This document shows positions 1 to 41,019 of a stretch of 41,019 bases of DNA, one piece after another. A program made the position numbers and the translations under genes. The stretch's first letter is position 1. Every line of letters begins with the position of its first letter. Below the pieces are notes generated by a model. The model did not search any database, had not been told where the DNA came from, and saw only the letters and a list, made by a program, of their open reading frames with translations. The stretch spans positions 1-41,019 of the forward strand of contig JASFIT010000001.1 of assembly GCA_050122535.1 (NCBI GenBank). The letters are read 5' to 3'. The stretch is from Desulfobacteraceae bacterium. GTDB lineage: Bacteria > Desulfobacterota > DSM-4660 > Desulfatiglandales > HGW-15.

Positions 1-399
1 AAGTTCTTCATTGTATTCATCATCCACTTTCTTCGGACACTTTTCGAAACAGGTGCCGCAAGCGATGCATTTATCCATATCCACGTAGCGGGGATGCTTG
101 AGGATTTCCACATCAAAATTGCCCTCTTCTCCATTGATCCCCACGATCTCCGAAAGGGTCATCAACTCTATGTTAAGATGCCGGCCGACCTCGACCAGTT
201 TGGGAGAGATAATTCACATGGCACAGTCATTGGTGGGGAATGTCTTGTCCAGCTGTGACATCATGCCACCAATGGAGGGAGATCTCTCCACCAGGTAGAC
301 GAAGTATCCTGAATTGGCCAGGTCCAAGGCTGCCTGCATCCCGGCGATGCCTCCACCCACGACCATTACGGAGCCGGATAACATTTGATTATCAACCAT
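1..399 (-). CDS. hdrA: HdrA-like FAD/FeS oxidoreductase (heterodisulfide reductase subunit A family). 5' part only; the gene runs off the window start. In-frame TGA at 214..216 read as selenocysteine.
   Basis: N-terminus [51 protein letters not shown] has a GGGxAG dinucleotide fold and the HdrA-type TNDC motif. The frame stays open and HdrA-like after the TGA: [25 protein letters not shown]...[18 protein letters not shown]. Confidence 0.8.
181..198 (-). promoter_or_regulatory. Candidate bacterial SECIS stem-loop, 15 nt downstream of the in-frame UGA
   Basis: mRNA reads CUGGUC-GAGGUC-GGCCGG. This gives a 6-bp stem (two G-U pairs) and a loop containing GGUC, the motif found in the fdhF-type SECIS apical loop. 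Confidence 0.35.
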
Positions 400-488
400 T
401 ATTGAATCTCTTCCTTGCTTCTTTAAACGTCAGTTGTCAGTGGTCAGTTGCATTCATCTTCGGCGACGGAACACCCAACGGACGGTGA

Positions 489-1373
489 CTATGTGTTTGC
501 AAAAAAGTCTTCCAAATTCCCCACGGGTAATTGATGCTCCTCAAATCCCAAGGATTCTTTGTCCATACCCATGGACAGCCCCAGGAGCTGTGGGTAGAGA
601 ATTGCGGGAAGAAGACTGTTAGTACCACGCGAGGAATGAATCATCTTCTGCACCGTATCGAACTGGAGCTGACAGTATGTGCAGGCAGTACACAGATAAT
701 CAGCGCCTGACTCCTTTCCTGCCACCAGTTTCTTCTGAGTCAGATCCATGGATAGATCATCGTTGATGCCCCACAGGGGCGCACCACAACATTCCAGCTT
801 CATGGGCCAGTCCACGCTCTTAGCACCCGTGACTTCAACAAGCTGTTCAAAGATGGACGGGGCCACCGGGTCGTCCAATTGAACGATCTCACTTGGCCGC
901 AATGCGTGACAGCCGTATTGGGCGGCGATTCCAATTCCGTTAAAGGGCCTCTTAACCCTTTCTTTTATCGCCTCCATACCCACATCGTGGAACAGGACTG
1001 AAAGGAGATGCTTCACCTCCAGGTCTCCTTTGTAGTGCAGCCCTTCCTTATCCAGCGCCCTGTTGATTTCCTCCCGCCAGTCGCCATCTCCCCTCATCAG
1101 ATGGTCTGCCTTCTTTAGGCTCCCATAGCAACACTTACAGAGGCTAACCACGTCCAGATTTTCTTTTTCAGCGAGCGCCAGATTCCTGGCTGAGGCAAGA
1201 AGAAAAGATCTGAAATCAATGTTTCTTACAGGGTATCCACAGCAATTAAAGGCCTTTATTTCCACCAATCCCACGCCCAATTCACCTAATACGGCCCTGG
1301 CAGAGCTCTCGTATTGGGTAAGACGGGCTGGAATGTTGCAACCGAGAAATAGGGCAAATTTCATGATCTTCAT
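489..1373 (-). CDS. hdrB: HdrB-like subunit (two CCG cysteine-rich domains)
   Basis: 294 aa. MKFALFLGCNIP...FNCCGYP and ...LECCGAP are CCG-domain motifs. ATGA start/stop overlap with the upstream gene. Confidence 0.8.
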   Translation of the reverse strand: MKIMKFALFLGCNIPARLTQYESSARAVLGELGVGLVEIKAFNCCGYPVRNIDFRSFLLASARNLALAEKENLDVVSLCKCCYGSLKKADHLMRGDGDWREEINRALDKEGLHYKGDLEVKHLLSVLFHDVGMEAIKERVKRPFNGIGIAAQYGCHALRPSEIVQLDDPVAPSIFEQLVEVTGAKSVDWPMKLECCGAPLWGINDDLSMDLTQKKLVAGKESGADYLCTACTYCQLQFDTVQKMIHSSRGTNSLLPAILYPQLLGLSMGMDKESLGFEEHQLPVGNLEDFFANT

Positions 1374-3136
1374 CCTAATGCCTGATCGTGGCTCTCTTTT
1401 GCGAGTGCAACCGCTTCATTCTTGAGCTCATAGAGAACATCAGTGATAGTCACCCCCTGCGGACACTGCTCTTGACACTGATAACACGTGAGACAATCCC
1501 ACAACATCCTTGAGCCAAGGGCAAAGTTCTTCAACCCCAAGCCACAGGAGTGCATGATCTGGTGAGGAAGAAGCCCCAAAACCTTTTCCGGGTTTTCATA
1601 ATTTGCTACAACCGGGCATACGGTGGTGCACGTCTCGCAGCCAAAACAGACGGAGAATGTCTTTGCCTGGGTCGAAAGATTCAGGCCATTTCTGAAAACT
1701 TTGTCTGTAGGGGTTAACGGGAGGACCTCATCCTCCTTCATGCTGAAATCACATACAGCCTCAATCGCCTCTCTAGCCAGATTTAAGGCTTGGCCGTATT
1801 CCGCCCCAGTGACATCGGCTTTCATGAGCCCACGGTAGAAAGAGAGAGGGCTCAGGGAGAGCAACTCCGGGTACCCCTTTTGAAGCAGAGACTCCCTCAC
1901 ATTGAACCAGAGATCCTGTAGGTTAATCCCCACAGGACAGAGTACTGTGCAACGTTTGCAGTTGGTACAGAGATAAACCCCTTCCAGGATGTGTCTGAGT
2001 TCCCCCTCACTGAGTGCCTTGCCCGCAGCAAGGGCTTTTACTGAAATGAGCTTTTCTGATGGCAGGATGTTGAGATTGGGCATGGTTTCAAAAAACACGC
2101 CTGCCGAGCAATTCAGGGTACATGTGCAGCAGTGGGTGCAGGCATCCAATTCCATGACCTGCCTGGTGGCAATATTGGCAGGATCAGATCCAGATTTGTC
2201 CATCACCGAATTGGCCAAAAGGCTCAGAGGACTCGCTAAAATGTGAAACATCTTGCTAAAGGGAAGATAGGCAAGACCTAACCAGCATGCCAAGAAATGG
2301 ATATACCAGAGTATGATGGGTATCTTGGCCCGATCCAAGGCCAGAGCAACAGGCGTGATGATCTTTGCCGTACCGTAACCCAAGAAGGCCCATTGGGGTC
2401 TGGAGTGGCAGGCCGCACAACTCGTTTCGTGGGCCTCCTTGCCCAGTTCAAGGGTCTCTGCATCAAAGGGCCCCTTAACCTCTGGTGAAACCACGCCAAA
2501 TTTCTCTACCCAGTAAGCTTCCAGGGCCTTAAGCCACTGCTCGCTGTCATCGTCCGCATAATCCTCAACCATCTCCTGGTATCGGGCATGGGATACGATC
2601 TTTGCGCCTTCAAGGAGGAACCCCGAGATCATAATGACAGCCAGGATAATGAGGGCGTAACGGTCCATGAAATTGGTTGAAAGCCGCGGTACCTTTAAAA
2701 TATGACGCCTGTAGACGGCTATGGCTATTCCCACGATTACCAAGGCCCCAAATAGATCCCTCAAAAAGAGGAATGGATTGATTGTGGCAGAATAATCTGG
2801 GAATAATGGGGATGTTATGAACTTATCCAGCGCGTGCATCAGGAGGAGCAGCATGAAACCACCATATAGAAAGATATGCATGAGCCACCTGAGAAAGTCT
2901 TCCTGCAACACCTTCCGCTGCAAGAGCACATCGAGAAGAAAAACCCTGAGCAGGGTCAGAAGCTTTGCACTAAAAAAGGTCAGTACGACCCCTTTAACGG
3001 CCCCAGAAACCCTTGCTGAAGTGGAGATTTCCTTGGCTTCCACACCAAGGGTATATCTGAACCAGGTGGATACCTTATAGCCGAGACCGAGCAGAAAAAC
3101 GGCTAAGGCGATATATAATGAGATTGTGAAAAACAT
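1370..3136 (-). CDS. Integral-membrane cytochrome-b-like (NarI/DsrM-like) domain fused to a cytoplasmic HdrC-like poly-ferredoxin domain
   Basis: 588 aa. The N-terminal ~300 aa have several hydrophobic helices with conserved His (MHIFLYGG, LLLMHALD, WYIHFLAC, MFHILA). The C-terminal half has four CxxCxxCxxxC(P) motifs (CTHCCTCTLNC, CTNCKRCTVLCP, CFGCETCTTVCP, CLTCYQCQEQCP). One CxxCH motif (CAACH, nt 2405..2419) lies in a loop between helices. Confidence 0.7.
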   Translation of the reverse strand: MFFTISLYIALAVFLLGLGYKVSTWFRYTLGVEAKEISTSARVSGAVKGVVLTFFSAKLLTLLRVFLLDVLLQRKVLQEDFLRWLMHIFLYGGFMLLLLMHALDKFITSPLFPDYSATINPFLFLRDLFGALVIVGIAIAVYRRHILKVPRLSTNFMDRYALIILAVIMISGFLLEGAKIVSHARYQEMVEDYADDDSEQWLKALEAYWVEKFGVVSPEVKGPFDAETLELGKEAHETSCAACHSRPQWAFLGYGTAKIITPVALALDRAKIPIILWYIHFLACWLGLAYLPFSKMFHILASPLSLLANSVMDKSGSDPANIATRQVMELDACTHCCTCTLNCSAGVFFETMPNLNILPSEKLISVKALAAGKALSEGELRHILEGVYLCTNCKRCTVLCPVGINLQDLWFNVRESLLQKGYPELLSLSPLSFYRGLMKADVTGAEYGQALNLAREAIEAVCDFSMKEDEVLPLTPTDKVFRNGLNLSTQAKTFSVCFGCETCTTVCPVVANYENPEKVLGLLPHQIMHSCGLGLKNFALGSRMLWDCLTCYQCQEQCPQGVTITDVLYELKNEAVALAKESHDQALG

Positions 3137-3143
3137 GGATCTA

Positions 3144-4292
3144 TTACTCCGGACTCCTTTCCCCTTCTAACTGGTCCAATAGATATGCATACAGGTCTAC
3201 AATATTGAGATCCACATCCGTATTGGACTGGGCGCAAGTCAGGTGGATCTGGCACTTTGGACAGGCGGTGATGAGGGCTTCTGCACCGGTTTGTATGGCC
3301 TCATCGAGTCGTTCCATTTGCATGGTTTTGGAACAGCCGGAGCACTCCATCCAGGCCGTTGTCCCGCAGCAGAGGGAATTTTCCCGGCTTCGCTCCATTT
3401 CCACCAGATTGGTCTCTGGAATGAGTTTTAAGATCTCCCTGGGTGGTTCGTATATGCCCGCCCAGCGACCCAAACGGCAGGGATCCTGGAAGGTGAGCGT
3501 TCCATTGGGAGAAGGTCGAAAGGATAATCCTGATTCTGGTAGCTCCCTGGCAAGGAACTCTGTCATATGTAGGACCTCAAAGGGCAATTGCCCAAAGGTT
3601 TTGGGATAATGCTCTTTGAAGGTGAAGTACCCTTCTGGGCATGTGAAAAGCACGGTCTTGGCCCGGCTGGCATTGATGACTTCCAGATTCAACTGTCCAA
3701 GTTTGCGAAAAGTGGACTCATCCCCGCTCCAGAGTGCGTCATGTCCACAACAACGCTCATCTTTACTAATGACGGGCTCCACGCCCATCTTATTTAAAAG
3801 GGCAAGGACGCTTCGCGCCGTTTCGGTGGGCGTCAAGCTCAGGTACTCGAAGACCACATCAAAATAGGGAAGGCACCCCACAAAATAAAAATACTCCCCC
3901 TTCTCCTTGAAGGCCCCGGCTCCCTCTGCCCATGCAGTTCGCTGTTGTTGGATGTCCATGGTTTGCAGGCTGGCGATGGCCTGGAGCATGCCATGGTGGC
4001 TTTCCTGGGGTAAGTTCCCAGCCTTGCGCGCCTTCTCCCGCATGGTACGGGTGAACTCGGGGAAATCAATTTCCACGGGACATCGTACACTGCAACGGGC
4101 ACAACTAAGGCACGCCCATAAATCTTGACTTTTGAGCAGGTCCTCATTCGGGTCCATCATGACCCTTTTGAGCATCTGCCTGGGAGAGAAACCTGGCAGC
4201 GTCCGGGCCACAGGACAACTCCCAGTACATACGCCGCATTCCATGCAGTAGTCGATCTGTCTCTGGGTGATTTCCATTATCTGTTCCGTCAA
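3144..4292 (-). CDS. HdrD/GlpC-like Fe-S oxidoreductase (2x[4Fe-4S] ferredoxin domain plus two CCG domains)
   Basis: 382 aa with CMECGVCTGSCPV, CLSCARCSVRCPV, then CCGHD and CCGTT cysteine-rich motifs. Confidence 0.75.
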   Translation of the reverse strand: MTEQIMEITQRQIDYCMECGVCTGSCPVARTLPGFSPRQMLKRVMMDPNEDLLKSQDLWACLSCARCSVRCPVEIDFPEFTRTMREKARKAGNLPQESHHGMLQAIASLQTMDIQQQRTAWAEGAGAFKEKGEYFYFVGCLPYFDVVFEYLSLTPTETARSVLALLNKMGVEPVISKDERCCGHDALWSGDESTFRKLGQLNLEVINASRAKTVLFTCPEGYFTFKEHYPKTFGQLPFEVLHMTEFLARELPESGLSFRPSPNGTLTFQDPCRLGRWAGIYEPPREILKLIPETNLVEMERSRENSLCCGTTAWMECSGCSKTMQMERLDEAIQTGAEALITACPKCQIHLTCAQSNTDVDLNIVDLYAYLLDQLEGERSPE

Positions 4293-4448
4293 GGTTATAT
4301 CGCCCTGCCCGCAAGTTCAGAACCCGGGTGGAGGGTTCCCGCGTCAGGGGTCTTTACTCGCTCGTCTAATGCTTCCGAGAATTTGCCCTGATTGATTTTG
4401 ATGGCCTTTTTTAGAAGCGTTGTGGGACAGGCGTGAGGATATGATATA

Positions 4449-4471
4449 ATTCCTAGTTACTAACTAGGAAT
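4449..4471. promoter_or_regulatory. Perfect 23-bp palindrome (candidate operator) in the divergent hdr / oxidoreductase intergenic region
   Basis: ATTCCTAGTTA-C-TAACTAGGAAT, arms of 11 bp with no mismatch. A TATAAT hexamer (4445..4450) overlaps its left edge. Confidence 0.35.
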
Positions 4472-4735
4472 AACCAAAGGGGCCGATCCTGTCAAGCGAA
4501 AAAGCCATTTGACACGTGAGAGCCCACAGAATAGGATCAAGATCTTCAACCCGTAAAATCGCCTGTTTTCATCTGTTCAATCGCTTCTTCTACCCCACCC
4601 CACGATTGGATGCAAGAGCGGATCATCAAAAAAATTTTGCACTTGGACAAAAAAGCGGGCCGAGTATAACAGAAAAACTCAGTTTTATTCAAAAATTTTT
4701 TTTGTTGAGAATTTCAGGCTCATTTCCAAAATTGA

Positions 4736-4764
4736 TTGACAAACCCTGGAGATGGAAATATAAG
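4736..4764 (+). promoter_or_regulatory. Sigma-70-like promoter for the 2-oxoacid:ferredoxin oxidoreductase operon
   Basis: TTGACA-N17-TATAAG, about 120 nt upstream of the ATG at 4886. Confidence 0.35.
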
Positions 4765-4885
4765 AAGGACTTCTGTTTTTTGCCCTTCCATATCATTTTG
4801 CTAACCATCTAGGCACCCGTTAACTATCTCACATTGAAGAGAATATTATCGGGCTACAGATCATCAAAAGCGAGCGGTGAGGTTT

Positions 4886-5128
4886 ATGGCTAAGAAACCA
4901 AAACGAGGAAAGATAATAATTGATAGGGAACGTTGTAAAGGGTGCGCCCTTTGCATGCCTGTCTGCCCCCAAAATGTGATCATTACGTCAAGCAAATTGA
5001 ATCAAAAGGGGTATTCTCCGGCCGAGTTCAAAGAAAATTTAGCTGAAGGCGAAAAAGGCTGCACCGGATGCGCTATGTGCGCTACGGTTTGTCCTGAAGT
5101 CGCTATCGAGGTGTACCGTGCCAAGTGA
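4886..5128 (+). CDS. 2-oxoacid:ferredoxin oxidoreductase delta subunit (2x[4Fe-4S] ferredoxin)
   Basis: CKGCALCMPVCP and CTGCAMCATVCP motifs. ATG at 4886 preceded by GGTGAGG; the ORF track begins at GTG 4877. Confidence 0.8.
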   Translation: MAKKPKRGKIIIDRERCKGCALCMPVCPQNVIITSSKLNQKGYSPAEFKENLAEGEKGCTGCAMCATVCPEVAIEVYRAK

Positions 5129-6212
5129 AAAAATGTTAATGCCAGGTTCTCATGTTGTCGGTGAGGCGGCGGTGCGCGCCGGCTGCAGATACTATTTTGG
5201 ATATCCCATCACACCCCAGAATGAGCTTCCAGAGTATCTCTCTGCACGCCTAGTCCAGTTGGGCGGCACTTTCATTCAAGCGGAAAGTGAGGTTGCCTCC
5301 ATCAACATGGTTTTGGGCGCTTCGGTTGCAGGGGGCCGGGCCATGACCTCGTCTTCGTCGCCCGGTGTCGCCCTAAAACAAGAGGGCATCTCATACATGG
5401 CTGGCCAAGAACTGCCGGCGGTCATTGTGAACATGATGCGCGGCGGGCCCGGGCTAGGCAATATCGCCCCTTCGGCCGCGGACTATTTCCAAGCCACCCG
5501 GGGTGGTGGGCATGGAGACTACCGCACGCCAGTGCTGGCTCCGGCTGGGTGCCAGGAACTGGCAGAATTGACTTTCGTGGCCTTTGATCTGGCCGATGCT
5601 TACCGCACCCCTGTCATGCTTCTGGGGGATGGCCTGATGGGGCAGGTCATGGAGCCCGTTGTTTTCCCTGACTTTATTGACCTCAAAGATTTGCCGGAAA
5701 AAGACTGGATTCTGGATGGGTGTAAAGGTCGTGAGGCCAGAGCCATCTTTTCCATGCTCCTGGGTCAGAAAGGCGAACTCTATTACCATAACCTATATCT
5801 TCAGGAAAAATATGCCCAGATAACGGCCAAGGAACAACGCTGGGAAGCCAAGCACACGGAAGATGCTGACATTATCGTGGTGGCCTATGGCACAGCGGCA
5901 CGGATCGCTGAAAGTGCGATTGAAGAGCTGCGTGAAGAGGGTATGGCTGCTGGCCTTTTCCGCCCGATTACGCTCTGGCCCTACCCGAAGGCGACCTTAC
6001 GCGATCTGGCCAGGGACGGCCGCAAGGTAGCCGTGTTCGAGTTGAGTTTGGGGCAAATGGTAGAAGATGTGGTTCTTTCTGTTGGCGAGCGAGCTGAAAT
6101 TTTCTTTTACGGCATTCCTGGCGGGCTTATTCCCACCCCCGCGGAAGTGGCTGACTTTCTGCGCTCAGTCGCGAAAGGCGACGAAAAGGTGGGCAGGAGG
6201 ATCGAAGTATGA
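5118..6212 (+). CDS. 2-oxoacid:ferredoxin oxidoreductase alpha subunit (KorA/VorB/PorA family)
   Basis: 364 aa. GEAAVRAGCRYYFGYPITPQNE is the typical alpha-subunit N-terminus. GTG 5118 has a GAGG 6 nt upstream; ATG 5133 is an alternative start. Confidence 0.85.
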   Translation: MPSEKMLMPGSHVVGEAAVRAGCRYYFGYPITPQNELPEYLSARLVQLGGTFIQAESEVASINMVLGASVAGGRAMTSSSSPGVALKQEGISYMAGQELPAVIVNMMRGGPGLGNIAPSAADYFQATRGGGHGDYRTPVLAPAGCQELAELTFVAFDLADAYRTPVMLLGDGLMGQVMEPVVFPDFIDLKDLPEKDWILDGCKGREARAIFSMLLGQKGELYYHNLYLQEKYAQITAKEQRWEAKHTEDADIIVVAYGTAARIAESAIEELREEGMAAGLFRPITLWPYPKATLRDLARDGRKVAVFELSLGQMVEDVVLSVGERAEIFFYGIPGGLIPTPAEVADFLRSVAKGDEKVGRRIEV

Positions 6213-6982
6213 ACGCTGAAGTGGCTTACAAGAAGGTCTTTGGCCGACCCGAGTCTCTAAAGCCGAACCCGACCCATTATTGTCCCGGCTGTGGCCATTC
6301 CATCGCCCACCGGCTGGTGGCCGAATGCCTGGATGAAATGGGTTTGCGCGAGAAGACGATCGGCGTACCGCCGGTGGGTTGTGCCGTTCTGGCTTATAAT
6401 TACTTTAATTTTGATATGGTGGAGGCGCCCCACGGGCGGGCTTTGGCTGTGGCCACCGGCGTCAAGCGGGTGCGTCCCGACAATTTTGTCTTATCATACC
6501 AAGGCGACGGAGACCTGGCAGCCATCGGTACAGCCGAGACCATCCATGCAGCGAACCGGGGCGAGAGAATCACCACTATTTTCATTAACAACGCCATTTA
6601 CGGCATGACAGGTGGCCAGATGGCGCCCACCACGCTTTTGGGTCAACATGCGACGACTGCCCCTGGGGGACGAGATGCCAGGCTTCATGGCCGTCCCATT
6701 GATATTTCCACGATGATAGCCCATTGCGAGGGTGTGGTTTATGTGGAGCGCTGCTCTTTGACGTCAGTCAAGTACATTCGCCGGGCCAAGAAGGCCATCA
6801 AAAAGGCTTACCAGTGCCAGCTTGACGACCTGGGTTTTTCTCTGGTGGAGCTTCTCTCTCCCTGCCCAACAAACTGGAAGCTGTCGGTAGAGGATTCCTG
6901 GAACTGGATCAACGATGTAATGGTCAAAACCTACCCTTTAGGCGTCATTAAAGACACCACCGGATACGAGGACAAAAAATGA
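6209..6982 (+). CDS. 2-oxoacid:ferredoxin oxidoreductase beta subunit (TPP-binding)
   Basis: 257 aa with HYCPGCGHSIAHRL and GDGD...NNAIYGMTGGQ TPP motif. Start overlaps the alpha stop. Confidence 0.85.
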   Translation: MNAEVAYKKVFGRPESLKPNPTHYCPGCGHSIAHRLVAECLDEMGLREKTIGVPPVGCAVLAYNYFNFDMVEAPHGRALAVATGVKRVRPDNFVLSYQGDGDLAAIGTAETIHAANRGERITTIFINNAIYGMTGGQMAPTTLLGQHATTAPGGRDARLHGRPIDISTMIAHCEGVVYVERCSLTSVKYIRRAKKAIKKAYQCQLDDLGFSLVELLSPCPTNWKLSVEDSWNWINDVMVKTYPLGVIKDTTGYEDKK

Positions 6983-7521
6983 TCACCCGAACAATTTTCT
7001 CTGGCTTTGGTGGCCAGGGTGTTCTCTTGATGGGCTATGTCCTGAGCCATGGAGCGATGGCCAAGGGACTCAACGTCACTTACTTTCCCTCCTATGGGGC
7101 CGAGATGCGAGGCGGCACAGCCAACTGCACGGTCACATTGTCCGACAAAAAGGTCGCCTCACCGGTGGCCTCGAATCCGGACGTCCTGGTCGCCATGAAC
7201 TTCCCGTCCCTTGAGAAATTCCTGCCCACCGTGGTCGAACAGGGCCTTGTGTTTCTAAACGCTTCGCTTGTAGAGGAACCCCCTTCCCGCTCGGACGTGG
7301 AGTGGGTCCAGGAGCCCACACTCGAACTGGCCCAAGAGGTGGGTTCGGAGCGCACGGCGAACATGGTTATGATCGGCGTGGTTTGCGCCAAGGCCGAGCT
7401 GCTGACTCTGGAGGAGACCATCACAGGGATGCGAGCAGCCCTCAAGGGTAGAGAAAAGCTCTTCAAAATCAATGAGCAAGGCATAGAACGCGGGTTCACC
7501 TTCGCAGCCAAGGGTAAGTGA
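6979..7521 (+). CDS. 2-oxoacid:ferredoxin oxidoreductase gamma subunit
   Basis: 180 aa. IFSGFGGQGVLLMG is the typical gamma-subunit N-terminus. ATGA overlap with beta. Confidence 0.85.
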   Translation: MITRTIFSGFGGQGVLLMGYVLSHGAMAKGLNVTYFPSYGAEMRGGTANCTVTLSDKKVASPVASNPDVLVAMNFPSLEKFLPTVVEQGLVFLNASLVEEPPSRSDVEWVQEPTLELAQEVGSERTANMVMIGVVCAKAELLTLEETITGMRAALKGREKLFKINEQGIERGFTFAAKGK

Positions 7522-7577
7522 AGCTTCCCGCGCTTCCCCTCCCTCAAGCCTTACCGTCAGAAACTTTGTCGCATTTC

Positions 7578-7767
7578 GTCATCCCGGCCAAATCGCGCGT
7601 AGCGGGATGCTCGCCCTGTTGAATCTCGCCTTTAGCGAGTGCGCAAAGCGCAATTCAACAGGGCGAGCCGGGATCCAGAATAATTTGGTTTTCCGATAGC
7701 TTACTGGATTCCGGGTCTCGCACTACCTTGATCAGCTCGCCCGGAATGACAGTTTGTTGAATTGCGA
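7578..7767. repeat. REP-like palindromic element (copy 1), interrupted by a 126-bp hairpin-rich insert
   Basis: Arms GTCATCCCGGCC...GCGGGATGCTCGCC (7578..7615) and CGGAATGACAGTTTGTTGAATTGCGA (7742..7767) are contiguous in copy 2 at 29895..29959. The insert 7616..7741 ends in a second GCTCGCC. Confidence 0.6.
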
Positions 7768-7957
7768 CCCAGCCGCTTCATCTCCGCCTCGCCGCTATAG
7801 ACCATCCGCTCATAGCATATCAAACCGTCGCGTGGGGCAGACCACAGTGTCTGCAAAGAGGGCTTGATCATACCGCCCGGTTGAATCTTCTTAAAACTTG
7901 AATATTGAGGCGCTCCTATTCTATAGTGCCCCCAGCATTAGACGGGAGTACAGATGT

Positions 7958-9100
7958 ATGCGTTTCGAGCCCACCATGAAACAGGCCGTAATCAGGCGCA
8001 CTGCCAGGAAATTCGCTGAGACCAAGCTCGCGCCCGCAGCAGCTGAGATGGACAGGACTGGCCATTTTCCCTGGGATATTGCCGAGGAAATGGCGGAGCT
8101 CAACTATTTCGGCCTGGAAATTCCTGCCCGGTATGGTGGTGCAGAGCTCGATACTGTGAGCGGCGCCATCGTCATCGAAGAAATTTCAAGGGTCAACGCG
8201 GCCATGGGACTCTGTGTGTCCGTCCACAATAGTGTTTCGGCCCATCCCACCTACCAATTTGGGAGCGACAACCAGTATGAGAATTTTCTGGTGCCTCTGG
8301 CCTCGGGCAAGAAGATAGGGACCTTTTGCCTTACTGAACCCAATGCGGGTTCCGATGCTTCCTCCTTGGAGACCACGGCCATTCGTCAGGGAGATGATTA
8401 TATCCTCAATGGTAACAAGGTATTTGTGACCAATGGGGGTATTTCTGGAATTAACCTGATCTTCTCCAGAATCCATCCTTTTGAAACGGGTAAAGGATTT
8501 ACTGTTTTTATCGTGGAATCTGACCGCGAAGGCCTGGAAAAGGGGCCTGCAGAGGAACTGATGGGTATGCGTGGGAATCCGGTTTGTCCCATTATTCTCA
8601 ACGATTGCCGTATCCCTCCGCAGAATCGTCTTGGCGGGGAGGGCGAGGGGCTCAAGATCGCCCTCTCAACGCTGGGAGGTGGACGAATCGGCATCGCGGC
8701 TCAAGCCCTGGGTATCGCCCAAGGTTCTTTGGAAGTATCCCTCAAGTATGCAAAAGAACGGCATCAGTTCGGGAAATCCATCTCGCAGTTTGGGGCTATC
8801 CAGAACTTCCTGGCGGATATGGCAACGCGTGTTGAGGCGGCGAGGCTTTTGATCTACCGAGCTTCTGACCTGAGGGATAAAGGACTCGACCATACCACTG
8901 AGTCAGCCATGGCGAAGCTCTATGCCAGTGAAGCGGCAGTGGAGGCAGCAAGAATCGGTGTTCAGATCCATGGCGGATATGGATACACCAAGGCCTACCC
9001 CATTGAGCGGTTCTACAGGGACGCAAAGGCCTGTGAGATCTACGAAGGCACCTCAGAGGTGCAGCGCATGATCATCGCACGAAACCTTATCGGTGACTAA
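7958..9100 (+). CDS. Acyl-CoA dehydrogenase (butyryl/short- or branched-chain type)
   Basis: About 380 aa from ATG 7958 (GGGAG 9 nt upstream). Family motifs: FCLTEPNAGSDASS, GGYGYTKAYPIERFYRDAKACEIYEGTSEVQRMIIAR. The ORF-track TTG start at 7898 is probably too far upstream. Confidence 0.85.
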   Translation: MRFEPTMKQAVIRRTARKFAETKLAPAAAEMDRTGHFPWDIAEEMAELNYFGLEIPARYGGAELDTVSGAIVIEEISRVNAAMGLCVSVHNSVSAHPTYQFGSDNQYENFLVPLASGKKIGTFCLTEPNAGSDASSLETTAIRQGDDYILNGNKVFVTNGGISGINLIFSRIHPFETGKGFTVFIVESDREGLEKGPAEELMGMRGNPVCPIILNDCRIPPQNRLGGEGEGLKIALSTLGGGRIGIAAQALGIAQGSLEVSLKYAKERHQFGKSISQFGAIQNFLADMATRVEAARLLIYRASDLRDKGLDHTTESAMAKLYASEAAVEAARIGVQIHGGYGYTKAYPIERFYRDAKACEIYEGTSEVQRMIIARNLIGD

Positions 9101-9117
9101 GCGGCCGAGAAATATGA

Positions 9118-9437
9118 CACCACAGAGACACGGAGGACACAGAGAGGGGAATAGTTTTCATTGGGCGGGAGATACCGCCCAATGAAAAAATCTCTGCCTC
9201 CCACCCGCCGTAGCAGAGCTACTGCGGAGTGCGGGTCGGCCTAAATATCGGTGGCATGCGAAATGCTACTCCACGCGCAGGGTCGGGTTTTACACCCGAC
9301 CGATTGCCCGAAGGGCTGAGCCACTTTTGCCCGATCGCCGCCTGCCCGCCATCGCGAGCCGCTCAGGCGAGGCGGGCGGGTCTCCCGATCGGGCAAAAAA
9401 GGAAGTTGACTCTGTGCCCTCTGCGTCTCCGTGGTGA
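9118..9437. repeat. MITE-like composite repeat bounded by imperfect ~26-nt inverted repeats
   Basis: Left end CACCACAGAGACACGGAGGACACAGAG. The right end, reverse-complemented, is CACCACGGAGACGCAGAGGGCACAGAG. Interior hairpins: TTTTCATTGGGCGG-gagata-CCGCCCAATGAAAA (9155..9188), a REP unit at 9250..9301, and a TTGCCCGATCG...CGATCGGGCAA hairpin. Confidence 0.5.
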
Positions 9438-9472
9438 GGATTTAAAGTCTTTGCGAAGCGTATGACTAGCCT

Positions 9473-10282
9473 ATGAACATCGTTGTCTGTATTAAACAGG
9501 TTCCGGATGAGCCGTCCATCCGCATGGATCGGCAAAGGATGACCATCATTCGGGAAGGCGTCAAGAGTATTATCAATCCACTGGATTGCGTGGCAATTGA
9601 GGCGTCCCTTGAATTGCGCAACAGGCTGGGAGGTGAGGTGATCGTACTCACCATGGGACCACCCCAGAGTGAGGAGGCGCTCAGGGAGGCCATGGCCATG
9701 GGTGCAGATCGTGCCATTTTGCTTGCTGATCCTGCCTTTGCAGGTGCCGACACCCTTGCCACATCCCACGTTCTCGCTAGAGCCATCTCAAAATTGGATC
9801 CATTTCCAGACCTGGTCCTATGCGGCATGCAGACCATTGACAGTGATACGGGTCACGTGGGGCCTCAAATCGCAGAAGAACTGGGGATTCCCCAGGTTTG
9901 CGGCGTCAACGAGATTCACTTTGATGAAGATTTCTTGATGGTAAAACGTTTGAGTGACGGTTTTCTGGAGACCCTCCGGGTTGATTTGCCCGCACTTCTG
10001 GCCGTTACCCACGAGCTTTCTTCCGTCAGGCACCTCCCCTTCGGGGCCTTAGAAATCGCCTTTTCGGAAAAAGGGGTCACCCAGTGGGGCCTCGAAGACC
10101 TGAATCTAAAGGAGGAGGAGGTCGGTTTCAAGGGTTCCGCTACTCAGGTCTGGAAACTCCAACCCCCTCCGCCAAGAAGAGAAGGGGATCTAATGACAGG
10201 GCCCCCTCAAACCCTGGTTGATCATTTGATCCGCAAATTGGAAGCCTTAAGCATATTGGACGAGGAAGATGGGCACGAATAA
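9473..10282 (+). CDS. etfB: Electron transfer flavoprotein beta subunit (EtfB/FixA type)
   Basis: 269 aa with MNIVVCIKQVPD, GADTLATS, LCGMQTIDSDTGHVGPQIAEELGIPQV. Confidence 0.85.
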   Translation: MNIVVCIKQVPDEPSIRMDRQRMTIIREGVKSIINPLDCVAIEASLELRNRLGGEVIVLTMGPPQSEEALREAMAMGADRAILLADPAFAGADTLATSHVLARAISKLDPFPDLVLCGMQTIDSDTGHVGPQIAEELGIPQVCGVNEIHFDEDFLMVKRLSDGFLETLRVDLPALLAVTHELSSVRHLPFGALEIAFSEKGVTQWGLEDLNLKEEEVGFKGSATQVWKLQPPPPRREGDLMTGPPQTLVDHLIRKLEALSILDEEDGHE

Positions 10283-11270
10283 AGCCCTGAACGGTGTCTG
10301 GATTTTCGGTGATTACCGGAATTATTTTCAAAACCGGGTGACCCTGCAGCTCATCGCCAAAGGCAAGGAACTGGCAACAAAGCGCAACACCAAGGTGACC
10401 GCCCTCGTACTCGGTGAGCAGGTCCAACAGTATGCCATGGAATACGTGGCCCATGGTGCAGACCTGGTCATCGCAGCGGAACATCCAGACCTGAAGGAGT
10501 ACCAGGTGGAATCCTATTGCGCGCTCGTGGCACAATGGGTGGAAGTCTTCCAACCAGAGATTTTTCTGGCAGGCGCCACTTCTTTTGGCAGGGAATTCTT
10601 TCCTCGTTTGGCAAAGAGACTTGGCACAGGTTTGAGTGCCGATTGCGTAGCTCTCGAAGTGGACGCGGAAACAGGGCTCCTGCTACAGACAACGCCGTCC
10701 TTTGGAGGAGAACTTCTAGCCGAAGTGGTCACGCCGAATCACAGACCACAGATGGCCACAGTGCATCCAGGCGTCTTTCAGGAACTCCCCCATAACCCGG
10801 AGGCCATGGGTCGCATCCTTTACCCAGAGATCAACATTGTGCCTCGAAGCCGTGTAAAGCTCATCCGAAGCAGGCGCCAGCAAATACGAAAAGTTAACCT
10901 GGAAGAGGCGCCAGTGGTCATTGCGGGAGGCAGAGGCCTGGGATCTAAAGAGCAGTTCGAACGCCTTTTTGAGCTGGCAGAGTTATTGGAGGGTGAGGTG
11001 GGAGCCACAAGGCCTGCCATACGGGCTGGGTGGGCCGAGGAGGACAGACTTCTGGGCCAGACGGGGAAGAGCGTGAAACCTAAACTCCTCATCTCTATTG
11101 GGACCTCTGGGGCACTTCAGTACACGACCGGCATCCAGGGTGCAGAAGTCATTATTGCCATTAACCGGGATCCCCATGCACCCATTTTTAAAATGGCTGA
11201 CTTGGGGCTCGCGGGTGACGCCAGCACACTTTTGCCCTTGCTGCTTGAGGTGTTGCGCAAACGCATCTAA
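10269..11270 (+). CDS. etfA: Electron transfer flavoprotein alpha subunit (EtfA/FixB type)
   Basis: 333 aa with GATSFGREFFPRLA, GLSADC, IAGGRGLGS, GQTGKSVKPKLLISIGTSGALQ, IIAINRDPHAPIF. Overlaps the etfB stop. Confidence 0.85.
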   Translation: MGTNKALNGVWIFGDYRNYFQNRVTLQLIAKGKELATKRNTKVTALVLGEQVQQYAMEYVAHGADLVIAAEHPDLKEYQVESYCALVAQWVEVFQPEIFLAGATSFGREFFPRLAKRLGTGLSADCVALEVDAETGLLLQTTPSFGGELLAEVVTPNHRPQMATVHPGVFQELPHNPEAMGRILYPEINIVPRSRVKLIRSRRQQIRKVNLEEAPVVIAGGRGLGSKEQFERLFELAELLEGEVGATRPAIRAGWAEEDRLLGQTGKSVKPKLLISIGTSGALQYTTGIQGAEVIIAINRDPHAPIFKMADLGLAGDASTLLPLLLEVLRKRI

Positions 11271-11282
11271 CCTCCTCCTTCA

Positions 11283-11303
11283 CCCTCCCCCTCAGGGGGA
11301 GGG
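11283..11303 (+). terminator. GC-rich hairpin after etfA (possible terminator or REP unit; no U-tract)
   Basis: CCCTCCCCC-tca-GGGGGAGGG, a perfect 9-bp stem. Confidence 0.3.
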
Positions 11304-11326
11304 CTGGGTGGGGGTCGAGAGGATAA

Positions 11327-11791
11327 ATGATTAAATTCAGAGAGAGCAAAATCAGTGCTCACCATAATTATCTGGTCAATGACCTGCTCACACCAGGTTT
11401 CGTCGTCGGGGATCCTAATTCTCAGAATGCTTTCTATTTTTTGGCCGACCCTGTCCTGCCTGGAGAAAGTACGCCCCTCATCTCTGCCCGAATCATGGAT
11501 GATAAGGGAGATTTACTCCTGGAATTGAACCTGAACCAAATCGGTGATAACCCGGGAAAATGCGACTATCACCCCCTACAAGGGGGGTTCAGAATACTCC
11601 ATTCTTCAGAAGAGCCAATATTGGAGGTCCTCACACAGAATTTTCCGAGGGGGCATCTGACTCGCATAAAGGCGAGGCTCTTTGATGAAAACGGAGATAT
11701 CCGTGTAGAGCCGCTAGGAGAGAGCATACAAGTCCATGGAGACGCAAAGTTAGTCCTCGATACCCCGATCACGCTTTCCCGTAAGACCTAA
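11327..11791 (+). CDS. Hypothetical protein (154 aa), no recognised family
   Basis: Long ORF with a GAGAGGA Shine-Dalgarno. No motif recognised. Confidence 0.5.
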   Translation: MIKFRESKISAHHNYLVNDLLTPGFVVGDPNSQNAFYFLADPVLPGESTPLISARIMDDKGDLLLELNLNQIGDNPGKCDYHPLQGGFRILHSSEEPILEVLTQNFPRGHLTRIKARLFDENGDIRVEPLGESIQVHGDAKLVLDTPITLSRKT

Positions 11792-11828
11792 GCGCATTAT
11801 TTACCCGCCAAAAAAATTGTGATTCCAG

Positions 11829-12314
11829 ATGAAAGCACCACTTAAAAAAAGAAAATACACACGGTTGAAGAATAGAGAGATCTATTCCCAGGTTGGTGTG
11901 ATCGCCCATGTGATCATCGGCACCTTTGATAAACGACCCTATTTCGAACAAAGGGAGCTAGCCCAGAGACTCTGTCAGGTACTAATAGAAACTGCGAAAG
12001 AAAACCGGATCAAGATTTATGCATACTGCATAATGCCAGATCATGTCCATTTGCTGTTTGAGTCTTCCGAAAGCATGGGCGTCATTGAATTCGTCAGATA
12101 TATCAAAGGACGCTTTGCCACTTGGTGCCGTAAGAACAATAGGAACATGCGGTTGCAAAAAAGTTTTTATGACCACCTTTTGAGAAAAGAAGAAGACGTT
12201 TATAGCGCTGCAAAATACATAATGGGGAATCCAGTTCGAGCCGGAATCGAAACTCGTGTGGGCAATTATCCTTTCGCCGGATCCTTAGTGTTCGACTTCT
12301 CCGGTGGCATGTAA
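11829..12314 (+). CDS. REP-associated tyrosine transposase (RAYT; IS200/IS605-like Y1 HUH transposase)
   Basis: 161 aa. HUH motif in YCIMPDHVHLLF, and catalytic-Tyr region AAKYIMGNPVRAG typical of RAYT/TnpA-REP. REP hairpins on both flanks. Confidence 0.75.
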   Translation: MKAPLKKRKYTRLKNREIYSQVGVIAHVIIGTFDKRPYFEQRELAQRLCQVLIETAKENRIKIYAYCIMPDHVHLLFESSESMGVIEFVRYIKGRFATWCRKNNRNMRLQKSFYDHLLRKEEDVYSAAKYIMGNPVRAGIETRVGNYPFAGSLVFDFSGGM

Positions 12315-12421
12315 AATGCCACCCTACGACCCAATTCGTAGGGTCGGGTTTTACACCCGACCGGTGAGATTTAGGGTGGGGATTTACCCGCCAAAGCGCT
12401 GTGGCGGGTGAATTCCCCACC
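12304..12421. repeat. Cluster of four REP-type hairpins abutting or overlapping the RAYT 3' end
   Basis: GTGGCAT-gtaaa-ATGCCAC; CCTACGA-cccaa-TTCGTAGG; GGTCGGG-ttttaca-CCCGACC; GGGGATTTACCCGCC-aaagcgctgt-GGCGGGTGAATTCCCC. The first and third recur at 9250..9301. The TTTACCCGCC half recurs at 11798..11812. Confidence 0.6.
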
Positions 12422-12520
12422 GACTCTCCCGGCAAACCCTTGCACTACATCCACACCCATGCCAAATTCACCATCCATTTTGGGGATTAAGACTGGAATT
12501 AGTAGGTTATCAAGCGTTCC

Positions 12521-12643
12521 TGATCACCAGCAAGGTATTAGATGTAAGGCGCCGAGGAGCGACGACTGAGGCGTATCGAGCAATACGTCGCAAGGAGGAG
12601 CGATCGAAGGCAACGCAGCAGATAATGCCTTGATGGTTGATCA
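12521..12643. other. Long (~120 nt) imperfect palindrome / nested hairpin of unknown function
   Basis: Outer arms TGATCACCAGCAAGGTATTAGATG and CAGATAATGCCTTGATGGTTGATCA. Inner stems GCGACG...CGTCGC and CGTAT...ATACG. Internal direct repeat GAGGAGCGA occurs twice. Confidence 0.4.
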
Positions 12644-12660
12644 GCGGCCGCTTTAGCTTA

Positions 12661-12690
12661 TTGACAAGCCGGTAACATTACGCCTAATAT
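12661..12690 (+). promoter_or_regulatory. Sigma-70-like promoter upstream of the 12749 gene
   Basis: TTGACA-N18-TAATAT, 59 nt before the ATG. Confidence 0.4.
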
Positions 12691-12748
12691 GAATTTTCTT
12701 GAGAACTGCTATCCACACCTTAATTCTTGAGTAAAGGAAGACAAATAT

Positions 12749-13708
12749 ATGAGTGATACAACCCCTGATAAGCGTTCTTCAAAGAAAGGCCACAAAAGAA
12801 CCGCCTCCTTGATCTTTATCCTCCTATTGGCGCTCTTTGTTTTTGTGCTCATTGTTATGTATATCAATGCCATAAAGCCTGGCTTTCTTGCCCAAAGGCC
12901 TGGAGATCCCAAAATAAAAGGGACCTATTTCATAAAGACGAACCTGGCCCTTATCGAACAGATGCGTGAAAACTGGTTACCCAATGACCTTTTCTGGCCC
13001 ACCATCTTTCTGGACAATATGCCCAATTTCCAGATTGGCCAACTGGAGGTGGTCAGGTATAACGTGAGGGTCCTGAGGGATAACCTTTCCAGGATGCGGA
13101 CAACGGACAAGTTGGATCCTCATGCTGAGGCGGCCTTCACGGCCCTTTCAAATGATCCCTACAAATGGTGGTTTCCTTCAGCTGAGAGTAAATGGAAATT
13201 GGGCTATGACAGCCTGCAATCTTTCTATGAGAATCTCCTAAAAGGAGATTCCAATTTTTATCCGAGGGCCGACAATCTGGTAGAGCTTCTCAACCAATAT
13301 CTGTCTCTGATGGGTGGAGCAAATACCAGGCTTATAAACGCACCCGGTGACATCAAGAGGACGCTTTCCATTGAAAAAGACAAAGAAGGTCAACGGCTCG
13401 TGGACATTGATATTCCGTGGACAAAGATAGACGACAACTTCTATTACGCCCAGGGCATTGCCTATGCCCTCTATGAGTCCTTCAGGGCCATAAAGATCGA
13501 TTTCAAAGATGTGCTTATCGACAAAAATTCCATGGAGCTCTTGGATAAGATCCTTGAAGATCTTGAGAGGTGCCACTTCGAGCCCCTTATCATTTTCAAT
13601 GGGGATCCTGACAGTGTTTTTGCCAATCACTCTTTAAATCTCTCCGGGGTTTTCAATGATGCCAGACAAAAGATGAATTCCCTAACGGTAGCCCTGATGC
13701 AAGGTTAG
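12749..13708 (+). CDS. Membrane-anchored protein, probably DUF2333 family
   Basis: 319 aa. Basic N-terminus followed by one TM helix (LIFILLLALFVFVLIVMYI). WLPNDLFWPTIFLDNMPNFQIGQLEVVRYNVRVLRD resembles what I recall of DUF2333. This is a recollection, not a search result. Confidence 0.55.
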   Translation: MSDTTPDKRSSKKGHKRTASLIFILLLALFVFVLIVMYINAIKPGFLAQRPGDPKIKGTYFIKTNLALIEQMRENWLPNDLFWPTIFLDNMPNFQIGQLEVVRYNVRVLRDNLSRMRTTDKLDPHAEAAFTALSNDPYKWWFPSAESKWKLGYDSLQSFYENLLKGDSNFYPRADNLVELLNQYLSLMGGANTRLINAPGDIKRTLSIEKDKEGQRLVDIDIPWTKIDDNFYYAQGIAYALYESFRAIKIDFKDVLIDKNSMELLDKILEDLERCHFEPLIIFNGDPDSVFANHSLNLSGVFNDARQKMNSLTVALMQG

Positions 13709-13762
13709 AGCCCTGGCCTCCTATCCTAATTCCTCATCATCTAGATAACAATTGGTGGACCG

Positions 13763-14104
13763 ATGCATGAGATGTCTATAGCCCAGAGCCTCATTGATAT
13801 CCTTAGAGACGAGATGCTGAAACACGACGCCAAAACCCTCAGGTCTGTGCGTCTGAATGTGGGCCAGATGACTGCCATTGTTCCCGATGCCCTCTCCTTT
13901 TGCTTTCAAGTGGTCACTGACGGGACTGAAATGGAAGGGGCCAGGCTGATCATGGAGATTATTCCCTTGGTGGGTTATTGTAGCGAATGCGAGGAGGAGT
14001 TCGAGATCAAAGATTACGCCTTTGTCTGCCCCTCATGCGACAGCACGAAAATAAACACCATTGGAGGCAAAGACCTCTCTATTGTTGAAATAGAAGTGGA
14101 CTAG
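13763..14104 (+). CDS. hypA: Hydrogenase nickel-insertion protein HypA
   Basis: 113 aa with MHEMSIAQSLIDIL and zinc motif CSEC...CPSC. Confidence 0.85.
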   Translation: MHEMSIAQSLIDILRDEMLKHDAKTLRSVRLNVGQMTAIVPDALSFCFQVVTDGTEMEGARLIMEIIPLVGYCSECEEEFEIKDYAFVCPSCDSTKINTIGGKDLSIVEIEVD

Positions 14105-14250
14105 GGAGGAGTAAGGAGTAAGAAGTAAGGAGTCAGCAGTCAGCAGTACTTCAAAAGCGTAAAACTCACATTGCCTAGTGCATACTGCTTACTGCATACT
14201 GGGTATTGCTCACTGCATACTGCCTAGTGCGTACTGCGAAGTGCCTACTG
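14104..14250. repeat. Two inverted arrays of 7-nt tandem repeats (STRR-like) between hypA and hypB
   Basis: Array A: GGAGTAA GGAGTAA GAAGTAA GGAGTCA GCAGTCA GCAGTAC. Array B has ten units of nnnACTG (CATACTG CTTACTG CATACTG GGTATTG CTCACTG CATACTG CCTAGTG CGTACTG CGAAGTG CCTACTG). B is the approximate reverse complement of A. Confidence 0.7.
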
Positions 14251-14265
14251 TTAAGGAGGAAAGCG

Positions 14266-14928
14266 ATGAAAATTTCAGTGGTTAGAGATATCCTGGAGGC
14301 AAACGATCGGATTGCCCAGCAGAACAGAGACCTATTTAACGAAAACAAGCTGTTGGTGATCAATCTCATGAGCTCACCTGGGGCCGGCAAGACCTCTCTT
14401 CTTGAAAGGAGCATCACTGCCCTGAAAAAGGACTTGAGAATTGGGGTTATAGAGGGAGACATCCAATCTTCTCAAGACGCGGAGCGTATAGCCCAGACTG
14501 GCATTCCCGTGGTACAGATCAATACGGGTGGCGCCTGCCATCTTGACGGGAACATGATCCGGGATACCTTCGGAGAATTTAGTTTCAAAGACTTGGACCT
14601 TCTTGTGGTTGAGAACGTGGGTAATCTGGTCTGTCCTGCGGAGTTCAAGGTGGGTGAGGATTTCAAGGCCATGATACTCAGTGTCACAGAGGGTGACGAT
14701 AAGCCTACCAAATATCCCCTTATGTTCCATGAGTCTTCAGTTTTGCTCATCAACAAAATGGATCTACTTCCCTATGTGGATTGCAGTGTGGAAAAAATTA
14801 GGGAGGACGCACTGAAGATCAATCCGGGTCTATCCATATTTGAGATTAGCTGTAAAACGGGTGAGGGTCTTGAAGACTGGTATAACTGGGTCCGGGAAAG
14901 GGCCAGGGACAAGGAGGAGAGCCAGTAG
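14266..14928 (+). CDS. hypB: Hydrogenase maturation GTPase HypB
   Basis: ATG 14266 preceded by AAGGAGG. P-loop SSPGAGKTSLLE and ENVGNLVCP motif. The ORF-track start at 14206 lies in the repeat array and is unlikely. Confidence 0.85.
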   Translation: MKISVVRDILEANDRIAQQNRDLFNENKLLVINLMSSPGAGKTSLLERSITALKKDLRIGVIEGDIQSSQDAERIAQTGIPVVQINTGGACHLDGNMIRDTFGEFSFKDLDLLVVENVGNLVCPAEFKVGEDFKAMILSVTEGDDKPTKYPLMFHESSVLLINKMDLLPYVDCSVEKIREDALKINPGLSIFEISCKTGEGLEDWYNWVRERARDKEESQ

Positions 14929-14931
14929 GCC

Positions 14932-17244
14932 ATGATCAAGAGGTCCAAAGGGGCCATAAAGGGGATCGTTCAGGGGGTTGGTTTCCGCCCCTTCATTTAT
15001 CAGCTTGCCCACCGTTATCAACTGAGTGGCCATGTGATCAACTCCCCTGAAGGGGTTGATCTGGAGGTTGAGGGCTCTGACGAAAATATTGAAGACTTTT
15101 TCCAATCCGTCCTTTCAGAGAGCCCTCCCCTTGCCCATATCTCGTCAATGGAGAGGGCTGAACTTCAGCCAAAAAATGACAAAGTCTTTGAAATAAAGGA
15201 AAGCCGGGCCGACCAGGAACGCTCGGCCCTCATCTCGCCAGATGTGAGTATCTGTCCCGATTGTCTAAGAGAACTGAAAGACTCGAAAGACCGTCGCTTC
15301 AGATATCCCTTCATAAACTGCACCAACTGCGGTCCGCGCTATACCATTATTATGGATATCCCCTACGACCGCGCCATGACCACCATGAAGAAATTCAAGA
15401 TGTGTAAGGCATGTCAAGCGGAATATGAAGATCCGACAAACCGTCGTTTTCATGCTCAGCCAAATGCCTGCTGGGACTGTGGTCCTCGCGTCTCTCTCCA
15501 TGACCACAATGGCCTTTCTCTCGCCTGCGACAGGCCCATCGAGGAGACTATTGATCTCCTAAAAAGAGGATTGATCCTTGCTATCAAAGGGCTGGGGGGC
15601 TTTCATTTGGCCGTGGACGCCAGTAATCATAAGGCCGTCGTGAGATTGAGAAAACGAAAACATAGGGAAGAGAAACCCTTGGCTCTTATGGTGAGGGATC
15701 TGGAGGCCGCAAAGCAGATTGCCCGTGTCAACGCAATTGAGGCGAAGACGCTGCTTTCGCCGCAAAGGCCCATCGTTATTCTCAAGAAAAGACGTTTTCA
15801 TAGGCTCTCATCTCAGGTGGCCCCCAGAAATCGCTACTTTGGTATCATGCTTCCCTATACGCCGCTTCACGATCTGCTGATGGATAGCCCCTTCAAAGCC
15901 CTGGTCATGACCAGCGGCAATATCTCAGAAGAGCCCATTAATATAGATAATCCAGAAGCCTTTAAGAACCTGAAAGGGATAGCCGACTATTTCCTGGTCC
16001 ATGACCGGGATATCTATCTCAGAAGTGATGATTCCATAGTCAGGATGGTGAACGGTGTCCAAAGACAGATAAGACGATCCCGGGGCTATGTTCCAGTCCC
16101 TGTCTTTCTTCCAGAGGAGTTATCAGGCATGCCCTCCGTGCTTGCCGTGGGTGGGGAACTGAAAAACACCATCTGTATCTCCAAAGAGAACCGCGCCTTT
16201 CTGAGTCAGCATGTGGGTGACATGGAGAATCTGGAGACGTTTGACTTCTTTCGCTTAACCGTCTCCCACCTGGAAGGTATCCTGGAAATCAGGCCCAAAG
16301 TCTTGGCCCATGACTTGCACCCAGATTACTTGACCTCAAAATTCAGCCGTGAGCAGGAAGAAACCCCCACACTCGCTGTACAGCACCACCACGCCCACAT
16401 CGTCAGCTGCTTGGCAGAGAACGGCATCAAAGGTCCGGTGATTGGACTGGCCCTGGACGGGACAGGGTTTGGTTCTGACACACAGGTATGGGGAGGAGAA
16501 GTGCTGTTAGCCGATCTGATTTCATTTCAAAGGGCCGCTCATCTCGACAACGTCTCTCTGCCCGGTGGGGATGCGGCAGCGAAATTTCCCTGGAGAATGG
16601 CCTTAAGTTACCTTCACAAAACCTATGGAGATGAACTATTTAACCTTCCCATAAAATTTGTTCGTAATCTCAAGAGAGAAGATGCAGACATCGTCATTCA
16701 GATGATTACAAAAGGGGTCAACTCCCCCTTGACTTCAAGCTGTGGCAGACTCTTTGATGCCGTCTCTTCTCTCGTTGGTCTCAGGCAAAAAATGGCCTTC
16801 GAAGGGCAGGCGGCCATGGAATTGGAGATGTGCCAAAATCTCAGTGAAAAAGGGAAATACCCATGGGCCATTGAAGAAAAAAAGGGACATTTAATCCTGC
16901 TTACTTCTGATATAATCCGAAGTGCGGTGGAGGATATCAAAGCAGGGATTAGCCGCGGGATCATAAGTCGACGCTTTCATAATACGTTAATAGACATGTT
17001 CACTGAAACATGTGTTAGGTTAAGGGAGGCGAGTGGCATAGACCATGTGGCCATGAGCGGTGGATCCTTTCAAAATGTGACCTTACTAAATGGCCTCTCC
17101 CGCTCCCTCACTTCCTATGGATTCAAGGTCTTCACCCAAAGGGTTGTGCCCTCAAATGATGGGGGGCTATCTTTGGGGCAGGCGGTGTGCGCGGGGTTGA
17201 CATACATGGGCGTAAAAGGAGCGTTTGATACCGAGAGTCACTAG
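14932..17244 (+). CDS. hypF: Carbamoyltransferase HypF
   Basis: 770 aa. Acylphosphatase domain (GIVQGVGFRPFIY), two zinc fingers (CPDC...CTNCGPRYT; CKAC...CWDCGPR), and YrdC- and Kae1-like domains. Confidence 0.9.
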   Translation: MIKRSKGAIKGIVQGVGFRPFIYQLAHRYQLSGHVINSPEGVDLEVEGSDENIEDFFQSVLSESPPLAHISSMERAELQPKNDKVFEIKESRADQERSALISPDVSICPDCLRELKDSKDRRFRYPFINCTNCGPRYTIIMDIPYDRAMTTMKKFKMCKACQAEYEDPTNRRFHAQPNACWDCGPRVSLHDHNGLSLACDRPIEETIDLLKRGLILAIKGLGGFHLAVDASNHKAVVRLRKRKHREEKPLALMVRDLEAAKQIARVNAIEAKTLLSPQRPIVILKKRRFHRLSSQVAPRNRYFGIMLPYTPLHDLLMDSPFKALVMTSGNISEEPINIDNPEAFKNLKGIADYFLVHDRDIYLRSDDSIVRMVNGVQRQIRRSRGYVPVPVFLPEELSGMPSVLAVGGELKNTICISKENRAFLSQHVGDMENLETFDFFRLTVSHLEGILEIRPKVLAHDLHPDYLTSKFSREQEETPTLAVQHHHAHIVSCLAENGIKGPVIGLALDGTGFGSDTQVWGGEVLLADLISFQRAAHLDNVSLPGGDAAAKFPWRMALSYLHKTYGDELFNLPIKFVRNLKREDADIVIQMITKGVNSPLTSSCGRLFDAVSSLVGLRQKMAFEGQAAMELEMCQNLSEKGKYPWAIEEKKGHLILLTSDIIRSAVEDIKAGISRGIISRRFHNTLIDMFTETCVRLREASGIDHVAMSGGSFQNVTLLNGLSRSLTSYGFKVFTQRVVPSNDGGLSLGQAVCAGLTYMGVKGAFDTESH

Positions 17245-17400
17245 TCATTGGTCATTGGTCACGAGTGGAGAGAAGTTCTCGACAAAGGGAGCACGGAAAA
17301 CAAATGACAAATGACAGCGAGCGCAGTGAGCGAAATGACCCCGATGAAATCGTCCCCCGACCAATCGGGGGAATTTCACGGGGCAAGCAAATGACAACTT
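17245..17400. repeat. Heptamer arrays (TCATTGG / CAAATGA) plus conserved hairpin element, copy A
   Basis: TCATTGGTCATTGGTCA ... CAAATGACAAATGACA. Core at 17337..17395: TGACCCCGATGAAAT-[TCCCCCGA ccaa TCGGGGGA]-ATTTCACGGGGCAAGCAAATGAC. Confidence 0.6.
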
Positions 17401-17403
17401 GTT

Positions 17404-18489
17404 ATGATCAAATACATTGACGAATATCGGGACGGCGAGTTGGCACAGAGTCTGGCTCAGAAAATTAGGTCCCTTTCCAAGAAGCCCCTTCGACTTATGG
17501 AGATCTGCGGGACCCATACCATGGCCATCTTCAGACACGGCATCCGGAGCCTTATTCCCGATCACATAGAACTTGTATCAGGACCTGGTTGCCCGGTTTG
17601 TGTCACAGCCGTGGAAGAAGTTGACCGCTCTGTCAAGCTCGCTCGGATGCCTGGCGTCATTGTGACCACCTTTGGTGACATGATGAGAGTGCCCGGCACG
17701 GAGTCATCACTGCAGAAGGAAAATGGTCAAGGGGCTGACGTAAGAATCGTCTATTCCACCTTTGATGCCCTTAAGATCGCTGAAGATAATCAGAAAAAAC
17801 ATGTGGCCTTCTTAGGCATCGGATTTGAGACCACAGCACCCACTGTGGCAGCAGCCATCAGGACAGCCCATGAAAGGCATGTATCCAATTTCTCAGTCCT
17901 CTCGGCCCACAAACTACTTCCCCCTGCAATGGACGCCCTCCTCTCAGGGGGAGACCTTGGTGTTGATGGTTTCATCTGTCCAGGGCATGTGAGTACTATC
18001 ATTGGGACATCCGCTTATGCGTCTGTTGTTGAGAAATATGAGGTCCCGTGTGTCGTGGTGGGCTTTGAGCCCATTGATATCCTGCAAGGGATCCTGATGC
18101 TTGTGGATCAGGTGGAGAAGGGCCAAGCAGAGGTCCAAATCCAGTACTCAAGAGTTGTTTCTCCAGAGGGAAATCCTGGCGCTCTCAAGATTATGAATGA
18201 GGTCTTTGAGCCATGCGATTCTCCTTGGCGAGGTCTGGGCATGATCCCGGGAAGCGGGCTCAGTATAAGGGAGGAATTCCTGGCACATGATGCCAGGCAT
18301 CGTTACGACCTGAACGTTCCGCCCGCAAATGAACCCCCTGGCTGTCGCTGCGCTGAAGTCTTGAGAGGGGCCATAAAGCCGGTTGAGTGTAAGCTCTTCC
18401 GCAACGGTTGTTCTCCCCGTAATCCAGTAGGCGCCTGCATGGTCTCAAGCGAAGGAACCTGCGCAGCCTATTACAAATACCATGGGTAG
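17404..18489 (+). CDS. hypD: Hydrogenase maturation protein HypD
   Basis: 361 aa with MIKYIDEYRD, MEICGTHT, GPGCPVCV, GFETTAP, and C-terminal CxxC-type cysteines. Confidence 0.9.
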   Translation: MIKYIDEYRDGELAQSLAQKIRSLSKKPLRLMEICGTHTMAIFRHGIRSLIPDHIELVSGPGCPVCVTAVEEVDRSVKLARMPGVIVTTFGDMMRVPGTESSLQKENGQGADVRIVYSTFDALKIAEDNQKKHVAFLGIGFETTAPTVAAAIRTAHERHVSNFSVLSAHKLLPPAMDALLSGGDLGVDGFICPGHVSTIIGTSAYASVVEKYEVPCVVVGFEPIDILQGILMLVDQVEKGQAEVQIQYSRVVSPEGNPGALKIMNEVFEPCDSPWRGLGMIPGSGLSIREEFLAHDARHRYDLNVPPANEPPGCRCAEVLRGAIKPVECKLFRNGCSPRNPVGACMVSSEGTCAAYYKYHG

Positions 18490-18598
18490 TGGCACCCGTG
18501 ACAAATGACGAGTGACAAGTGACCCCGGTGAAATAGGCGCCAACGGCGCATTTCACGGGGCAAGCAAATGACCAATGACTAATGACCAATGACAAAGA
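18490..18598. repeat. Heptamer arrays (GTGACAA / ATGACCA) plus conserved hairpin element, copy B
   Basis: Core at 18520..18572: TGACCCCGGTGAAAT-[GGCGCC aac GGCGC]-ATTTCACGGGGCAAGCAAATGAC, followed by ATGACCA ATGACTA ATGACCA ATGACAA. Confidence 0.6.
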
Positions 18599-19275
18599 CC
18601 ATGTTTGAATCCCTGAAAATATCCGATCTGCCCCACCAAAACATTGGAGTACTCAGAAAACCATCCAGTACGAGACCCACGCTGTGGCTTGTGGAGGAAA
18701 ATGGCAGGCGGGCTGTCGTCAAAGACTACAGCTCAAACAGATTTCTGTATAGAAATACGATTGGCCGCTTTCTGCTTTGGCGGGAACGCAAGGCATATAG
18801 AATACTGAAAGACCTGAGAGGCGTTCCCACCTGTTACCGAGTCGTTGATGGGCTTGCCCTCGTCATAGAAGAAATATCTGGAAGAAATATAGAAGGCCTG
18901 GAAAATGAAGGGGGGCTTTCTGAGGGATTCTTCAAACAATTGCAGGGGGTGGTGGAAAATGTTCACAGCCGAGGTTTAGCACACTGCGATCTCAAGCGGG
19001 CACCCAATATTCTGTTGGGGCACGACGAAAGACCTTATATCGTGGATTGGTCCGCATCCATATCTGAAAGGGAATTCAGGTTTTTTCCTCTCAATCTCAT
19101 TTATCAGAGATTTCTCCAGGACGATCTGAACGCAATTACGAAGATGAAACTCAGGCACTGCCCCGAGAGTATAAGCCCCGAGGAAGCGAGGCGTTATTTC
19201 CACCGGAGCAGGTCTGAAGAAATCATCAGGTCTGTAAGGGACAAGCTTCGAAAGCTATTGCAAAAGATCGCTTAA
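18589..19275 (+). CDS. Protein-kinase-like fold protein (Kdo/RIO/lipopolysaccharide-kinase-like)
   Basis: 228 aa. Catalytic loop GLAHCDLKRAPNILL (HxDLKxxN), and VVKDY as a VAIK-like lysine. The start is ambiguous (18589 or 18601) because ATGs lie within the heptamer array. Confidence 0.6.
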   Translation: MTKTMFESLKISDLPHQNIGVLRKPSSTRPTLWLVEENGRRAVVKDYSSNRFLYRNTIGRFLLWRERKAYRILKDLRGVPTCYRVVDGLALVIEEISGRNIEGLENEGGLSEGFFKQLQGVVENVHSRGLAHCDLKRAPNILLGHDERPYIVDWSASISEREFRFFPLNLIYQRFLQDDLNAITKMKLRHCPESISPEEARRYFHRSRSEEIIRSVRDKLRKLLQKIA

Positions 19276-19970
19276 CGCGCTTCGCCTTGATTTTGAAGAG
19301 CAAGAGAGACCATTATCTTCCGGGCAATTCCCCTACCCAGAGCCAGTCGTGTAGGCCCGTGCCCCACGATCAGTCTGCCGAGGCCATTATTGCTGATGAT
19401 CTCCAAAAGATCTCCCCGCTTTAAGCCCATGGAGGCCAGCCTTGATCGGGCATGACGGCCTCCCATGATATCCTTGATAACCACGTCTTCCCCCGCCTTT
19501 GCCATGGCCAGCGGCATCAACAGGCTTCTTTGAGAGAGGCATCCCGAACAAATGCCGTAAATCTCCATTTTATGCTGGAGCATATGAAAGCCTTGAGTGG
19601 TTGCAACCTTCACCTGCAATCTTTCCATATCCTCATTGCTAAATTCCTCTATTCTGCCGCACTTGGTGCAAATGAGATGATCATGATGCTTACCCAGATG
19701 GCGGTGCTCATAGCGAGGGGGTTGGCCCTCAAACTTCTCCTTCTGTGCAAAGCCGTGCTCAACCCAGCGGTTCATGCACTGCCTGACAAATTCAGGATCA
19801 TAATCGTAACCTCTATCTTTCAAAAGCTGCACCATCTCCTCAAGGGTCACATGCTCCTCTGTATCCAGAAAAACCTCAATAATATTGAGCCTTTCCTCAA
19901 CCTTCCCAATCTCATCGTCTTCAATCAGCGCTCGAAAATTCGCCTTTTCGTAGTGACTGTCGTTTATCAT
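19272..19970 (-). CDS. Fur-family regulator fused to a C-terminal FeoA (SH3-like) domain
   Basis: 232 aa. Fur metal-site motifs HHDHLICTKCGRIEEF and MEIYGICSGC, then a FeoA-like tail LAMAKAGEDVVIKDIMGGRHARSRLASMGLKRGDLLEIISNNGLGRLIVGHGPTRLALGRGIARKIMV. Confidence 0.7.
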   Translation of the reverse strand: MINDSHYEKANFRALIEDDEIGKVEERLNIIEVFLDTEEHVTLEEMVQLLKDRGYDYDPEFVRQCMNRWVEHGFAQKEKFEGQPPRYEHRHLGKHHDHLICTKCGRIEEFSNEDMERLQVKVATTQGFHMLQHKMEIYGICSGCLSQRSLLMPLAMAKAGEDVVIKDIMGGRHARSRLASMGLKRGDLLEIISNNGLGRLIVGHGPTRLALGRGIARKIMVSLALQNQGEAR

Positions 19971-20027
19971 GAAATAACTCCACCTGCATTATTTGCACTA
20001 ACATACAGAATGTGTCTAAGGGCTTAT

Positions 20028-20065
20028 CCAGTATCCAGAATCAAGTATCCAGTATCACAGAATAC
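20028..20065. repeat. Short heptamer tandem repeat
   Basis: CCAGTAT CCAGAAT CAAGTAT CCAGTAT CACAGAAT. Confidence 0.5.
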
Positions 20066-20218
20066 TCGCCTCGATCTTTTTTCTCTTTTGGGAGCCCTCT
20101 CCGTCCCTATGGAACGTGAGTCTCTTTGGTAAAGACGCGCCCAGCGTCGCAAGACTTGGGCCGGGGCGGACAGGCTTCCCACCCTCCAATATAGCCACCT
20201 CAGGTTTTTGTTTCGCTT

Positions 20219-20659
20219 TCAGTGACCTTTCCTACACGTGGTGCAATACCCGATCACGTCAAGCCGATGATCTACAACCAGGAAATTATGCTTTCTGGCT
20301 AAGCGTTCTTCTATCGCCCGCAACTCTTCTTCAACGAACTCGATCACTTTGCCACACTTGATGCAGCGGAGATGGCAGTGATGGCTCTGACCCAAAATGG
20401 GCTCATAATGCATGTGGCCATCTTCATGCCATACTTCCTTGATGAGCCCGCATTCCATAATGAGCGGTATATTCCGATAGATAGAGGCCTTTGACACCCT
20501 GCTGCCTTTGCTGCGTAATCTTAGATAAAGTTCATCCACATCAAAATGATCATCGTTGGCAAAGATCTCCGCGATGATCTCTTCCCTTTCTGGGGTGTTT
20601 CGCAGACCCTTCCTCCGAATGAAGGACCTAAAAAGATCAAGCTCCTCTCCCATCACCAT
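20219..20659 (-). CDS. Fur-family transcriptional regulator (Fur/Zur/PerR type)
   Basis: 146 aa. Winged-helix region ASIYRNIPLIMECGLI; HHCHLRCIKCGKVIEF; C-terminal CTTC. Confidence 0.8.
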   Translation of the reverse strand: MVMGEELDLFRSFIRRKGLRNTPEREEIIAEIFANDDHFDVDELYLRLRSKGSRVSKASIYRNIPLIMECGLIKEVWHEDGHMHYEPILGQSHHCHLRCIKCGKVIEFVEEELRAIEERLARKHNFLVVDHRLDVIGYCTTCRKGH

Positions 20660-20728
20660 CCCCTATTGCAATTTAGTATCAACAATAATAGTGATGAGCC
20701 TGTATGTCAATATCTATTTTGGCCAGCT

Positions 20729-20748
20729 GTCAGCCATCAGCCATCAGA
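20729..20748. repeat. Short heptamer tandem repeat
   Basis: GTCAGCC ATCAGCC ATCAGA, followed by a CCCGCC...GGCGGG REP-like hairpin (20773..20800). Confidence 0.45.
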
Positions 20749-20945
20749 AATTTATCACGAAAAGGGGAAAACTGGGAAAACACCCGCCTTCGCCAAGGCT
20801 ACGGCGGGTCTGTCCGTAATTGCTCTTAAAGAATTAACCGTGTAATCTGTGTGTCCTGCGAAGCAGGACCCGCGTACAAATATTCTTCTCAGTGTACTCC
20901 GTGCCACCGTGGTGAGTTTGGCTATTCAGAGGTCTCTAGGGGTTT

Positions 20946-23306
20946 TTATGGGGATAGGGGCCAGAGGTGTGGTAGGACCAACAAAATGACCGCAAAGACC
21001 ACCAGAGTAAGGGGCACACCCACCTTCAGATAATCAATAAAGCGATATCCGCCCGGACCCATAACCAGAATGTTGGCAGGGTGAGATATGGGGGTCATAA
21101 AGCTGGCCGACGCGGCCATGGCGATTCCCATCATGAGGGCGTGAGAGGATATTCCCATGTTGGTAGACGTGCTGAGGACGATTGGCGCCATGAGGACAAC
21201 AAGGGCTGCCGTGGGGATAAAACAAGTGGCAAGGAAGGTGAGTGCGACCACCCCTCCCATGACCGCGACCGGTCCAAACGGTCCGACCATCGATACAACA
21301 CCTTCCGCTAGTAACTTTGCTGCGCCTGTCTTGTGCAATGCCGTGCCTAGCGGTAACATACCGGCAATCAGAAAAACAGCCTTCCATTCAATGAAACGAT
21401 AGGCCTCTTCCATGGTGAGACACCGGGTGAGTACTATTAAAGCCGCACCTACCACGGCGGCTATATAGATGGGGACCAGACCCAAGATGACCGGCAAGAG
21501 CACGCAGCCCATAATCAATGCGGCCACTTTCGCTCTCTCGAGGCGCGGCACTTCCTGGGCCTCTTGGGTCAGCACAAGAAAATCGGGCTCGCGTCCCAGC
21601 ATGCGTAACCTGTCCCGAGGCCCGTACAGCAGCATGGCATCCCCAAAACGCAGGGCCATATCCCTAAGATCAGAGCGATAGGCACGCCCCTCCCGCCAGA
21701 TGGCGAGCACATTCAGGCCATATTTTTCCCTGAAGTTAAGCTGTCGCAATGTCTTGCCCGCCAAGGTTGTGCGCGGTGAAAGGACAGCTTCCACAAGACC
21801 GATTCGAGCTGACTCCAGCTCGCTCATATCAGGCAGGGCTTCCTGCTCGATCTCCAGACCCTCAAGCCCTTTCAAAATGGATAGATCCTCCTGTTTCCCA
21901 AGCATGATGAGTCGGTCTCCCCCCTTCAGATGCTCCCCTGGTTCTGGCACGGGGAGGGTCAGGTCATCCCTCATAATACAAAGGACTCGCATGCCCAAGG
22001 CATCACCGAGGCGGCTTTCCTTCAGTGTCTTGTCCGTCAGTGTGGATGATTTCGGTACCCTCATAAAAAGAAGCCGTTCCTGCAGCCTGTACACATGGAC
22101 AAGCTGGGAAATGGAAACCGATTCCATATCTTGGAAGTCCGAAATCTTTTTCAAAGCATCAAGCTTTTCGGCAGGACCTTGAACCAGCAATTTATCACCC
22201 GTCTGAAGGACTATGTCTTGGAGGTTGGTTCGTCTGGGTTTGCCCTCGCGAAGGATAGTCAGTACGTTCAGGCCAAAGCGATTACGAAAACCGATTTCAT
22301 TTAGTGTTTTGCCTAAGAAGGACGAATTAGCCTGCAGGGCTATTTCACCCATGTGAATGCCACTAGACATGAGGGCTTCAATATCGACAGAGTCTCCTTC
22401 CACATGGAGTTGTCTCCAGCTGTCAACCTCCCTCATTCGTTCCACCTTGCCCTCCACCAGCAAGCGGTCCCCTGCCTGAATCACCGCAGAGGGGTCTGGG
22501 GCTAATTCTGTTCGATCATCCCGGATAATTCCCAGAACATGCAGGCCGAGGACTGATCCCAATCGACTCTCCACCAGGGTCTTGTTTGCCAGCACCGACT
22601 CCGATGGAACGCGCAGAAGAAACATTCTCTCCTGTAGCTCATACTGGTCCCTCAGGTCCTGGTGGCCAGCCGTAGAGGATTCCCTTGCCACATCTCGCGC
22701 TGGTAATAAGCGGCGGCCGATCAAGGCGACGAAAGCAATACCCGCCACCATAATGATCACCCCTATTGGGGTGTAATCGAAGAGCCTGAAAGGTGTCAGG
22801 CCACTGTCACGGAGTGCATTGCTCACCAAAATGTTGGGGGGTGTCCCGATCAGCGTTGTAAGTCCGCCCAGCAAAGAGCCATAAGCCAGGGGCATCAGTA
22901 ACCTGGAGGGAGGGAGGTCCGTTTGGCGTGAGATGTCCATGACCACGGGTAACATCAGAGCGGCTACAGCCACGTTGTTCATAAAGGCGGACATGACACC
23001 CGCACTAAACATGATGACAATCACGATCAGCAGCTCTCGGCGACCGGCCATCCGCAAGACATAGCGACCAATGATGTTTCCCACGCCGGTTCTGGTGAGA
23101 CCTCCGCTCAGGATGAAAACCGCCCAAACGGTTACCACCGCCGGGTTGCTAAAACCTGACAGGGCCTCATTTGGACTGACCAATCCTGTGATTGCAAGAC
23201 ACCCCAACACGAGCAGCGCCACCACCTCCATGGATATCCACTCGGTCACCAGGAAGACGATGGCTGTTCCCAAAACAAACAGTACAAGGGCAATTTGTAT
23301 TGTCAT
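20946..23306 (-). CDS. SLC13/DASS-family permease with four internal TrkA-C (RCK-C) domains
   Basis: 786 aa. Hydrophobic N- and C-terminal transporter halves flank a central ~380 aa with four repeats of the pattern (L/F)xGKTLxExxxRxxxGxxVLxIxRxxxxxxxxxxxxLxxGDxLLxxG. Confidence 0.8.
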   Translation of the reverse strand: MTIQIALVLFVLGTAIVFLVTEWISMEVVALLVLGCLAITGLVSPNEALSGFSNPAVVTVWAVFILSGGLTRTGVGNIIGRYVLRMAGRRELLIVIVIMFSAGVMSAFMNNVAVAALMLPVVMDISRQTDLPPSRLLMPLAYGSLLGGLTTLIGTPPNILVSNALRDSGLTPFRLFDYTPIGVIIMVAGIAFVALIGRRLLPARDVARESSTAGHQDLRDQYELQERMFLLRVPSESVLANKTLVESRLGSVLGLHVLGIIRDDRTELAPDPSAVIQAGDRLLVEGKVERMREVDSWRQLHVEGDSVDIEALMSSGIHMGEIALQANSSFLGKTLNEIGFRNRFGLNVLTILREGKPRRTNLQDIVLQTGDKLLVQGPAEKLDALKKISDFQDMESVSISQLVHVYRLQERLLFMRVPKSSTLTDKTLKESRLGDALGMRVLCIMRDDLTLPVPEPGEHLKGGDRLIMLGKQEDLSILKGLEGLEIEQEALPDMSELESARIGLVEAVLSPRTTLAGKTLRQLNFREKYGLNVLAIWREGRAYRSDLRDMALRFGDAMLLYGPRDRLRMLGREPDFLVLTQEAQEVPRLERAKVAALIMGCVLLPVILGLVPIYIAAVVGAALIVLTRCLTMEEAYRFIEWKAVFLIAGMLPLGTALHKTGAAKLLAEGVVSMVGPFGPVAVMGGVVALTFLATCFIPTAALVVLMAPIVLSTSTNMGISSHALMMGIAMAASASFMTPISHPANILVMGPGGYRFIDYLKVGVPLTLVVFAVILLVLPHLWPLSP

Positions 23307-23420
23307 AGAATAGTGAGGTTTTTTAGCAAGTGGCCAGGGCCTAGTGATTTTTTATGTTGGAATAAAAGCCATTTTCAAATGTTTGTCAAGGAATTCAACG
23401 GAAGGCGAAGCTTAGAAACA

Positions 23421-23449
23421 GACAAGGCGGGCATTTCGTCCGCCTTGTC
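23421..23449 (-). terminator. Hairpin terminator downstream of hsp20
   Basis: GACAAGGCGG-gcatttcgt-CCGCCTTGTC, a perfect 10-bp stem, followed on the minus strand by TGTTTCT. Confidence 0.55.
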
Positions 23450-23472
23450 ACATCCCAACACCTCTATGATGT

Positions 23473-23922
23473 TTAGGCCGATTTGATCTCGATCTTTTTG
23501 ACGGACTGCTCCTTTGTCTTGGGCAGATTGAGTTTCAAGACACCGTCTTTGTAAGTAGCCTTTACCTTCGCAGAATCCACTTCCGATGGAAGTTCAAACG
23601 ACCTGGAGAAGGATCCATATCTTCGTTCTACTCTGTGGTAATTCTCCTCCTTCTCCTCCTGTTCGCTCTTTTTCTCCCCCTTGAGTGTGAGAACACGACC
23701 GTTCAGAGAAATGTCAATGTCCTTAGCCTCCATGCCAGGGATCTCCGCTTTTACGACAATCTCCTTGCCCGTCTCAGAGACGTCTATTGCGGGCATCCAC
23801 TCCCCCTCCCGAACGTGAAGATCAAAAGGCCGCCAGTCAAAGACCCGGTCAAACATTCTGTCCATTTCACTCCTAAATCGGTCCAGCTGTCTTCGCTCTC
23901 GCGATGGTATTAAATCTAACAT
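23473..23922 (-). CDS. Small heat-shock protein (Hsp20/alpha-crystallin family)
   Basis: 149 aa. PAIDVSETGKEIVVKAEIPGMEAKDIDISLNGRVLTLKGEKK...RSFELPSEVD...A.YKDGVLKLNLPK. Confidence 0.9.
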   Translation of the reverse strand: MLDLIPSRERRQLDRFRSEMDRMFDRVFDWRPFDLHVREGEWMPAIDVSETGKEIVVKAEIPGMEAKDIDISLNGRVLTLKGEKKSEQEEKEENYHRVERRYGSFSRSFELPSEVDSAKVKATYKDGVLKLNLPKTKEQSVKKIEIKSA

Positions 23923-24014
23923 AACTCCTCACCTCCTAAATTAGTGTTTTCCCTGTTGATCGGGTTAATCTTAGCAGATTCCCGCCGACCAAAATGGTTA
24001 TTGCTCTTTTGAAT

Positions 24015-24030
24015 GGCAACCACTGTGCCA
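24015..24030 (-). promoter_or_regulatory. Sigma-54 (-24/-12) promoter of hsp20
   Basis: The minus strand reads TGGCAC-AGTGG-TTGCC (GG-N10-GC, near consensus). The -12 element is 95 nt upstream of the ATG. Confidence 0.7.
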
Positions 24031-24083
24031 AGAGGTTAAGATATTGAAATTCCAGGGTTTCTATAATATGGCCAGGATTGAAG

Positions 24084-24100
24084 CGGAACTGCGAATTCCG
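24084..24100. promoter_or_regulatory. Candidate activator-binding palindrome (UAS), hsp20 proximal
   Basis: cgGAACtgcgaATTCcg, centred 63 bp upstream of the -24 GG. Confidence 0.55.
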
Positions 24101-24184
24101 GTTATTCCCTATAGATGTTATGCTACTTAGGTTCTCTTGGGTTTAAATCTCTCCAACATGTTGGATTAATTGAATGATCCAAAA

Positions 24185-24201
24185 AAGAACTGCCTGTTCC
24201 G
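24185..24201. promoter_or_regulatory. Candidate activator-binding palindrome (UAS), hsp20 distal
   Basis: aaGAACtgcctGTTCcg, 101 bp from the proximal site. Confidence 0.45.
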
Positions 24202-24230
24202 CTTTGTTTAACAGAAGAACTCGCAATTCC

Positions 24231-24809
24231 TCACCCTGTCTTACTCACAACCGTCAGTTCCTTTTCTCTTCTCTCCGCGTAGGGGTCTGCCAGGTGATGG
24301 CTGTATTTACTGATCATCCACAGCTCTGGAATGATTTCTGAGACCAACTCACCGTCATCAAATACGCGCACAATTGAGCTCTCTGAAACCACGATAGCTA
24401 CAGCATTAGTTTCTTTAGTGATTGAGGCTGCCGCCATATGACGGCTACCAAATCCCAAAGGTAGATCTATATTCTGAGACGCAGTGTTGATATAGAGGCA
24501 GGCCGAGACCACCACCCCATCATCAGAGATAACAAATGCGCCATCAAGTTGGGTCAGTTCTTTTACGGTCTCTCTCATGTTGGGATCATCTATACGTTTA
24601 AGCTCTTCGGAATGACCCTTTAGGGGATCGAGAATGATGTTCCTGGACCGTTTCAATACTTCATCTGAGTCCGAGACCACTAACAAGGTCCCCACTCTAC
24701 GGCCTTCACGACCCTCCCGGGCGATTTCCACAGCCAAAAGCAAAACATGCTCAAGGGTAATCAGGTTAATGTTTCGCTCTTCGCAACATACATCACGTAA
24801 GAGTTTCAA
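24231..24809 (-). CDS. Soluble DAC/DisA_N-domain protein (diadenylate-cyclase-like)
   Basis: 192 aa. TQLDGAFVISDDGVVVSA (DGA motif) and LPLGFGSRHMAAASITKETNAVAIVVSESS (RHR motif position reads RHM). No TM segments. Confidence 0.6.
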   Translation of the reverse strand: MKLLRDVCCEERNINLITLEHVLLLAVEIAREGREGRRVGTLLVVSDSDEVLKRSRNIILDPLKGHSEELKRIDDPNMRETVKELTQLDGAFVISDDGVVVSACLYINTASQNIDLPLGFGSRHMAAASITKETNAVAIVVSESSIVRVFDDGELVSEIIPELWMISKYSHHLADPYAERREKELTVVSKTG

Positions 24810-24908
24810 TGGAGTTTCCCTTCCAATCGTATTTCGGCTTACACCTATTACTGAGCATCAACTTCCTCGAAATCGCCATCCACAACATTTTCGTATGGCG
24901 GTATCTAA

Positions 24909-26135
24909 TCAAATAGATTCTCTGAAGTGGTCCCACAACCTAGGTAACTGGGTCCGAGGGTCAGCTACGTATTCATCTGGACTGATGTCGATAAAATCAT
25001 CATTTCTATTCTTTGAGTCCCTAAGGCGTAACTCATCAATCAAGCACTCAACATGCTCCTTTGGGTCAAGGGCGTGATCTAGGAGGCCAACGTATGCCAA
25101 TCTGGTCCACAACGACCATGGGGGTTTGGTACTGAGCGGGGAGTCTGGATCAGCTAGACTCAACCAGCTTACACCCTCCAGTCCCTGCTCGTTCAATCGC
25201 CTAGCAGACTCCAAAATTTCTCCAGATTCACGCATCTCACCCAATAAACTCCAGCCGATCTCAACTTCTATGGGTCGCCTGAAAAGCCATTGGGTCACCG
25301 TGCCTAAATATGCTGTGATCAATAGTTCGCCGACTAGATCCTCCCGTTTCTTGAGGCCGAGTTGCTCACTCTCGGAACCGCTCATTTTGAAACCATCCAC
25401 CTCAGCAGCAAGAGCTTGAGGCATTTGCGGATCCAAAAGCTCCGACCACCCTAAGCCCATGTAAATAGTTCCACTCTCGTCGCACTCCCTAATCTCGGCA
25501 ATATAGGACCTAAGCGCTATTTCAGCCACATGAAGCTCAGGCCTTGCCCATTCGAGAGCCCTGTCCAAGATGAGCCAACCCGTTAAGGCGGTGTGGCCGT
25601 GGACGGCAGTAACCACCTCGCGGAAAAGCCTTATCCTTTTCTGGAATATGAAGGGATCTGCCCACCAGTTGAAGGGCCAAAGATTTCGAATCCGACCATC
25701 CACAAAGACTTTGCCAGCTTTGGAGTCCCGGACTCCTCTAACCAAGTAAGGAGCCACGAAATTCAGCCCAAGTATTCGCTGGGCCGGTGCGATTAACCAG
25801 GCGTTGAGCTTAGCTTCGCCCACCTGGTCTAGGGCCTTAACAAGCCCATCCAGGTACTTCACTTTGGCCCTCGTCCCTTGCAACAGGGGCTCCTCCAAGA
25901 CTGGCAATAAGAGTCGGTCTAGGCCCAAAGACTTGGCCACTTTGGCCGCCCGGCCTAATCGAGCTGGCTCCGGCGGCTCCAGACCGACTAGACCCCTGAT
26001 TGGGCAGATGTATGTTGCTGAAATCGGCATTTCCTGCTTACGCTCATTTCTGAATTCTTCGAGGAGTCTCAGTTTTCCCGATTGCGGTATCTGCGATTTG
26101 CCGTGAGGAAAAGGGGATGCCAATTTGCGACGCAT
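24909..26135 (-). CDS. Hypothetical protein (408 aa). Possibly a TIM-barrel glycoside-hydrolase-like fold, but not securely recognised.
   Basis: Long ORF in an operon-like arrangement with the MarR and DAC genes. No diagnostic motif identified. Confidence 0.45.
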   Translation of the reverse strand: MRRKLASPFPHGKSQIPQSGKLRLLEEFRNERKQEMPISATYICPIRGLVGLEPPEPARLGRAAKVAKSLGLDRLLLPVLEEPLLQGTRAKVKYLDGLVKALDQVGEAKLNAWLIAPAQRILGLNFVAPYLVRGVRDSKAGKVFVDGRIRNLWPFNWWADPFIFQKRIRLFREVVTAVHGHTALTGWLILDRALEWARPELHVAEIALRSYIAEIRECDESGTIYMGLGWSELLDPQMPQALAAEVDGFKMSGSESEQLGLKKREDLVGELLITAYLGTVTQWLFRRPIEVEIGWSLLGEMRESGEILESARRLNEQGLEGVSWLSLADPDSPLSTKPPWSLWTRLAYVGLLDHALDPKEHVECLIDELRLRDSKNRNDDFIDISPDEYVADPRTQLPRLWDHFRESI

Positions 26136-26207
26136 CCCCTTTCCTGATAGATCAAATAAGGTCAGAACTCGAAGTTCCGCTTTCGAAGATTCCTTTGATC
26201 TTCTTGC

Positions 26208-26687
26208 TCATAGGTCTATTGAGGAAACTTCCACGGTTTTTATAAATTCCAGCAAGATTACAAGCCCTTCAGAAATTACCTGTAATTCCTCTAGGGCAAG
26301 TTTTTTAAAGTGGTTCGCAAGGAGCCTTTGAATTGGCCCACGCGCTGAATGGACAACTTGGCGGCCCATATCAGAGATTACCACATGAACAATGCGACGG
26401 TCTTCACTGAATCGCATTCGTTTCACTAGTCCTTTTTCTTGCAGTCGATCAACAATACCAGTAACCGTGGAGGGAGTTACAAGAACGTGCTTGCTTATAT
26501 CATTGATTGAAAGGCTGTTCTTTTTTAGCAACGTGCGCAGGCATAGTAATTGGCCTAAAGTGACTCCGAATTCTTTTTCCAAGTTTTTAGAGTACATGGT
26601 GGAAATATGGGTGGCAGCTCTTAATGCCAAAAAAATATTTTCCATGTTGTCTTGAATTAGACTTATTTCGGTATTCTCAGCATCCAT
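26208..26687 (-). CDS. MarR-family transcriptional regulator
   Basis: 159 aa. Winged-HTH region LGQLLCLRTLLKKNSLSINDISKHVLVTPSTVTGIVDRLQEKGLVKRMRFSEDRR. Confidence 0.8.
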   Translation of the reverse strand: MDAENTEISLIQDNMENIFLALRAATHISTMYSKNLEKEFGVTLGQLLCLRTLLKKNSLSINDISKHVLVTPSTVTGIVDRLQEKGLVKRMRFSEDRRIVHVVISDMGRQVVHSARGPIQRLLANHFKKLALEELQVISEGLVILLEFIKTVEVSSIDL

Positions 26688-26693
26688 ATGCGC

Positions 26694-26897
26694 TCACCCC
26701 TTCTTAGAAGCGGGCCGCCGCTCTAAACCGCTTCTCCGCTCTACGCCAACTTTGATGTCAGCAGCTTTTCTTCGGTCCCTACCACTTCTTCGGTCTTTGC
26801 CATTTCTCCGGTCTTGACCACTTCGTCTCTCAGGAATATGTTCGTTATAAGAAAATTGCCTTTCGACCAATCCCTGAACGCCTGTCGCCGTTATCAC
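26694..26897 (-). CDS. Small arginine-rich repeat protein (RRSGxDRR repeats), 6 nt upstream of marR
   Basis: 67 aa: ERRSGQDRRNGKDRRSGRDRRK...ERRSGLERR. GTG start with no clear Shine-Dalgarno, so coding status is uncertain. Confidence 0.4.
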   Translation of the reverse strand: MITATGVQGLVERQFSYNEHIPERRSGQDRRNGKDRRSGRDRRKAADIKVGVERRSGLERRPASKKG

Positions 26898-27062
26898 TTA
26901 AGAAAAGAATCAACTCTGACTCTATCACGTCCGCATATTCCTTTGTATGTAGCTGAAACCAACATAGTGTCTCTTCGACGCCCTATTTCAAAGTTTGTAA
27001 TGGTGTAGGGAGACTATCTAGTCTTCGCTGTCTTCTTGCTCCAATTGCCAACTGTGGCAAAC

Positions 27063-27343
27063 TCAGATTTCTTCTGGGGTTAGCTTTGCTCTCTTTCCAC
27101 CAACGAAAGTAAACTTGGGCGCTTTCGTGCTAAGTCGCAGCATCTTATTCTTGAAGACCTCCCGACCAGAACTGTACACACGCCTTAGTCCATTGTATCT
27201 ACCAGAATCTCACATCCATCATCGCAATTTCTTCTCAGAGCATTAAACAACTTCTGCACAGAAGAACCGTCAAGGTCACCTTTTAATTTTATACAAAGTT
27301 TACCGTTTCTTTGCAAAAAGCACATTCTGAAATTGGACGCCAT
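27063..27343 (-). pseudogene. STAS-like (anti-sigma-antagonist-like) gene split by a frameshift
   Basis: Frame 1: MASNFRMCFLQRNGKLCIKLKGDLDGSSVQKLFNALRRNCDDGCEILVDTMD-stop (27185..27343). The adjacent frame continues GLRRVYSSGREVFKNKMLRLSTKAPKFTFVGGKRAKLTPEEI (to 27063). Together these match the STAS pattern. Confidence 0.35.
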
Positions 27344-27368
27344 ACCCTCCACCCCTTTTCGAATCTTG

Positions 27369-27464
27369 CTAAAACCAGAAAAACCTTAGAGTGCTTGCCA
27401 CGCGACCTTTATATTTCCGGATAGCCTCTGCCACCTCCTTCATGGATCCCGGCTTGTCTTCTAG
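27369..27464 (-). pseudogene. ACT-domain remnant in the +1 frame of the CBS gene
   Basis: The alternative frame reads LEDKPGSMKEVAEAIRKYKGRVASTL, a typical ACT beta-alpha start as in CBS-ACT (AcuB-like) proteins. It is preceded by TAG and truncated after ~31 codons. Confidence 0.45.
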
Positions 27465-27903
27465 CTAAGAGGCAAAGAATATATTTCTTACTGAGCGCCG
27501 TTACAGACATTAGCGCTTTCAATATGTTTGTTTGTGTTATCATTCCTACCAGCTCTCCTTTCTGGTCAACCACAGGAGCCCCCGATATCTTATTATTCAG
27601 TAGTATTTCAGCAGTCTCTTCCACAGTATAATCAGGCTCAACTGTGATGGGATTTCTCGTCATAATTTCACTGACCTTGGTTTTGTTTTTGAGGTTAATG
27701 AGTTCATGAATATCCAGGCTGGTCGCCTCAGAAGCGGAACCTTCTTTGAGATCCCTATCCGTGACGATTCCCACCAGCTTACCTTTTTTCATGACAGGAA
27801 GCATAAGAATTTTATGCTTTTTCAGAAGCTTAACGGCATCCATCATGGTGTCGTTTATGTCAGCAGTAATCAGCTTTTTGCTCATCCAATTCTTAACTAG
27901 CAT
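27409..27903 (-). CDS. CBS-pair domain protein. The C-terminus is out of frame relative to an ACT-domain remnant.
   Basis: 164 aa. Two CBS motifs (MLPVMKKGKLVGIVTDRDL; GAPVVDQKGELVGMITQTNILKAL). The last ~25 aa (ILCLLARRQAGIHEGGGRGYPEI) look non-native. Confidence 0.7.
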   Translation of the reverse strand: MLVKNWMSKKLITADINDTMMDAVKLLKKHKILMLPVMKKGKLVGIVTDRDLKEGSASEATSLDIHELINLKNKTKVSEIMTRNPITVEPDYTVEETAEILLNNKISGAPVVDQKGELVGMITQTNILKALMSVTALSKKYILCLLARRQAGIHEGGGRGYPEI

Positions 27904-28328
27904 CTGTAGCCCTCTTCCTTGTTTTGAGAATTGTTAAAACAAGATTCTCTATCCCAACGGATGTCATTATGCGAACTTATTTATAGTTCTTAGGCTACTT
28001 CTTCGATAATCTGCCCCTCCCTAAACGAGGTGGTTACGCTACTTCGATAACTCACTTCCCCTTGTAGCCACTCGCTTTAGGGACTTTAATTTGGCCTTAA
28101 TAGGAAGCAACCTCCTCTCTAAAATCCTTATGGCAAGGTTTGTACCACAATCATAACCTATTGATATTTGTAAACTTATCTCTGTAGGGTATGGATCGGC
28201 GGAATTACTTGTTCTGATAAATTTGAGAAAACAGGAAGGTTAACTCCTACGGGAAACTCTGTAGGTCCCTAAGTTATTGAAATGGCGAGGACATTTAGAA
28301 AGCAGAATTTTGGGTTCCGTTTTTTTTG

Positions 28329-28357
28329 TTGCCGGAACCATAAGTTCTTTTTATTAT
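28329..28357 (+). promoter_or_regulatory. Sigma-70-like promoter of the activator gene, with the regulon palindrome in its spacer
   Basis: TTGCCG-N17-TATTAT. The palindrome cgGAACcataaGTTCtt occupies 28333..28349. A GGAGG Shine-Dalgarno precedes the ATG at 28395. Confidence 0.4.
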
Positions 28358-28394
28358 AAGAAGCCGCAAGAAAGCCAGCTTTGCGGAGGCCAAG

Positions 28395-29792
28395 ATGAAA
28401 TCTATTCTTGTTCTATCAGGAAACGAAGAGGTTTTCCGTAAGATTCGTTCCAGTTTTCATTCAGAGTACAGACTTGGAAGCGCATCCAGCAGTCAGGCCG
28501 CCTTGGATATACTCCACAAAAAGCGCTACGATTCTATTTTTTTTGACATTGGGCTGCTGCAAGAGGCAGTGGAAGGTAACCAATATAGAGCCGCCCTGGA
28601 GCCGTTCTGGCGTATGCACCCAACGATCAAGATCATCATTATGACCCCCCAAGAGATGATTAGAGAAGCTGTGAGGGCAGTAAAGGCAGGTGCAAGTGAC
28701 TATGTGACTTTCCCTATTGTTGAAGAGGAAGTTAGACTCATAACGGAAACAGTCATGGAATCTACGATTGTTCAGTCGGAACTTGAGTATCTGCGAGATC
28801 AATTTTGGGAACCAGAGACATTAGAGATCGTACAGACGAAGAATGCCCAGATGGAAAAGGTATATGATAAGATACGCTCCGTTGCGCCAACCAAAAGTAC
28901 AGTTCTGCTGATGGGCGAAACGGGAACAGGTAAGGGCGTGCTAGCTAATCTCATTCATCAGCATAGTAACCGACGGAATGACCAGTTTATCAGCGTGCAC
29001 TGCGGAGCAATTCCCGATACCTTATTAGAGAGCGAGCTTTTTGGACATGAAAAAGGCGCCTTCACAGGTGCTATTAAGCGAAAGCTTGGGAAATTTGAGA
29101 TTGCCAGTGGAGGAACCATTTTTCTGGATGAAGTTGGAACCATTACACCGTCCGCACAGATTAAACTATTACAGGTATTGCAGGATGGCACTTTTCAACG
29201 CGTGGGAGGAGAAGAGACCTTTGATGCGAATGTTAGGGTGGTCACTGCCACAAATGCGGATCTAAAGGAAATGTGTGAGGAGGGGAGGTTCAGGAAAGAC
29301 CTCTATTACCGATTAAATGTGTTTCCCATTGAAATTCCTCCATTGAGGGAGCGGCCGGAGGATATCCCTCATCTCGTGGAAGGGTCCCTGAAAAGGCTTA
29401 ATATGTTTAACACAAAGGAAATCTACCATATCGATACACAGGTGCTAGAAGCATTTAGGCATTACTCGTGGCCTGGAAATATCCGGGAATTGGAAAACCT
29501 TATTGAGAGGGCTTATATTTTGGAGAGTTCCCCTAGGTTGACACCGGAAAGTTTTCCGTCTGAACTGTTTGAATCTGGACTTTCTTTTGCAACTCTGTCG
29601 GTAGATTCTTCTTCTACCCTGGCGGAGGTAAGACGGAGGGGTATTGAAAATATTGAAAGGAACTACCTCAAGGACCTACTGACGCAAAAGAAAGGCAAAA
29701 TAAAGGAATCCGCAGAGGCTGCCGGAATTACCACACGCCAGCTCCACAAACTCATGGCGAAACATGAAATCCGCAAAGAAGAATTTAAATAA
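28395..29792 (+). CDS. Sigma-54-dependent transcriptional activator (NtrC/Fis family): receiver-like domain, AAA+ domain, Fis-type HTH
   Basis: 465 aa. Walker A GETGTGKG, intact GAFTGA (ESELFGHEKGAFTGA), Walker B FLDEVG, R-finger region, and C-terminal HTH (KIKESAEAAGITTRQLHKLM). Confidence 0.9.
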   Translation: MKSILVLSGNEEVFRKIRSSFHSEYRLGSASSSQAALDILHKKRYDSIFFDIGLLQEAVEGNQYRAALEPFWRMHPTIKIIIMTPQEMIREAVRAVKAGASDYVTFPIVEEEVRLITETVMESTIVQSELEYLRDQFWEPETLEIVQTKNAQMEKVYDKIRSVAPTKSTVLLMGETGTGKGVLANLIHQHSNRRNDQFISVHCGAIPDTLLESELFGHEKGAFTGAIKRKLGKFEIASGGTIFLDEVGTITPSAQIKLLQVLQDGTFQRVGGEETFDANVRVVTATNADLKEMCEEGRFRKDLYYRLNVFPIEIPPLRERPEDIPHLVEGSLKRLNMFNTKEIYHIDTQVLEAFRHYSWPGNIRELENLIERAYILESSPRLTPESFPSELFESGLSFATLSVDSSSTLAEVRRRGIENIERNYLKDLLTQKKGKIKESAEAAGITTRQLHKLMAKHEIRKEEFK

Positions 29793-29894
29793 CCCCGCCT
29801 TACACAAGAGCAAATCTTCCTGACCAAAGGTCGAGGCATCTTTCGTTAAACCTCAAAACGATCTCCTCCCGCTCCAAAGACCATGCTGTAATTG

Positions 29895-29959
29895 GTCATC
29901 CCGGCCCAGTCCCGCGGAGCGGGATGCTCGCCCGGAATGACAGCTTTGTTGAATTGCGA
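29895..29959. repeat. REP-like palindromic element (copy 2, uninterrupted)
   Basis: GTCATCCCGGCCCAGTCCCGCGGAGCGGGATGCTCGCCCGGAATGACAGCTTTGTTGAATTGCGA. Terminal inverted repeat GTCATCCCGG/CCGGAATGAC. Confidence 0.6.
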
Positions 29960-30017
29960 TACTGTCGCTGACAGGGGAAAGAAATTAAGTATTAACTTGA
30001 TCGCCTAGGACCATCTT

Positions 30018-30875
30018 TCAGACCAGTAGTTCAATCCCTTCTTGCACAGCAAAACAATCCACCGCGCTATTTGCTTCAAGTATTCTTTCTTGACAAAGGT
30101 CTACGTACATTTCTATTTGCTCGTCCGTATGGTCGGGATCATGATGGAATATGCCGAACCTCCTAACCTCTGCTTTAATACTAAAATCCGTTGCCGAGTT
30201 AAAAGTCGAGTGACCCCAGCCTCTAGTTAACCGGTATTCATTATCCGTGTATTGTGCGTCATGCAAAAGGAGATCAGCACCTTTGCAAAAATTAATGTAG
30301 CCGTCTATGTCTACCCTCTTCTCGTGTATAAAATCTAGCTCGTGATCAGTAAAAAACACGAAAGACTTCCCCTCCTCCATAATTTTGATCCCGTATGATC
30401 CATTTGGATGATTTAATCGTATAGGGACCACTTGGGCTGAACCGATGATCCTCTTCTGTGGATCACCCTCTGTGAAGTCGAACTCAGCCTTCATGGCATC
30501 GAATCGGACAGGGAAATATGGCGCTTCCATTTGATGTCTCAAGTAGTTCCGCAATGACCTTTTGGCTCGAGGACCTCCCCTTACATGGATCTTATAGCTC
30601 TCCAAGTATGCGGGTCCAAAAAACGGAAAACCCATAAGGTGATCCCAGTGGGCATGAGTAAGAAATAAATGTATCACCGTGATGTTTTCCTCTTTTGCCA
30701 GTGCCTTCCCCAACTTTCTGATGCCCGAGCCAGCATCAAGAATGATGACAGTCCCGTCGCTGAGCCTTACCTCAACGCAAGTGGTGTTCCCGCCGTATTT
30801 CACTGTACTTGGTCCTGGGGTAGGCAAAGAACCTCTACAACCCCAAATTCTTATTTTCATGGGAACACGCTCCAT
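30018..30875 (-). CDS. MBL-fold metallo-hydrolase
   Basis: 285 aa. IWGCRGSLP, ILDAGSG, LTHAHWDHLMGFPFF (HxHxDH), and a C-terminal GWGHST...HHDP. Confidence 0.8.
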   Translation of the reverse strand: MERVPMKIRIWGCRGSLPTPGPSTVKYGGNTTCVEVRLSDGTVIILDAGSGIRKLGKALAKEENITVIHLFLTHAHWDHLMGFPFFGPAYLESYKIHVRGGPRAKRSLRNYLRHQMEAPYFPVRFDAMKAEFDFTEGDPQKRIIGSAQVVPIRLNHPNGSYGIKIMEEGKSFVFFTDHELDFIHEKRVDIDGYINFCKGADLLLHDAQYTDNEYRLTRGWGHSTFNSATDFSIKAEVRRFGIFHHDPDHTDEQIEMYVDLCQERILEANSAVDCFAVQEGIELLV

Positions 30876-30933
30876 ATTACAAATGCACGCCTAACAAAAG
30901 TTTCGAGGTCCAGCAGCCACTGTAAATTGTTCA

Positions 30934-30949
30934 CGCAACAAATATGCCA
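30934..30949 (-). promoter_or_regulatory. Sigma-54 (-24/-12) promoter of the MBL-fold hydrolase gene
   Basis: The minus strand reads TGGCAT-ATTTG-TTGCG (GG-N10-GC), about 60 nt upstream of the ATG at 30875. Confidence 0.65.
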
Positions 30950-30986
30950 TTCTCTCTAAGGTAATGGAAGTTTTTAATCTCATCAT

Positions 30987-31003
30987 GGGAACTCTCAGTT
31001 CAC
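30987..31003. promoter_or_regulatory. Candidate activator-binding palindrome
   Basis: ggGAACtctcaGTTCac. Confidence 0.4.
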
Positions 31004-31016
31004 TTTCATGGCATAA

Positions 31017-31033
31017 CGGAACTGAAATTTCTT
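31017..31033. promoter_or_regulatory. Candidate activator-binding palindrome (degenerate right half)
   Basis: cgGAACtgaaaTTTCtt, 102 bp from the site at 31119. Confidence 0.4.
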
Positions 31034-31118
31034 ATTTAGATTTTCTTTGTCATTTCAATTTATTAGCCAAACGCTAGCCGATAATGGGTACATCAAAGTG
31101 CTCTTCGGACGTTCAAAA

Positions 31119-31135
31119 CGGAACAGATAATTCCG
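31119..31135. promoter_or_regulatory. Candidate activator-binding palindrome (UAS) for the 31190 promoter
   Basis: cgGAACagataATTCcg, centred 64 bp upstream of the -24 GG. Confidence 0.55.
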
Positions 31136-31189
31136 AGTCCGTTTCCCCCAAGAAACTAAAAGTTGCGGGATATCAGGTCCTTATCGGTT

Positions 31190-31205
31190 TGGCATAACTG
31201 TTGCT
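31190..31205 (+). promoter_or_regulatory. Sigma-54 (-24/-12) promoter of the 31299..34224 gene string
   Basis: TGGCAT-AACTG-TTGCT (GG-N10-GC), about 95 nt upstream of the ATG at 31299. Confidence 0.7.
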
Positions 31206-31298
31206 CCGGTTTCCATGAACTAAACGTGAGACCCTTCCTGAACTCGACACCTATCCTGTTGAGGGAATGGACGTTATAAGCAAAAAGGAGATCCGGTG

Positions 31299-31511
31299 AT
31301 GAACGTATTAGCTCAGAAAAGTGGAACTTTTGGTCTAGATTCCCCTTACCTAAGCGCCGTCAGGACGACGCTATATGACCTTATTGAAGCGATGACTGAC
31401 GAGGCCGAACCGACTAATGAGGATTTGATTTTTGTGGCCGTCTTAGATCTTACTGAATCTGGCAAAATAAAATGGACACGACCGCGTCGAGCTTTCAAGC
31501 TTTTATATTAA
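31299..31511 (+). CDS. Small acidic hypothetical protein (70 aa)
   Basis: ATG 31299 lies 8 nt after GGAG. It is the first gene after the sigma-54 promoter. No family recognised. Confidence 0.5.
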   Translation: MNVLAQKSGTFGLDSPYLSAVRTTLYDLIEAMTDEAEPTNEDLIFVAVLDLTESGKIKWTRPRRAFKLLY

Positions 31512-31614
31512 TGATTGGCAAGGTCCAGGTAGCAAGACACCGACTGACGAAACGAAATAGCAGGAACCCTAACTGTTACCCCCATGGCATCCATACAGAA
31601 GAGAGGAGAATCAG

Positions 31615-31866
31615 ATGCTCAATACAAATGATAGGCTAATTACGATCCGCGGCCTTATCATCCCAGTGAATTGGGACGAGGGGGGCGAAGTAACCGCAAT
31701 TGCTACCTCCACCTTTGATGAGGAGGAGTATCTGCTGGATTATAATAAAAAAATAGAACGACTCTTCTCGCTTATCCGAAAAGAAGTGGAAGTCACCGGC
31801 TATGTAAGAAAGGAGAAGGGGAAAAAAATCATGAAAGTCCAAAAATTTCACCTAAAGAGGACCTAA
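31615..31866 (+). CDS. Small protein, paralog 1 of a three-member family in this window (unrecognised family)
   Basis: 83 aa with a GAGAGGAG Shine-Dalgarno. Shares ITIxG-x-(I/V)xPxxWDxxGxV(T/S)...(E)xLF...VEVTGxV...(I/L)xVxx(F/Y) with 34806..35072 and 35144..35479. Confidence 0.6.
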   Translation: MLNTNDRLITIRGLIIPVNWDEGGEVTAIATSTFDEEEYLLDYNKKIERLFSLIRKEVEVTGYVRKEKGKKIMKVQKFHLKRT

Positions 31867-31917
31867 CATACGGGACCCGCCACACTCCATACCACTGCTT
31901 CACCCGCCCATGAATCC

Positions 31918-33060
31918 ATGTCTGGCAATCGTATAATCGGCTATGACTTTGCCAGGGCTCTAACCCTTCTCGGCATGCTGCTCATAAATTTTTGGGTGAT
32001 GATGGAAAATACTCCTTTCGATCCCCATTGGCTCGTTTCCACGTTGGATCTCATTCAAGGACGGGCAGCAGCAACATTTGTTCTTCTCGCCGGAGTCGGT
32101 CTGTCCTTGATGTCAAAGAGTGCATTGCTGAACAATGACGCTGCTCGTATGAGAGAAAACCGGTATCTAATTCTTAAACGCGCGCTCTTTCTTTTTATCA
32201 TAGGGATGTTGAACAGTCTGATCTGGAGAGCAGATATCCTGCACGTCTATGGAATTTACTTTGTAATTGGGATGTGTCTCTTGATCGTTCCTACTCGTCG
32301 ACTGTTGCTGCTATCTATTATTCCTGTGGCCGTTTCTTCATTTTTCATGTTGGCGGTTGATTTTGACAGAGGACTGGCGTTTAAGACAGACACCTATTCA
32401 GCTTTCTGGAAACCAACGGCAATGGCTTGGGATATCTTTTTCAATGGCCTTTACCCCGTATTTCCTTGGGCCACTTTCCTGATCCTGGGGATGTGGCTCG
32501 GTCGACAAAGGCTGTCTGACCCTGTTTTGAGGAAGAAAATTTTGTTTATAGGAATCGGCGTCGTTGCTTTTGCTGAATGCATTTCACGCATGGTTTTTCA
32601 CCTCTCTACCTCTGGCTTGAGTGTCTTGGACGCTGATGCGTTACTCATGTGGTTCACCATAGAGCCTTGGGATCCCATGCCACTTTTCATGCTTTCAGCG
32701 GGCGGAACCGCGGTTATCGTTGTCAGCTTCAGCATTTCCATTGCACAGAAGTGGGGCAACACCAAATGGATTCTGCCTTTTGTGTCTGTTGGTCAGACTA
32801 CCCTCACTCTTTATGTCGCCCACATAATTATCGGTAGCATTGCCTTGGAAGTGATGAAAGTGTACGAAGTAGAGCCCTTTCTTTTCCCTATTTGGGGGGC
32901 ATGCGCTTTCTACATCAGTGCACTCATTCTTTGTTCTTATTGGAGAAAAAGTTTTCAAAAAGGGCCCTTAGAGTGGCTCATGCGAAGTTCTCTTGATATT
33001 CCTTTTCCGTTGCGGGCCTTTAGGCACGCAAGAGTAAAATTGGCACAACCTGATTTTTAG
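31918..33060 (+). CDS. Polytopic membrane protein, DUF418/DUF1624 (YeiB-like, acyltransferase-3-like) family
   Basis: 380 aa. N-terminus RIIGYDFARALTLLGMLLINF is typical of the family. About 10 hydrophobic helices. Confidence 0.65.
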   Translation: MSGNRIIGYDFARALTLLGMLLINFWVMMENTPFDPHWLVSTLDLIQGRAAATFVLLAGVGLSLMSKSALLNNDAARMRENRYLILKRALFLFIIGMLNSLIWRADILHVYGIYFVIGMCLLIVPTRRLLLLSIIPVAVSSFFMLAVDFDRGLAFKTDTYSAFWKPTAMAWDIFFNGLYPVFPWATFLILGMWLGRQRLSDPVLRKKILFIGIGVVAFAECISRMVFHLSTSGLSVLDADALLMWFTIEPWDPMPLFMLSAGGTAVIVVSFSISIAQKWGNTKWILPFVSVGQTTLTLYVAHIIIGSIALEVMKVYEVEPFLFPIWGACAFYISALILCSYWRKSFQKGPLEWLMRSSLDIPFPLRAFRHARVKLAQPDF

Positions 33061-33153
33061 ATGAGATATGACGGGCATTAGACTCAGCATACACCTCGTT
33101 TATGCAAGTTGCTTTCTTGAGCGTTTGACGAGGACTAAAGAGGAGGAATTCGT

Positions 33154-33315
33154 ATGAATCAAAATTTCAAAGGGCCACCCGAAACCGAATCTGCTTCTAC
33201 TCATCCAGATTTGGTCATTGATGATATTATCCAATCCATTGAGAAGGTGGATAGGGAAATAGAGAGATTTTACAAAATCCATAGAACCGAATTGACAGCC
33301 ACAGATGATGACTGA
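33154..33315 (+). CDS. Small ORF (53 aa), below the ORF-track cut-off
   Basis: ATG preceded by AGAGGAGG with 5-nt spacing. Translation: MNQNFKGPPETESASTHPDLVIDDIIQSIEKVDREIERFYKIHRTELTATDDD. Confidence 0.4.
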   Translation: MNQNFKGPPETESASTHPDLVIDDIIQSIEKVDREIERFYKIHRTELTATDDD

Positions 33316-33470
33316 AGCTCCTCAGGAGGGCGAGTGGACCAGGAGTTGACGTCTTTATTGCACCCGTTTGGTTCTATCCAAATCTGGTCCTGTGGGATTT
33401 AGGGAAACTGAATGCTTGACGATGATGATTCGGACAGTAGGGTCAGCGCGACCGAAAGGAGGAAAAGACC

Positions 33471-33686
33471 ATGAGAATCAATTGTAATATTTGCGGGTAT
33501 GAGTTGAATTTGGATCACAAAGTGTTCCAGAACTATGAAGGTCCTATCAAGTGCTTCTATTGCGGCAATGTGATGCTTATCAAAACTAGCCGGGGAATAG
33601 TAGACTCTATAGAATCATCAAGCGTTCTACTACCACAATCCCCCGGACGTGCGGTCAGGCGCACGCCTCAAAACCCGGAATTGTGA
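33471..33686 (+). CDS. Small zinc-ribbon protein (71 aa)
   Basis: CNIC...(22 aa)...CFYC. Strong Shine-Dalgarno AAAGGAGG upstream. Confidence 0.55.
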   Translation: MRINCNICGYELNLDHKVFQNYEGPIKCFYCGNVMLIKTSRGIVDSIESSSVLLPQSPGRAVRRTPQNPEL

Positions 33687-33723
33687 TTTCTTCCAACTTT
33701 CAGGATGAAATAGGAGCTCGATC

Positions 33724-34224
33724 ATGCAGAACCAGAGACTGGATGTAAAGCAAGAGGTAGCCGAAAAAGGTTCTACAATTTTGGTGGCAGTAGATTTTTC
33801 CCCTTGTTCCCTGTTGGCATTGAGGAAGGCAAAGTCTATATTGGGGCAAAAGCCAGCCCGAATCTTGGTGCTCCATGTGATTGACAAAGATTTCATTGAA
33901 AGATGTGTTCGCCACGGCCTGGGGTCAGAGGAAGAAGTCAGCAAAAAACTATTTCTTCGTGCCAAAGAAAAACTTGATCATGTCCTTCGTCAAGAAGGAA
34001 TGGATGTTGAGCACGTGGAAAAATTGGTTTGCCCAGGGACGCCCTACCTGGAAATAAACAAGAGGGCACTCCAGATCGGCGCCGACATGGTTGTAATGGG
34101 ATGTAGTGGAAACTCCGGGGACATGGATAATATCTTTTTCGGTAGCACAACCGAGAGGGTCTTGAGATTTATCAAACGTCCCGTGCTCTGTGTGCCAGAT
34201 AGCGAAGACAATAAACTGGACTAA
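33724..34224 (+). CDS. Universal stress protein (UspA family)
   Basis: 166 aa. ILVAVDFSPCS, ILVLHVID, MVVMGCSG, FGSTTERVLRFIKRPVLCVP. Confidence 0.8.
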   Translation: MQNQRLDVKQEVAEKGSTILVAVDFSPCSLLALRKAKSILGQKPARILVLHVIDKDFIERCVRHGLGSEEEVSKKLFLRAKEKLDHVLRQEGMDVEHVEKLVCPGTPYLEINKRALQIGADMVVMGCSGNSGDMDNIFFGSTTERVLRFIKRPVLCVPDSEDNKLD

Positions 34225-34310
34225 AGAATCCGCACCCGAAGAATACGGCTCTAAGTATGCCCCCCATAGGGGGGCGTCACTGCTGAATCCCACGGTACCC
34301 TGACCAGGAA

Positions 34311-34397
34311 AAATCCCCCCGCCCGCCATTCCATCCTCCGTAGCAAGCTACTGCGGAGGACGGGCGCGAACCGCTCAGGCGAGGCGGGGGGGGATTT
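34311..34397. repeat. REP-like long hairpin related to elements at 9200..9390
   Basis: AAATCCCCCCGCC...GGCGGGGGGGGATTT arms. The interior CCGTAGCAAGCTACTGCGG and CCGCTCAGGCGAGGCGGG both recur in the 9118..9437 element. A separate perfect hairpin GCCCCCC-ata-GGGGGGC lies at 34259..34275. Confidence 0.5.
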
Positions 34398-34517
34398 GAT
34401 AGAGATTCCTTTAATCAACACCATCTCGGCCTTCAGTCCAGCCCCATTCGGGACCGGCATAGCCCGTCCCACATGACCGCACCCATAGGGTACGGGTTTC
34501 CAAGTCTCACTAAATTT

Positions 34518-34534
34518 CGGAATTCTGGGTTCCG
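34518..34534. promoter_or_regulatory. Candidate activator-binding palindrome (distal)
   Basis: cgGAATtctggGTTCcg. Confidence 0.5.
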
Positions 34535-34548
34535 ATAGCCGAAGAAAG

Positions 34549-34565
34549 CAGAACTCAAAGTTCTT
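34549..34565. promoter_or_regulatory. Candidate activator-binding palindrome
   Basis: caGAACtcaaaGTTCtt. Confidence 0.4.
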
Positions 34566-34649
34566 CGCGTCATTTTCACGTTTTTTCAATATCTTAAACG
34601 TCTACAAAGGTTGTTGCGGCTGACAGCCAGCCCACCCAGCCGAGCCTAT

Positions 34650-34666
34650 CTGAACTATGAGTTCTT
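34650..34666. promoter_or_regulatory. Candidate activator-binding palindrome (proximal) for the 34720 promoter
   Basis: ctGAACtatgaGTTCtt, centred 63 bp upstream of the -24 GG. Confidence 0.45.
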
Positions 34667-34719
34667 ATAGTATGCTGCACATATGAGCATAATGTAGACA
34701 TATCAACAAGTTATGGCTG

Positions 34720-34735
34720 TGGCATATCTATTGCT
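34720..34735 (+). promoter_or_regulatory. Sigma-54 (-24/-12) promoter of the 34806 operon
   Basis: TGGCAT-ATCTA-TTGCT (GG-N10-GC), about 72 nt upstream of the ATG at 34806. Confidence 0.7.
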
Positions 34736-34805
34736 TTGGGGTTTGTAACTGAATGGTACACGGCTTTCGCCTGACGCAAGAATCCTCTGGAGAGGAAAGA
34801 TACAA

Positions 34806-35072
34806 ATGCAAGAGCATCAAAAGAGAGAGATCACCATTCGCGGCACTATCCTTCCAGATGAGTGGGACAAGAATGGTCATGTTACGAGTGTCGGGATAGG
34901 GACCGAAGATGAAGAGGATTATATTATCTTTCTGGATAAAATTGGAGAGAAATTATTCAAGTTCGTCGACCGAAAAGTAGAGGCTACGGGTACTGTGAAG
35001 AACGTGTACGGCGATTTTGTCCTCACGGTAAACAACTACAAGCTCTTACCAGAGGACGATGAAGAAGAATAA
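34806..35072 (+). CDS. Small protein, paralog 2 of the three-member family (acidic C-terminal tail)
   Basis: 88 aa. REITIRGTILPDEWDKNGHVTSVGIGTEDEEDYII...GEKLFKFVDRKVEATGTVKN...VLTVNNYKLLPEDDEEE. Confidence 0.6.
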   Translation: MQEHQKREITIRGTILPDEWDKNGHVTSVGIGTEDEEDYIIFLDKIGEKLFKFVDRKVEATGTVKNVYGDFVLTVNNYKLLPEDDEEE

Positions 35073-35143
35073 TTTTGTGCGCAACATTCTTTGCAATCAG
35101 TTTCTAAATAAGTGACGGACTGTTCGCATGAGGAGATAAACAT

Positions 35144-35479
35144 ATGAAAAGGGAAGATTCATCAGAGGAGATTACCATAACGGGTTATGTGACACCAAGA
35201 GATTGGGACTGGAACGATGTTGTGAGCGCTGTCAGCATAGAGACCCATGATAATGTGTATGCAATCGAACCAAATAGCCTGGGTGAAGAACTCTTCAGTG
35301 AACTGGATAGCGAGGTGGAAGTAACAGGATTTCTCGAAAAAGACAGGGATGGAACAAAGCGAATAACTGTTACAAGCTATGAAGTCCTGATCGAACCCGG
35401 CGACAGAGAAGAGGAGAATTACGGATATGACGATGATGGGCAGGAGTTTGGATCTAAACAAGGGGAAAGTCCGATCTAA
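35144..35479 (+). CDS. Small protein, paralog 3 of the three-member family (long acidic tail)
   Basis: 111 aa. EEITITGYVTPRDWDWNDVVSAVSIETHDNVYAI...GEELFSELDSEVEVTGFLEKD...RITVTSYEVL, then an acidic tail. Confidence 0.6.
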   Translation: MKREDSSEEITITGYVTPRDWDWNDVVSAVSIETHDNVYAIEPNSLGEELFSELDSEVEVTGFLEKDRDGTKRITVTSYEVLIEPGDREEENYGYDDDGQEFGSKQGESPI

Positions 35480-35615
35480 ATCTGCAAGAAGAAAGGAAAT
35501 AGGAAATGAAAGAGAGTGCAGTTGATCTTTTTAGTGGGGCCAGTGGACAGCACGTACCGTTTACTGAAGAAGCTGACTTTCCGAAAGATTACATTTCTTC
35601 AGAAGAGGAGCTTAT

Positions 35616-35996
35616 ATGAATCCTAGGCAGCTTGAGTATTTCCGACGTAAACTCCTCTCCTGGCGTGAGCAACTTTTGAAAGAATCGGGTGAGAGCCTCC
35701 AGCGCCTAAAGGAAAGTAGCACAAGGGAAATTGATCTTTTGGACCAAGGCACTCTTGAGACGAGTAGCAATTTAAAGCTTAGCACTCGCGATAGGTGCCT
35801 GGTACTTGTCGACGAAATTGATGATGCTTTAGAGAGGATCAAGGATGGTACCTACGGGTACTGTGAGGATACAGGCGAAGAAATTGGGTTGAAGCGCCTT
35901 GAAGCCCGTCCCACTGCTAGGCTCTGTCTTGAAGCCCAAGAATGGCGTGAACGTGGGAGGAGGCGAAAGGGGCGGTGGAATCTGGCCTATGCCTGA
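35616..35996 (+). CDS. dksA: DksA/TraR-family RNA-polymerase-binding protein, zinc-independent DksA2-like variant
   Basis: 126 aa. Coiled-coil tip DLLDQG (DxxDxA-like). The C-terminal finger reads CEDT-x17-CLEA (CxxT...CxxA) where canonical DksA has CxxC-x17-CxxC. LKRLEARPTARLC is conserved. Confidence 0.75.
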   Translation: MNPRQLEYFRRKLLSWREQLLKESGESLQRLKESSTREIDLLDQGTLETSSNLKLSTRDRCLVLVDEIDDALERIKDGTYGYCEDTGEEIGLKRLEARPTARLCLEAQEWRERGRRRKGRWNLAYA

Positions 35997-36038
35997 TTAT
36001 TAATCAGTTTGAAGAGAATTTAAAGGAGGTTTTGAGAG

Positions 36039-36329
36039 ATGAACATAAAACCATTGAACGACAGGGTACTCGTTTTGAGGATTGAGGAGGAGCAAAAGAC
36101 CTCGGGCGGGATCGTTATTCCGGATACGGCCAAAGAAAAACCGCAGGAAGGAAAAGTGATTGCTGTTGGGCCCGGGAGATTTGACGAAAAGGGAAAACGA
36201 ATTCCTGTGGACATCAAGAAGAATGATCGCGTGCTTTTTGGCAAGTATGCGGGCAATGAAATAAAGCTTGATGGTGTGGAACATATAATAATGCGAGAGG
36301 ATGATATCCTCGGTATTGTGGACAAATAA
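36039..36329 (+). CDS. groES: Co-chaperonin GroES
   Basis: 96 aa. [12 protein letters not shown]...[24 protein letters not shown]. Confidence 0.95.
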
Positions 36330-36343
36330 GGAGGTGTTGAGTC

Positions 36344-37966
36344 ATGGCAAAAAAGGAAATCAAATATAGCGCGCAGGCCAGAGAAAAGATGATGAAAGGT
36401 GTGGACACCCTGGCCAATGCCGTTAAAGTAACCCTCGGACCAAAGGGCCGGAATGTGCTCCTCGAGAAGTCGTGGGGCTCGCCCAAGATCAGCAAAGACG
36501 GAGTGACCGTAGCCAAGGAGATCGAACTTGAAGATAAGTTCGAGAACATGGGCGCACAGATGGTCAAGGAGGTGGCCTCCAAAACCTCTGATGCTGCAGG
36601 AGACGGCACCACAACGGCCACCATCCTTGCTCAGGCTATATACCGCGAAGGCTCCAAGCTATTAGCCGCGGGGTCTAACCCTATGGCCATAAAAAGAGGT
36701 GTGGAAAAGGCAGTGGGAGTCGTGGTGGAAGAGCTTAAGAAGCTCTCAAAACCAACGAAAGACAAGGTGGAAATTGCCCAAGTGGGCACCATCTCGGCAA
36801 ACAACGATAGCACCATCGGGGATATTATCTCTGAGGCCATGGAAAAGGTGGGCAAAGAGGGCGTTATCACCGTTGAAGAAGCCAAAGCTATGGAGACCAC
36901 TCTGGAGATTGTGGAAGGGATGCAGTTTGATCGTGGATACCTGAGCCCCTACTTCGTGACGGATGCTGAGAAAATGGAGGTAGAGCTCGAGGAACCTTAC
37001 ATCCTTTTGAATGAAAAAAAGATCAGCAACATGAAAGACCTCCTTCCTATCCTGGAACAAATCGCCAAGATGGGTAAACCCTTTCTGATCATTGCAGAGG
37101 ATGTGGACGGGGAGGCCCTGGCCACCCTGGTGGTCAACAAGCTACGTGGGACCCTGAAATGTGCAGCCGTCAAGGCACCTGGTTTCGGCGACAGGCGTAA
37201 GGCGGTACTCCAGGATATTGCCATACTGACGGGTGGTCAGGTGGTCAGTGAAGACCTGGGCATAAAGCTAGAAAATATTACCTTAAATGACTTGGGCACT
37301 GCCAAGCGAATCACCATTGACAAGGACAACACCACGATCGTGGATGGAGGAGGTGACCGTGTGGCCCTTGAGGGCAGGGTTAAACAGCTAAGGGTCCAAG
37401 TTGATGAGACCACCTCTGATTACGACAGAGAAAAACTCCAGGAGCGGCTGGCCAAGCTGATCGGGGGCGTCGCCGTGATTAACGTAGGCGCAGCGACCGA
37501 AACCGAAATGAAGGAGAAAAAGGACAGGGTTGAGGACGCCCTTAATGCCACCCGGGCTGCAGTGGAAGAAGGGATTGTTCCGGGCGGTGGTGTTGCCTAC
37601 TTGAGGGCGATGAAAGCGCTTGACAAACTCCAGTTGCCTGGAGAAGAGCAATTTGGGATCAAGCTGGTAAGACGGGCCCTCGAAGAACCCATTAGAGAAA
37701 TTGCCAACAATGCAGGTTTTGAGGGATCTATTGTCACCAGGCGAGTTATGGATGCTGAGGGCAATTTTGGATTCAATGCTGAAACAGGTGTCTACGAAGA
37801 CCTGATGAAAGCGGGTGTTGTGGATCCCACCAAGGTGACTCGATTGGCGCTCCAAAATGCAGCATCTGTGGCTGGACTCCTTCTCACCACCGAAGCCATG
37901 GTTGCTGAGAAGCCGGAAAAGAGGAAGGCTGCGGCACCGGCTATGCCTCCAGAGGATATGTACTAG
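36344..37966 (+). CDS. groEL: Chaperonin GroEL
   Basis: 540 aa. [37 protein letters not shown]...[13 protein letters not shown]. Confidence 0.95.
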
Positions 37967-38051
37967 GCACTTCCAATAGATTTTGACAGGTGGGTGACAG
38001 GGGGTCCTTCGGATAGGCCCCCTAACCCTCCTGCCTAGTAGGAGGTTTAAA

Positions 38052-38216
38052 ATGCCCATATATGAGTTCATCTGCCAGAAATGTAATAAACCCTTCACCC
38101 TAACCATAGCCATTTCAGAACATGAAAAGAAGAAGTTTCGATGTCCAGAATGCAGAAGCACCAGGGTGAAGCAGCAAATCACATCTTTTCAGACAAAGAC
38201 CTCTAAAAAGAGTTAG
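38052..38216 (+). CDS. FmdB-family zinc-ribbon protein (54 aa), below the ORF-track cut-off
   Basis: MPIYEFICQKCNKPF...FRCPECRSTRVKQ, the CxxC...CxxC FmdB signature. GGAGG lies 6 nt upstream. Confidence 0.6.
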   Translation: MPIYEFICQKCNKPFTLTIAISEHEKKKFRCPECRSTRVKQQITSFQTKTSKKS

Positions 38217-38403
38217 CCTTGGATTTATAAACAGGTTTGCTGAGGTGCCTGGGGCAGCGTTGCTCCTGGCCAAAACGCACTCTTGTGGGTGTTCCTTCCC
38301 TAGCCCCTTTGATATAATAGGGGCTATTGTTTTGGGAAGGGTATGCGCAGGTCGAATAATTCTTGATGGAACCGCAGAAAAAGGCAGAGTTGAGGGATTC
38401 ACA

Positions 38404-39507
38404 ATGAAACAAGGCGAAGGAGAAAAGGGGCAGGACACGCCTGGGTTCTCTCTTCTTGATGGCGCAAGTTCTCAAGCCCCTATCATCGCGCCTGAGCTGG
38501 AGAGTCAAAAAAAACTTGCCGCAGATAAGAATCAACCGCTCAGTGAGCGATTGGAGGCCTATGAAGACATTATTGATTCAGAGGTGGGTGACACGACACT
38601 TTCTCGCGCCCGCAATATTGAACGAGAGGTGGGTTTACGACAGATATTCCTCAAGTTTGAAGGAGGCAATCCCACGGGAACCCAAAAGGACCGCATTGCC
38701 TTTGCTCAGGCCAAGGACGCCGTGCGACGGGGCTTTGATGCCATTACTCTGGCCACTTGCGGTAATTACGGTGTGGCCATGTCACTGGCCGCCTCCATGG
38801 CTGGACTGCGCTGCGTCACATTTATCCCCCAAGGATACCATACGAAACGCGTTAAAGAGATGGCCGATTATGGGGCAGAAATCATTCGCATCGAAGGCGA
38901 TTATGAAAGCGCAGTGCTTGCGTCCCGTGAGAAAGCCAAACAGGACGAAATCTATGATGCCAACCCCGGGGGGGAGAATACCAGCATCCAGTTCAAAACC
39001 TATGGCCAGATCGCCTATGAGATCTATGATGATCTTCGCGATGCGCCGGCCGCAGTCGCCGTCCCCGTATCGAACGGAACAACGCTGGCAGGGATATATA
39101 AGGGATTTCTGAGTCTCTATCGCCGCGGCAAGACATCACGAATTCCACACCTTGTTGCAGGCTCCTCTCACAATAAGAATCCCATAATTAGGGCATTTAT
39201 AAAGAATTCCCCAAGCTGCGAGGATATCCCTCCTGACCAGATACGAGAGACGGCCATCAATGAACCATTGATCAACTGGCACTCCATCGACGGTGACCAT
39301 GCATTGGAAGCGATCAGGACGACCGGGGGATGGGCCTCCAATGCAAGCGACAAAGGTATGCTCTCCTACTCCCGGCTACTCAGAGAACGAGAAGGACTCA
39401 GCGTACTGCCCGCCTCCACCGCAGGCCTGCTGGTTCTTCTTGATCGCCATCGCAAGGAAAAACTTCCAGGGGATCGATATGTGGTCATTCTCACGGGGAG
39501 GAAATGA
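38404..39507 (+). CDS. Fold-type II PLP-dependent enzyme (threonine synthase / cysteine synthase superfamily)
   Basis: About 367 aa from ATG 38404 (GAGGGA Shine-Dalgarno). PLP-lysine motif FLKFEGGNPTGTQKDRIA. The ORF-track start at 38245 is likely too far upstream. Confidence 0.7.
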   Translation: MKQGEGEKGQDTPGFSLLDGASSQAPIIAPELESQKKLAADKNQPLSERLEAYEDIIDSEVGDTTLSRARNIEREVGLRQIFLKFEGGNPTGTQKDRIAFAQAKDAVRRGFDAITLATCGNYGVAMSLAASMAGLRCVTFIPQGYHTKRVKEMADYGAEIIRIEGDYESAVLASREKAKQDEIYDANPGGENTSIQFKTYGQIAYEIYDDLRDAPAAVAVPVSNGTTLAGIYKGFLSLYRRGKTSRIPHLVAGSSHNKNPIIRAFIKNSPSCEDIPPDQIRETAINEPLINWHSIDGDHALEAIRTTGGWASNASDKGMLSYSRLLREREGLSVLPASTAGLLVLLDRHRKEKLPGDRYVVILTGRK

Positions 39508-40583
39508 TGAGTACATTTCCTGAAGCTAATGCGATCATTTACTGCGAGGGTATGTTTACAACAACCAATGGGAAAACAGCGCATGGTTTGGTCCGCCGAA
39601 CTGAGCGTTACAGAGTACTCTCCGTGGTGGACTCTCGAAATGCAGGAAAGGACGCAGGTATGATCCTAGATGGAAAGTCCAAAGGGATACCCATCTATGA
39701 GAATATCCAGCAGGCTATTGATGACGCCAGGGCAAGAAACCAGACAGCTACCCATCTTGTGATTGGATTGGCTCCAGACGGTGGTCGCCTCAGCGCCAAG
39801 GCTAGGCGTGACGTGATCAAAGGGATTAAGCTTGGACTTCACGTGGATTCGGGTCTCCATGACTTCCTAACAGATGATGTGAAGATCAACAGGCTGGCTA
39901 CAAAGCACGGTGTTATAATTCGCGACGTACGAAAACCACCTCCCCGTTCTGAACTTCATTTCTTCACAGGCAAGATTGAACAGGTAGATTCCTTGAAGGT
40001 TGCGCTCCTGGGCACGGACTCAGCCATCGGGAAGCGTACCACGGCCTGGATTCTTTTGGATGCCTTGAGAGCGGCAGGATATGATGCCGAATTGGTTGGA
40101 ACTGGACAGACGTCGTGGATGCAGGGTGCGCGTTACGGAATCATCCTCGACTCTCTGATCAACGATTTCGTATCTGGAGAAATAGAGCATACTATATGGG
40201 CCGCATGGAAAGATATGCAGCCTGAGGTCATCATTATTGAAGGACAAGGGAGTCTTATGAATCCTGCTTATCCTGGGGGATTCGAGATCCTGGCCGCGGG
40301 TAGACCGGATGTAGTCATCCTTCAGCACGCACCAGCAAGAAAAGAATATGATGGTTTCCCGGGTTATCCTCTTCACCCTCTGAAAAAACAGATTCAAGCA
40401 ATTGAACTCCTCTCCGGGAAGCCAGTGGTGGCCATTACCATAAACCATGAAGACCTGGACAAGAAAAGTGTCACTTCCGTCTGTCAGGAGATTACGCAAG
40501 AGACAGGTCTGCCAGCCTGCGATGTGCTTTTATCAGGCGCTGACCCGGTGGTTGACGCCTTAAGGCCCTATATCAAGACATGA
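39504..40583 (+). CDS. DUF1611-family protein (DgcN-like, P-loop-containing)
   Basis: 359 aa. AIIYCEGMFTTTNGKTAHGLVR and LGTDSAIGKRTTA (P-loop-like) match my recollection of DUF1611. ATGA overlap with the PLP gene. Confidence 0.6.
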   Translation: MMSTFPEANAIIYCEGMFTTTNGKTAHGLVRRTERYRVLSVVDSRNAGKDAGMILDGKSKGIPIYENIQQAIDDARARNQTATHLVIGLAPDGGRLSAKARRDVIKGIKLGLHVDSGLHDFLTDDVKINRLATKHGVIIRDVRKPPPRSELHFFTGKIEQVDSLKVALLGTDSAIGKRTTAWILLDALRAAGYDAELVGTGQTSWMQGARYGIILDSLINDFVSGEIEHTIWAAWKDMQPEVIIIEGQGSLMNPAYPGGFEILAAGRPDVVILQHAPARKEYDGFPGYPLHPLKKQIQAIELLSGKPVVAITINHEDLDKKSVTSVCQEITQETGLPACDVLLSGADPVVDALRPYIKT

Positions 40584-40648
40584 AAGGTTAGGAGTCCATA
40601 TTGAAAAACAAAACTAAAGACATTGCCTCCGGCTCGCAAGGAGATCCA

Positions 40649-41019
40649 ATGGAAATTCTAGGTGTCATTCAAAGGCTCGAGGTGGGACCTATACGGTTAG
40701 AAAAGCGGCGCCTAATAGCCCCTTACACTGTGACCCAGAATGGACAAGTGGATTCCACGGAACTCATCTATCGATTTGAAGAGGATGTCTTTAAATCAGA
40801 CGAGCCAGAATCTCTTAATCTCGCGAGCATGATCTCTGCCCAAGTGGCCTTAAACTACGGTCTTTTCTCTGATGAGATGGTTTTTCATGGTTGGTTTGAG
40901 GATGCTGACCAGCGATTTCTCCGGGGGATGGCAGAAAATACGGCCCGTGAGATTTTTGTGAAGAAATTTCTGGAACCAAATCCCTTTCTTCGAAGACCTG
41001 CAGGAGAGCTTTCAGCGGT
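40649..41019 (+). CDS. Hypothetical protein, 5' part only (open to the window end)
   Basis: ATG 40649 lies 5 nt after AAGGAG. Translation begins MEILGVIQRLEVGPIRLEKRRLIAPYTVTQNGQ... and has no stop before position 41019. Not in the ORF track because it is unterminated. Confidence 0.5.
   Translation, partial: MEILGVIQRLEVGPIRLEKRRLIAPYTVTQNGQVDSTELIYRFEEDVFKSDEPESLNLASMISAQVALNYGLFSDEMVFHGWFEDADQRFLRGMAENTAREIFVKKFLEPNPFLRRPAGELSA

Follow-up and report, generated by a model that had tools for sequence, protein, structure and literature searches.

In the PspF-pspA phage-shock system of Escherichia coli, a sigma-54 stress operon is flanked by the divergent gene of its dedicated activator, and an IHF site is situated between the upstream activator sites and the promoter. 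The PspF sites overlap the activator's own sigma-70 promoter, which leads to autorepression, and the input does not proceed by phosphorylation: PspF lacks an N-terminal domain altogether and is restrained by PspA. At glnAp2, NtrC binds as Fis-type HTH dimers to 17-bp dyads of 6-N5-6 geometry, several sites cooperate in the active oligomer, and phosphorylation of the receiver is required. The small heat-shock gene ibpB of E. coli has a sigma-54 promoter, secondary within a sigma-32 operon, for which we know of no dedicated local activator. Sigma-54 control of chaperone genes is already known and documented in Bacteroidota: sigma-54 promoters at chaperone genes appear in a start-site map of Flavobacterium psychrophilum (PMC9723704) and in a comparative prediction for Bacteroidota and Planctomycetota (PMC12316311). 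The phage-shock system is cited in PMC4641369.

The DNA analysed here, hereafter the window, is a 41-kb stretch from an uncultured sediment bacterium, and the regulon described below appears to extend to many relatives. Judging from its sequence, it is highly probable that a single dedicated enhancer-binding protein drives a compact sigma-54 regulon in the window. Around the one activator gene lie four, probably five, sigma-54 promoters (see table), and a conserved promoter cassette of about 230 bp carries candidate binding sites that most likely serve this neighbouring activator. The genes that appear to be switched on encode Hsp20, GroES/GroEL, DksA, Usp and small unknown proteins.

Table. 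Positions of the regulatory elements and genes of the predicted regulon within the window.
Feature	Position	Strand	Description
Sigma-54 activator (bEBP)	28395..29792	+	Pfam; degenerate receiver, AAA+ with GAFTGA, putative Fis-type HTH
P1 sigma-54 promoter	24016..24030	-	TGGCACAGTGGTTGC; perfect match; full cassette; -12 GC 94 nt 5' of hsp20 start codon (23922)
P2 sigma-54 promoter	30935..30949	-	TGGCATATTTGTTGC; perfect match; identical in L081; -12 GC 60 nt from MBL start codon (30875)
P3 sigma-54 promoter	31190..31204	+	TGGCATAACTGTTGC; perfect match; cassette; -12 GC 92 nt from first start codon (31296)
P4 sigma-54 promoter	34720..34734	+	TGGCATATCTATTGC; perfect match; cassette; -12 GC 72 nt from first start codon (34806)
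P5 probable sigma-54 promoter	28133..28147	-	TGGTACAAACCTTGC, TGGTAC-N5-TTGC; one mismatch; 230 nt before start codon of CBS-domain gene
P6? doubtful sigma-54-like site	26108..26122	-	TGGCATCCCCTTTTC; one-mismatch match, no -12 GC; not counted
P1 proximal enhancer dyad	24084..24100		CGGAATTCGCAGTTCCG; perfect palindrome; centre 69 bp upstream of promoter centre
P1 distal dyad pair	24185..24231		Centres 170 and 200 bp upstream, 30 bp apart
P5 enhancer dyads	28200..28349		28200-28216, 28303-28319, 28333-28349; 68, 171, 201 bp upstream
P2/P3 shared enhancer	30987..31135		Dyads 30987-31003, 31017-31033, 31119-31135
P4 enhancer dyads	34518..34666		34518-34534, 34549-34565, 34650-34666; centres 201, 170, 69 bp upstream
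P1 IHF-consensus-like element	24037..24049	-	TTTCAATATCTTA; 8/9 specified positions of WATCAANNNNTTR; just 5' of -24 box
hsp20, small heat-shock protein, predicted P1 target	23473..23922	-	Pfam HSP20, E = 7e-26
DacZ-like diadenylate cyclase gene	24231-24809		DAC domain; after gene of ~373-aa protein
Protein of ~373 aa	24909..26030	-	408-aa ORF, start revised to M36; no Pfam/NCBIfam match
CBS-pair protein, predicted P5 target	27409..27903	-	Pfam CBS, E = 3e-33
MBL-fold hydrolase, predicted P2 target	30018..30875	-	Pfam Lactamase_B_2
Predicted P3 operon	31296..34224	+	71-aa protein; OB-fold small protein (31615-31866); DUF418 membrane protein (31918-33060); 71-aa Cys-rich protein (33471-33686); Usp (33724-34224); Pfam
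Predicted P4 operon	34806..37966	+	OB-fold small proteins (34806-35072, 35144-35479); dksA (35616-35996); groES (36039-36329); groEL (36344-37966); Pfam and NCBIfam

A search of the whole 41 kb on both strands with the pattern TGGCAYNNNNNTTGC returned exactly four perfect matches (P1 to P4), which confirms the four TGGCAY-N5-TTGC elements of the original prediction. In each, GG and GC lie 10 nt apart, as in the consensus TGGCAC-N5-TTGCW, and the spacing of 60-95 nt to the start codon that had been proposed was borne out. The accompanying statement that there is no other convincing -24/-12 match was wrong: P5, in which T replaces C after GG, deviates by one mismatch and possesses the full enhancer architecture. 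The doubtful site P6? is accompanied by one dyad (26163-26179, score 11/12); in L084 the orthologue of the gene behind it is preceded by a perfect sigma-54 promoter, and the gene family occurs within a cassette operon in L175. The original set of four promoters would grow to five with P5, or to six with this site. The ~373-aa protein, 58% identical to its L084 orthologue from residue 34 on, and the diadenylate cyclase are possibly further targets of the regulon. The rpoN gene is not on the 41-kb contig.

The 17-bp dyad CGGAAY-N5-RTTCCG is present in three perfect copies (0.01 expected), each 5' of one promoter, and once degenerate copies are included, four promoters show a fixed layout of three sites, centred about 70, 171 and 201 bp upstream of the promoter centre. 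The resulting cassette is common to three perfect promoters (P1, P3, P4) and P5, which align almost gap-free over 240 bp; the conserved blocks of this alignment are the dyads, two TCAANNNNTTR-like elements and the promoter, and their positions are constant to ≤2 bp. The composite pattern of the promoter-proximal half gave three matches against 0.00 expected. Dyad-symmetric sites ≥70 bp upstream that are common to co-regulated promoters are the mark of an enhancer (UAS), and such sites were found here. P2 borrows the dyads of its divergent neighbour P3 at the non-canonical distances of 53, 83 and 185 bp; L081 matches this intergenic region at 85% identity, and the dyads and promoters belong to the blocks without any change. 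At P5, the distal dyads run into a sigma-70-like promoter (28329-28357) located 40-90 bp 5' of the activator start codon, whose TTGCCG-17-TATTAT coincides in part with the outermost dyad.

The cassette further contains two IHF-consensus-like elements, at about 20 and about 137 bp from the promoter centre on its upstream side. The proximal one agrees with 8-9 of the 9 specified positions of WATCAANNNNTTR in P1, P3, P4 and P5 (perfectly in P5) and is unusually near the -24 box for an IHF site. The upstream element reaches 8/9 positions in P3, P4 and P5, and was found in 30 of 73 cassettes of the metagenome set.

The Sigma54_activat domain (PF00158, E = 3e-68) was detected only in the ORF listed in the table, as expected from the claim of a single activator gene in the window. 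Its GETGTGKG, GAFTGA and FLDE motifs are invariant in orthologues; Walker A, Walker B and GAFTGA are all intact. The C-terminal HTH_8 remained below reporting at E ≤ 1e-3 in the Pfam scan; AAGITTRQLHKLMAKH is conserved across the aligned orthologues, and PF02954 is recorded for orthologues as a weak or faint match. No NCBIfam equivalog is reached, and paralogous enhancer-binding proteins in the genomes are ≤50% identical to the activator, over partial segments only.

The receiver domain scores just 42 bits in Pfam. With residue equivalences assigned by eye, D51 is kept in 25 of 28 orthologues, all of which have S-x in place of the acidic pair and Y, F or L (28/28) at the position of the conserved lysine. 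In a separate alignment of 6 orthologues the acidic pair is likewise missing, and the lysine position is occupied by F, Y or C. No histidine kinase was found among the ORFs scanned, nor an adjacent kinase gene in the window, L081 or L089; the set that marks a phosphorylated receiver (acidic pair, Asp, conserved Lys/KP motif, cognate kinase gene) is therefore incomplete here. Aspartate phosphorylation requires residues that this receiver is without, so a histidine kinase is probably not the source of the input. The activator had been called an orphan; "activator with a degenerate receiver domain" is the better name.

The makeup of the regulon as first proposed is supported and can be extended, since the fourth operon very probably includes groES-groEL. 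dksA and groES are 42 nt apart, and this gap contains neither a promoter-like nor a terminator-like site; short gaps together with the absence of other signals suggest co-transcription of groESL from P4, 1.3 kb upstream. The HrcA-binding element CIRCE (TTAGCACTC-N9-GAGTGCTAA) was not found anywhere in the window, with up to 3 mismatches allowed. Paralogy was detected among the small proteins of the P3 operon, whose gene order is the same in L081. The small proteins are without Pfam or NCBIfam match, and the AlphaFold2 model of one of them (pLDDT 90.5, topology E-E-E-H-E-E) is a five-stranded beta-barrel with a helix between strands 3 and 4, i.e., an OB fold and not the coiled coil of the PspA family. 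All top Foldseek matches in the PDB are OB folds (best TM 0.65, YgiW, 1nnx); the E-values are only ~1e-3, and the protein is therefore assigned to no specific OB family.

The cassette layout recurs in syntenic relatives whose activators are 58-86% identical, namely L081 and L083 (86%), L084 (69%), L001 (63%) and L002 (58%), and also in L089, L086 and the MAG chromosome CP070752.1; in L089 a cassette stands directly before groES-groEL-dksA. A metagenome scan with only the promoter-proximal half of the cassette as query yielded 120 loci. Among the 117 matches whose upstream DNA was long enough, 74 also had both distal dyads, which lie outside the query (background 0.045%). Full cassettes are followed by genes for OB small proteins (34), GroES (11), DksA (10), GroEL (8) and Hsp20 (5). 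Most of the contigs are short, and 41 of the 120 loci, found by cassette DNA alone, have a relative of the activator beside the cassette. These relatives are full-length or end-truncated: 39 are 53-74% identical over the stretch that the contig holds, 21 span residues 1-465, and the remaining two are short N-terminal fragments (43-48% identical).

The activator would bind as dimers, via its C-terminal Fis-type HTH, to the dyads, which lie at roughly -88, -190 and -220 from the expected start site, so that three dimers could supply one AAA+ hexamer. The IHF-like elements probably bend the DNA and would thereby bring the assembled ATPase into contact with the sigma-54 holoenzyme at TGGCAY-N5-TTGC, so that it could open the promoter. 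Since the distal dyads of P5 overlap the sigma-70-like promoter of the activator gene, the activator is probably autorepressed, like PspF and NtrC. The predicted targets in the window are hsp20, the genes of the CBS-pair protein and the MBL-fold hydrolase, and the P3 and P4 operons.

That the four matches are chance or relic similarities without a role in transcription is exceedingly improbable. One-mismatch matches are indeed just about twice as frequent as by chance (13 vs 5.8 expected), whereas four perfect matches compare with a mean of 0.27 in shuffles and were reached in 0/100; all four are intergenic and correctly oriented toward a gene. Moreover, the promoters are kept at orthologous positions in L081, L083, L084, L089 and L210, among them genomes in which the flanking intergenic DNA has diverged, and they are tied to the conserved enhancer layout; the conservation data effectively refute this explanation. 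The promoters may also be real and the dyads bound by a different regulator, either a repressor or an activator encoded elsewhere, with the neighbouring activator serving other targets. The dyads could be bound by another protein, a MarR-family gene (26208-26687) lies within the cluster, and Desulfobacteria can carry dozens of enhancer-binding proteins (PMC12316311). However, L081, L083, L089 and L210 retain the cassettes but have neither the MarR gene nor any of the block around it, and a fixed distance between dyad and sigma-54 promoter is a trait of enhancer sites, not of operators. With activator orthologues beside so many cassettes recovered from cassette DNA alone, despite short contigs, this arrangement is unlikely. 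The dyads, the conserved layout and the co-occurrence of the activator instead support a local regulon served by the central activator, as originally predicted, and our verdict is that the dedicated sigma-54 stress regulon is very probably real.

As to the trigger, the cargo suggests a response to physical stress that damages proteins, for instance heat, and possibly to osmotic stress as well. A signal of osmotic or general stationary-phase stress, instead of heat or proteotoxic stress, is a tenable though not the favoured option. It would suit a cargo with Usp, DksA, a DacZ-like c-di-AMP cyclase and a CBS-pair protein. On CP070752.1, cassettes precede a mechanosensitive channel together with Hsp20, and also a lysine-2,3-aminomutase-like enzyme with ATP-grasp and acetyltransferase genes, a set resembling beta-lysine solute synthesis; the aminomutase-like gene recurs in nine metagenome cassette operons. 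This channel and aminomutase/acetyltransferase cargo in relatives suggests osmotic stress as much as heat. The most recurrent annotated cargo, on the other hand, is GroES/GroEL, Hsp20 and DksA, the classical heat-shock set, and the two kinds of trigger are not mutually exclusive.

Among the known systems, ibpB shares with this locus an Hsp20-family gene with a sigma-54 promoter, as predicted for hsp20 here. The likeness to NtrC lies in the 6-N5-6 dyad geometry, in the domain order of receiver, AAA+ and putative HTH, and in the predicted binding of HTH dimers to several sites that would jointly form the active oligomer; unlike NtrC, the activator has a receiver without acidic pair and conserved lysine, as do its orthologues, its half-site is CGGAAC instead of TGCACC, and it scores 319 bits against the NtrC model, below the cut-off of 559. 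PspF-pspA is matched in the divergent activator gene and the overlap with a sigma-70-like promoter, and by prediction in the upstream activator sites with an IHF element, the autorepression and the non-phosphorylation input. In contrast to PspF, the activator has an N-terminal receiver and scores 260 bits against the PspF model (cut-off 443), no PspA-family protein was found here, and the cargo consists of cytoplasmic chaperones, whereas that of Psp consists of membrane-stress proteins. In Bacteroidota, -24/-12 promoters stand directly before groES-groEL and other protein-quality-control genes, and sigma-54 takes the role played elsewhere by sigma-32 or HrcA/CIRCE; a like arrangement is predicted here. 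The Bacteroidota and Planctomycetota sets include dnaK, grpE-dnaJ, lon, htpG and clpB, none of which was seen under the present cassette, and the lineage here, unlike the Bacteroidota cases, is labelled Desulfobacteraceae/Desulfatiglandales. The two studies of those groups (PMC9723704, PMC12316311) name no activator and no enhancer sequence, whereas here a candidate activator, its dyad and a three-site layout are defined.

The four sigma-54 elements of the original prediction are real. Within the window, TGGCAYNNNNNTTGC is matched perfectly at exactly four places, against a mean of 0.27 in dinucleotide-preserving shuffles, in which four never occurred; all are intergenic and each is oriented toward a gene. 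Pfam agrees with the genes assigned to them (Hsp20, MBL-fold hydrolase, a DUF418/Usp string, and small ORFs with DksA) and with the single sigma-54 activator gene, and the regulon interpretation was right in outline. The groES and groEL genes were absent from that prediction. A probable fifth promoter, P5 (TGGTACAAACCTTGC, one mismatch, 28133-28147 on the minus strand), faces a CBS-pair gene and adjoins a cluster of palindromic sites at 28.2-28.35 kb.

Predicted sigma-54 promoters and associated genes in the window
Feature	Position	Strand	Basis or remark
P1, perfect TGGCAYNNNNNTTGC match	24016-24030	-	94 nt from first start codon (hsp20)
P2, perfect TGGCAYNNNNNTTGC match	30935-30949	-	60 nt from first start codon (MBL-fold hydrolase)
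P3, perfect TGGCAYNNNNNTTGC match	31190-31204	+	92 nt from first start codon
P4, perfect TGGCAYNNNNNTTGC match	34720-34734	+	72 nt from first start codon
Hsp20	23473-23922		Pfam
CBS-pair gene	27409-27903		P5 target
Sigma-54 activator	28395-29792		Pfam
MBL-fold hydrolase	30018-30875		Pfam
Small ORFs with DUF418 and Usp	31296-34224		Pfam
Two small ORFs, then DksA	34806-35996		Pfam
groES and groEL	36039-37966		starts 42 nt after dksA

The promoters are embedded in a larger architecture. A 17-bp palindrome, CGGAAYNNNNNRTTCCG, occurs perfectly three times in the window (at 24084, 31119, and 34518; 0.01 expected), each copy upstream of one sigma-54 promoter. The relaxed dyad pattern GGAAY-N5-RTTCY, allowing up to one mismatch, yields clusters of three at 24085/24186/24216, 28201/28304/28334, 30988/31018/31120, and 34519/34550/34651, as well as a lone copy at 26164. 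The 240 bp upstream of P1, P3, P4, and P5 align nearly without gaps, in the order distal dyad pair, TTTCAANNNNTTA, proximal dyad, (T/A)ATCAANNNNTTA, and -24/-12 promoter. Each of the four has its dyad centers 68-70, 170-172, and 200-202 bp upstream of the center of the promoter 15-mer, with the distal dyads spaced 30-31 bp. An IHF-consensus-like element is found 20 bp upstream in each of these cassettes, and a second one 136-138 bp upstream in three of them. P2 is divergent from P3 and has P3's dyads in common with it, at 53, 83, and 185 bp. A pattern combining the core of the proximal dyad with the upstream-adjacent element and with the promoter has three matches in the window (0.00 expected).

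A further sigma-54-like site, at 26108-26122, is kept as doubtful because it has no GC at -12; its one dyad lies at 56 bp, a non-canonical distance, and it is without an IHF-like element. In a relative whose activator is 69% identical (L084), the 408-aa ORF of the window has an orthologue with a perfect sigma-54 promoter in front of it, and by alignment with this orthologue the true start of the window ORF is probably M36 (position 26030), which would place the weak site 78 nt upstream. Elsewhere, an IS200/Y1-type transposase gene (11829-12321) ends in the palindrome TGGCATGTAAAATGCCA (12305-12321), which produces one-mismatch pattern matches on both strands that are not promoters.

The cassette is conserved among relatives. 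In four loci (L081, L082, L083, and L087) the activator is 86% identical and the cluster is more compact, with hsp20, a signal-peptide small-protein paralogue, a cassette divergent from the activator, the MBL/P2-P3 region, and a P4 operon with dksA-groES-groEL. These relatives lack the block of diadenylate cyclase, ~373-aa protein, MarR, and CBS genes that is present in the window; every promoter and dyad is kept, with relative positions unchanged. Their P2/P3 intergenic region is 85% identical, and the promoters and dyads are among its invariant stretches. In a further locus, L089, groES-groEL-dksA and the activator gene diverge from each other, and groES is preceded at 56 nt by a perfect TGGCACGGGTGTTGC, with dyads 70, 172, and 202 bp upstream; this cassette is the strongest argument for the chaperonin as a direct target. 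In other loci (L001, 63%; L002, 58%, labeled Calditrichaeota; L086; and CP070752.1, a 3.03-Mb MAG chromosome, 68%), dyads come after the activator gene, together with a sigma-54 promoter and one member of the small-protein family described below. On CP070752.1 (8188-21349), four sigma-54 promoters flank the activator, each with at least one dyad at a cassette distance. The genes placed under them are those for OB-fold small proteins; for an unknown 120-aa protein with a zinc finger and an MFS transporter; and for a radical-SAM enzyme resembling lysine-2,3-aminomutase, accompanied by two ATP-grasp enzymes, an acetyltransferase, and an M20 peptidase. Small ORFs followed by genes for an M14 peptidase, Hsp20, and a mechanosensitive channel form another such group.

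Metagenomes were searched with the proximal cassette half only (GCAA-N5-RTGCCA-N6-TAA-N5-TGA-N{37,42}-GAAY-N5-RTTC), which gave at least 133 matches at no fewer than 120 loci. The distal dyads, which are outside the query and were called at 9/12 or better, were both present at the expected distances in 74 of the 117 analyzed matches with enough upstream DNA (73 distinct sequences), compared with 0.045% of random positions in 78 loci of paralogous enhancer-binding proteins (EBPs). The remaining 43 matches lack the distal dyads and were taken as other sigma-54 promoters or chance; chief among them are a MacB/FtsX ABC-transporter operon (17 loci, human-gut contigs included) and an operon headed by a 410-aa protein. 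Counted as family members in operons, the cargo of the 74 full cassettes comprises OB small proteins (34), a ~123-aa family (18), GroES (11), DksA (10), a radical-SAM lysine-aminomutase-like enzyme (9), GroEL (8), a basic 79-aa family (6), and Hsp20 (5), along with zinc-ribbon and coiled-coil small proteins. An activator relative stands beside the cassette in 41 of the 120 listed loci; 39 of these relatives are 53-74% identical over the contig's stretch, with 21 spanning the full length even though few of the contigs exceed some kb, and the other two are short N-terminal fragments of only 43-48% identity. Small-protein families recurring under the cassette at the metagenome loci include the ~123-aa family with KDPDWVW...FEGWYD, the basic 79-aa family with QPRRSPIRRKDK, a ~114-aa transmembrane and coiled-coil family, and three zinc-ribbon families.

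Within the window, the terminator scan gave no convincing ends of operons, and operon limits were therefore drawn from gene spacing and synteny. groES and groEL are probably carried on the P4 transcript, as the 42-nt gap holds no promoter- or terminator-like site and no CIRCE and the gene order is the same in L081. CIRCE had no match anywhere in the window, nor did Rfam and tRNA scans of its whole length. A GC-rich insert between usp and the P4 cassette (34225-34517; RNA fold -88 kcal/mol, z = -5.15) is missing from the corresponding place in L081; since partial palindromic copies occur at 9353-9380 in the window and at 4461-4526 in L081, the insert resembles an intergenic repeat of the REP type or a terminator that insulates. 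One base is missing relative to L081 just before the dksA ATG (35616; region ~35506-35620). For this reason, the 37-aa N-terminal extension of the relatives' 163-aa DksA is split off in the window as a separate 36-aa ORF in another frame, by either a frameshift or an assembly error. Two small ORFs without annotation lie between the CBS and MarR genes (26694-26897 and 27185-27352, both minus strand); one, of 67 aa, consists of ERRSGxDRR-type repeats, and the other, of 55 aa, resembles a STAS-domain fragment by eye.

The activator's most constant partner is the family of OB small proteins. The three window paralogues (31615-31866, 34806-35072, and 35144-35479) have the pattern ITIxGxxxPxxWDxxGxV...VEVTG in common, and the family has 164 detectable members, some with a signal peptide and none with an informative name. 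No Pfam domain was found in the family, and no NCBIfam model matched the window small proteins or the ~373-aa protein. An AlphaFold2 model predicts a five-stranded barrel with one helix (pLDDT 90.5), and its top Foldseek PDB matches are all OB folds (Stn1/Ten1, SSB, RPA, and YgiW, TM 0.65), with E-values of only ~1e-3 that indicate the fold class and nothing finer.

The activator itself has intact Walker A, GAFTGA, and Walker B motifs, an AAA+ lid, and a conserved C-terminal AAGITTRQLHKLMAKH, a putative helix-turn-helix; HTH_8 falls below the E = 1e-3 reporting level of the Pfam scan and has a weak or faint record in orthologues. The N-terminal receiver scores only 42 bits in Pfam. With residue equivalences set by eye in six aligned orthologues and 28 further metagenomic ones, the acceptor-position Asp is mostly retained (25 of the 28), Ser-x takes the place of the acidic pair that follows strand 1, and the KP-motif Lys has given way throughout to Tyr, Phe, Leu, or Cys. 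In the window, L081, and L089, the activator has no kinase gene beside it. Every NCBIfam equivalog cut-off is missed, the best being the PEP-CTERM response regulator (372 vs 503 bits). The family comprises at least 120 sequence clusters of 67-93% identity, all from MAGs or metagenomes and labeled, where a label is given, Desulfobacteraceae, Desulfatiglandales, or Deltaproteobacteria. Among the matches listed in a genome-contig search, only L001 and L002 are clear orthologues; the remaining 78 loci encode paralogous EBPs, whose identity does not exceed 50% and covers only parts of the protein.

These features suggest a circuit in which activator dimers would bind the dyads, three of them nucleating the hexamer, and IHF or a similar protein would bend the DNA at the two TCAANNNNTTR-like elements. 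The role of IHF at RpoN promoters has been reviewed for a related phylum (PMC7962754). Just upstream of the activator start codon, a sigma-70-like TTGCCG-17-TATTAT (28329-28357) overlaps the distal dyad at 28333-28349. Overlaps of this kind give autorepression in pspF and glnA-ntrBC, and the activator probably represses its own gene likewise. Its input is presumably something other than phosphorylation.

The least secure part of this picture is the type of stress. The chaperones among the cargo suggest heat or misfolding stress. Osmotic stress is pointed to, in the window, by the c-di-AMP cyclase and the CBS protein and, on CP070752.1, by the cassette operons with a mechanosensitive channel and lysine-aminomutase/acetyltransferase genes. 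The c-di-AMP-flavored genes around the cluster are a DacZ-like diadenylate cyclase (24231-24809), the CBS-pair protein with a weak CbpB-like match, and a CitMHS transporter with four TrkA_C domains (20946-23306). In textbook cases, heat-shock genes are controlled by sigma-32 or HrcA. It is conceivable, and in our judgment rather unlikely, that this activator, with a phosphorylation-incompetent receiver, replaces them as chaperone and stress master regulator in a large uncultured Desulfobacterota-type sediment clade, its activity being set by titration and not by a kinase, possibly through the induced chaperonin or the OB small proteins. If true, such titration would amount to PspA-like negative feedback from an unrelated fold, and a chaperone or OB-protein titration switch as the non-kinase input would add to the interest of the system.

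Taken as a whole, the feature is real and most likely an uncharacterized sigma-54 regulon with a conventional mechanism. It provides a complete, testable predicted circuit for an uncultured lineage and a compact system for studying stress sensing by an EBP whose receiver is degenerate. Moreover, the cassette can be searched for as DNA and can mark the regulon when hypothetical genes in sediment metagenomes are annotated.

Sigma-54 control of chaperones is a known principle owing to earlier work on Bacteroidota and Planctomycetota. In Flavobacterium psychrophilum, transcription-start sequencing placed sigma-54 promoters before groES-groEL, dnaK, grpE-dnaJ, lon, htpG, and clpB, with three candidate activators from which the responsible one was not singled out (PMC9723704). 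A comparative study from 2025 predicted sigma-54 promoter enrichment at GroEL, GroES, IbpA, DnaK, DnaJ, and GrpE in both phyla (PMC12316311). The D. vulgaris sigma-54 regulome contains envelope, nitrite, and phage-shock regulons, and a chaperone regulon is not listed (PMC4641369). The activator does not qualify as a canonical phosphorylated response regulator. In layout, the window system most resembles PspF/psp and NtrC/glnAp2; it differs from the former in that a PspA partner was not found in it and the activator scores below the PspF cut-off. New here are the specific family of activators, whose receiver is degenerate, the sequence of the dyad, the rigid cassette of three sites, the small proteins in the cargo, and the lineage. 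Whereas chaperone control by sigma-54 in Bacteroidota was seen without an activator or enhancer being identified, here both can be named as predictions.

Follow-up and report, generated by a model that had tools for sequence, protein, structure and literature searches.

The window analysed here, a 41,019-nucleotide stretch of DNA from a Desulfobacteraceae bacterium, carries repeated copies of a 17-bp palindrome in its intergenic regions, which raises the question of what these sites are and which protein, if any, acts on them. The original prediction named nine copies, assigned them to three sigma-54 promoters and to the promoter of a nearby activator gene, and proposed that they are enhancer sites for that activator. 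All nine 17-mers are present at their predicted positions. However, the actual layout comprises four promoters with twelve phased sites, not three with nine. The four promoters precede hsp20, a CBS-pair gene and two operons named here by their promoter positions (31190 and 34720), and each has three sites centred 62-64 bp (S1), 164-166 bp (S2) and 194-196 bp (S3) upstream of the -24 GG. The features are listed along the window, palindromes without strand; those marked "new" were missed by the original prediction.

24015-24030, minus strand: sigma-54 promoter TGGCACagtggTTGCc of hsp20 (gene 23473-23922, HSP20 Pfam match)
24037-24049, minus strand: hsp20 IHF-like box 1 TTTCAATATCTTA, start 20 bp upstream of the GG
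24084-24100: hsp20 S1 cgGAACtgcgaATTCcg, centre 63 bp upstream of the -24 GG, 20.1 bits
24154-24166, minus strand: hsp20 IHF-like box 2 ATCCAACATGTTG, 27 bp to the promoter side of the S2 centre
24185-24201: hsp20 S2, centre 164 bp upstream, 16.0 bits
24215-24231: hsp20 S3, centre 194 bp upstream, 14.7 bits, new
26163-26179: near-perfect orphan site, 21.1 bits, without a sigma-54 promoter in register
28132-28147, minus strand: sigma-54 promoter TGGTACaaaccTTGCc (TGGTAC-N5-TTGC) of the CBS-pair gene (27409-27903), new
28154-28166, minus strand: CBS IHF-like box 1 TATCAATAGGTTA, perfect match
28200-28216: CBS S1, centre 62 bp upstream, 16.0 bits, new
28270-28282, minus strand: CBS IHF-like box 2 TTTCAATAACTTA
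28303-28319: CBS S2, centre 165 bp upstream, 15.7 bits, new
28329-28357, plus strand: sigma-70-like promoter of the activator gene (TTGCCG-17-TATTAT), consensus match only
28333-28349: CBS S3, 195 bp upstream of the -24 GG
28395-29792, plus strand: activator gene, encoding a degenerate receiver, a sigma-54 AAA+ domain with GAFTGA and a Fis-type helix-turn-helix
30934-30949, minus strand: candidate fifth sigma-54 promoter TGGCATatttgTTGCg, before a metallo-beta-lactamase-fold gene (30018-30875)
30987-31003: 31190 S3, 196 bp upstream, 13.6 bits
31017-31033: 31190 S2, 166 bp upstream, 17.3 bits
31053-31065, plus strand: 31190 IHF-like box 2 TTTCAATTTATTA
31119-31135: 31190 S1, 64 bp upstream, 18.2 bits
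31171-31183, plus strand: 31190 IHF-like box 1 TATCAGGTCCTTA
31190-31205, plus strand: sigma-54 promoter TGGCATaactgTTGCt
34518-34534: 34720 S3, 195 bp upstream, 21.7 bits
34549-34565: 34720 S2, 164 bp upstream, 15.7 bits
34584-34596, plus strand: 34720 IHF-like box 2 TTTCAATATCTTA
34650-34666: 34720 S1, 63 bp upstream, 16.9 bits
34701-34713, plus strand: 34720 IHF-like box 1 TATCAACAAGTTA, perfect match
34720-34735, plus strand: sigma-54 promoter TGGCATatctaTTGCt

The predicted distance of 63-64 bp from the proximal centre to the first G of the -24 element holds at hsp20 (63 bp; G at 24029, minus strand), at 31191 (64 bp) and at 34721 (63 bp). A second site 101-102 bp further upstream lies at hsp20 and 31190 as proposed, but not at these two only, as the 34720 promoter has one too. 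The sites ascribed to the activator's own promoter form the triad of the divergent CBS promoter (62, 165 and 195 bp), although 28333-28349 also falls between the -35 and -10 elements of the activator's sigma-70-like promoter. S3 of hsp20 directly adjoins the DAC gene's stop codon.

The fuller consensus of the motif is TCGGAAC-N5-GTTCCGA. With a matrix trained only on related loci, excluding the window, 14 sites reach the threshold of 13.5 bits, compared with 0.53 ± 0.68 sites (maximum 3) in 300 dinucleotide shuffles, an excess of about 26-fold. The motif is not similarly frequent in other real sequence either: in 1.78 Mb of control DNA surrounding unrelated activators, the same matrix finds 0.3 sites for every 41 kb, and these 157 neighbourhoods contain matches at chance level only. 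Allowing up to one mismatch, GAAC-N5-GTTC occurs 27 times in the 41-kb window against 15.8 ± 4.1 expected, and 13 of these matches fall in intergenic DNA totalling about 1.9 kb (binomial P ~1e-10). Twelve of the 14 sites are phased to sigma-54 promoters, 62-196 bp away. The earlier statement that no equivalent palindrome exists elsewhere in the window was wrong, since 24215-24231, 28200-28216, 28303-28319, 26163-26179 and the weak 33676-33692 were found. The orphan 26163-26179 is flanked on one side by the MarR stop codon and on the other by the start of a gene encoding 408 aa, and 33676-33692 is likewise without an in-register sigma-54 promoter. An additional weak palindrome is present at 24246-24262.

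Each triad resolves into two modules. In the proximal module, S1 is followed about 43 bp on by an IHF-like box and then, 20 bp past the box, by the -24 GG, so that, counted from the predicted transcription start, S1 comes to about -88 and the box to about -40. In the distal module, S3 and S2 are 30-31 bp apart, with a second IHF-like box 27-30 bp later. Each of the four promoters has two IHF-like WATCAR-N4-TTR boxes at fixed offsets, all of them consensus matches only; box 2 of hsp20, with two mismatches, is the weakest of the four. Of 20 promoters, 13 have a WATCAR-N4-TTR start exactly 20 bp before the GG, accompanied by an A-tract from -33 to -30, and at least 15 have the second box 27-30 bp after S2. 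The linker between the modules differs in length among lineages. The S2-S1 gap ranges from 99 to 107 bp in the main class, so the data do not support strict helical phasing of the two modules.

Motif, spacing and IHF-like boxes are all conserved beside orthologues of the activator. Triads with boxes adjoin these orthologues (55-86% identity) in nine of ten other loci (L161, L162, L163, L165, L166, L167, L001, L002 and L081), and lone sites flank the activator gene in the remaining one, L164. Site-to-GG distances over 11 loci peak at 60-69 bp (20 pairs), 160-169 bp (16) and 190-199 bp (18) above a background of mostly 0-2 per 10-bp bin, with 3-5 in the bins beside the peaks. The neighbouring genes vary among the triad-bearing lineages. 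In L001, the motif is altered to CGGAAS-N5-STTCCG, and the recognition helix changes from TTRQLHKLM to TSRHLHDLM.

The activator matches the Sigma54_activat domain at 229 bits, and both its GAFTGA and its Walker A motif are intact. Its C-terminal HTH_8 match (E = 4e-4, 20.5 bits) is slightly below the curated Pfam cut-off of 22, and HTH_8 is precomputed for many of its orthologues. The conserved Lys and one Asp of the acidic pocket (equivalents of NtrC K104 and D12) are missing from the receiver domain, and there is no kinase gene adjacent to the activator gene. The protein reaches the cut-off of none of the named NCBIfam activator families; the PspF family model TIGR02974 is among those that it matches below the cut-off. 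We consider it very probable, judging from sequence, that the sigma-54 enhancer-binding protein encoded at 28395-29792 uses the palindromes as its upstream activating sequences. In silico, this assignment is supported by the fixed -24/-12 register, the IHF-like box between site and promoter and the conservation of the motif. The geometry of the 17-bp palindrome also fits a dimeric Fis-type helix-turn-helix, and the chance-level matches around unrelated activators point in the same direction.

Downstream of the 31190 promoter lie ORFs 31296-31511 and 31615-31866, a DUF418 gene (31918-33060), small ORFs and a Usp gene (33724-34224), which would belong to one operon. The 34720 promoter is followed by ORFs 34806-35072 and 35144-35479 and a dksA-like gene (35616-35996), and the operon possibly extends through groES (36039) and groEL (36344-37966). 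At this operon, searches found neither a CIRCE element nor a terminator between the genes. Going by position, the regulon would include Hsp20, the CBS-pair protein, three small OB-fold-like proteins, DUF418, Usp and the DksA-like protein, possibly also GroES/GroEL, and this target set looks like a stress or proteostasis regulon. The candidate fifth promoter is identical in sequence in L161; it has sites at 47, 77 and 179 bp, out of register, and no IHF box at -20.

The location of 28333-28349 inside the activator's sigma-70-like promoter suggests autoregulation. The entire block of promoter and enclosed site is kept in L161, where the lone site is 54 bp before the activator ATG. This site is likely to be an autoregulatory operator, through which the activator probably also represses its own gene.

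It is unlikely that the sites are bound by a different regulator, either a sigma-54 activator from elsewhere in the genome or a non-activator, for example the MarR-type product of gene 26208-26687. Desulfobacteria have dozens of sigma-54 activators (PMC12316311), so assigning sites by adjacency can fail, and the MarR gene is located in the island with the strongest orphan, 26163-26179, at its 3' end. However, the triads track this activator's orthologues in the nine loci despite differing neighbours, no MarR gene occurs in any of the seven loci with gene calls, and the regions around 157 other activators contain only chance-level matches. A fixed -24/-12 register with an IHF box is the signature of activator sites, unlike that of a sigma-70 repressor. 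The coincident change of motif and recognition helix in L001 also argues, weakly as a single case, for the activator.

We regard as very improbable that the sites are mainly repression operators, at sigma-70 promoters or as roadblocks, where the activator-like protein acts chiefly as a repressor. The location of 28333-28349 between -35 and -10 would suit such a role, as would orphan single sites 22-40 bp before start codons (26163-26179, 33676-33692 and L164), and dual-function enhancer-binding proteins exist: PexR is described as a dual activator/repressor (PMC12754779). On the other hand, the 12 sites phased to sigma-54 promoters are too distant for occlusion, and the GAFTGA loop and ATPase motifs are intact. 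Repression at single sites can be an added function, which the enhancer reading already allows at the activator's promoter.

Binding by no protein at all, with the sites as chance or compositional matches, dispersed REP or MITE repeats, or RNA hairpins or terminators, is effectively refuted by the excess over shuffles with an independent matrix and by positions kept to within 5 bp relative to the -24 element across lineages with activators only 55-72% identical, even though 26163-26179, just past the MarR gene, also scores weakly as a minus-strand terminator-like hairpin and GAAC-N5-GTTC matches are expected by chance in the numbers given above. The arms are conserved and the spacers vary, the opposite of a repeat copy or a hairpin loop, and the sites are upstream of promoters, thus in mostly untranscribed DNA. 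Tandem Repeats Finder reported no array at the palindrome positions and Rfam no match in the window, and the related loci cannot be assembly duplicates of one sequence because protein identity is 55-86%.

If the palindromes are upstream activating sequences of the 28395-29792 protein, activator dimers would bind the three palindromes of a promoter through the C-terminal Fis-type helix-turn-helix, and the active AAA+ ring would draw its six subunits from three such dimers. The distal bend may fold S3-S2 back to S1, and the proximal bend may bring the ring to sigma-54 RNA polymerase, where ATP hydrolysis would open the promoter through the GAFTGA loop. The sites seem to constitute a genuine conserved enhancer of a previously undescribed activator regulon in Desulfobacteraceae-type bacteria. 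They would be a clean new example of textbook control, the mechanism itself not being new.

Among known systems, NtrC at glnAp2 has a receiver, an AAA+ domain and a Fis-type helix-turn-helix, a 17-bp palindrome of the 6-N5-6 type and two strong sites about three helical turns apart, and NtrC sites also overlap and repress sigma-70 promoters. The system described here resembles it in domain architecture, palindrome type and S3-S2 spacing (30-31 bp). However, NtrC recognizes TGCACC-N5-GGTGCA, is phosphorylated at D54 by NtrB and controls nitrogen assimilation, whereas here the motif differs, the K104 and D12 equivalents are missing, no kinase gene is adjacent and the predicted regulon consists of stress genes. 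PspF controls a stress sigma-54 regulon at pspA from sites about 80-126 bp upstream with IHF near -45; its sites lie in a divergent intergenic region and repress its own sigma-70 promoter. The likeness covers the apparent stress regulon, the site and IHF distances, the divergent region, the own-promoter site and the small protein encoded first in the regulated operon. PspF, which does without an N-terminal regulatory domain, is kept in check by the binding of PspA; nothing here points to such control of the activator by the small OB-fold-like proteins.

For NorR at E. coli norVW, all three enhancer sites are needed for ATPase activity and open-complex formation (PMC2831303), which by analogy supports the idea of three DNA-bound dimers templating the hexamer. 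Both systems have three inverted-repeat sites per promoter. The NorR sites, however, lie within 66 bp, whereas here they are split 2+1 about 100 bp apart with an IHF-like box between, and NorR senses NO via a GAF domain where this protein has a degenerate receiver. DVU3305, the general-stress sigma-54 response regulator of Desulfovibrio vulgaris (PMC3333781, PMC4641369), is also a sulfate-reducer sigma-54 activator, and its heat-induced targets, UspA-domain proteins among them, are encoded beside its own gene. It belongs to a canonical system of histidine kinase and Lon-type response regulator with a GAFSGA loop, whereas in the present protein the loop reads GAFTGA and the receiver is degenerate, and no kinase gene lies next to the activator gene.

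OrpR (DVU2106) of D. vulgaris acts at the IHF-dependent sigma-54 promoters orp1 and orp2 (PMC3897727, PMC8359166). It differs in being a single-component regulator with an iron-sulfur-cluster sensory domain, another motif and other targets, and the conserved distal pair with its second IHF box is not described for it. The two systems nevertheless share a sulfate-reducer lineage, palindromic activator sites that lie upstream of sigma-54 promoters and are separated from them by an IHF site (WATCARxxxxTTR), divergent promoters in one intergenic region and a sigma-70 promoter on the activator gene. The geometry of orp2, with the sigma-54 element at -11, IHF at -43 and the activator site at -88 (PMC3897727), is essentially that of the proximal module here.

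The nine 17-bp palindromes of the original prediction (fuller consensus TCGGAAC-N5-GTTCCGA) were all recovered where it had placed them, and three further copies that it had missed lie at 24215-24231, 28200-28216 and 28303-28319. A scan for TGGCAC-N5-TTGC with up to two mismatches detected four sigma-54 promoters in the window. Three of these had been recognized before, and the fourth, TGGTACaaaccTTGCc on the minus strand before the CBS-pair gene, had been overlooked. Three palindromes (hereafter a triad; S1, proximal; S2, middle; S3, distal) precede each promoter. Their register, measured between the centre of a site and the -24 GG element (first G), is common to all four promoters, with site centres 62-64, 164-166 and 194-196 bp from the GG.

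Sigma-54 promoters of the window and distances of their palindromes from the GG
24030..24015, minus strand: hsp20 promoter; S1 63 bp, S2 164 bp, S3 194 bp
28147..28132, minus strand: CBS-pair gene promoter; S1 62 bp, S2 165 bp, S3 195 bp
31190-31205, plus strand: 31190 operon promoter; S1 64 bp, S2 166 bp, S3 196 bp
34720-34735, plus strand: 34720 operon promoter; S1 63 bp, S2 164 bp, S3 195 bp

The palindromes fall within a gene island at 23.4-38 kb, and the first 20 kb of the window contain metabolic and hydrogenase-maturation genes.

Genes of the island
23473-23922, minus strand: hsp20
24231-24809, minus strand: DacZ-like diadenylate cyclase
24909-26135, minus strand: 408-aa protein without a family match
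26208-26687, minus strand: MarR-type regulator
27409-27903, minus strand: CBS-pair protein
28395-29792, plus strand: the activator, a sigma-54 enhancer-binding protein
30018-30875, minus strand: metallo-beta-lactamase-fold protein
31296-33686, plus strand: small ORFs and a DUF418 protein
33724-34224, plus strand: Usp
34806-35479, plus strand: two further small ORFs
35616-35996, plus strand: DksA-like protein
36039 onward, plus strand: groES
36344-37966, plus strand: groEL

Two extra sites, the near-perfect 26163-26179 and the weak 33676-33692, are located outside the triads. The former (21.1 bits with the matrix described below) lies between the stop codon of the MarR gene (26208) and the ATG of the 408-aa protein (26135), and no sigma-54 promoter is found in register with it; the only candidate, a poor TGGCAT-N5-TTTC 50 bp off and within the ORF, was rejected. 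A comparable lone site occurs 22 bp before a 148-aa gene in one related locus (L164, 11472-11490). The latter (14.2 bits), 40 bp ahead of the Usp ATG, falls in the 3' end of a zinc-ribbon ORF (33471-33686). The matching place in another orthologue locus, L161, contains no match of at least 12.5 bits, and 33676-33692 is probably a chance match. A candidate fifth, weaker sigma-54 promoter, TGGCATatttgTTGCg at 30949..30934 on the minus strand, precedes the metallo-beta-lactamase-fold gene, and L161 has the identical sequence; palindromes sit 47, 77 and 179 bp from it, outside the usual register, and it lacks an IHF-like box. A sigma-54-like element at 9252-9267, TGGCATgcgaaATGCt, is situated upstream of electron-transfer-flavoprotein genes (9473-11270) with no palindromes nearby, and would, if real, belong to the regulon of another activator.

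The layout is conserved beside orthologues of the activator. More than 120 protein clusters with 67-93% identity were obtained from a protein database search, and clusters at least 67% identical belong to Desulfobacteraceae, Desulfatiglandales and other deltaproteobacterial metagenome bins, with remoter relatives in Calditrichota. Seven orthologue loci (L161-L167, 68-86% identity) were collected from this search and contig look-ups. Scans of genomes and metagenomes with the activator protein added three true distant relatives, L001 (63%), L002 (58%, a Calditrichaeota bin) and L081 (55%), the remaining matches being mostly generic activators with at most 50% identity. Triads are located upstream of sigma-54 promoters in nine of these ten loci, and the exception, L164, has single sites and one pair only. 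When the 11 loci including the window are pooled, the distances between site and GG have their maxima at 60-69 bp (20 pairs), 160-169 bp (16) and 190-199 bp (18), over a background of mostly 0-2 per 10-bp bin on either side of the promoter and 3-5 in the bins flanking the peaks. The S1-to-GG distance is 61-66 bp and the S3-to-S2 distance 30-31 bp everywhere, and the S2-to-S1 gap falls into classes of 92-95, 99-107 and 133 bp. Judged by site-specific consensus sequences, conservation is highest in the facing halves of S3 and S2 (GTTCCGAT ... ATCGGAAC). In L001 (1696-1834), the motif is altered to CGGAAS-N5-STTCCG, and the recognition helix of its activator changes from ITTRQLHKLM to ITSRHLHDLM, a single case that may represent co-variation of protein and site.

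Binding by a different regulator is unlikely, since the sites co-occur with the activator across lineages whose other neighbours differ, and matches near other activators occur only at chance level. Still less likely is a role mainly as repressor operators, which fits single sites only. One palindrome, the S3 site 28333-28349 of the CBS triad, coincides with a sigma-70-like promoter of the activator gene, TTGCCG-17-TATTAT at 28329-28357, and lies between its two hexamers. The original prediction had given the palindromes of this region to the activator's own promoter; they form the triad of the divergent CBS promoter on the minus strand, and L161 lends partial support to the mention of the activator's promoter. 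There, a block of T-tract, site, -10 element and ribosome-binding site is nearly identical, the DNA further upstream differs, and the counterpart site is solitary, outside any triad, 54 bp before the true ATG, the same distance as in the window. The solitary conserved site thus supports a separate operator function, and we consider 28333-28349 a predicted autoregulatory operator.

That the palindromes reflect chance, a repeat or a hairpin has a negligible probability, given the statistics, spacers that vary and a register shared across lineages. GAAC-N5-GTTC with up to one mismatch occurs 27 times in the window versus 15.8 ± 4.1 expected, a modest excess, and 13 of these 27 matches are concentrated in about 1.9 kb of intergenic DNA. 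A symmetrised 19-mer matrix (consensus TCGGAACTgtcAGTTCCGA) was built from 32 sites of L162, L163, L165, L166 and L002 only, leaving out the window against circularity. At 13.5 bits or more, it detects 14 sites in the window, namely the 12 triad sites, 26162-26180 (the near-perfect lone site) and 33675-33693. The same matrix gave 0.53 ± 0.68 sites (maximum 3) in 300 dinucleotide-preserving shuffles and 0.3 sites per 41 kb, not above the shuffle level, in 1.78 Mb of real control DNA around 157 unrelated activators. The objection that the motif might be similarly frequent elsewhere therefore fails. The spacers differ between copies, at odds with a dispersed repeat, in which the spacer would be conserved too, and among the palindromes only 26163-26179 drew a terminator-like call, a weak one. 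Rfam yielded no match in the window.

The promoter regions carry two IHF-like boxes. The proximal box, aATATCAa.a.gTTA, emerges when they are aligned on the GG: of 20 promoters, 13 have it starting 20 bp before the first G, differing from WATCAANNNNTTR at no more than one position and never in the opposite orientation, with an A-tract ahead of it (-33 to -30). It stands between the activator site and the promoter and agrees with WATCARxxxxTTR, the consensus given for IHF in D. vulgaris (PMC3897727). At least 15 of the 20 promoters also have a second box, WTTCAA-N4-TTA, whose start lies 27-30 bp from S2 towards the promoter. Where the S2-to-S1 gap is shorter or longer, the variable part is the stretch from the second box to S1 (62-65, 73-77 or about 101 bp). 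Since only this stretch changes, the region consists of two rigid modules and a variable linker. Strict helical phasing between the modules is unsupported; the main gap class spreads over 99-107 bp, and this 8-bp spread argues against a strictly phased loop. If the GG is taken as about -25, the positions of S1 and the proximal box work out at about -88 and about -40. The orp2 promoter of D. vulgaris, which has been studied by experiment, has its activator site at -88 and its IHF site at -43 (PMC3897727).

The activator contains a Sigma54_activat domain (PF00158, 229 bits) with an AAA lid, the Walker A motif GETGTGKG and the GAFTGA loop. Its C-terminal Fis-type helix-turn-helix matches HTH_8 just below the Pfam cut-off of 22 (E = 4e-4, 20.5 bits), and HTH_8 is precomputed for many orthologues. 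Aquifex NtrC1 is the closest solved structure. The N-terminal receiver region (28395-28760) matches the receiver domain weakly (42 bits). In an alignment of 11 family members with E. coli NtrC, D51, the equivalent of NtrC D54, is invariant in the family. All 11 members have F, Y, C or E at the position of K104; the equivalent of D12 is Q, E, M or R, mostly non-acidic, and the T82 position is variable. The window contains no kinase gene beside the activator, which together with the receiver changes rules out a canonical NtrC-type two-component regulator. The best NCBIfam match, TIGR02915, scores 372 bits versus a cut-off of 502.6, and the others are still further below theirs, so that PrsR/PEP-CTERM, AtoC, NifA, NtrC, NorR, ZraR, PspF and other named families all fall below the equivalog cut-offs. 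DVU3305 of D. vulgaris was rejected as an orthologue because of its GAFSGA loop, kinase partner and Lon-type response regulator. Since the scores are below cut-off, the receiver is degenerate and no kinase gene is adjacent, the activator is classified from its sequence as an enhancer-binding protein of an unnamed family, outside every named one, with an atypical receiver that probably works independently of phosphorylation.

The palindromes display all the defining features of an activator enhancer that a sequence can reveal, and we consider them a predicted sigma-54 activator enhancer. From the positions and conservation of the sites and the domains of the protein, we infer that activator dimers would occupy the three palindromes of each promoter. 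IHF-like bends would bring the distal pair to S1 and would present sigma-54 RNA polymerase with the assembled hexamer, and ATP hydrolysis by the activator would then open the promoter. In NorR, each of the three enhancer sites is needed for ATPase activity and for open-complex formation (PMC2831303). By analogy with this precedent, it is conceivable that three sites template one hexamer here.

Stress and proteostasis are the common theme of the proteins encoded behind the triad promoters, and there may be an osmotic component. One family of small proteins occurs there in each of the ten related loci, also in the distant L001, L002 and L081, and has three window paralogues of 83-111 aa at 31615-31866, 34806-35072 and 35144-35479. 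The small target proteins matched no Pfam or NCBIfam family. An AlphaFold model (pLDDT 82) shows a five-stranded barrel with one helix, and its best PDB matches in Foldseek are the OB-folds of Stn1, RPA, SSB and the LysRS N-domain, all weak (E 6e-4 or worse, TM 0.5-0.6). Since this likeness is only generic, no function is assigned to the small proteins. Other recurrent targets are DksA-like proteins, hsp20, and, in L166, ClpX and a Cpn10 gene immediately behind a triad promoter. In L163 (15.6-21.3 kb), L165 (12.2-18.1 kb) and L167 (12.2-18.4 kb), the operon behind a triad promoter encodes a lysine-2,3-aminomutase-like radical SAM enzyme, two ATP-grasp ligases and a GNAT acetyltransferase, and in L001 an aminomutase-like gene (2.2-4.6 kb) follows a triad promoter. 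This operon may make a beta-lysine-derived compatible solute.

In the window, groES begins 43 bp after the dksA-like gene (35996-36344 region). No terminator was found before groES, and CIRCE (TTAGCACTC-N9-GAGTGCTAA) is absent from the whole window even with three mismatches allowed, so HrcA/CIRCE control of groESL was rejected. Because both elements are missing, groESL may be read from the 34720 promoter.

The island also includes the DacZ-like cyclase (24231-24809) and the CBS-pair protein (27409-27903), which has a weak CbpB-like match. In L165 and L167 (7.9-9.4 kb), a DAC-YbbR cyclase gene is located just upstream of the activator on the opposite strand, with one small gene between. These cyclase and CBS-pair neighbours hint at c-di-AMP or osmotic signalling. 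Transcripts of the CBS-pair gene from its sigma-54 promoter would carry a leader of about 218 nt (27904-28121), and the gap at 26688-27408 holds no long ORF; as Rfam gave no match, no known RNA accounts for either. Just upstream of the MarR gene, a 67-aa ORF on the minus strand (26694-26897) without a family match has repeated (D/E)RRSG units, which arise from an 18-bp tandem repeat (26768-26824, 3.2 copies).

We tentatively propose, as a joint claim that is possible but on balance doubtful, that a distinct two-module enhancer design, an orphan sensing activator and a sigma-54 master switch for chaperones and compatible solutes are combined here. The distal module would comprise S3, S2 and an IHF box, and the proximal module S1, an IHF box and the -24/-12 element, with the linker alone varying; two IHF bends would fold three DNA-bound dimers into one hexamer on the promoter. 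The degenerate receiver of the orphan activator would sense a proteotoxic or osmotic signal without phosphorylation, perhaps via the conserved small OB-fold-like proteins or c-di-AMP. If this is true, Desulfobacteria and relatives would have in this activator the master switch for a regulon of chaperones and compatible solutes that depends on sigma-54, comprises hsp20, GroES/GroEL, ClpX, a DksA-like protein and a lysine-2,3-aminomutase-like operon, and replaces sigma-32- or HrcA-type control.

The present results supply an apparently unnamed, widespread activator family with its DNA motif, its promoter architecture and an initial list of targets, and a simple motif scan can now predict regulons in genomes of uncultured sulfate reducers. 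For the small heat-shock, chaperonin, DksA-like and Usp genes of these bacteria, the findings suggest control through sigma-54 with an enhancer-binding protein in place of sigma-32 or HrcA/CIRCE. The regular 2 + 1 layout with two IHF-like boxes is also a natural test case for dimer-to-hexamer assembly. In the literature, we found neither the motif nor the activator family described, nor, for Desulfobacteria, any hsp20/groES regulon dependent on sigma-54. A 2025 survey reports chaperone genes with sigma-54 promoters only in Planctomycetota and Bacteroidota.

No new mechanism is revealed by these results. The proposed mode of action resembles that of the classical sigma-54 enhancers with IHF, as in OrpR/orp, PspF/pspA, NtrC/glnAp2 and NorR/norVW; the two-module architecture and the sigma-54-driven chaperone regulon could, if confirmed, set the system apart. 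In the NorR-type enhancer, three sites are adjacent within about 66 bp; the three sites of each promoter here are split two plus one by a gap of 92-133 bp.

Follow-up and report, generated by a model that had tools for sequence, protein, structure and literature searches.

What are the three small paralogous proteins (A, B and C) encoded among stress genes in the 41,019-nt stretch of Desulfobacteraceae contig JASFIT010000001.1 analyzed here (hereafter, the window), what controls them, and what might they do for the cell? An earlier note, made from the letters of this DNA alone, had described them as an unplaceable family of acidic, possibly OB-like proteins expressed from sigma-54 promoters.

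All three reading frames lie on the plus strand exactly where that note had put them (Table 1), and each start is indeed preceded, at a distance of 6 to 9 nt, by a Shine-Dalgarno sequence (GAGGAG or GGAGAGG). Their paralogy was also borne out: about 75 residues align, with 21 invariant columns, and pairwise BLASTP yields 41% identity for A and B (E 2.5e-19) as well as for B and C (E 5.7e-15), and 37% for A and C (E 8.8e-13). A family HMM run over the window matched these three genes with E values of ~1e-36 each (1.9e-36 for A) and revealed no further copy. The description of all three as acidic holds for B (pI 4.55, net charge -10, ending in the short tail PEDDEEE) and C (pI 4.05, net charge -21), but not for A, which has a pI of 9.26 and a net charge of +3. 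Relative to the orthologs in a related contig, L001, we obtained dN/dS values of 0.158 for A and 0.125 for B.

Table 1. Features of the window discussed in the text, in order of position.
Feature	Coordinates	Strand	Remarks
hsp20	23473..23922	-	Pfam; behind composite module
Composite module before hsp20	24015..24230	-	promoter 24015-24030; dyads 24085, 24186, 24216
CBS-pair gene	27409..27903	-	Pfam; behind composite module
Composite module before CBS-pair gene	28132..28348	-	promoter 28132-28147 (2 mismatches); dyads 28201, 28304, 28334
Sigma-54 enhancer-binding protein	28395..29792	+	receiver, AAA+ (GAFTGA), C-terminal HTH
Three dyads	30988..31134	.	at 30988, 31018, 31120; -202/-172/-70 from 31190 promoter
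Sigma-54 promoter of small70-A-DUF418 unit	31190..31205	+	TGGCATAACTGTTGCT
small70	31299..31511	+	70-aa acidic ORF; first gene after 31190 promoter
Paralog A	31615..31866	+	83 aa, basic, predicted cytoplasmic OB-fold family member
DUF418/HGSNAT_cat membrane protein	31918..33060	+	immediately 3′ of A
Usp (universal stress protein)	33724..34224	+	Pfam
Upstream activator region, B promoter	34519..34665	.	dyads 34519-34533 (GGAATTCTGGGTTCC), 34550-34564, 34651-34665
Sigma-54 -24/-12 promoter of B	34720..34735	+	TGGCATATCTATTGCT; 86 nt 5′ of B
Paralog B	34806..35072	+	88 aa, acidic, predicted OB fold; first gene behind sigma-54 promoter
Paralog C	35144..35479	+	111 aa, very acidic, predicted OB core and disordered acidic tail
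dksA	35616..35996	+	downstream of C; DksA by direct Pfam scan
groES	36039..36329	+	downstream of C; Cpn10 by direct Pfam scan
groEL	36344..37966	+	phmmer mapping; Cpn60 ortholog in L001

A Pfam scan directly supports the proposed stress-gene neighborhood, except that hsp20, thought to be adjacent, lies ~8 kb upstream, though behind the same type of promoter module. The DUF418 gene is a frequent neighbor at related loci, while small70, which matched no family, is kept in the closest relatives only.

As for the sigma-54 promoters, the prediction stood for B and, with the 70-aa ORF intervening and at a distance of 425 nt, for A; C, lacking its own promoter, must be co-transcribed with B. The 34720 promoter likely drives a B-C-(37-aa ORF)-dksA-groES-groEL unit, which places groESL in the B operon; no terminator-like site was found on the plus strand between 30800 and 38300, nor any match to a CIRCE element in the window. 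In L001, this promoter is kept as a perfect consensus match 85 nt from B, and its upstream activator region is identical base for base. Here, dyads sit at -201, -170 and -69 from the promoter, with an IHF-like TTCAATATCTTAA between them; the dyads before small70 are shared with a divergent promoter (30934..30949, minus strand) of an MBL-fold gene. The recurring arrangement is a composite module in which a TGGCAY-N5-TTGCW sigma-54 promoter is preceded by three GGAAC-N5-GTTCC dyads, located near -201, -170 and -69. The window contains four such triple-dyad modules, 200 shuffles yielded none, and dyad density is 7.9/kb upstream of promoters versus 0.54/kb elsewhere. This conserved cis-module argues for the predicted sigma-54 control and extends it.

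The module recurs in divergent metagenome-assembled genomes (MAGs), in every case near an orthologous response-regulator-type activator. We sampled related loci with the single peptide motif P[VAT]DWD[ED]KG, which biases the set toward one subfamily; among them, a sigma-54 motif (≤2 mismatches) follows 29 of 31 triple-dyads at an offset of 200 to 206. The commonest first gene 3′ of the module is a member of the A/B/C family, reached directly in 10 cases and through small70 or hyp120 leader genes in 5 more, followed by groES/EL, hsp20, CBS, lysine-2,3-aminomutase (LAM, in a cluster) and PALP (PALP-DUF1611) genes. Genes for an MBL hydrolase, DUF418, HPF-CSD and small zinc-ribbon proteins lie 3′ of sigma-54 motifs in the island or at related loci. 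The activator itself (Pfam Sigma54_activat, 229 bits; Response_reg, 42 bits) has orthologs of 58 to 86% identity with a near-invariant HTH, AAGITTRQLHKLM. In its receiver domain the usual pair of acidic residues is missing, and no neighboring kinase gene was noticed, suggesting that the activator's input may be unconventional.

The earlier note could assign the proteins to no family, and in keeping with this no Pfam, NCBIfam or PDB-sequence match rose above threshold (best Pfam/NCBIfam E for the window proteins, ~0.03-0.05; best PDB sequence-profile E, 0.12 for A1 and 0.98 for A3). The family is uncurated but has a distant relative in Pfam DUF5818 (PF19135), so that its isolation is not complete. 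Although the Pfam DUF5818 model did not match the window proteins at all, sub-threshold matches were seen in 7 of 67 family members, and an exported short form reached 24.8 bits against a gathering cutoff of 27. Aligned by hhalign with exported DUF5818-like neighbors, the family scored 98.2% (E 4.8e-14), the alignment showing a clean gap of 10 residues: both have a homologous b3-helix-b4-b5 core and the signature T.DD..Y ... G.EL ... VxVTGxV ... I.V..Y, but the extra P..WD..G b1-b2 hairpin is lacking in DUF5818. Moreover, DUF5818-like genes share operons and the sigma-54 module with the family (L004, L018, L021, L026). These sequence comparisons identify the family as a homologous sister of DUF5818, itself a Pfam entry with no assigned function, on which a literature search returned nothing. 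Unlike the DUF5818-like relatives examined, all exported, A, B and C have no signal peptide.

Grouped at 50% identity, the family, with the signature TI.G.V.P..WD..GNV ... T.DEEEY ... G.EL ... VEVTG.V ... G.K.I.V..Y, comprises 2391 clusters at E≤1e-3, or 923 at E≤1e-10. All sequences come from MAGs or metagenome contigs, almost exclusively from Desulfobacterota and a few other bins, whose phylum labels (Aminicenantes, Verrucomicrobiota, 'Eubacteriales') may in some cases reflect mis-binning. Cytoplasmic forms are both basic and acidic, often with disordered acidic tails. Exported forms with a signal peptide commonly stand in tandem with them behind one shared promoter, the two types being side by side in 13 of 27 non-redundant related loci, and up to three or four paralogs of divergent charge can share a locus.

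The small beta-rich OB fold that had been suspected was recovered by AlphaFold2 and Foldseek, with B and C modeled. B shows OB topology (pLDDT 88.4, pTM 0.76), as does the core of C (pLDDT >90), whose acidic tail of ~26 residues is predicted to be disordered (pLDDT <50); strand order is b1-b2-b3-helix-b4-b5. Both models retrieved OB folds exclusively (TM 0.5-0.6, E 3e-4 to 1e-2), including Stn1, RPA32, SSB, PriB and the N-domains of Asp-, Lys- and Asn-tRNA synthetases, with AspRS/LysRS N-terminal OB, RPA and SSB on top for C. A, B and C are each a predicted single-domain OB-fold protein with a ~75-residue core.

We consider it reasonably probable, judging from comparative evidence, that these proteins bind rather than catalyze and are the hallmark of a previously undescribed sigma-54 regulon for proteotoxic or general stress. 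The activator would bind the GGAAC-N5-GTTCC dyads and switch on the regulon, of which the OB proteins would be the most constant output. They may act by binding other macromolecules and shielding or escorting them under stress, possibly in a holdase-like, ATP-independent manner both in the cytoplasm and in the periplasm; the acidic tails would contribute a solubilizing polyanionic character. Such non-enzymatic protection is the most likely mechanism, if a tentative one when taken on its own. The nearest structural neighbors, all nucleic-acid-binding OB domains, speak against this explanation, and the lysine-aminomutase and MgtE neighbors would equally fit osmotic or cation stress.

There are precedents for this design. 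The stress-induced bacterial OB-fold proteins of the BOF family (YgiW/YdeI) and the ATP-independent periplasmic chaperones Spy and HdeA/B are small, single-domain, non-enzymatic proteins controlled by stress regulons. The window family resembles them in all these respects, a likeness drawn from what is established about those families (review, PMC8144458), and its exported paralogs would share a compartment with Spy and HdeA/B. In contrast, the three copies in the window are cytoplasmic, BOF (PF04076) matched in none of our Pfam scans, and control is by RpoS, Cpx or Bae there but by sigma-54 and an activator here. The latter is reminiscent of psp/PspF, which has in common with the present system a -24/-12 promoter, an upstream activator region and an AAA+ activator acting on chaperone or stress genes. 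Chaperone COGs are reported to be enriched in silico among sigma-54 promoters (PMC12316311), and sigma-54 control of GroEL, IbpA, GroES and DnaK has been predicted in Planctomycetota and Bacteroidota. What sets the present system apart from other sigma-54 stress regulons are the three dyads at fixed offsets, the receiver-containing activator group and the OB-family hallmark cargo, none of which appears in the Desulfovibrio vulgaris sigma-54 regulome paper (PMC4641369) or matched anything in further literature searches. In uncultured sulfate-reducer-type bacteria, the OB family would be the commonest target of a conserved stress regulon under sigma-54 that also drives hsp20, groESL and dksA.

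Nucleic-acid binding is less likely. As SSB-, RPA- or Csp-like proteins, family members would coat ssDNA or act as stress RNA chaperones, their acidic tails serving to recruit partners or to block the binding face in an auto-inhibitory way. Every Foldseek neighbor points this way: class IIb aaRS N-terminal anticodon-binding domains (Pfam tRNA_anti-codon), RPA32/Stn1 and SSB/PriB have the same five-strand barrel with b3-helix-b4. The conserved Trp of the L12 hairpin and Tyr of b3 could stack on bases, and the tail of C, which contains aromatic residues, recalls that of SSB; an acidic, disordered C-tail with aromatics is the SSB or gp2.5 design. Weak Pfam hints to tRNA_anti-codon (E 0.058, in 3 of 67 members) and to SSB_1 (E 0.33) lean the same way. 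However, the models for SSB, CSD and tRNA_anti-codon all stay below threshold, membership at the sequence level is lacking, and the family signature holds no conserved basic residue. The charges of B and C, a pI <5.5 in 72% of the family and the common signal-peptide paralogs, bound for a periplasm without nucleic-acid substrate, argue against this role, as does a context of chaperones and stress genes rather than replication or repair. We therefore regard it as unlikely for the family, although RNA or DNA binding is conceivable for some of its members, since A and ~13% of the family are basic, as are the N-termini of 41 of 150 representatives.

Also improbable is the binding or buffering of Mg2+, Ca2+, polyamines or beta-lysine-type osmolytes in osmotic or ionic stress, for which loops L12 and L23, conserved and acidic, would provide the sites together with the acidic tails. 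The most conserved surface is acidic/aromatic (WD..G in L12, T.DEEEY in L23/b3), tails can be extreme (45-residue poly-Glu in L030), and ion buffering is plausible in both compartments; MgtE and an MS channel are among the neighbors, and clusters of lysine-2,3-aminomutase, ATP-grasp and acetyltransferase genes lie behind the same module. Yet there is no strict metal-binding motif, as the positions preceding W and following WD are variable, and conserved DxDxDG, Cys, His and Met are absent. A-type members are basic, and it is chaperones (hsp20, groESL), not transporters, that are constantly co-regulated with the family.

Quite unlikely, in our view, is a role as regulatory partners of the transcription machinery, for example in PspA-PspF-style feedback on the adjacent sigma-54 activator, or in acting on RNA polymerase as DNA mimics or together with DksA. 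Small size and acidity are typical of DNA mimics and anti-activators, the tightest genomic link of the family is to the activator gene (~22 of 28 loci), the input to which may be unconventional, and B and C immediately precede dksA in the window and in L004. But activators routinely neighbor their targets, and adjacency is expected if the family is the main one; exported paralogs could not reach cytoplasmic regulators, and several paralogs of divergent charge per locus do not fit this role.

Finally, the notion of chance or non-functional frames, for which only the universal 'hypothetical protein' annotation speaks, is effectively refuted by a signature common to hundreds of homologs, dN/dS of 0.13-0.16, confident AlphaFold2 folds, and Shine-Dalgarno sites and promoters kept in relatives; by these sequence criteria, A, B and C are genuine genes under selective constraint.

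The three open reading frames singled out by the earlier note, termed A (83 aa), B (88 aa), and C (111 aa) here, were found exactly where it had placed them, and its reading of the three as paralogs proved right: they align over ~75 residues with 21 invariant positions, and pairwise BLASTP gives identities of 37 to 41% (E values of 8.8e-13 to 2.5e-19). A family HMM run over the 41-kb window matched A, B, and C and nothing else. Each gene is preceded by a strong Shine-Dalgarno site, as had been claimed, and comparison with orthologs in a related contig yields dN/dS values of 0.158 for A and 0.125 for B. A, B, and C are real genes under constraint. Their description as acidic proteins fits B (pI 4.55, net charge -10) and C (pI 4.05, net charge -21) but not A, which is basic (pI 9.26, net charge +3). 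None of the three carries a signal peptide.

In L001, which together with L002 and L003 is closest to the window among the related loci in other MAG contigs, the ortholog of C contains an in-frame TGA at position 8405. The same TGA is present in L002 and L003, that is, in three independent assemblies; the corresponding window site (~35207-35209) reads TGG, the second Trp codon of DWDWN. The truncated 85-aa protein P0077, whose N-terminus is missing, is the gene-caller annotation of this TGA-bearing ortholog; the gene is either read through or a pseudogene.

That the family is an unrecognised one also held up. Pfam and NCBIfam searches gave best E values of only 0.03 to 0.05 for the window proteins, and sequence-profile searches of the PDB with two alignments of the window family returned nothing significant (best E 0.12 with A1 and 0.98 with A3); neither single-sequence nor profile searches of Pfam, NCBIfam, and PDB produced a significant match. 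Searched exhaustively with a profile, 1.84 billion cluster representatives (50% identity) yielded 2391 members at E<=1e-3, of which 923 reach E<=1e-10; their shared signature is TI.G.V.P..WD..GNV...T.DEEEY...G.EL...VEVTG.V...G.K.I.V..Y. Every named member is a 'hypothetical protein' from a MAG. Three homologs bear the JGI label 'RNase M5'; judged by the presence of a Toprim domain or a full-length COG1658/PRK04017-type match, this label is spurious, reflecting a 26-residue local match (18 bits versus a cutoff of 129), and Pfam scans gave no Toprim match. Matches to the C-terminal domain of HPF, a protein also called 'sigma-54 modulation protein', were not significant (E ~0.2) and were dropped.

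Among curated families, Pfam DUF5818 (PF19135), itself without an assigned function, comes nearest. A, B, and C are no members, giving no match to it even at E<=10 (gathering threshold, 27 bits), and sub-threshold matches were obtained for 7 of 67 diverse relatives (best E 2.4e-4). Against the cutoff of 27 bits, two short, exported relatives reach 24.8 and 18.6 bits, and the former is encoded in the same operon as a family gene in related locus L004; the A3 HMM matches the exported L004 protein with an E value of 1.6e-15. When A2, another alignment of the window family, was compared by hhalign with A9, an alignment of the exported DUF5818-like relatives, the probability was 98.2% (E 4.8e-14, 73 columns), the only large difference being a 10-residue P..WD..G hairpin absent from the exported group. 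At the profile-profile level, the family is remotely homologous to DUF5818-like proteins. Because of the sub-threshold matches, and because the hairpin alone is deleted in the hhalign alignment, we regard the window family as a sister of DUF5818, hairpin-bearing and mostly cytoplasmic.

The small beta-rich, OB-like fold suggested earlier is supported by AlphaFold2 models computed with the family alignments and by Foldseek. The model of B (pLDDT 88.4, pTM 0.76) has strands b1 (residues 8-20), b2 (26-32), and b3 (38-41), a helix (45-53), and strands b4 (57-67) and b5 (70-80); that of C shares this core at pLDDT >90 and continues into an acidic tail (~86-111) that is disordered (pLDDT <50). Both models form a five-stranded closed barrel in the order b1-b2-b3-helix-b4-b5 with a long bent b1, and the predicted topology of B and C is the canonical OB fold. 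Foldseek against the PDB returned OB domains exclusively, at modest likeness (TM 0.5 to 0.6, E 3e-4 to 1e-2), including Stn1, RPA32, the PolC OB domain, SSB, PriB, and the N-terminal domains of Asp-, Lys-, and Asn-tRNA synthetases. The fold is generic and assigns A/B/C to no functional family. For the SSB, tRNA_anti-codon, and cold-shock families we looked for an HMM match above threshold together with a basic/aromatic nucleic-acid-binding face, and membership failed for all three (SSB_1, E 0.33; tRNA_anti-codon, best E 0.058 in 3 of 67 members; CSD, no match). BOF proteins (YgiW/YdeI) were dismissed as well, with no PF04076 match in the Pfam scans and no signal peptide on A, B, or C.

In 13 of 27 non-redundant related loci, family genes stand in tandem, one with and one without an N-terminal signal peptide; the peptides were called by a pattern, which over-called b1 strands, and then inspected. 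The family copies of the window are cytoplasmic only, and a fourth, exported copy found beside hsp20 in L001 to L003 is missing from it. Acidic C-termini are present in 64 and basic N-termini in 41 of 150 family representatives, and in one family member the C-terminus is a poly-Glu tail of 45 residues. Representative P0182 is exported and has three family domains in tandem. Another, P0103, is an apparent two-domain fusion; because its signal peptide is internal, it looks like read-through of neighbouring cytoplasmic and exported genes, and we rejected it as evidence for oligomerisation.

The sigma-54 promoters reported by the earlier note were borne out and could be sharpened to TGGCAY-N5-TTGCW motifs before B and A, with -24 GG and -12 GC at correct spacing and a position that is kept across divergent loci. 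A scripted 15-mer scan revealed, before each promoter, three dyads of the form nGAA-N7-TTCn (best GGAAC-N5-GTTCC) with their offsets fixed at about -201, -170, and -69. There are four such triple-dyad modules in the window and none in 200 dinucleotide-preserving shuffles. Taking all loci together, dyads occur at 7.9/kb in the 300 nt upstream of sigma-54 motifs versus 0.54/kb elsewhere (14-fold), and 29 of the 31 triple-dyads are followed, at an offset of 200 to 206, by a sigma-54 motif (<=2 mismatches). The commonest first gene behind the module is a family gene (10 directly, 5 more via small leader ORFs), followed by groES/EL, hsp20, CBS, lysine-2,3-aminomutase, and PALP-DUF1611 genes. The regulatory region of B is conserved entire in L001, with an IHF-like TTCAATATCTTAA between the distal and proximal dyads. 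The earlier sigma-54 claim is thereby confirmed at the level of promoter sequence, and sigma-54 control of A, B, and C is predicted. The 70-aa ORF that comes first behind the promoter of A encodes an acidic protein without a family match and is kept only in L001 to L003.

Coordinates of features in the window and in related loci (L numbers) of other MAG contigs
Feature	Contig	Position	Strand	Remarks
Gene A	window	31615-31866	+	
Gene B	window	34806-35072	+	
Gene C	window	35144-35479	+	
Sigma-54 promoter of B	window	34720		TGGCATATCTATTGCT, 86 nt upstream of B
Sigma-54 promoter of A	window	31190		TGGCATAACTGTTGCT, 425 nt upstream of A, 70-aa ORF between
70-aa ORF	window	31299-31511	+	
Module before hsp20	window	24030	-	
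Module before CBS-pair gene	window	28147	-	
Divergent MBL-fold gene promoter	window	30949	-	dyads in common with module
Activator gene	window	28395-29792	+	
37-aa ORF	window	35506-35619		
groES-groEL	window	36039-37966		
Small protein	window	33471-33686		71-aa CxxC...CxxC ORF
Small protein	window	38052-38216		FmdB-type Zn_ribbon_8
GC-rich insertion	window	34225-34513		
~4.3-kb insertion	window	24231-28395		
Tandem pair	L006	7001-7258 with 7341-7667		cytoplasmic/exported example
Further tandem pairs	L004, L018, L021, L026, L028			
Exported paralog	L001	1915-2262		adjoins hsp20
Recurring small protein	L006	4429-4695	-	
Recurring small proteins	L006	7795-8013, 11932-12111		
Recurring small protein	L007	8065-8427		
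Lysine-2,3-aminomutase	L007	10383-12203		

The activator, an enhancer-binding protein with a receiver, an AAA+ domain with GAFTGA, and an HTH, adjoins family genes in ~22 of 28 loci. Activators across loci are orthologs (58 to 86% identical) with a near-invariant HTH, which the conserved dyad fits, and we infer that the activator binds the dyads. Upstream sites and an enhancer-binding protein are thus both in place, as the fixed triple dyad and the adjoining orthologous activator. In the receiver of the window protein and its orthologs in L001 to L031, 'ILVVSKEQE' replaces the usual N-terminal acidic pair 'DD', and the putative phospho-acceptor Asp (~D51) is kept. A casual look at the loci examined noticed no histidine kinase gene beside the activator; one HATPase_c gene lies ~6.5 kb downstream of it in L008. 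The input signal of the activator may be unconventional.

The stress-gene surroundings described before are directly present as hsp20, groESL, dksA, Usp, and CBS genes, to which the related loci add HPF-CSD, HtrA, an MBL hydrolase, and an osmolyte-type lysine-aminomutase cluster. Because the window contains no CIRCE element, and no + strand terminator-like site was found across 30800-38300, groESL is most simply read as part of a putative sigma-54 unit, B-C-dksA-groESL, in which 43 nt separate dksA from groES. Classical HrcA control of groES-groEL appears to be missing, and the pair appears to depend on the sigma-54 module of B. In L004, L016, L019, and L021, groES or groEL has its own module copy.

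The window DksA (126 aa) covers the DksA_N and zinc-finger models in full. A 37-aa ORF ends in a stop codon that shares the sequence ATGA with the start of dksA. This region is fused in frame to DksA in L001 and L004, whose DksA proteins have 163 and 175 aa, respectively; in the window, it reflects either a separate, translationally coupled leader peptide or a frameshift of 1 nt that may be a MAG error. Lysine-2,3-aminomutase genes directly follow family genes or their own module in L007, L018, L019, L022, L028, and L030, and are accompanied by two ATP-grasp ligases and an acetyltransferase in L007 and L008; this arrangement suggests that beta-lysine-type compatible-solute synthesis belongs to the same regulon. 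Small proteins also recur, namely the zinc-ribbon 'hyp88', zf_Tbcl, a Rho_N-like 59-aa protein, and a family-less 120-aa protein (hyp120), and some genes for hyp88, hyp120, and the Rho_N-like protein lie directly behind a sigma-54 motif or full module. The regulon abounds in small proteins that are uncharacterised.

A scan of GTDB species genomes gave 25 loci, none from a cultured isolate and most from Desulfobacterota MAGs (Syntrophobacterales, Desulfobacteraceae, Ca. Desulfacyla, and an uncultured Desulfobacterium). A few carrier bins are labelled Aminicenantes, Verrucomicrobiota, 'Eubacteriales', or Pseudomonadota, and some of these labels may be wrong. The locus sample was drawn with the single motif P[VAT]DWD[ED]KG and is hence biased; the diverse alignments A3 and A4 offered no stretch conserved enough for a locus search, for which alignment A6 served.

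The A/B/C family is a small non-enzymatic OB module and, going by the predicted regulation, would be the most consistent product of a regulon full of genes for proteostasis and general stress. In the mechanism we propose, the activator and its triple GGAAC-N5-GTTCC enhancer would switch on a sigma-54 regulon for proteotoxic/general stress, whose OB proteins would provide holdase-like or protective binding in cytoplasm and periplasm. Such a role in both compartments is tentatively favoured, since exported paralogs and the strong acidity of most members argue against nucleic-acid binding. A more far-reaching version, which we hold to be doubtful as a whole, has these OB proteins as a new class of ATP-independent chaperones or protectants with paired cytoplasmic and periplasmic paralogs, forming the main output of a hitherto undescribed sigma-54/activator regulon of heat-shock type that controls groESL and hsp20 in place of the classical sigma-32/HrcA-CIRCE systems in a clade of uncultured Desulfobacterota. 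Nucleic-acid binding, likeliest for basic A-type members, is what the Foldseek neighbours suggest; with exported paralogs in existence and most members, B and C included, strongly acidic, it seems improbable. We rate the binding of cations or osmolytes just as low, and it is very improbable that the proteins act as regulatory partners of the activator, DksA, or RNAP.

A family unnamed in curated databases, spanning hundreds to thousands of 50%-identity clusters, has been given a confidently predicted fold, a defined signature, a tie to DUF5818, and a clear regulatory setting; what were 'hypothetical proteins' can now be tested as a family of stress proteins. Through the module and the activator ortholog group, sigma-54 would control groESL, hsp20, dksA, HPF-type, and osmolyte genes in uncultured sulfate reducers that are abundant in marine sediments, and this wiring of the heat-shock or general stress response would differ from the textbook scheme of sigma-32/CIRCE. 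With zero chance occurrences, the module is specific enough to serve as a regulon probe in metagenomes. The OB fold and sigma-54 regulation with an activator and upstream sites are already known kinds; new are the family itself, its cytoplasmic/exported split, and the specific triple-dyad regulon, none of which is described in Pfam, NCBIfam, or the literature searched, which covered DUF5818, sigma-54 in connection with groESL, hsp20, and heat shock, and stress proteins with an OB fold. We take this as a solid, testable lead on the stress physiology of uncultured sulfate reducers, not as a categorically new system.

Two stretches of the window have no counterpart in L001. One, a GC-rich insertion of ~290 nt that separates the first dyad from the stop codon of Usp, is predicted to fold strongly at 34255-34400 (-77.6 kcal/mol, z = -4.9 versus shuffles); Rfam found no family in the window, this insertion included, and it could be a small mobile/REP-like element or a structured RNA. 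The other, ~4.3 kb in length, separates hsp20 from the activator gene; in L001, hsp20, the exported family member, and the activator are contiguous. It contains ORFs of 192, 408, and 159 aa, the last MarR-like by eye, and the CBS gene, the one part covered by the Pfam scan.
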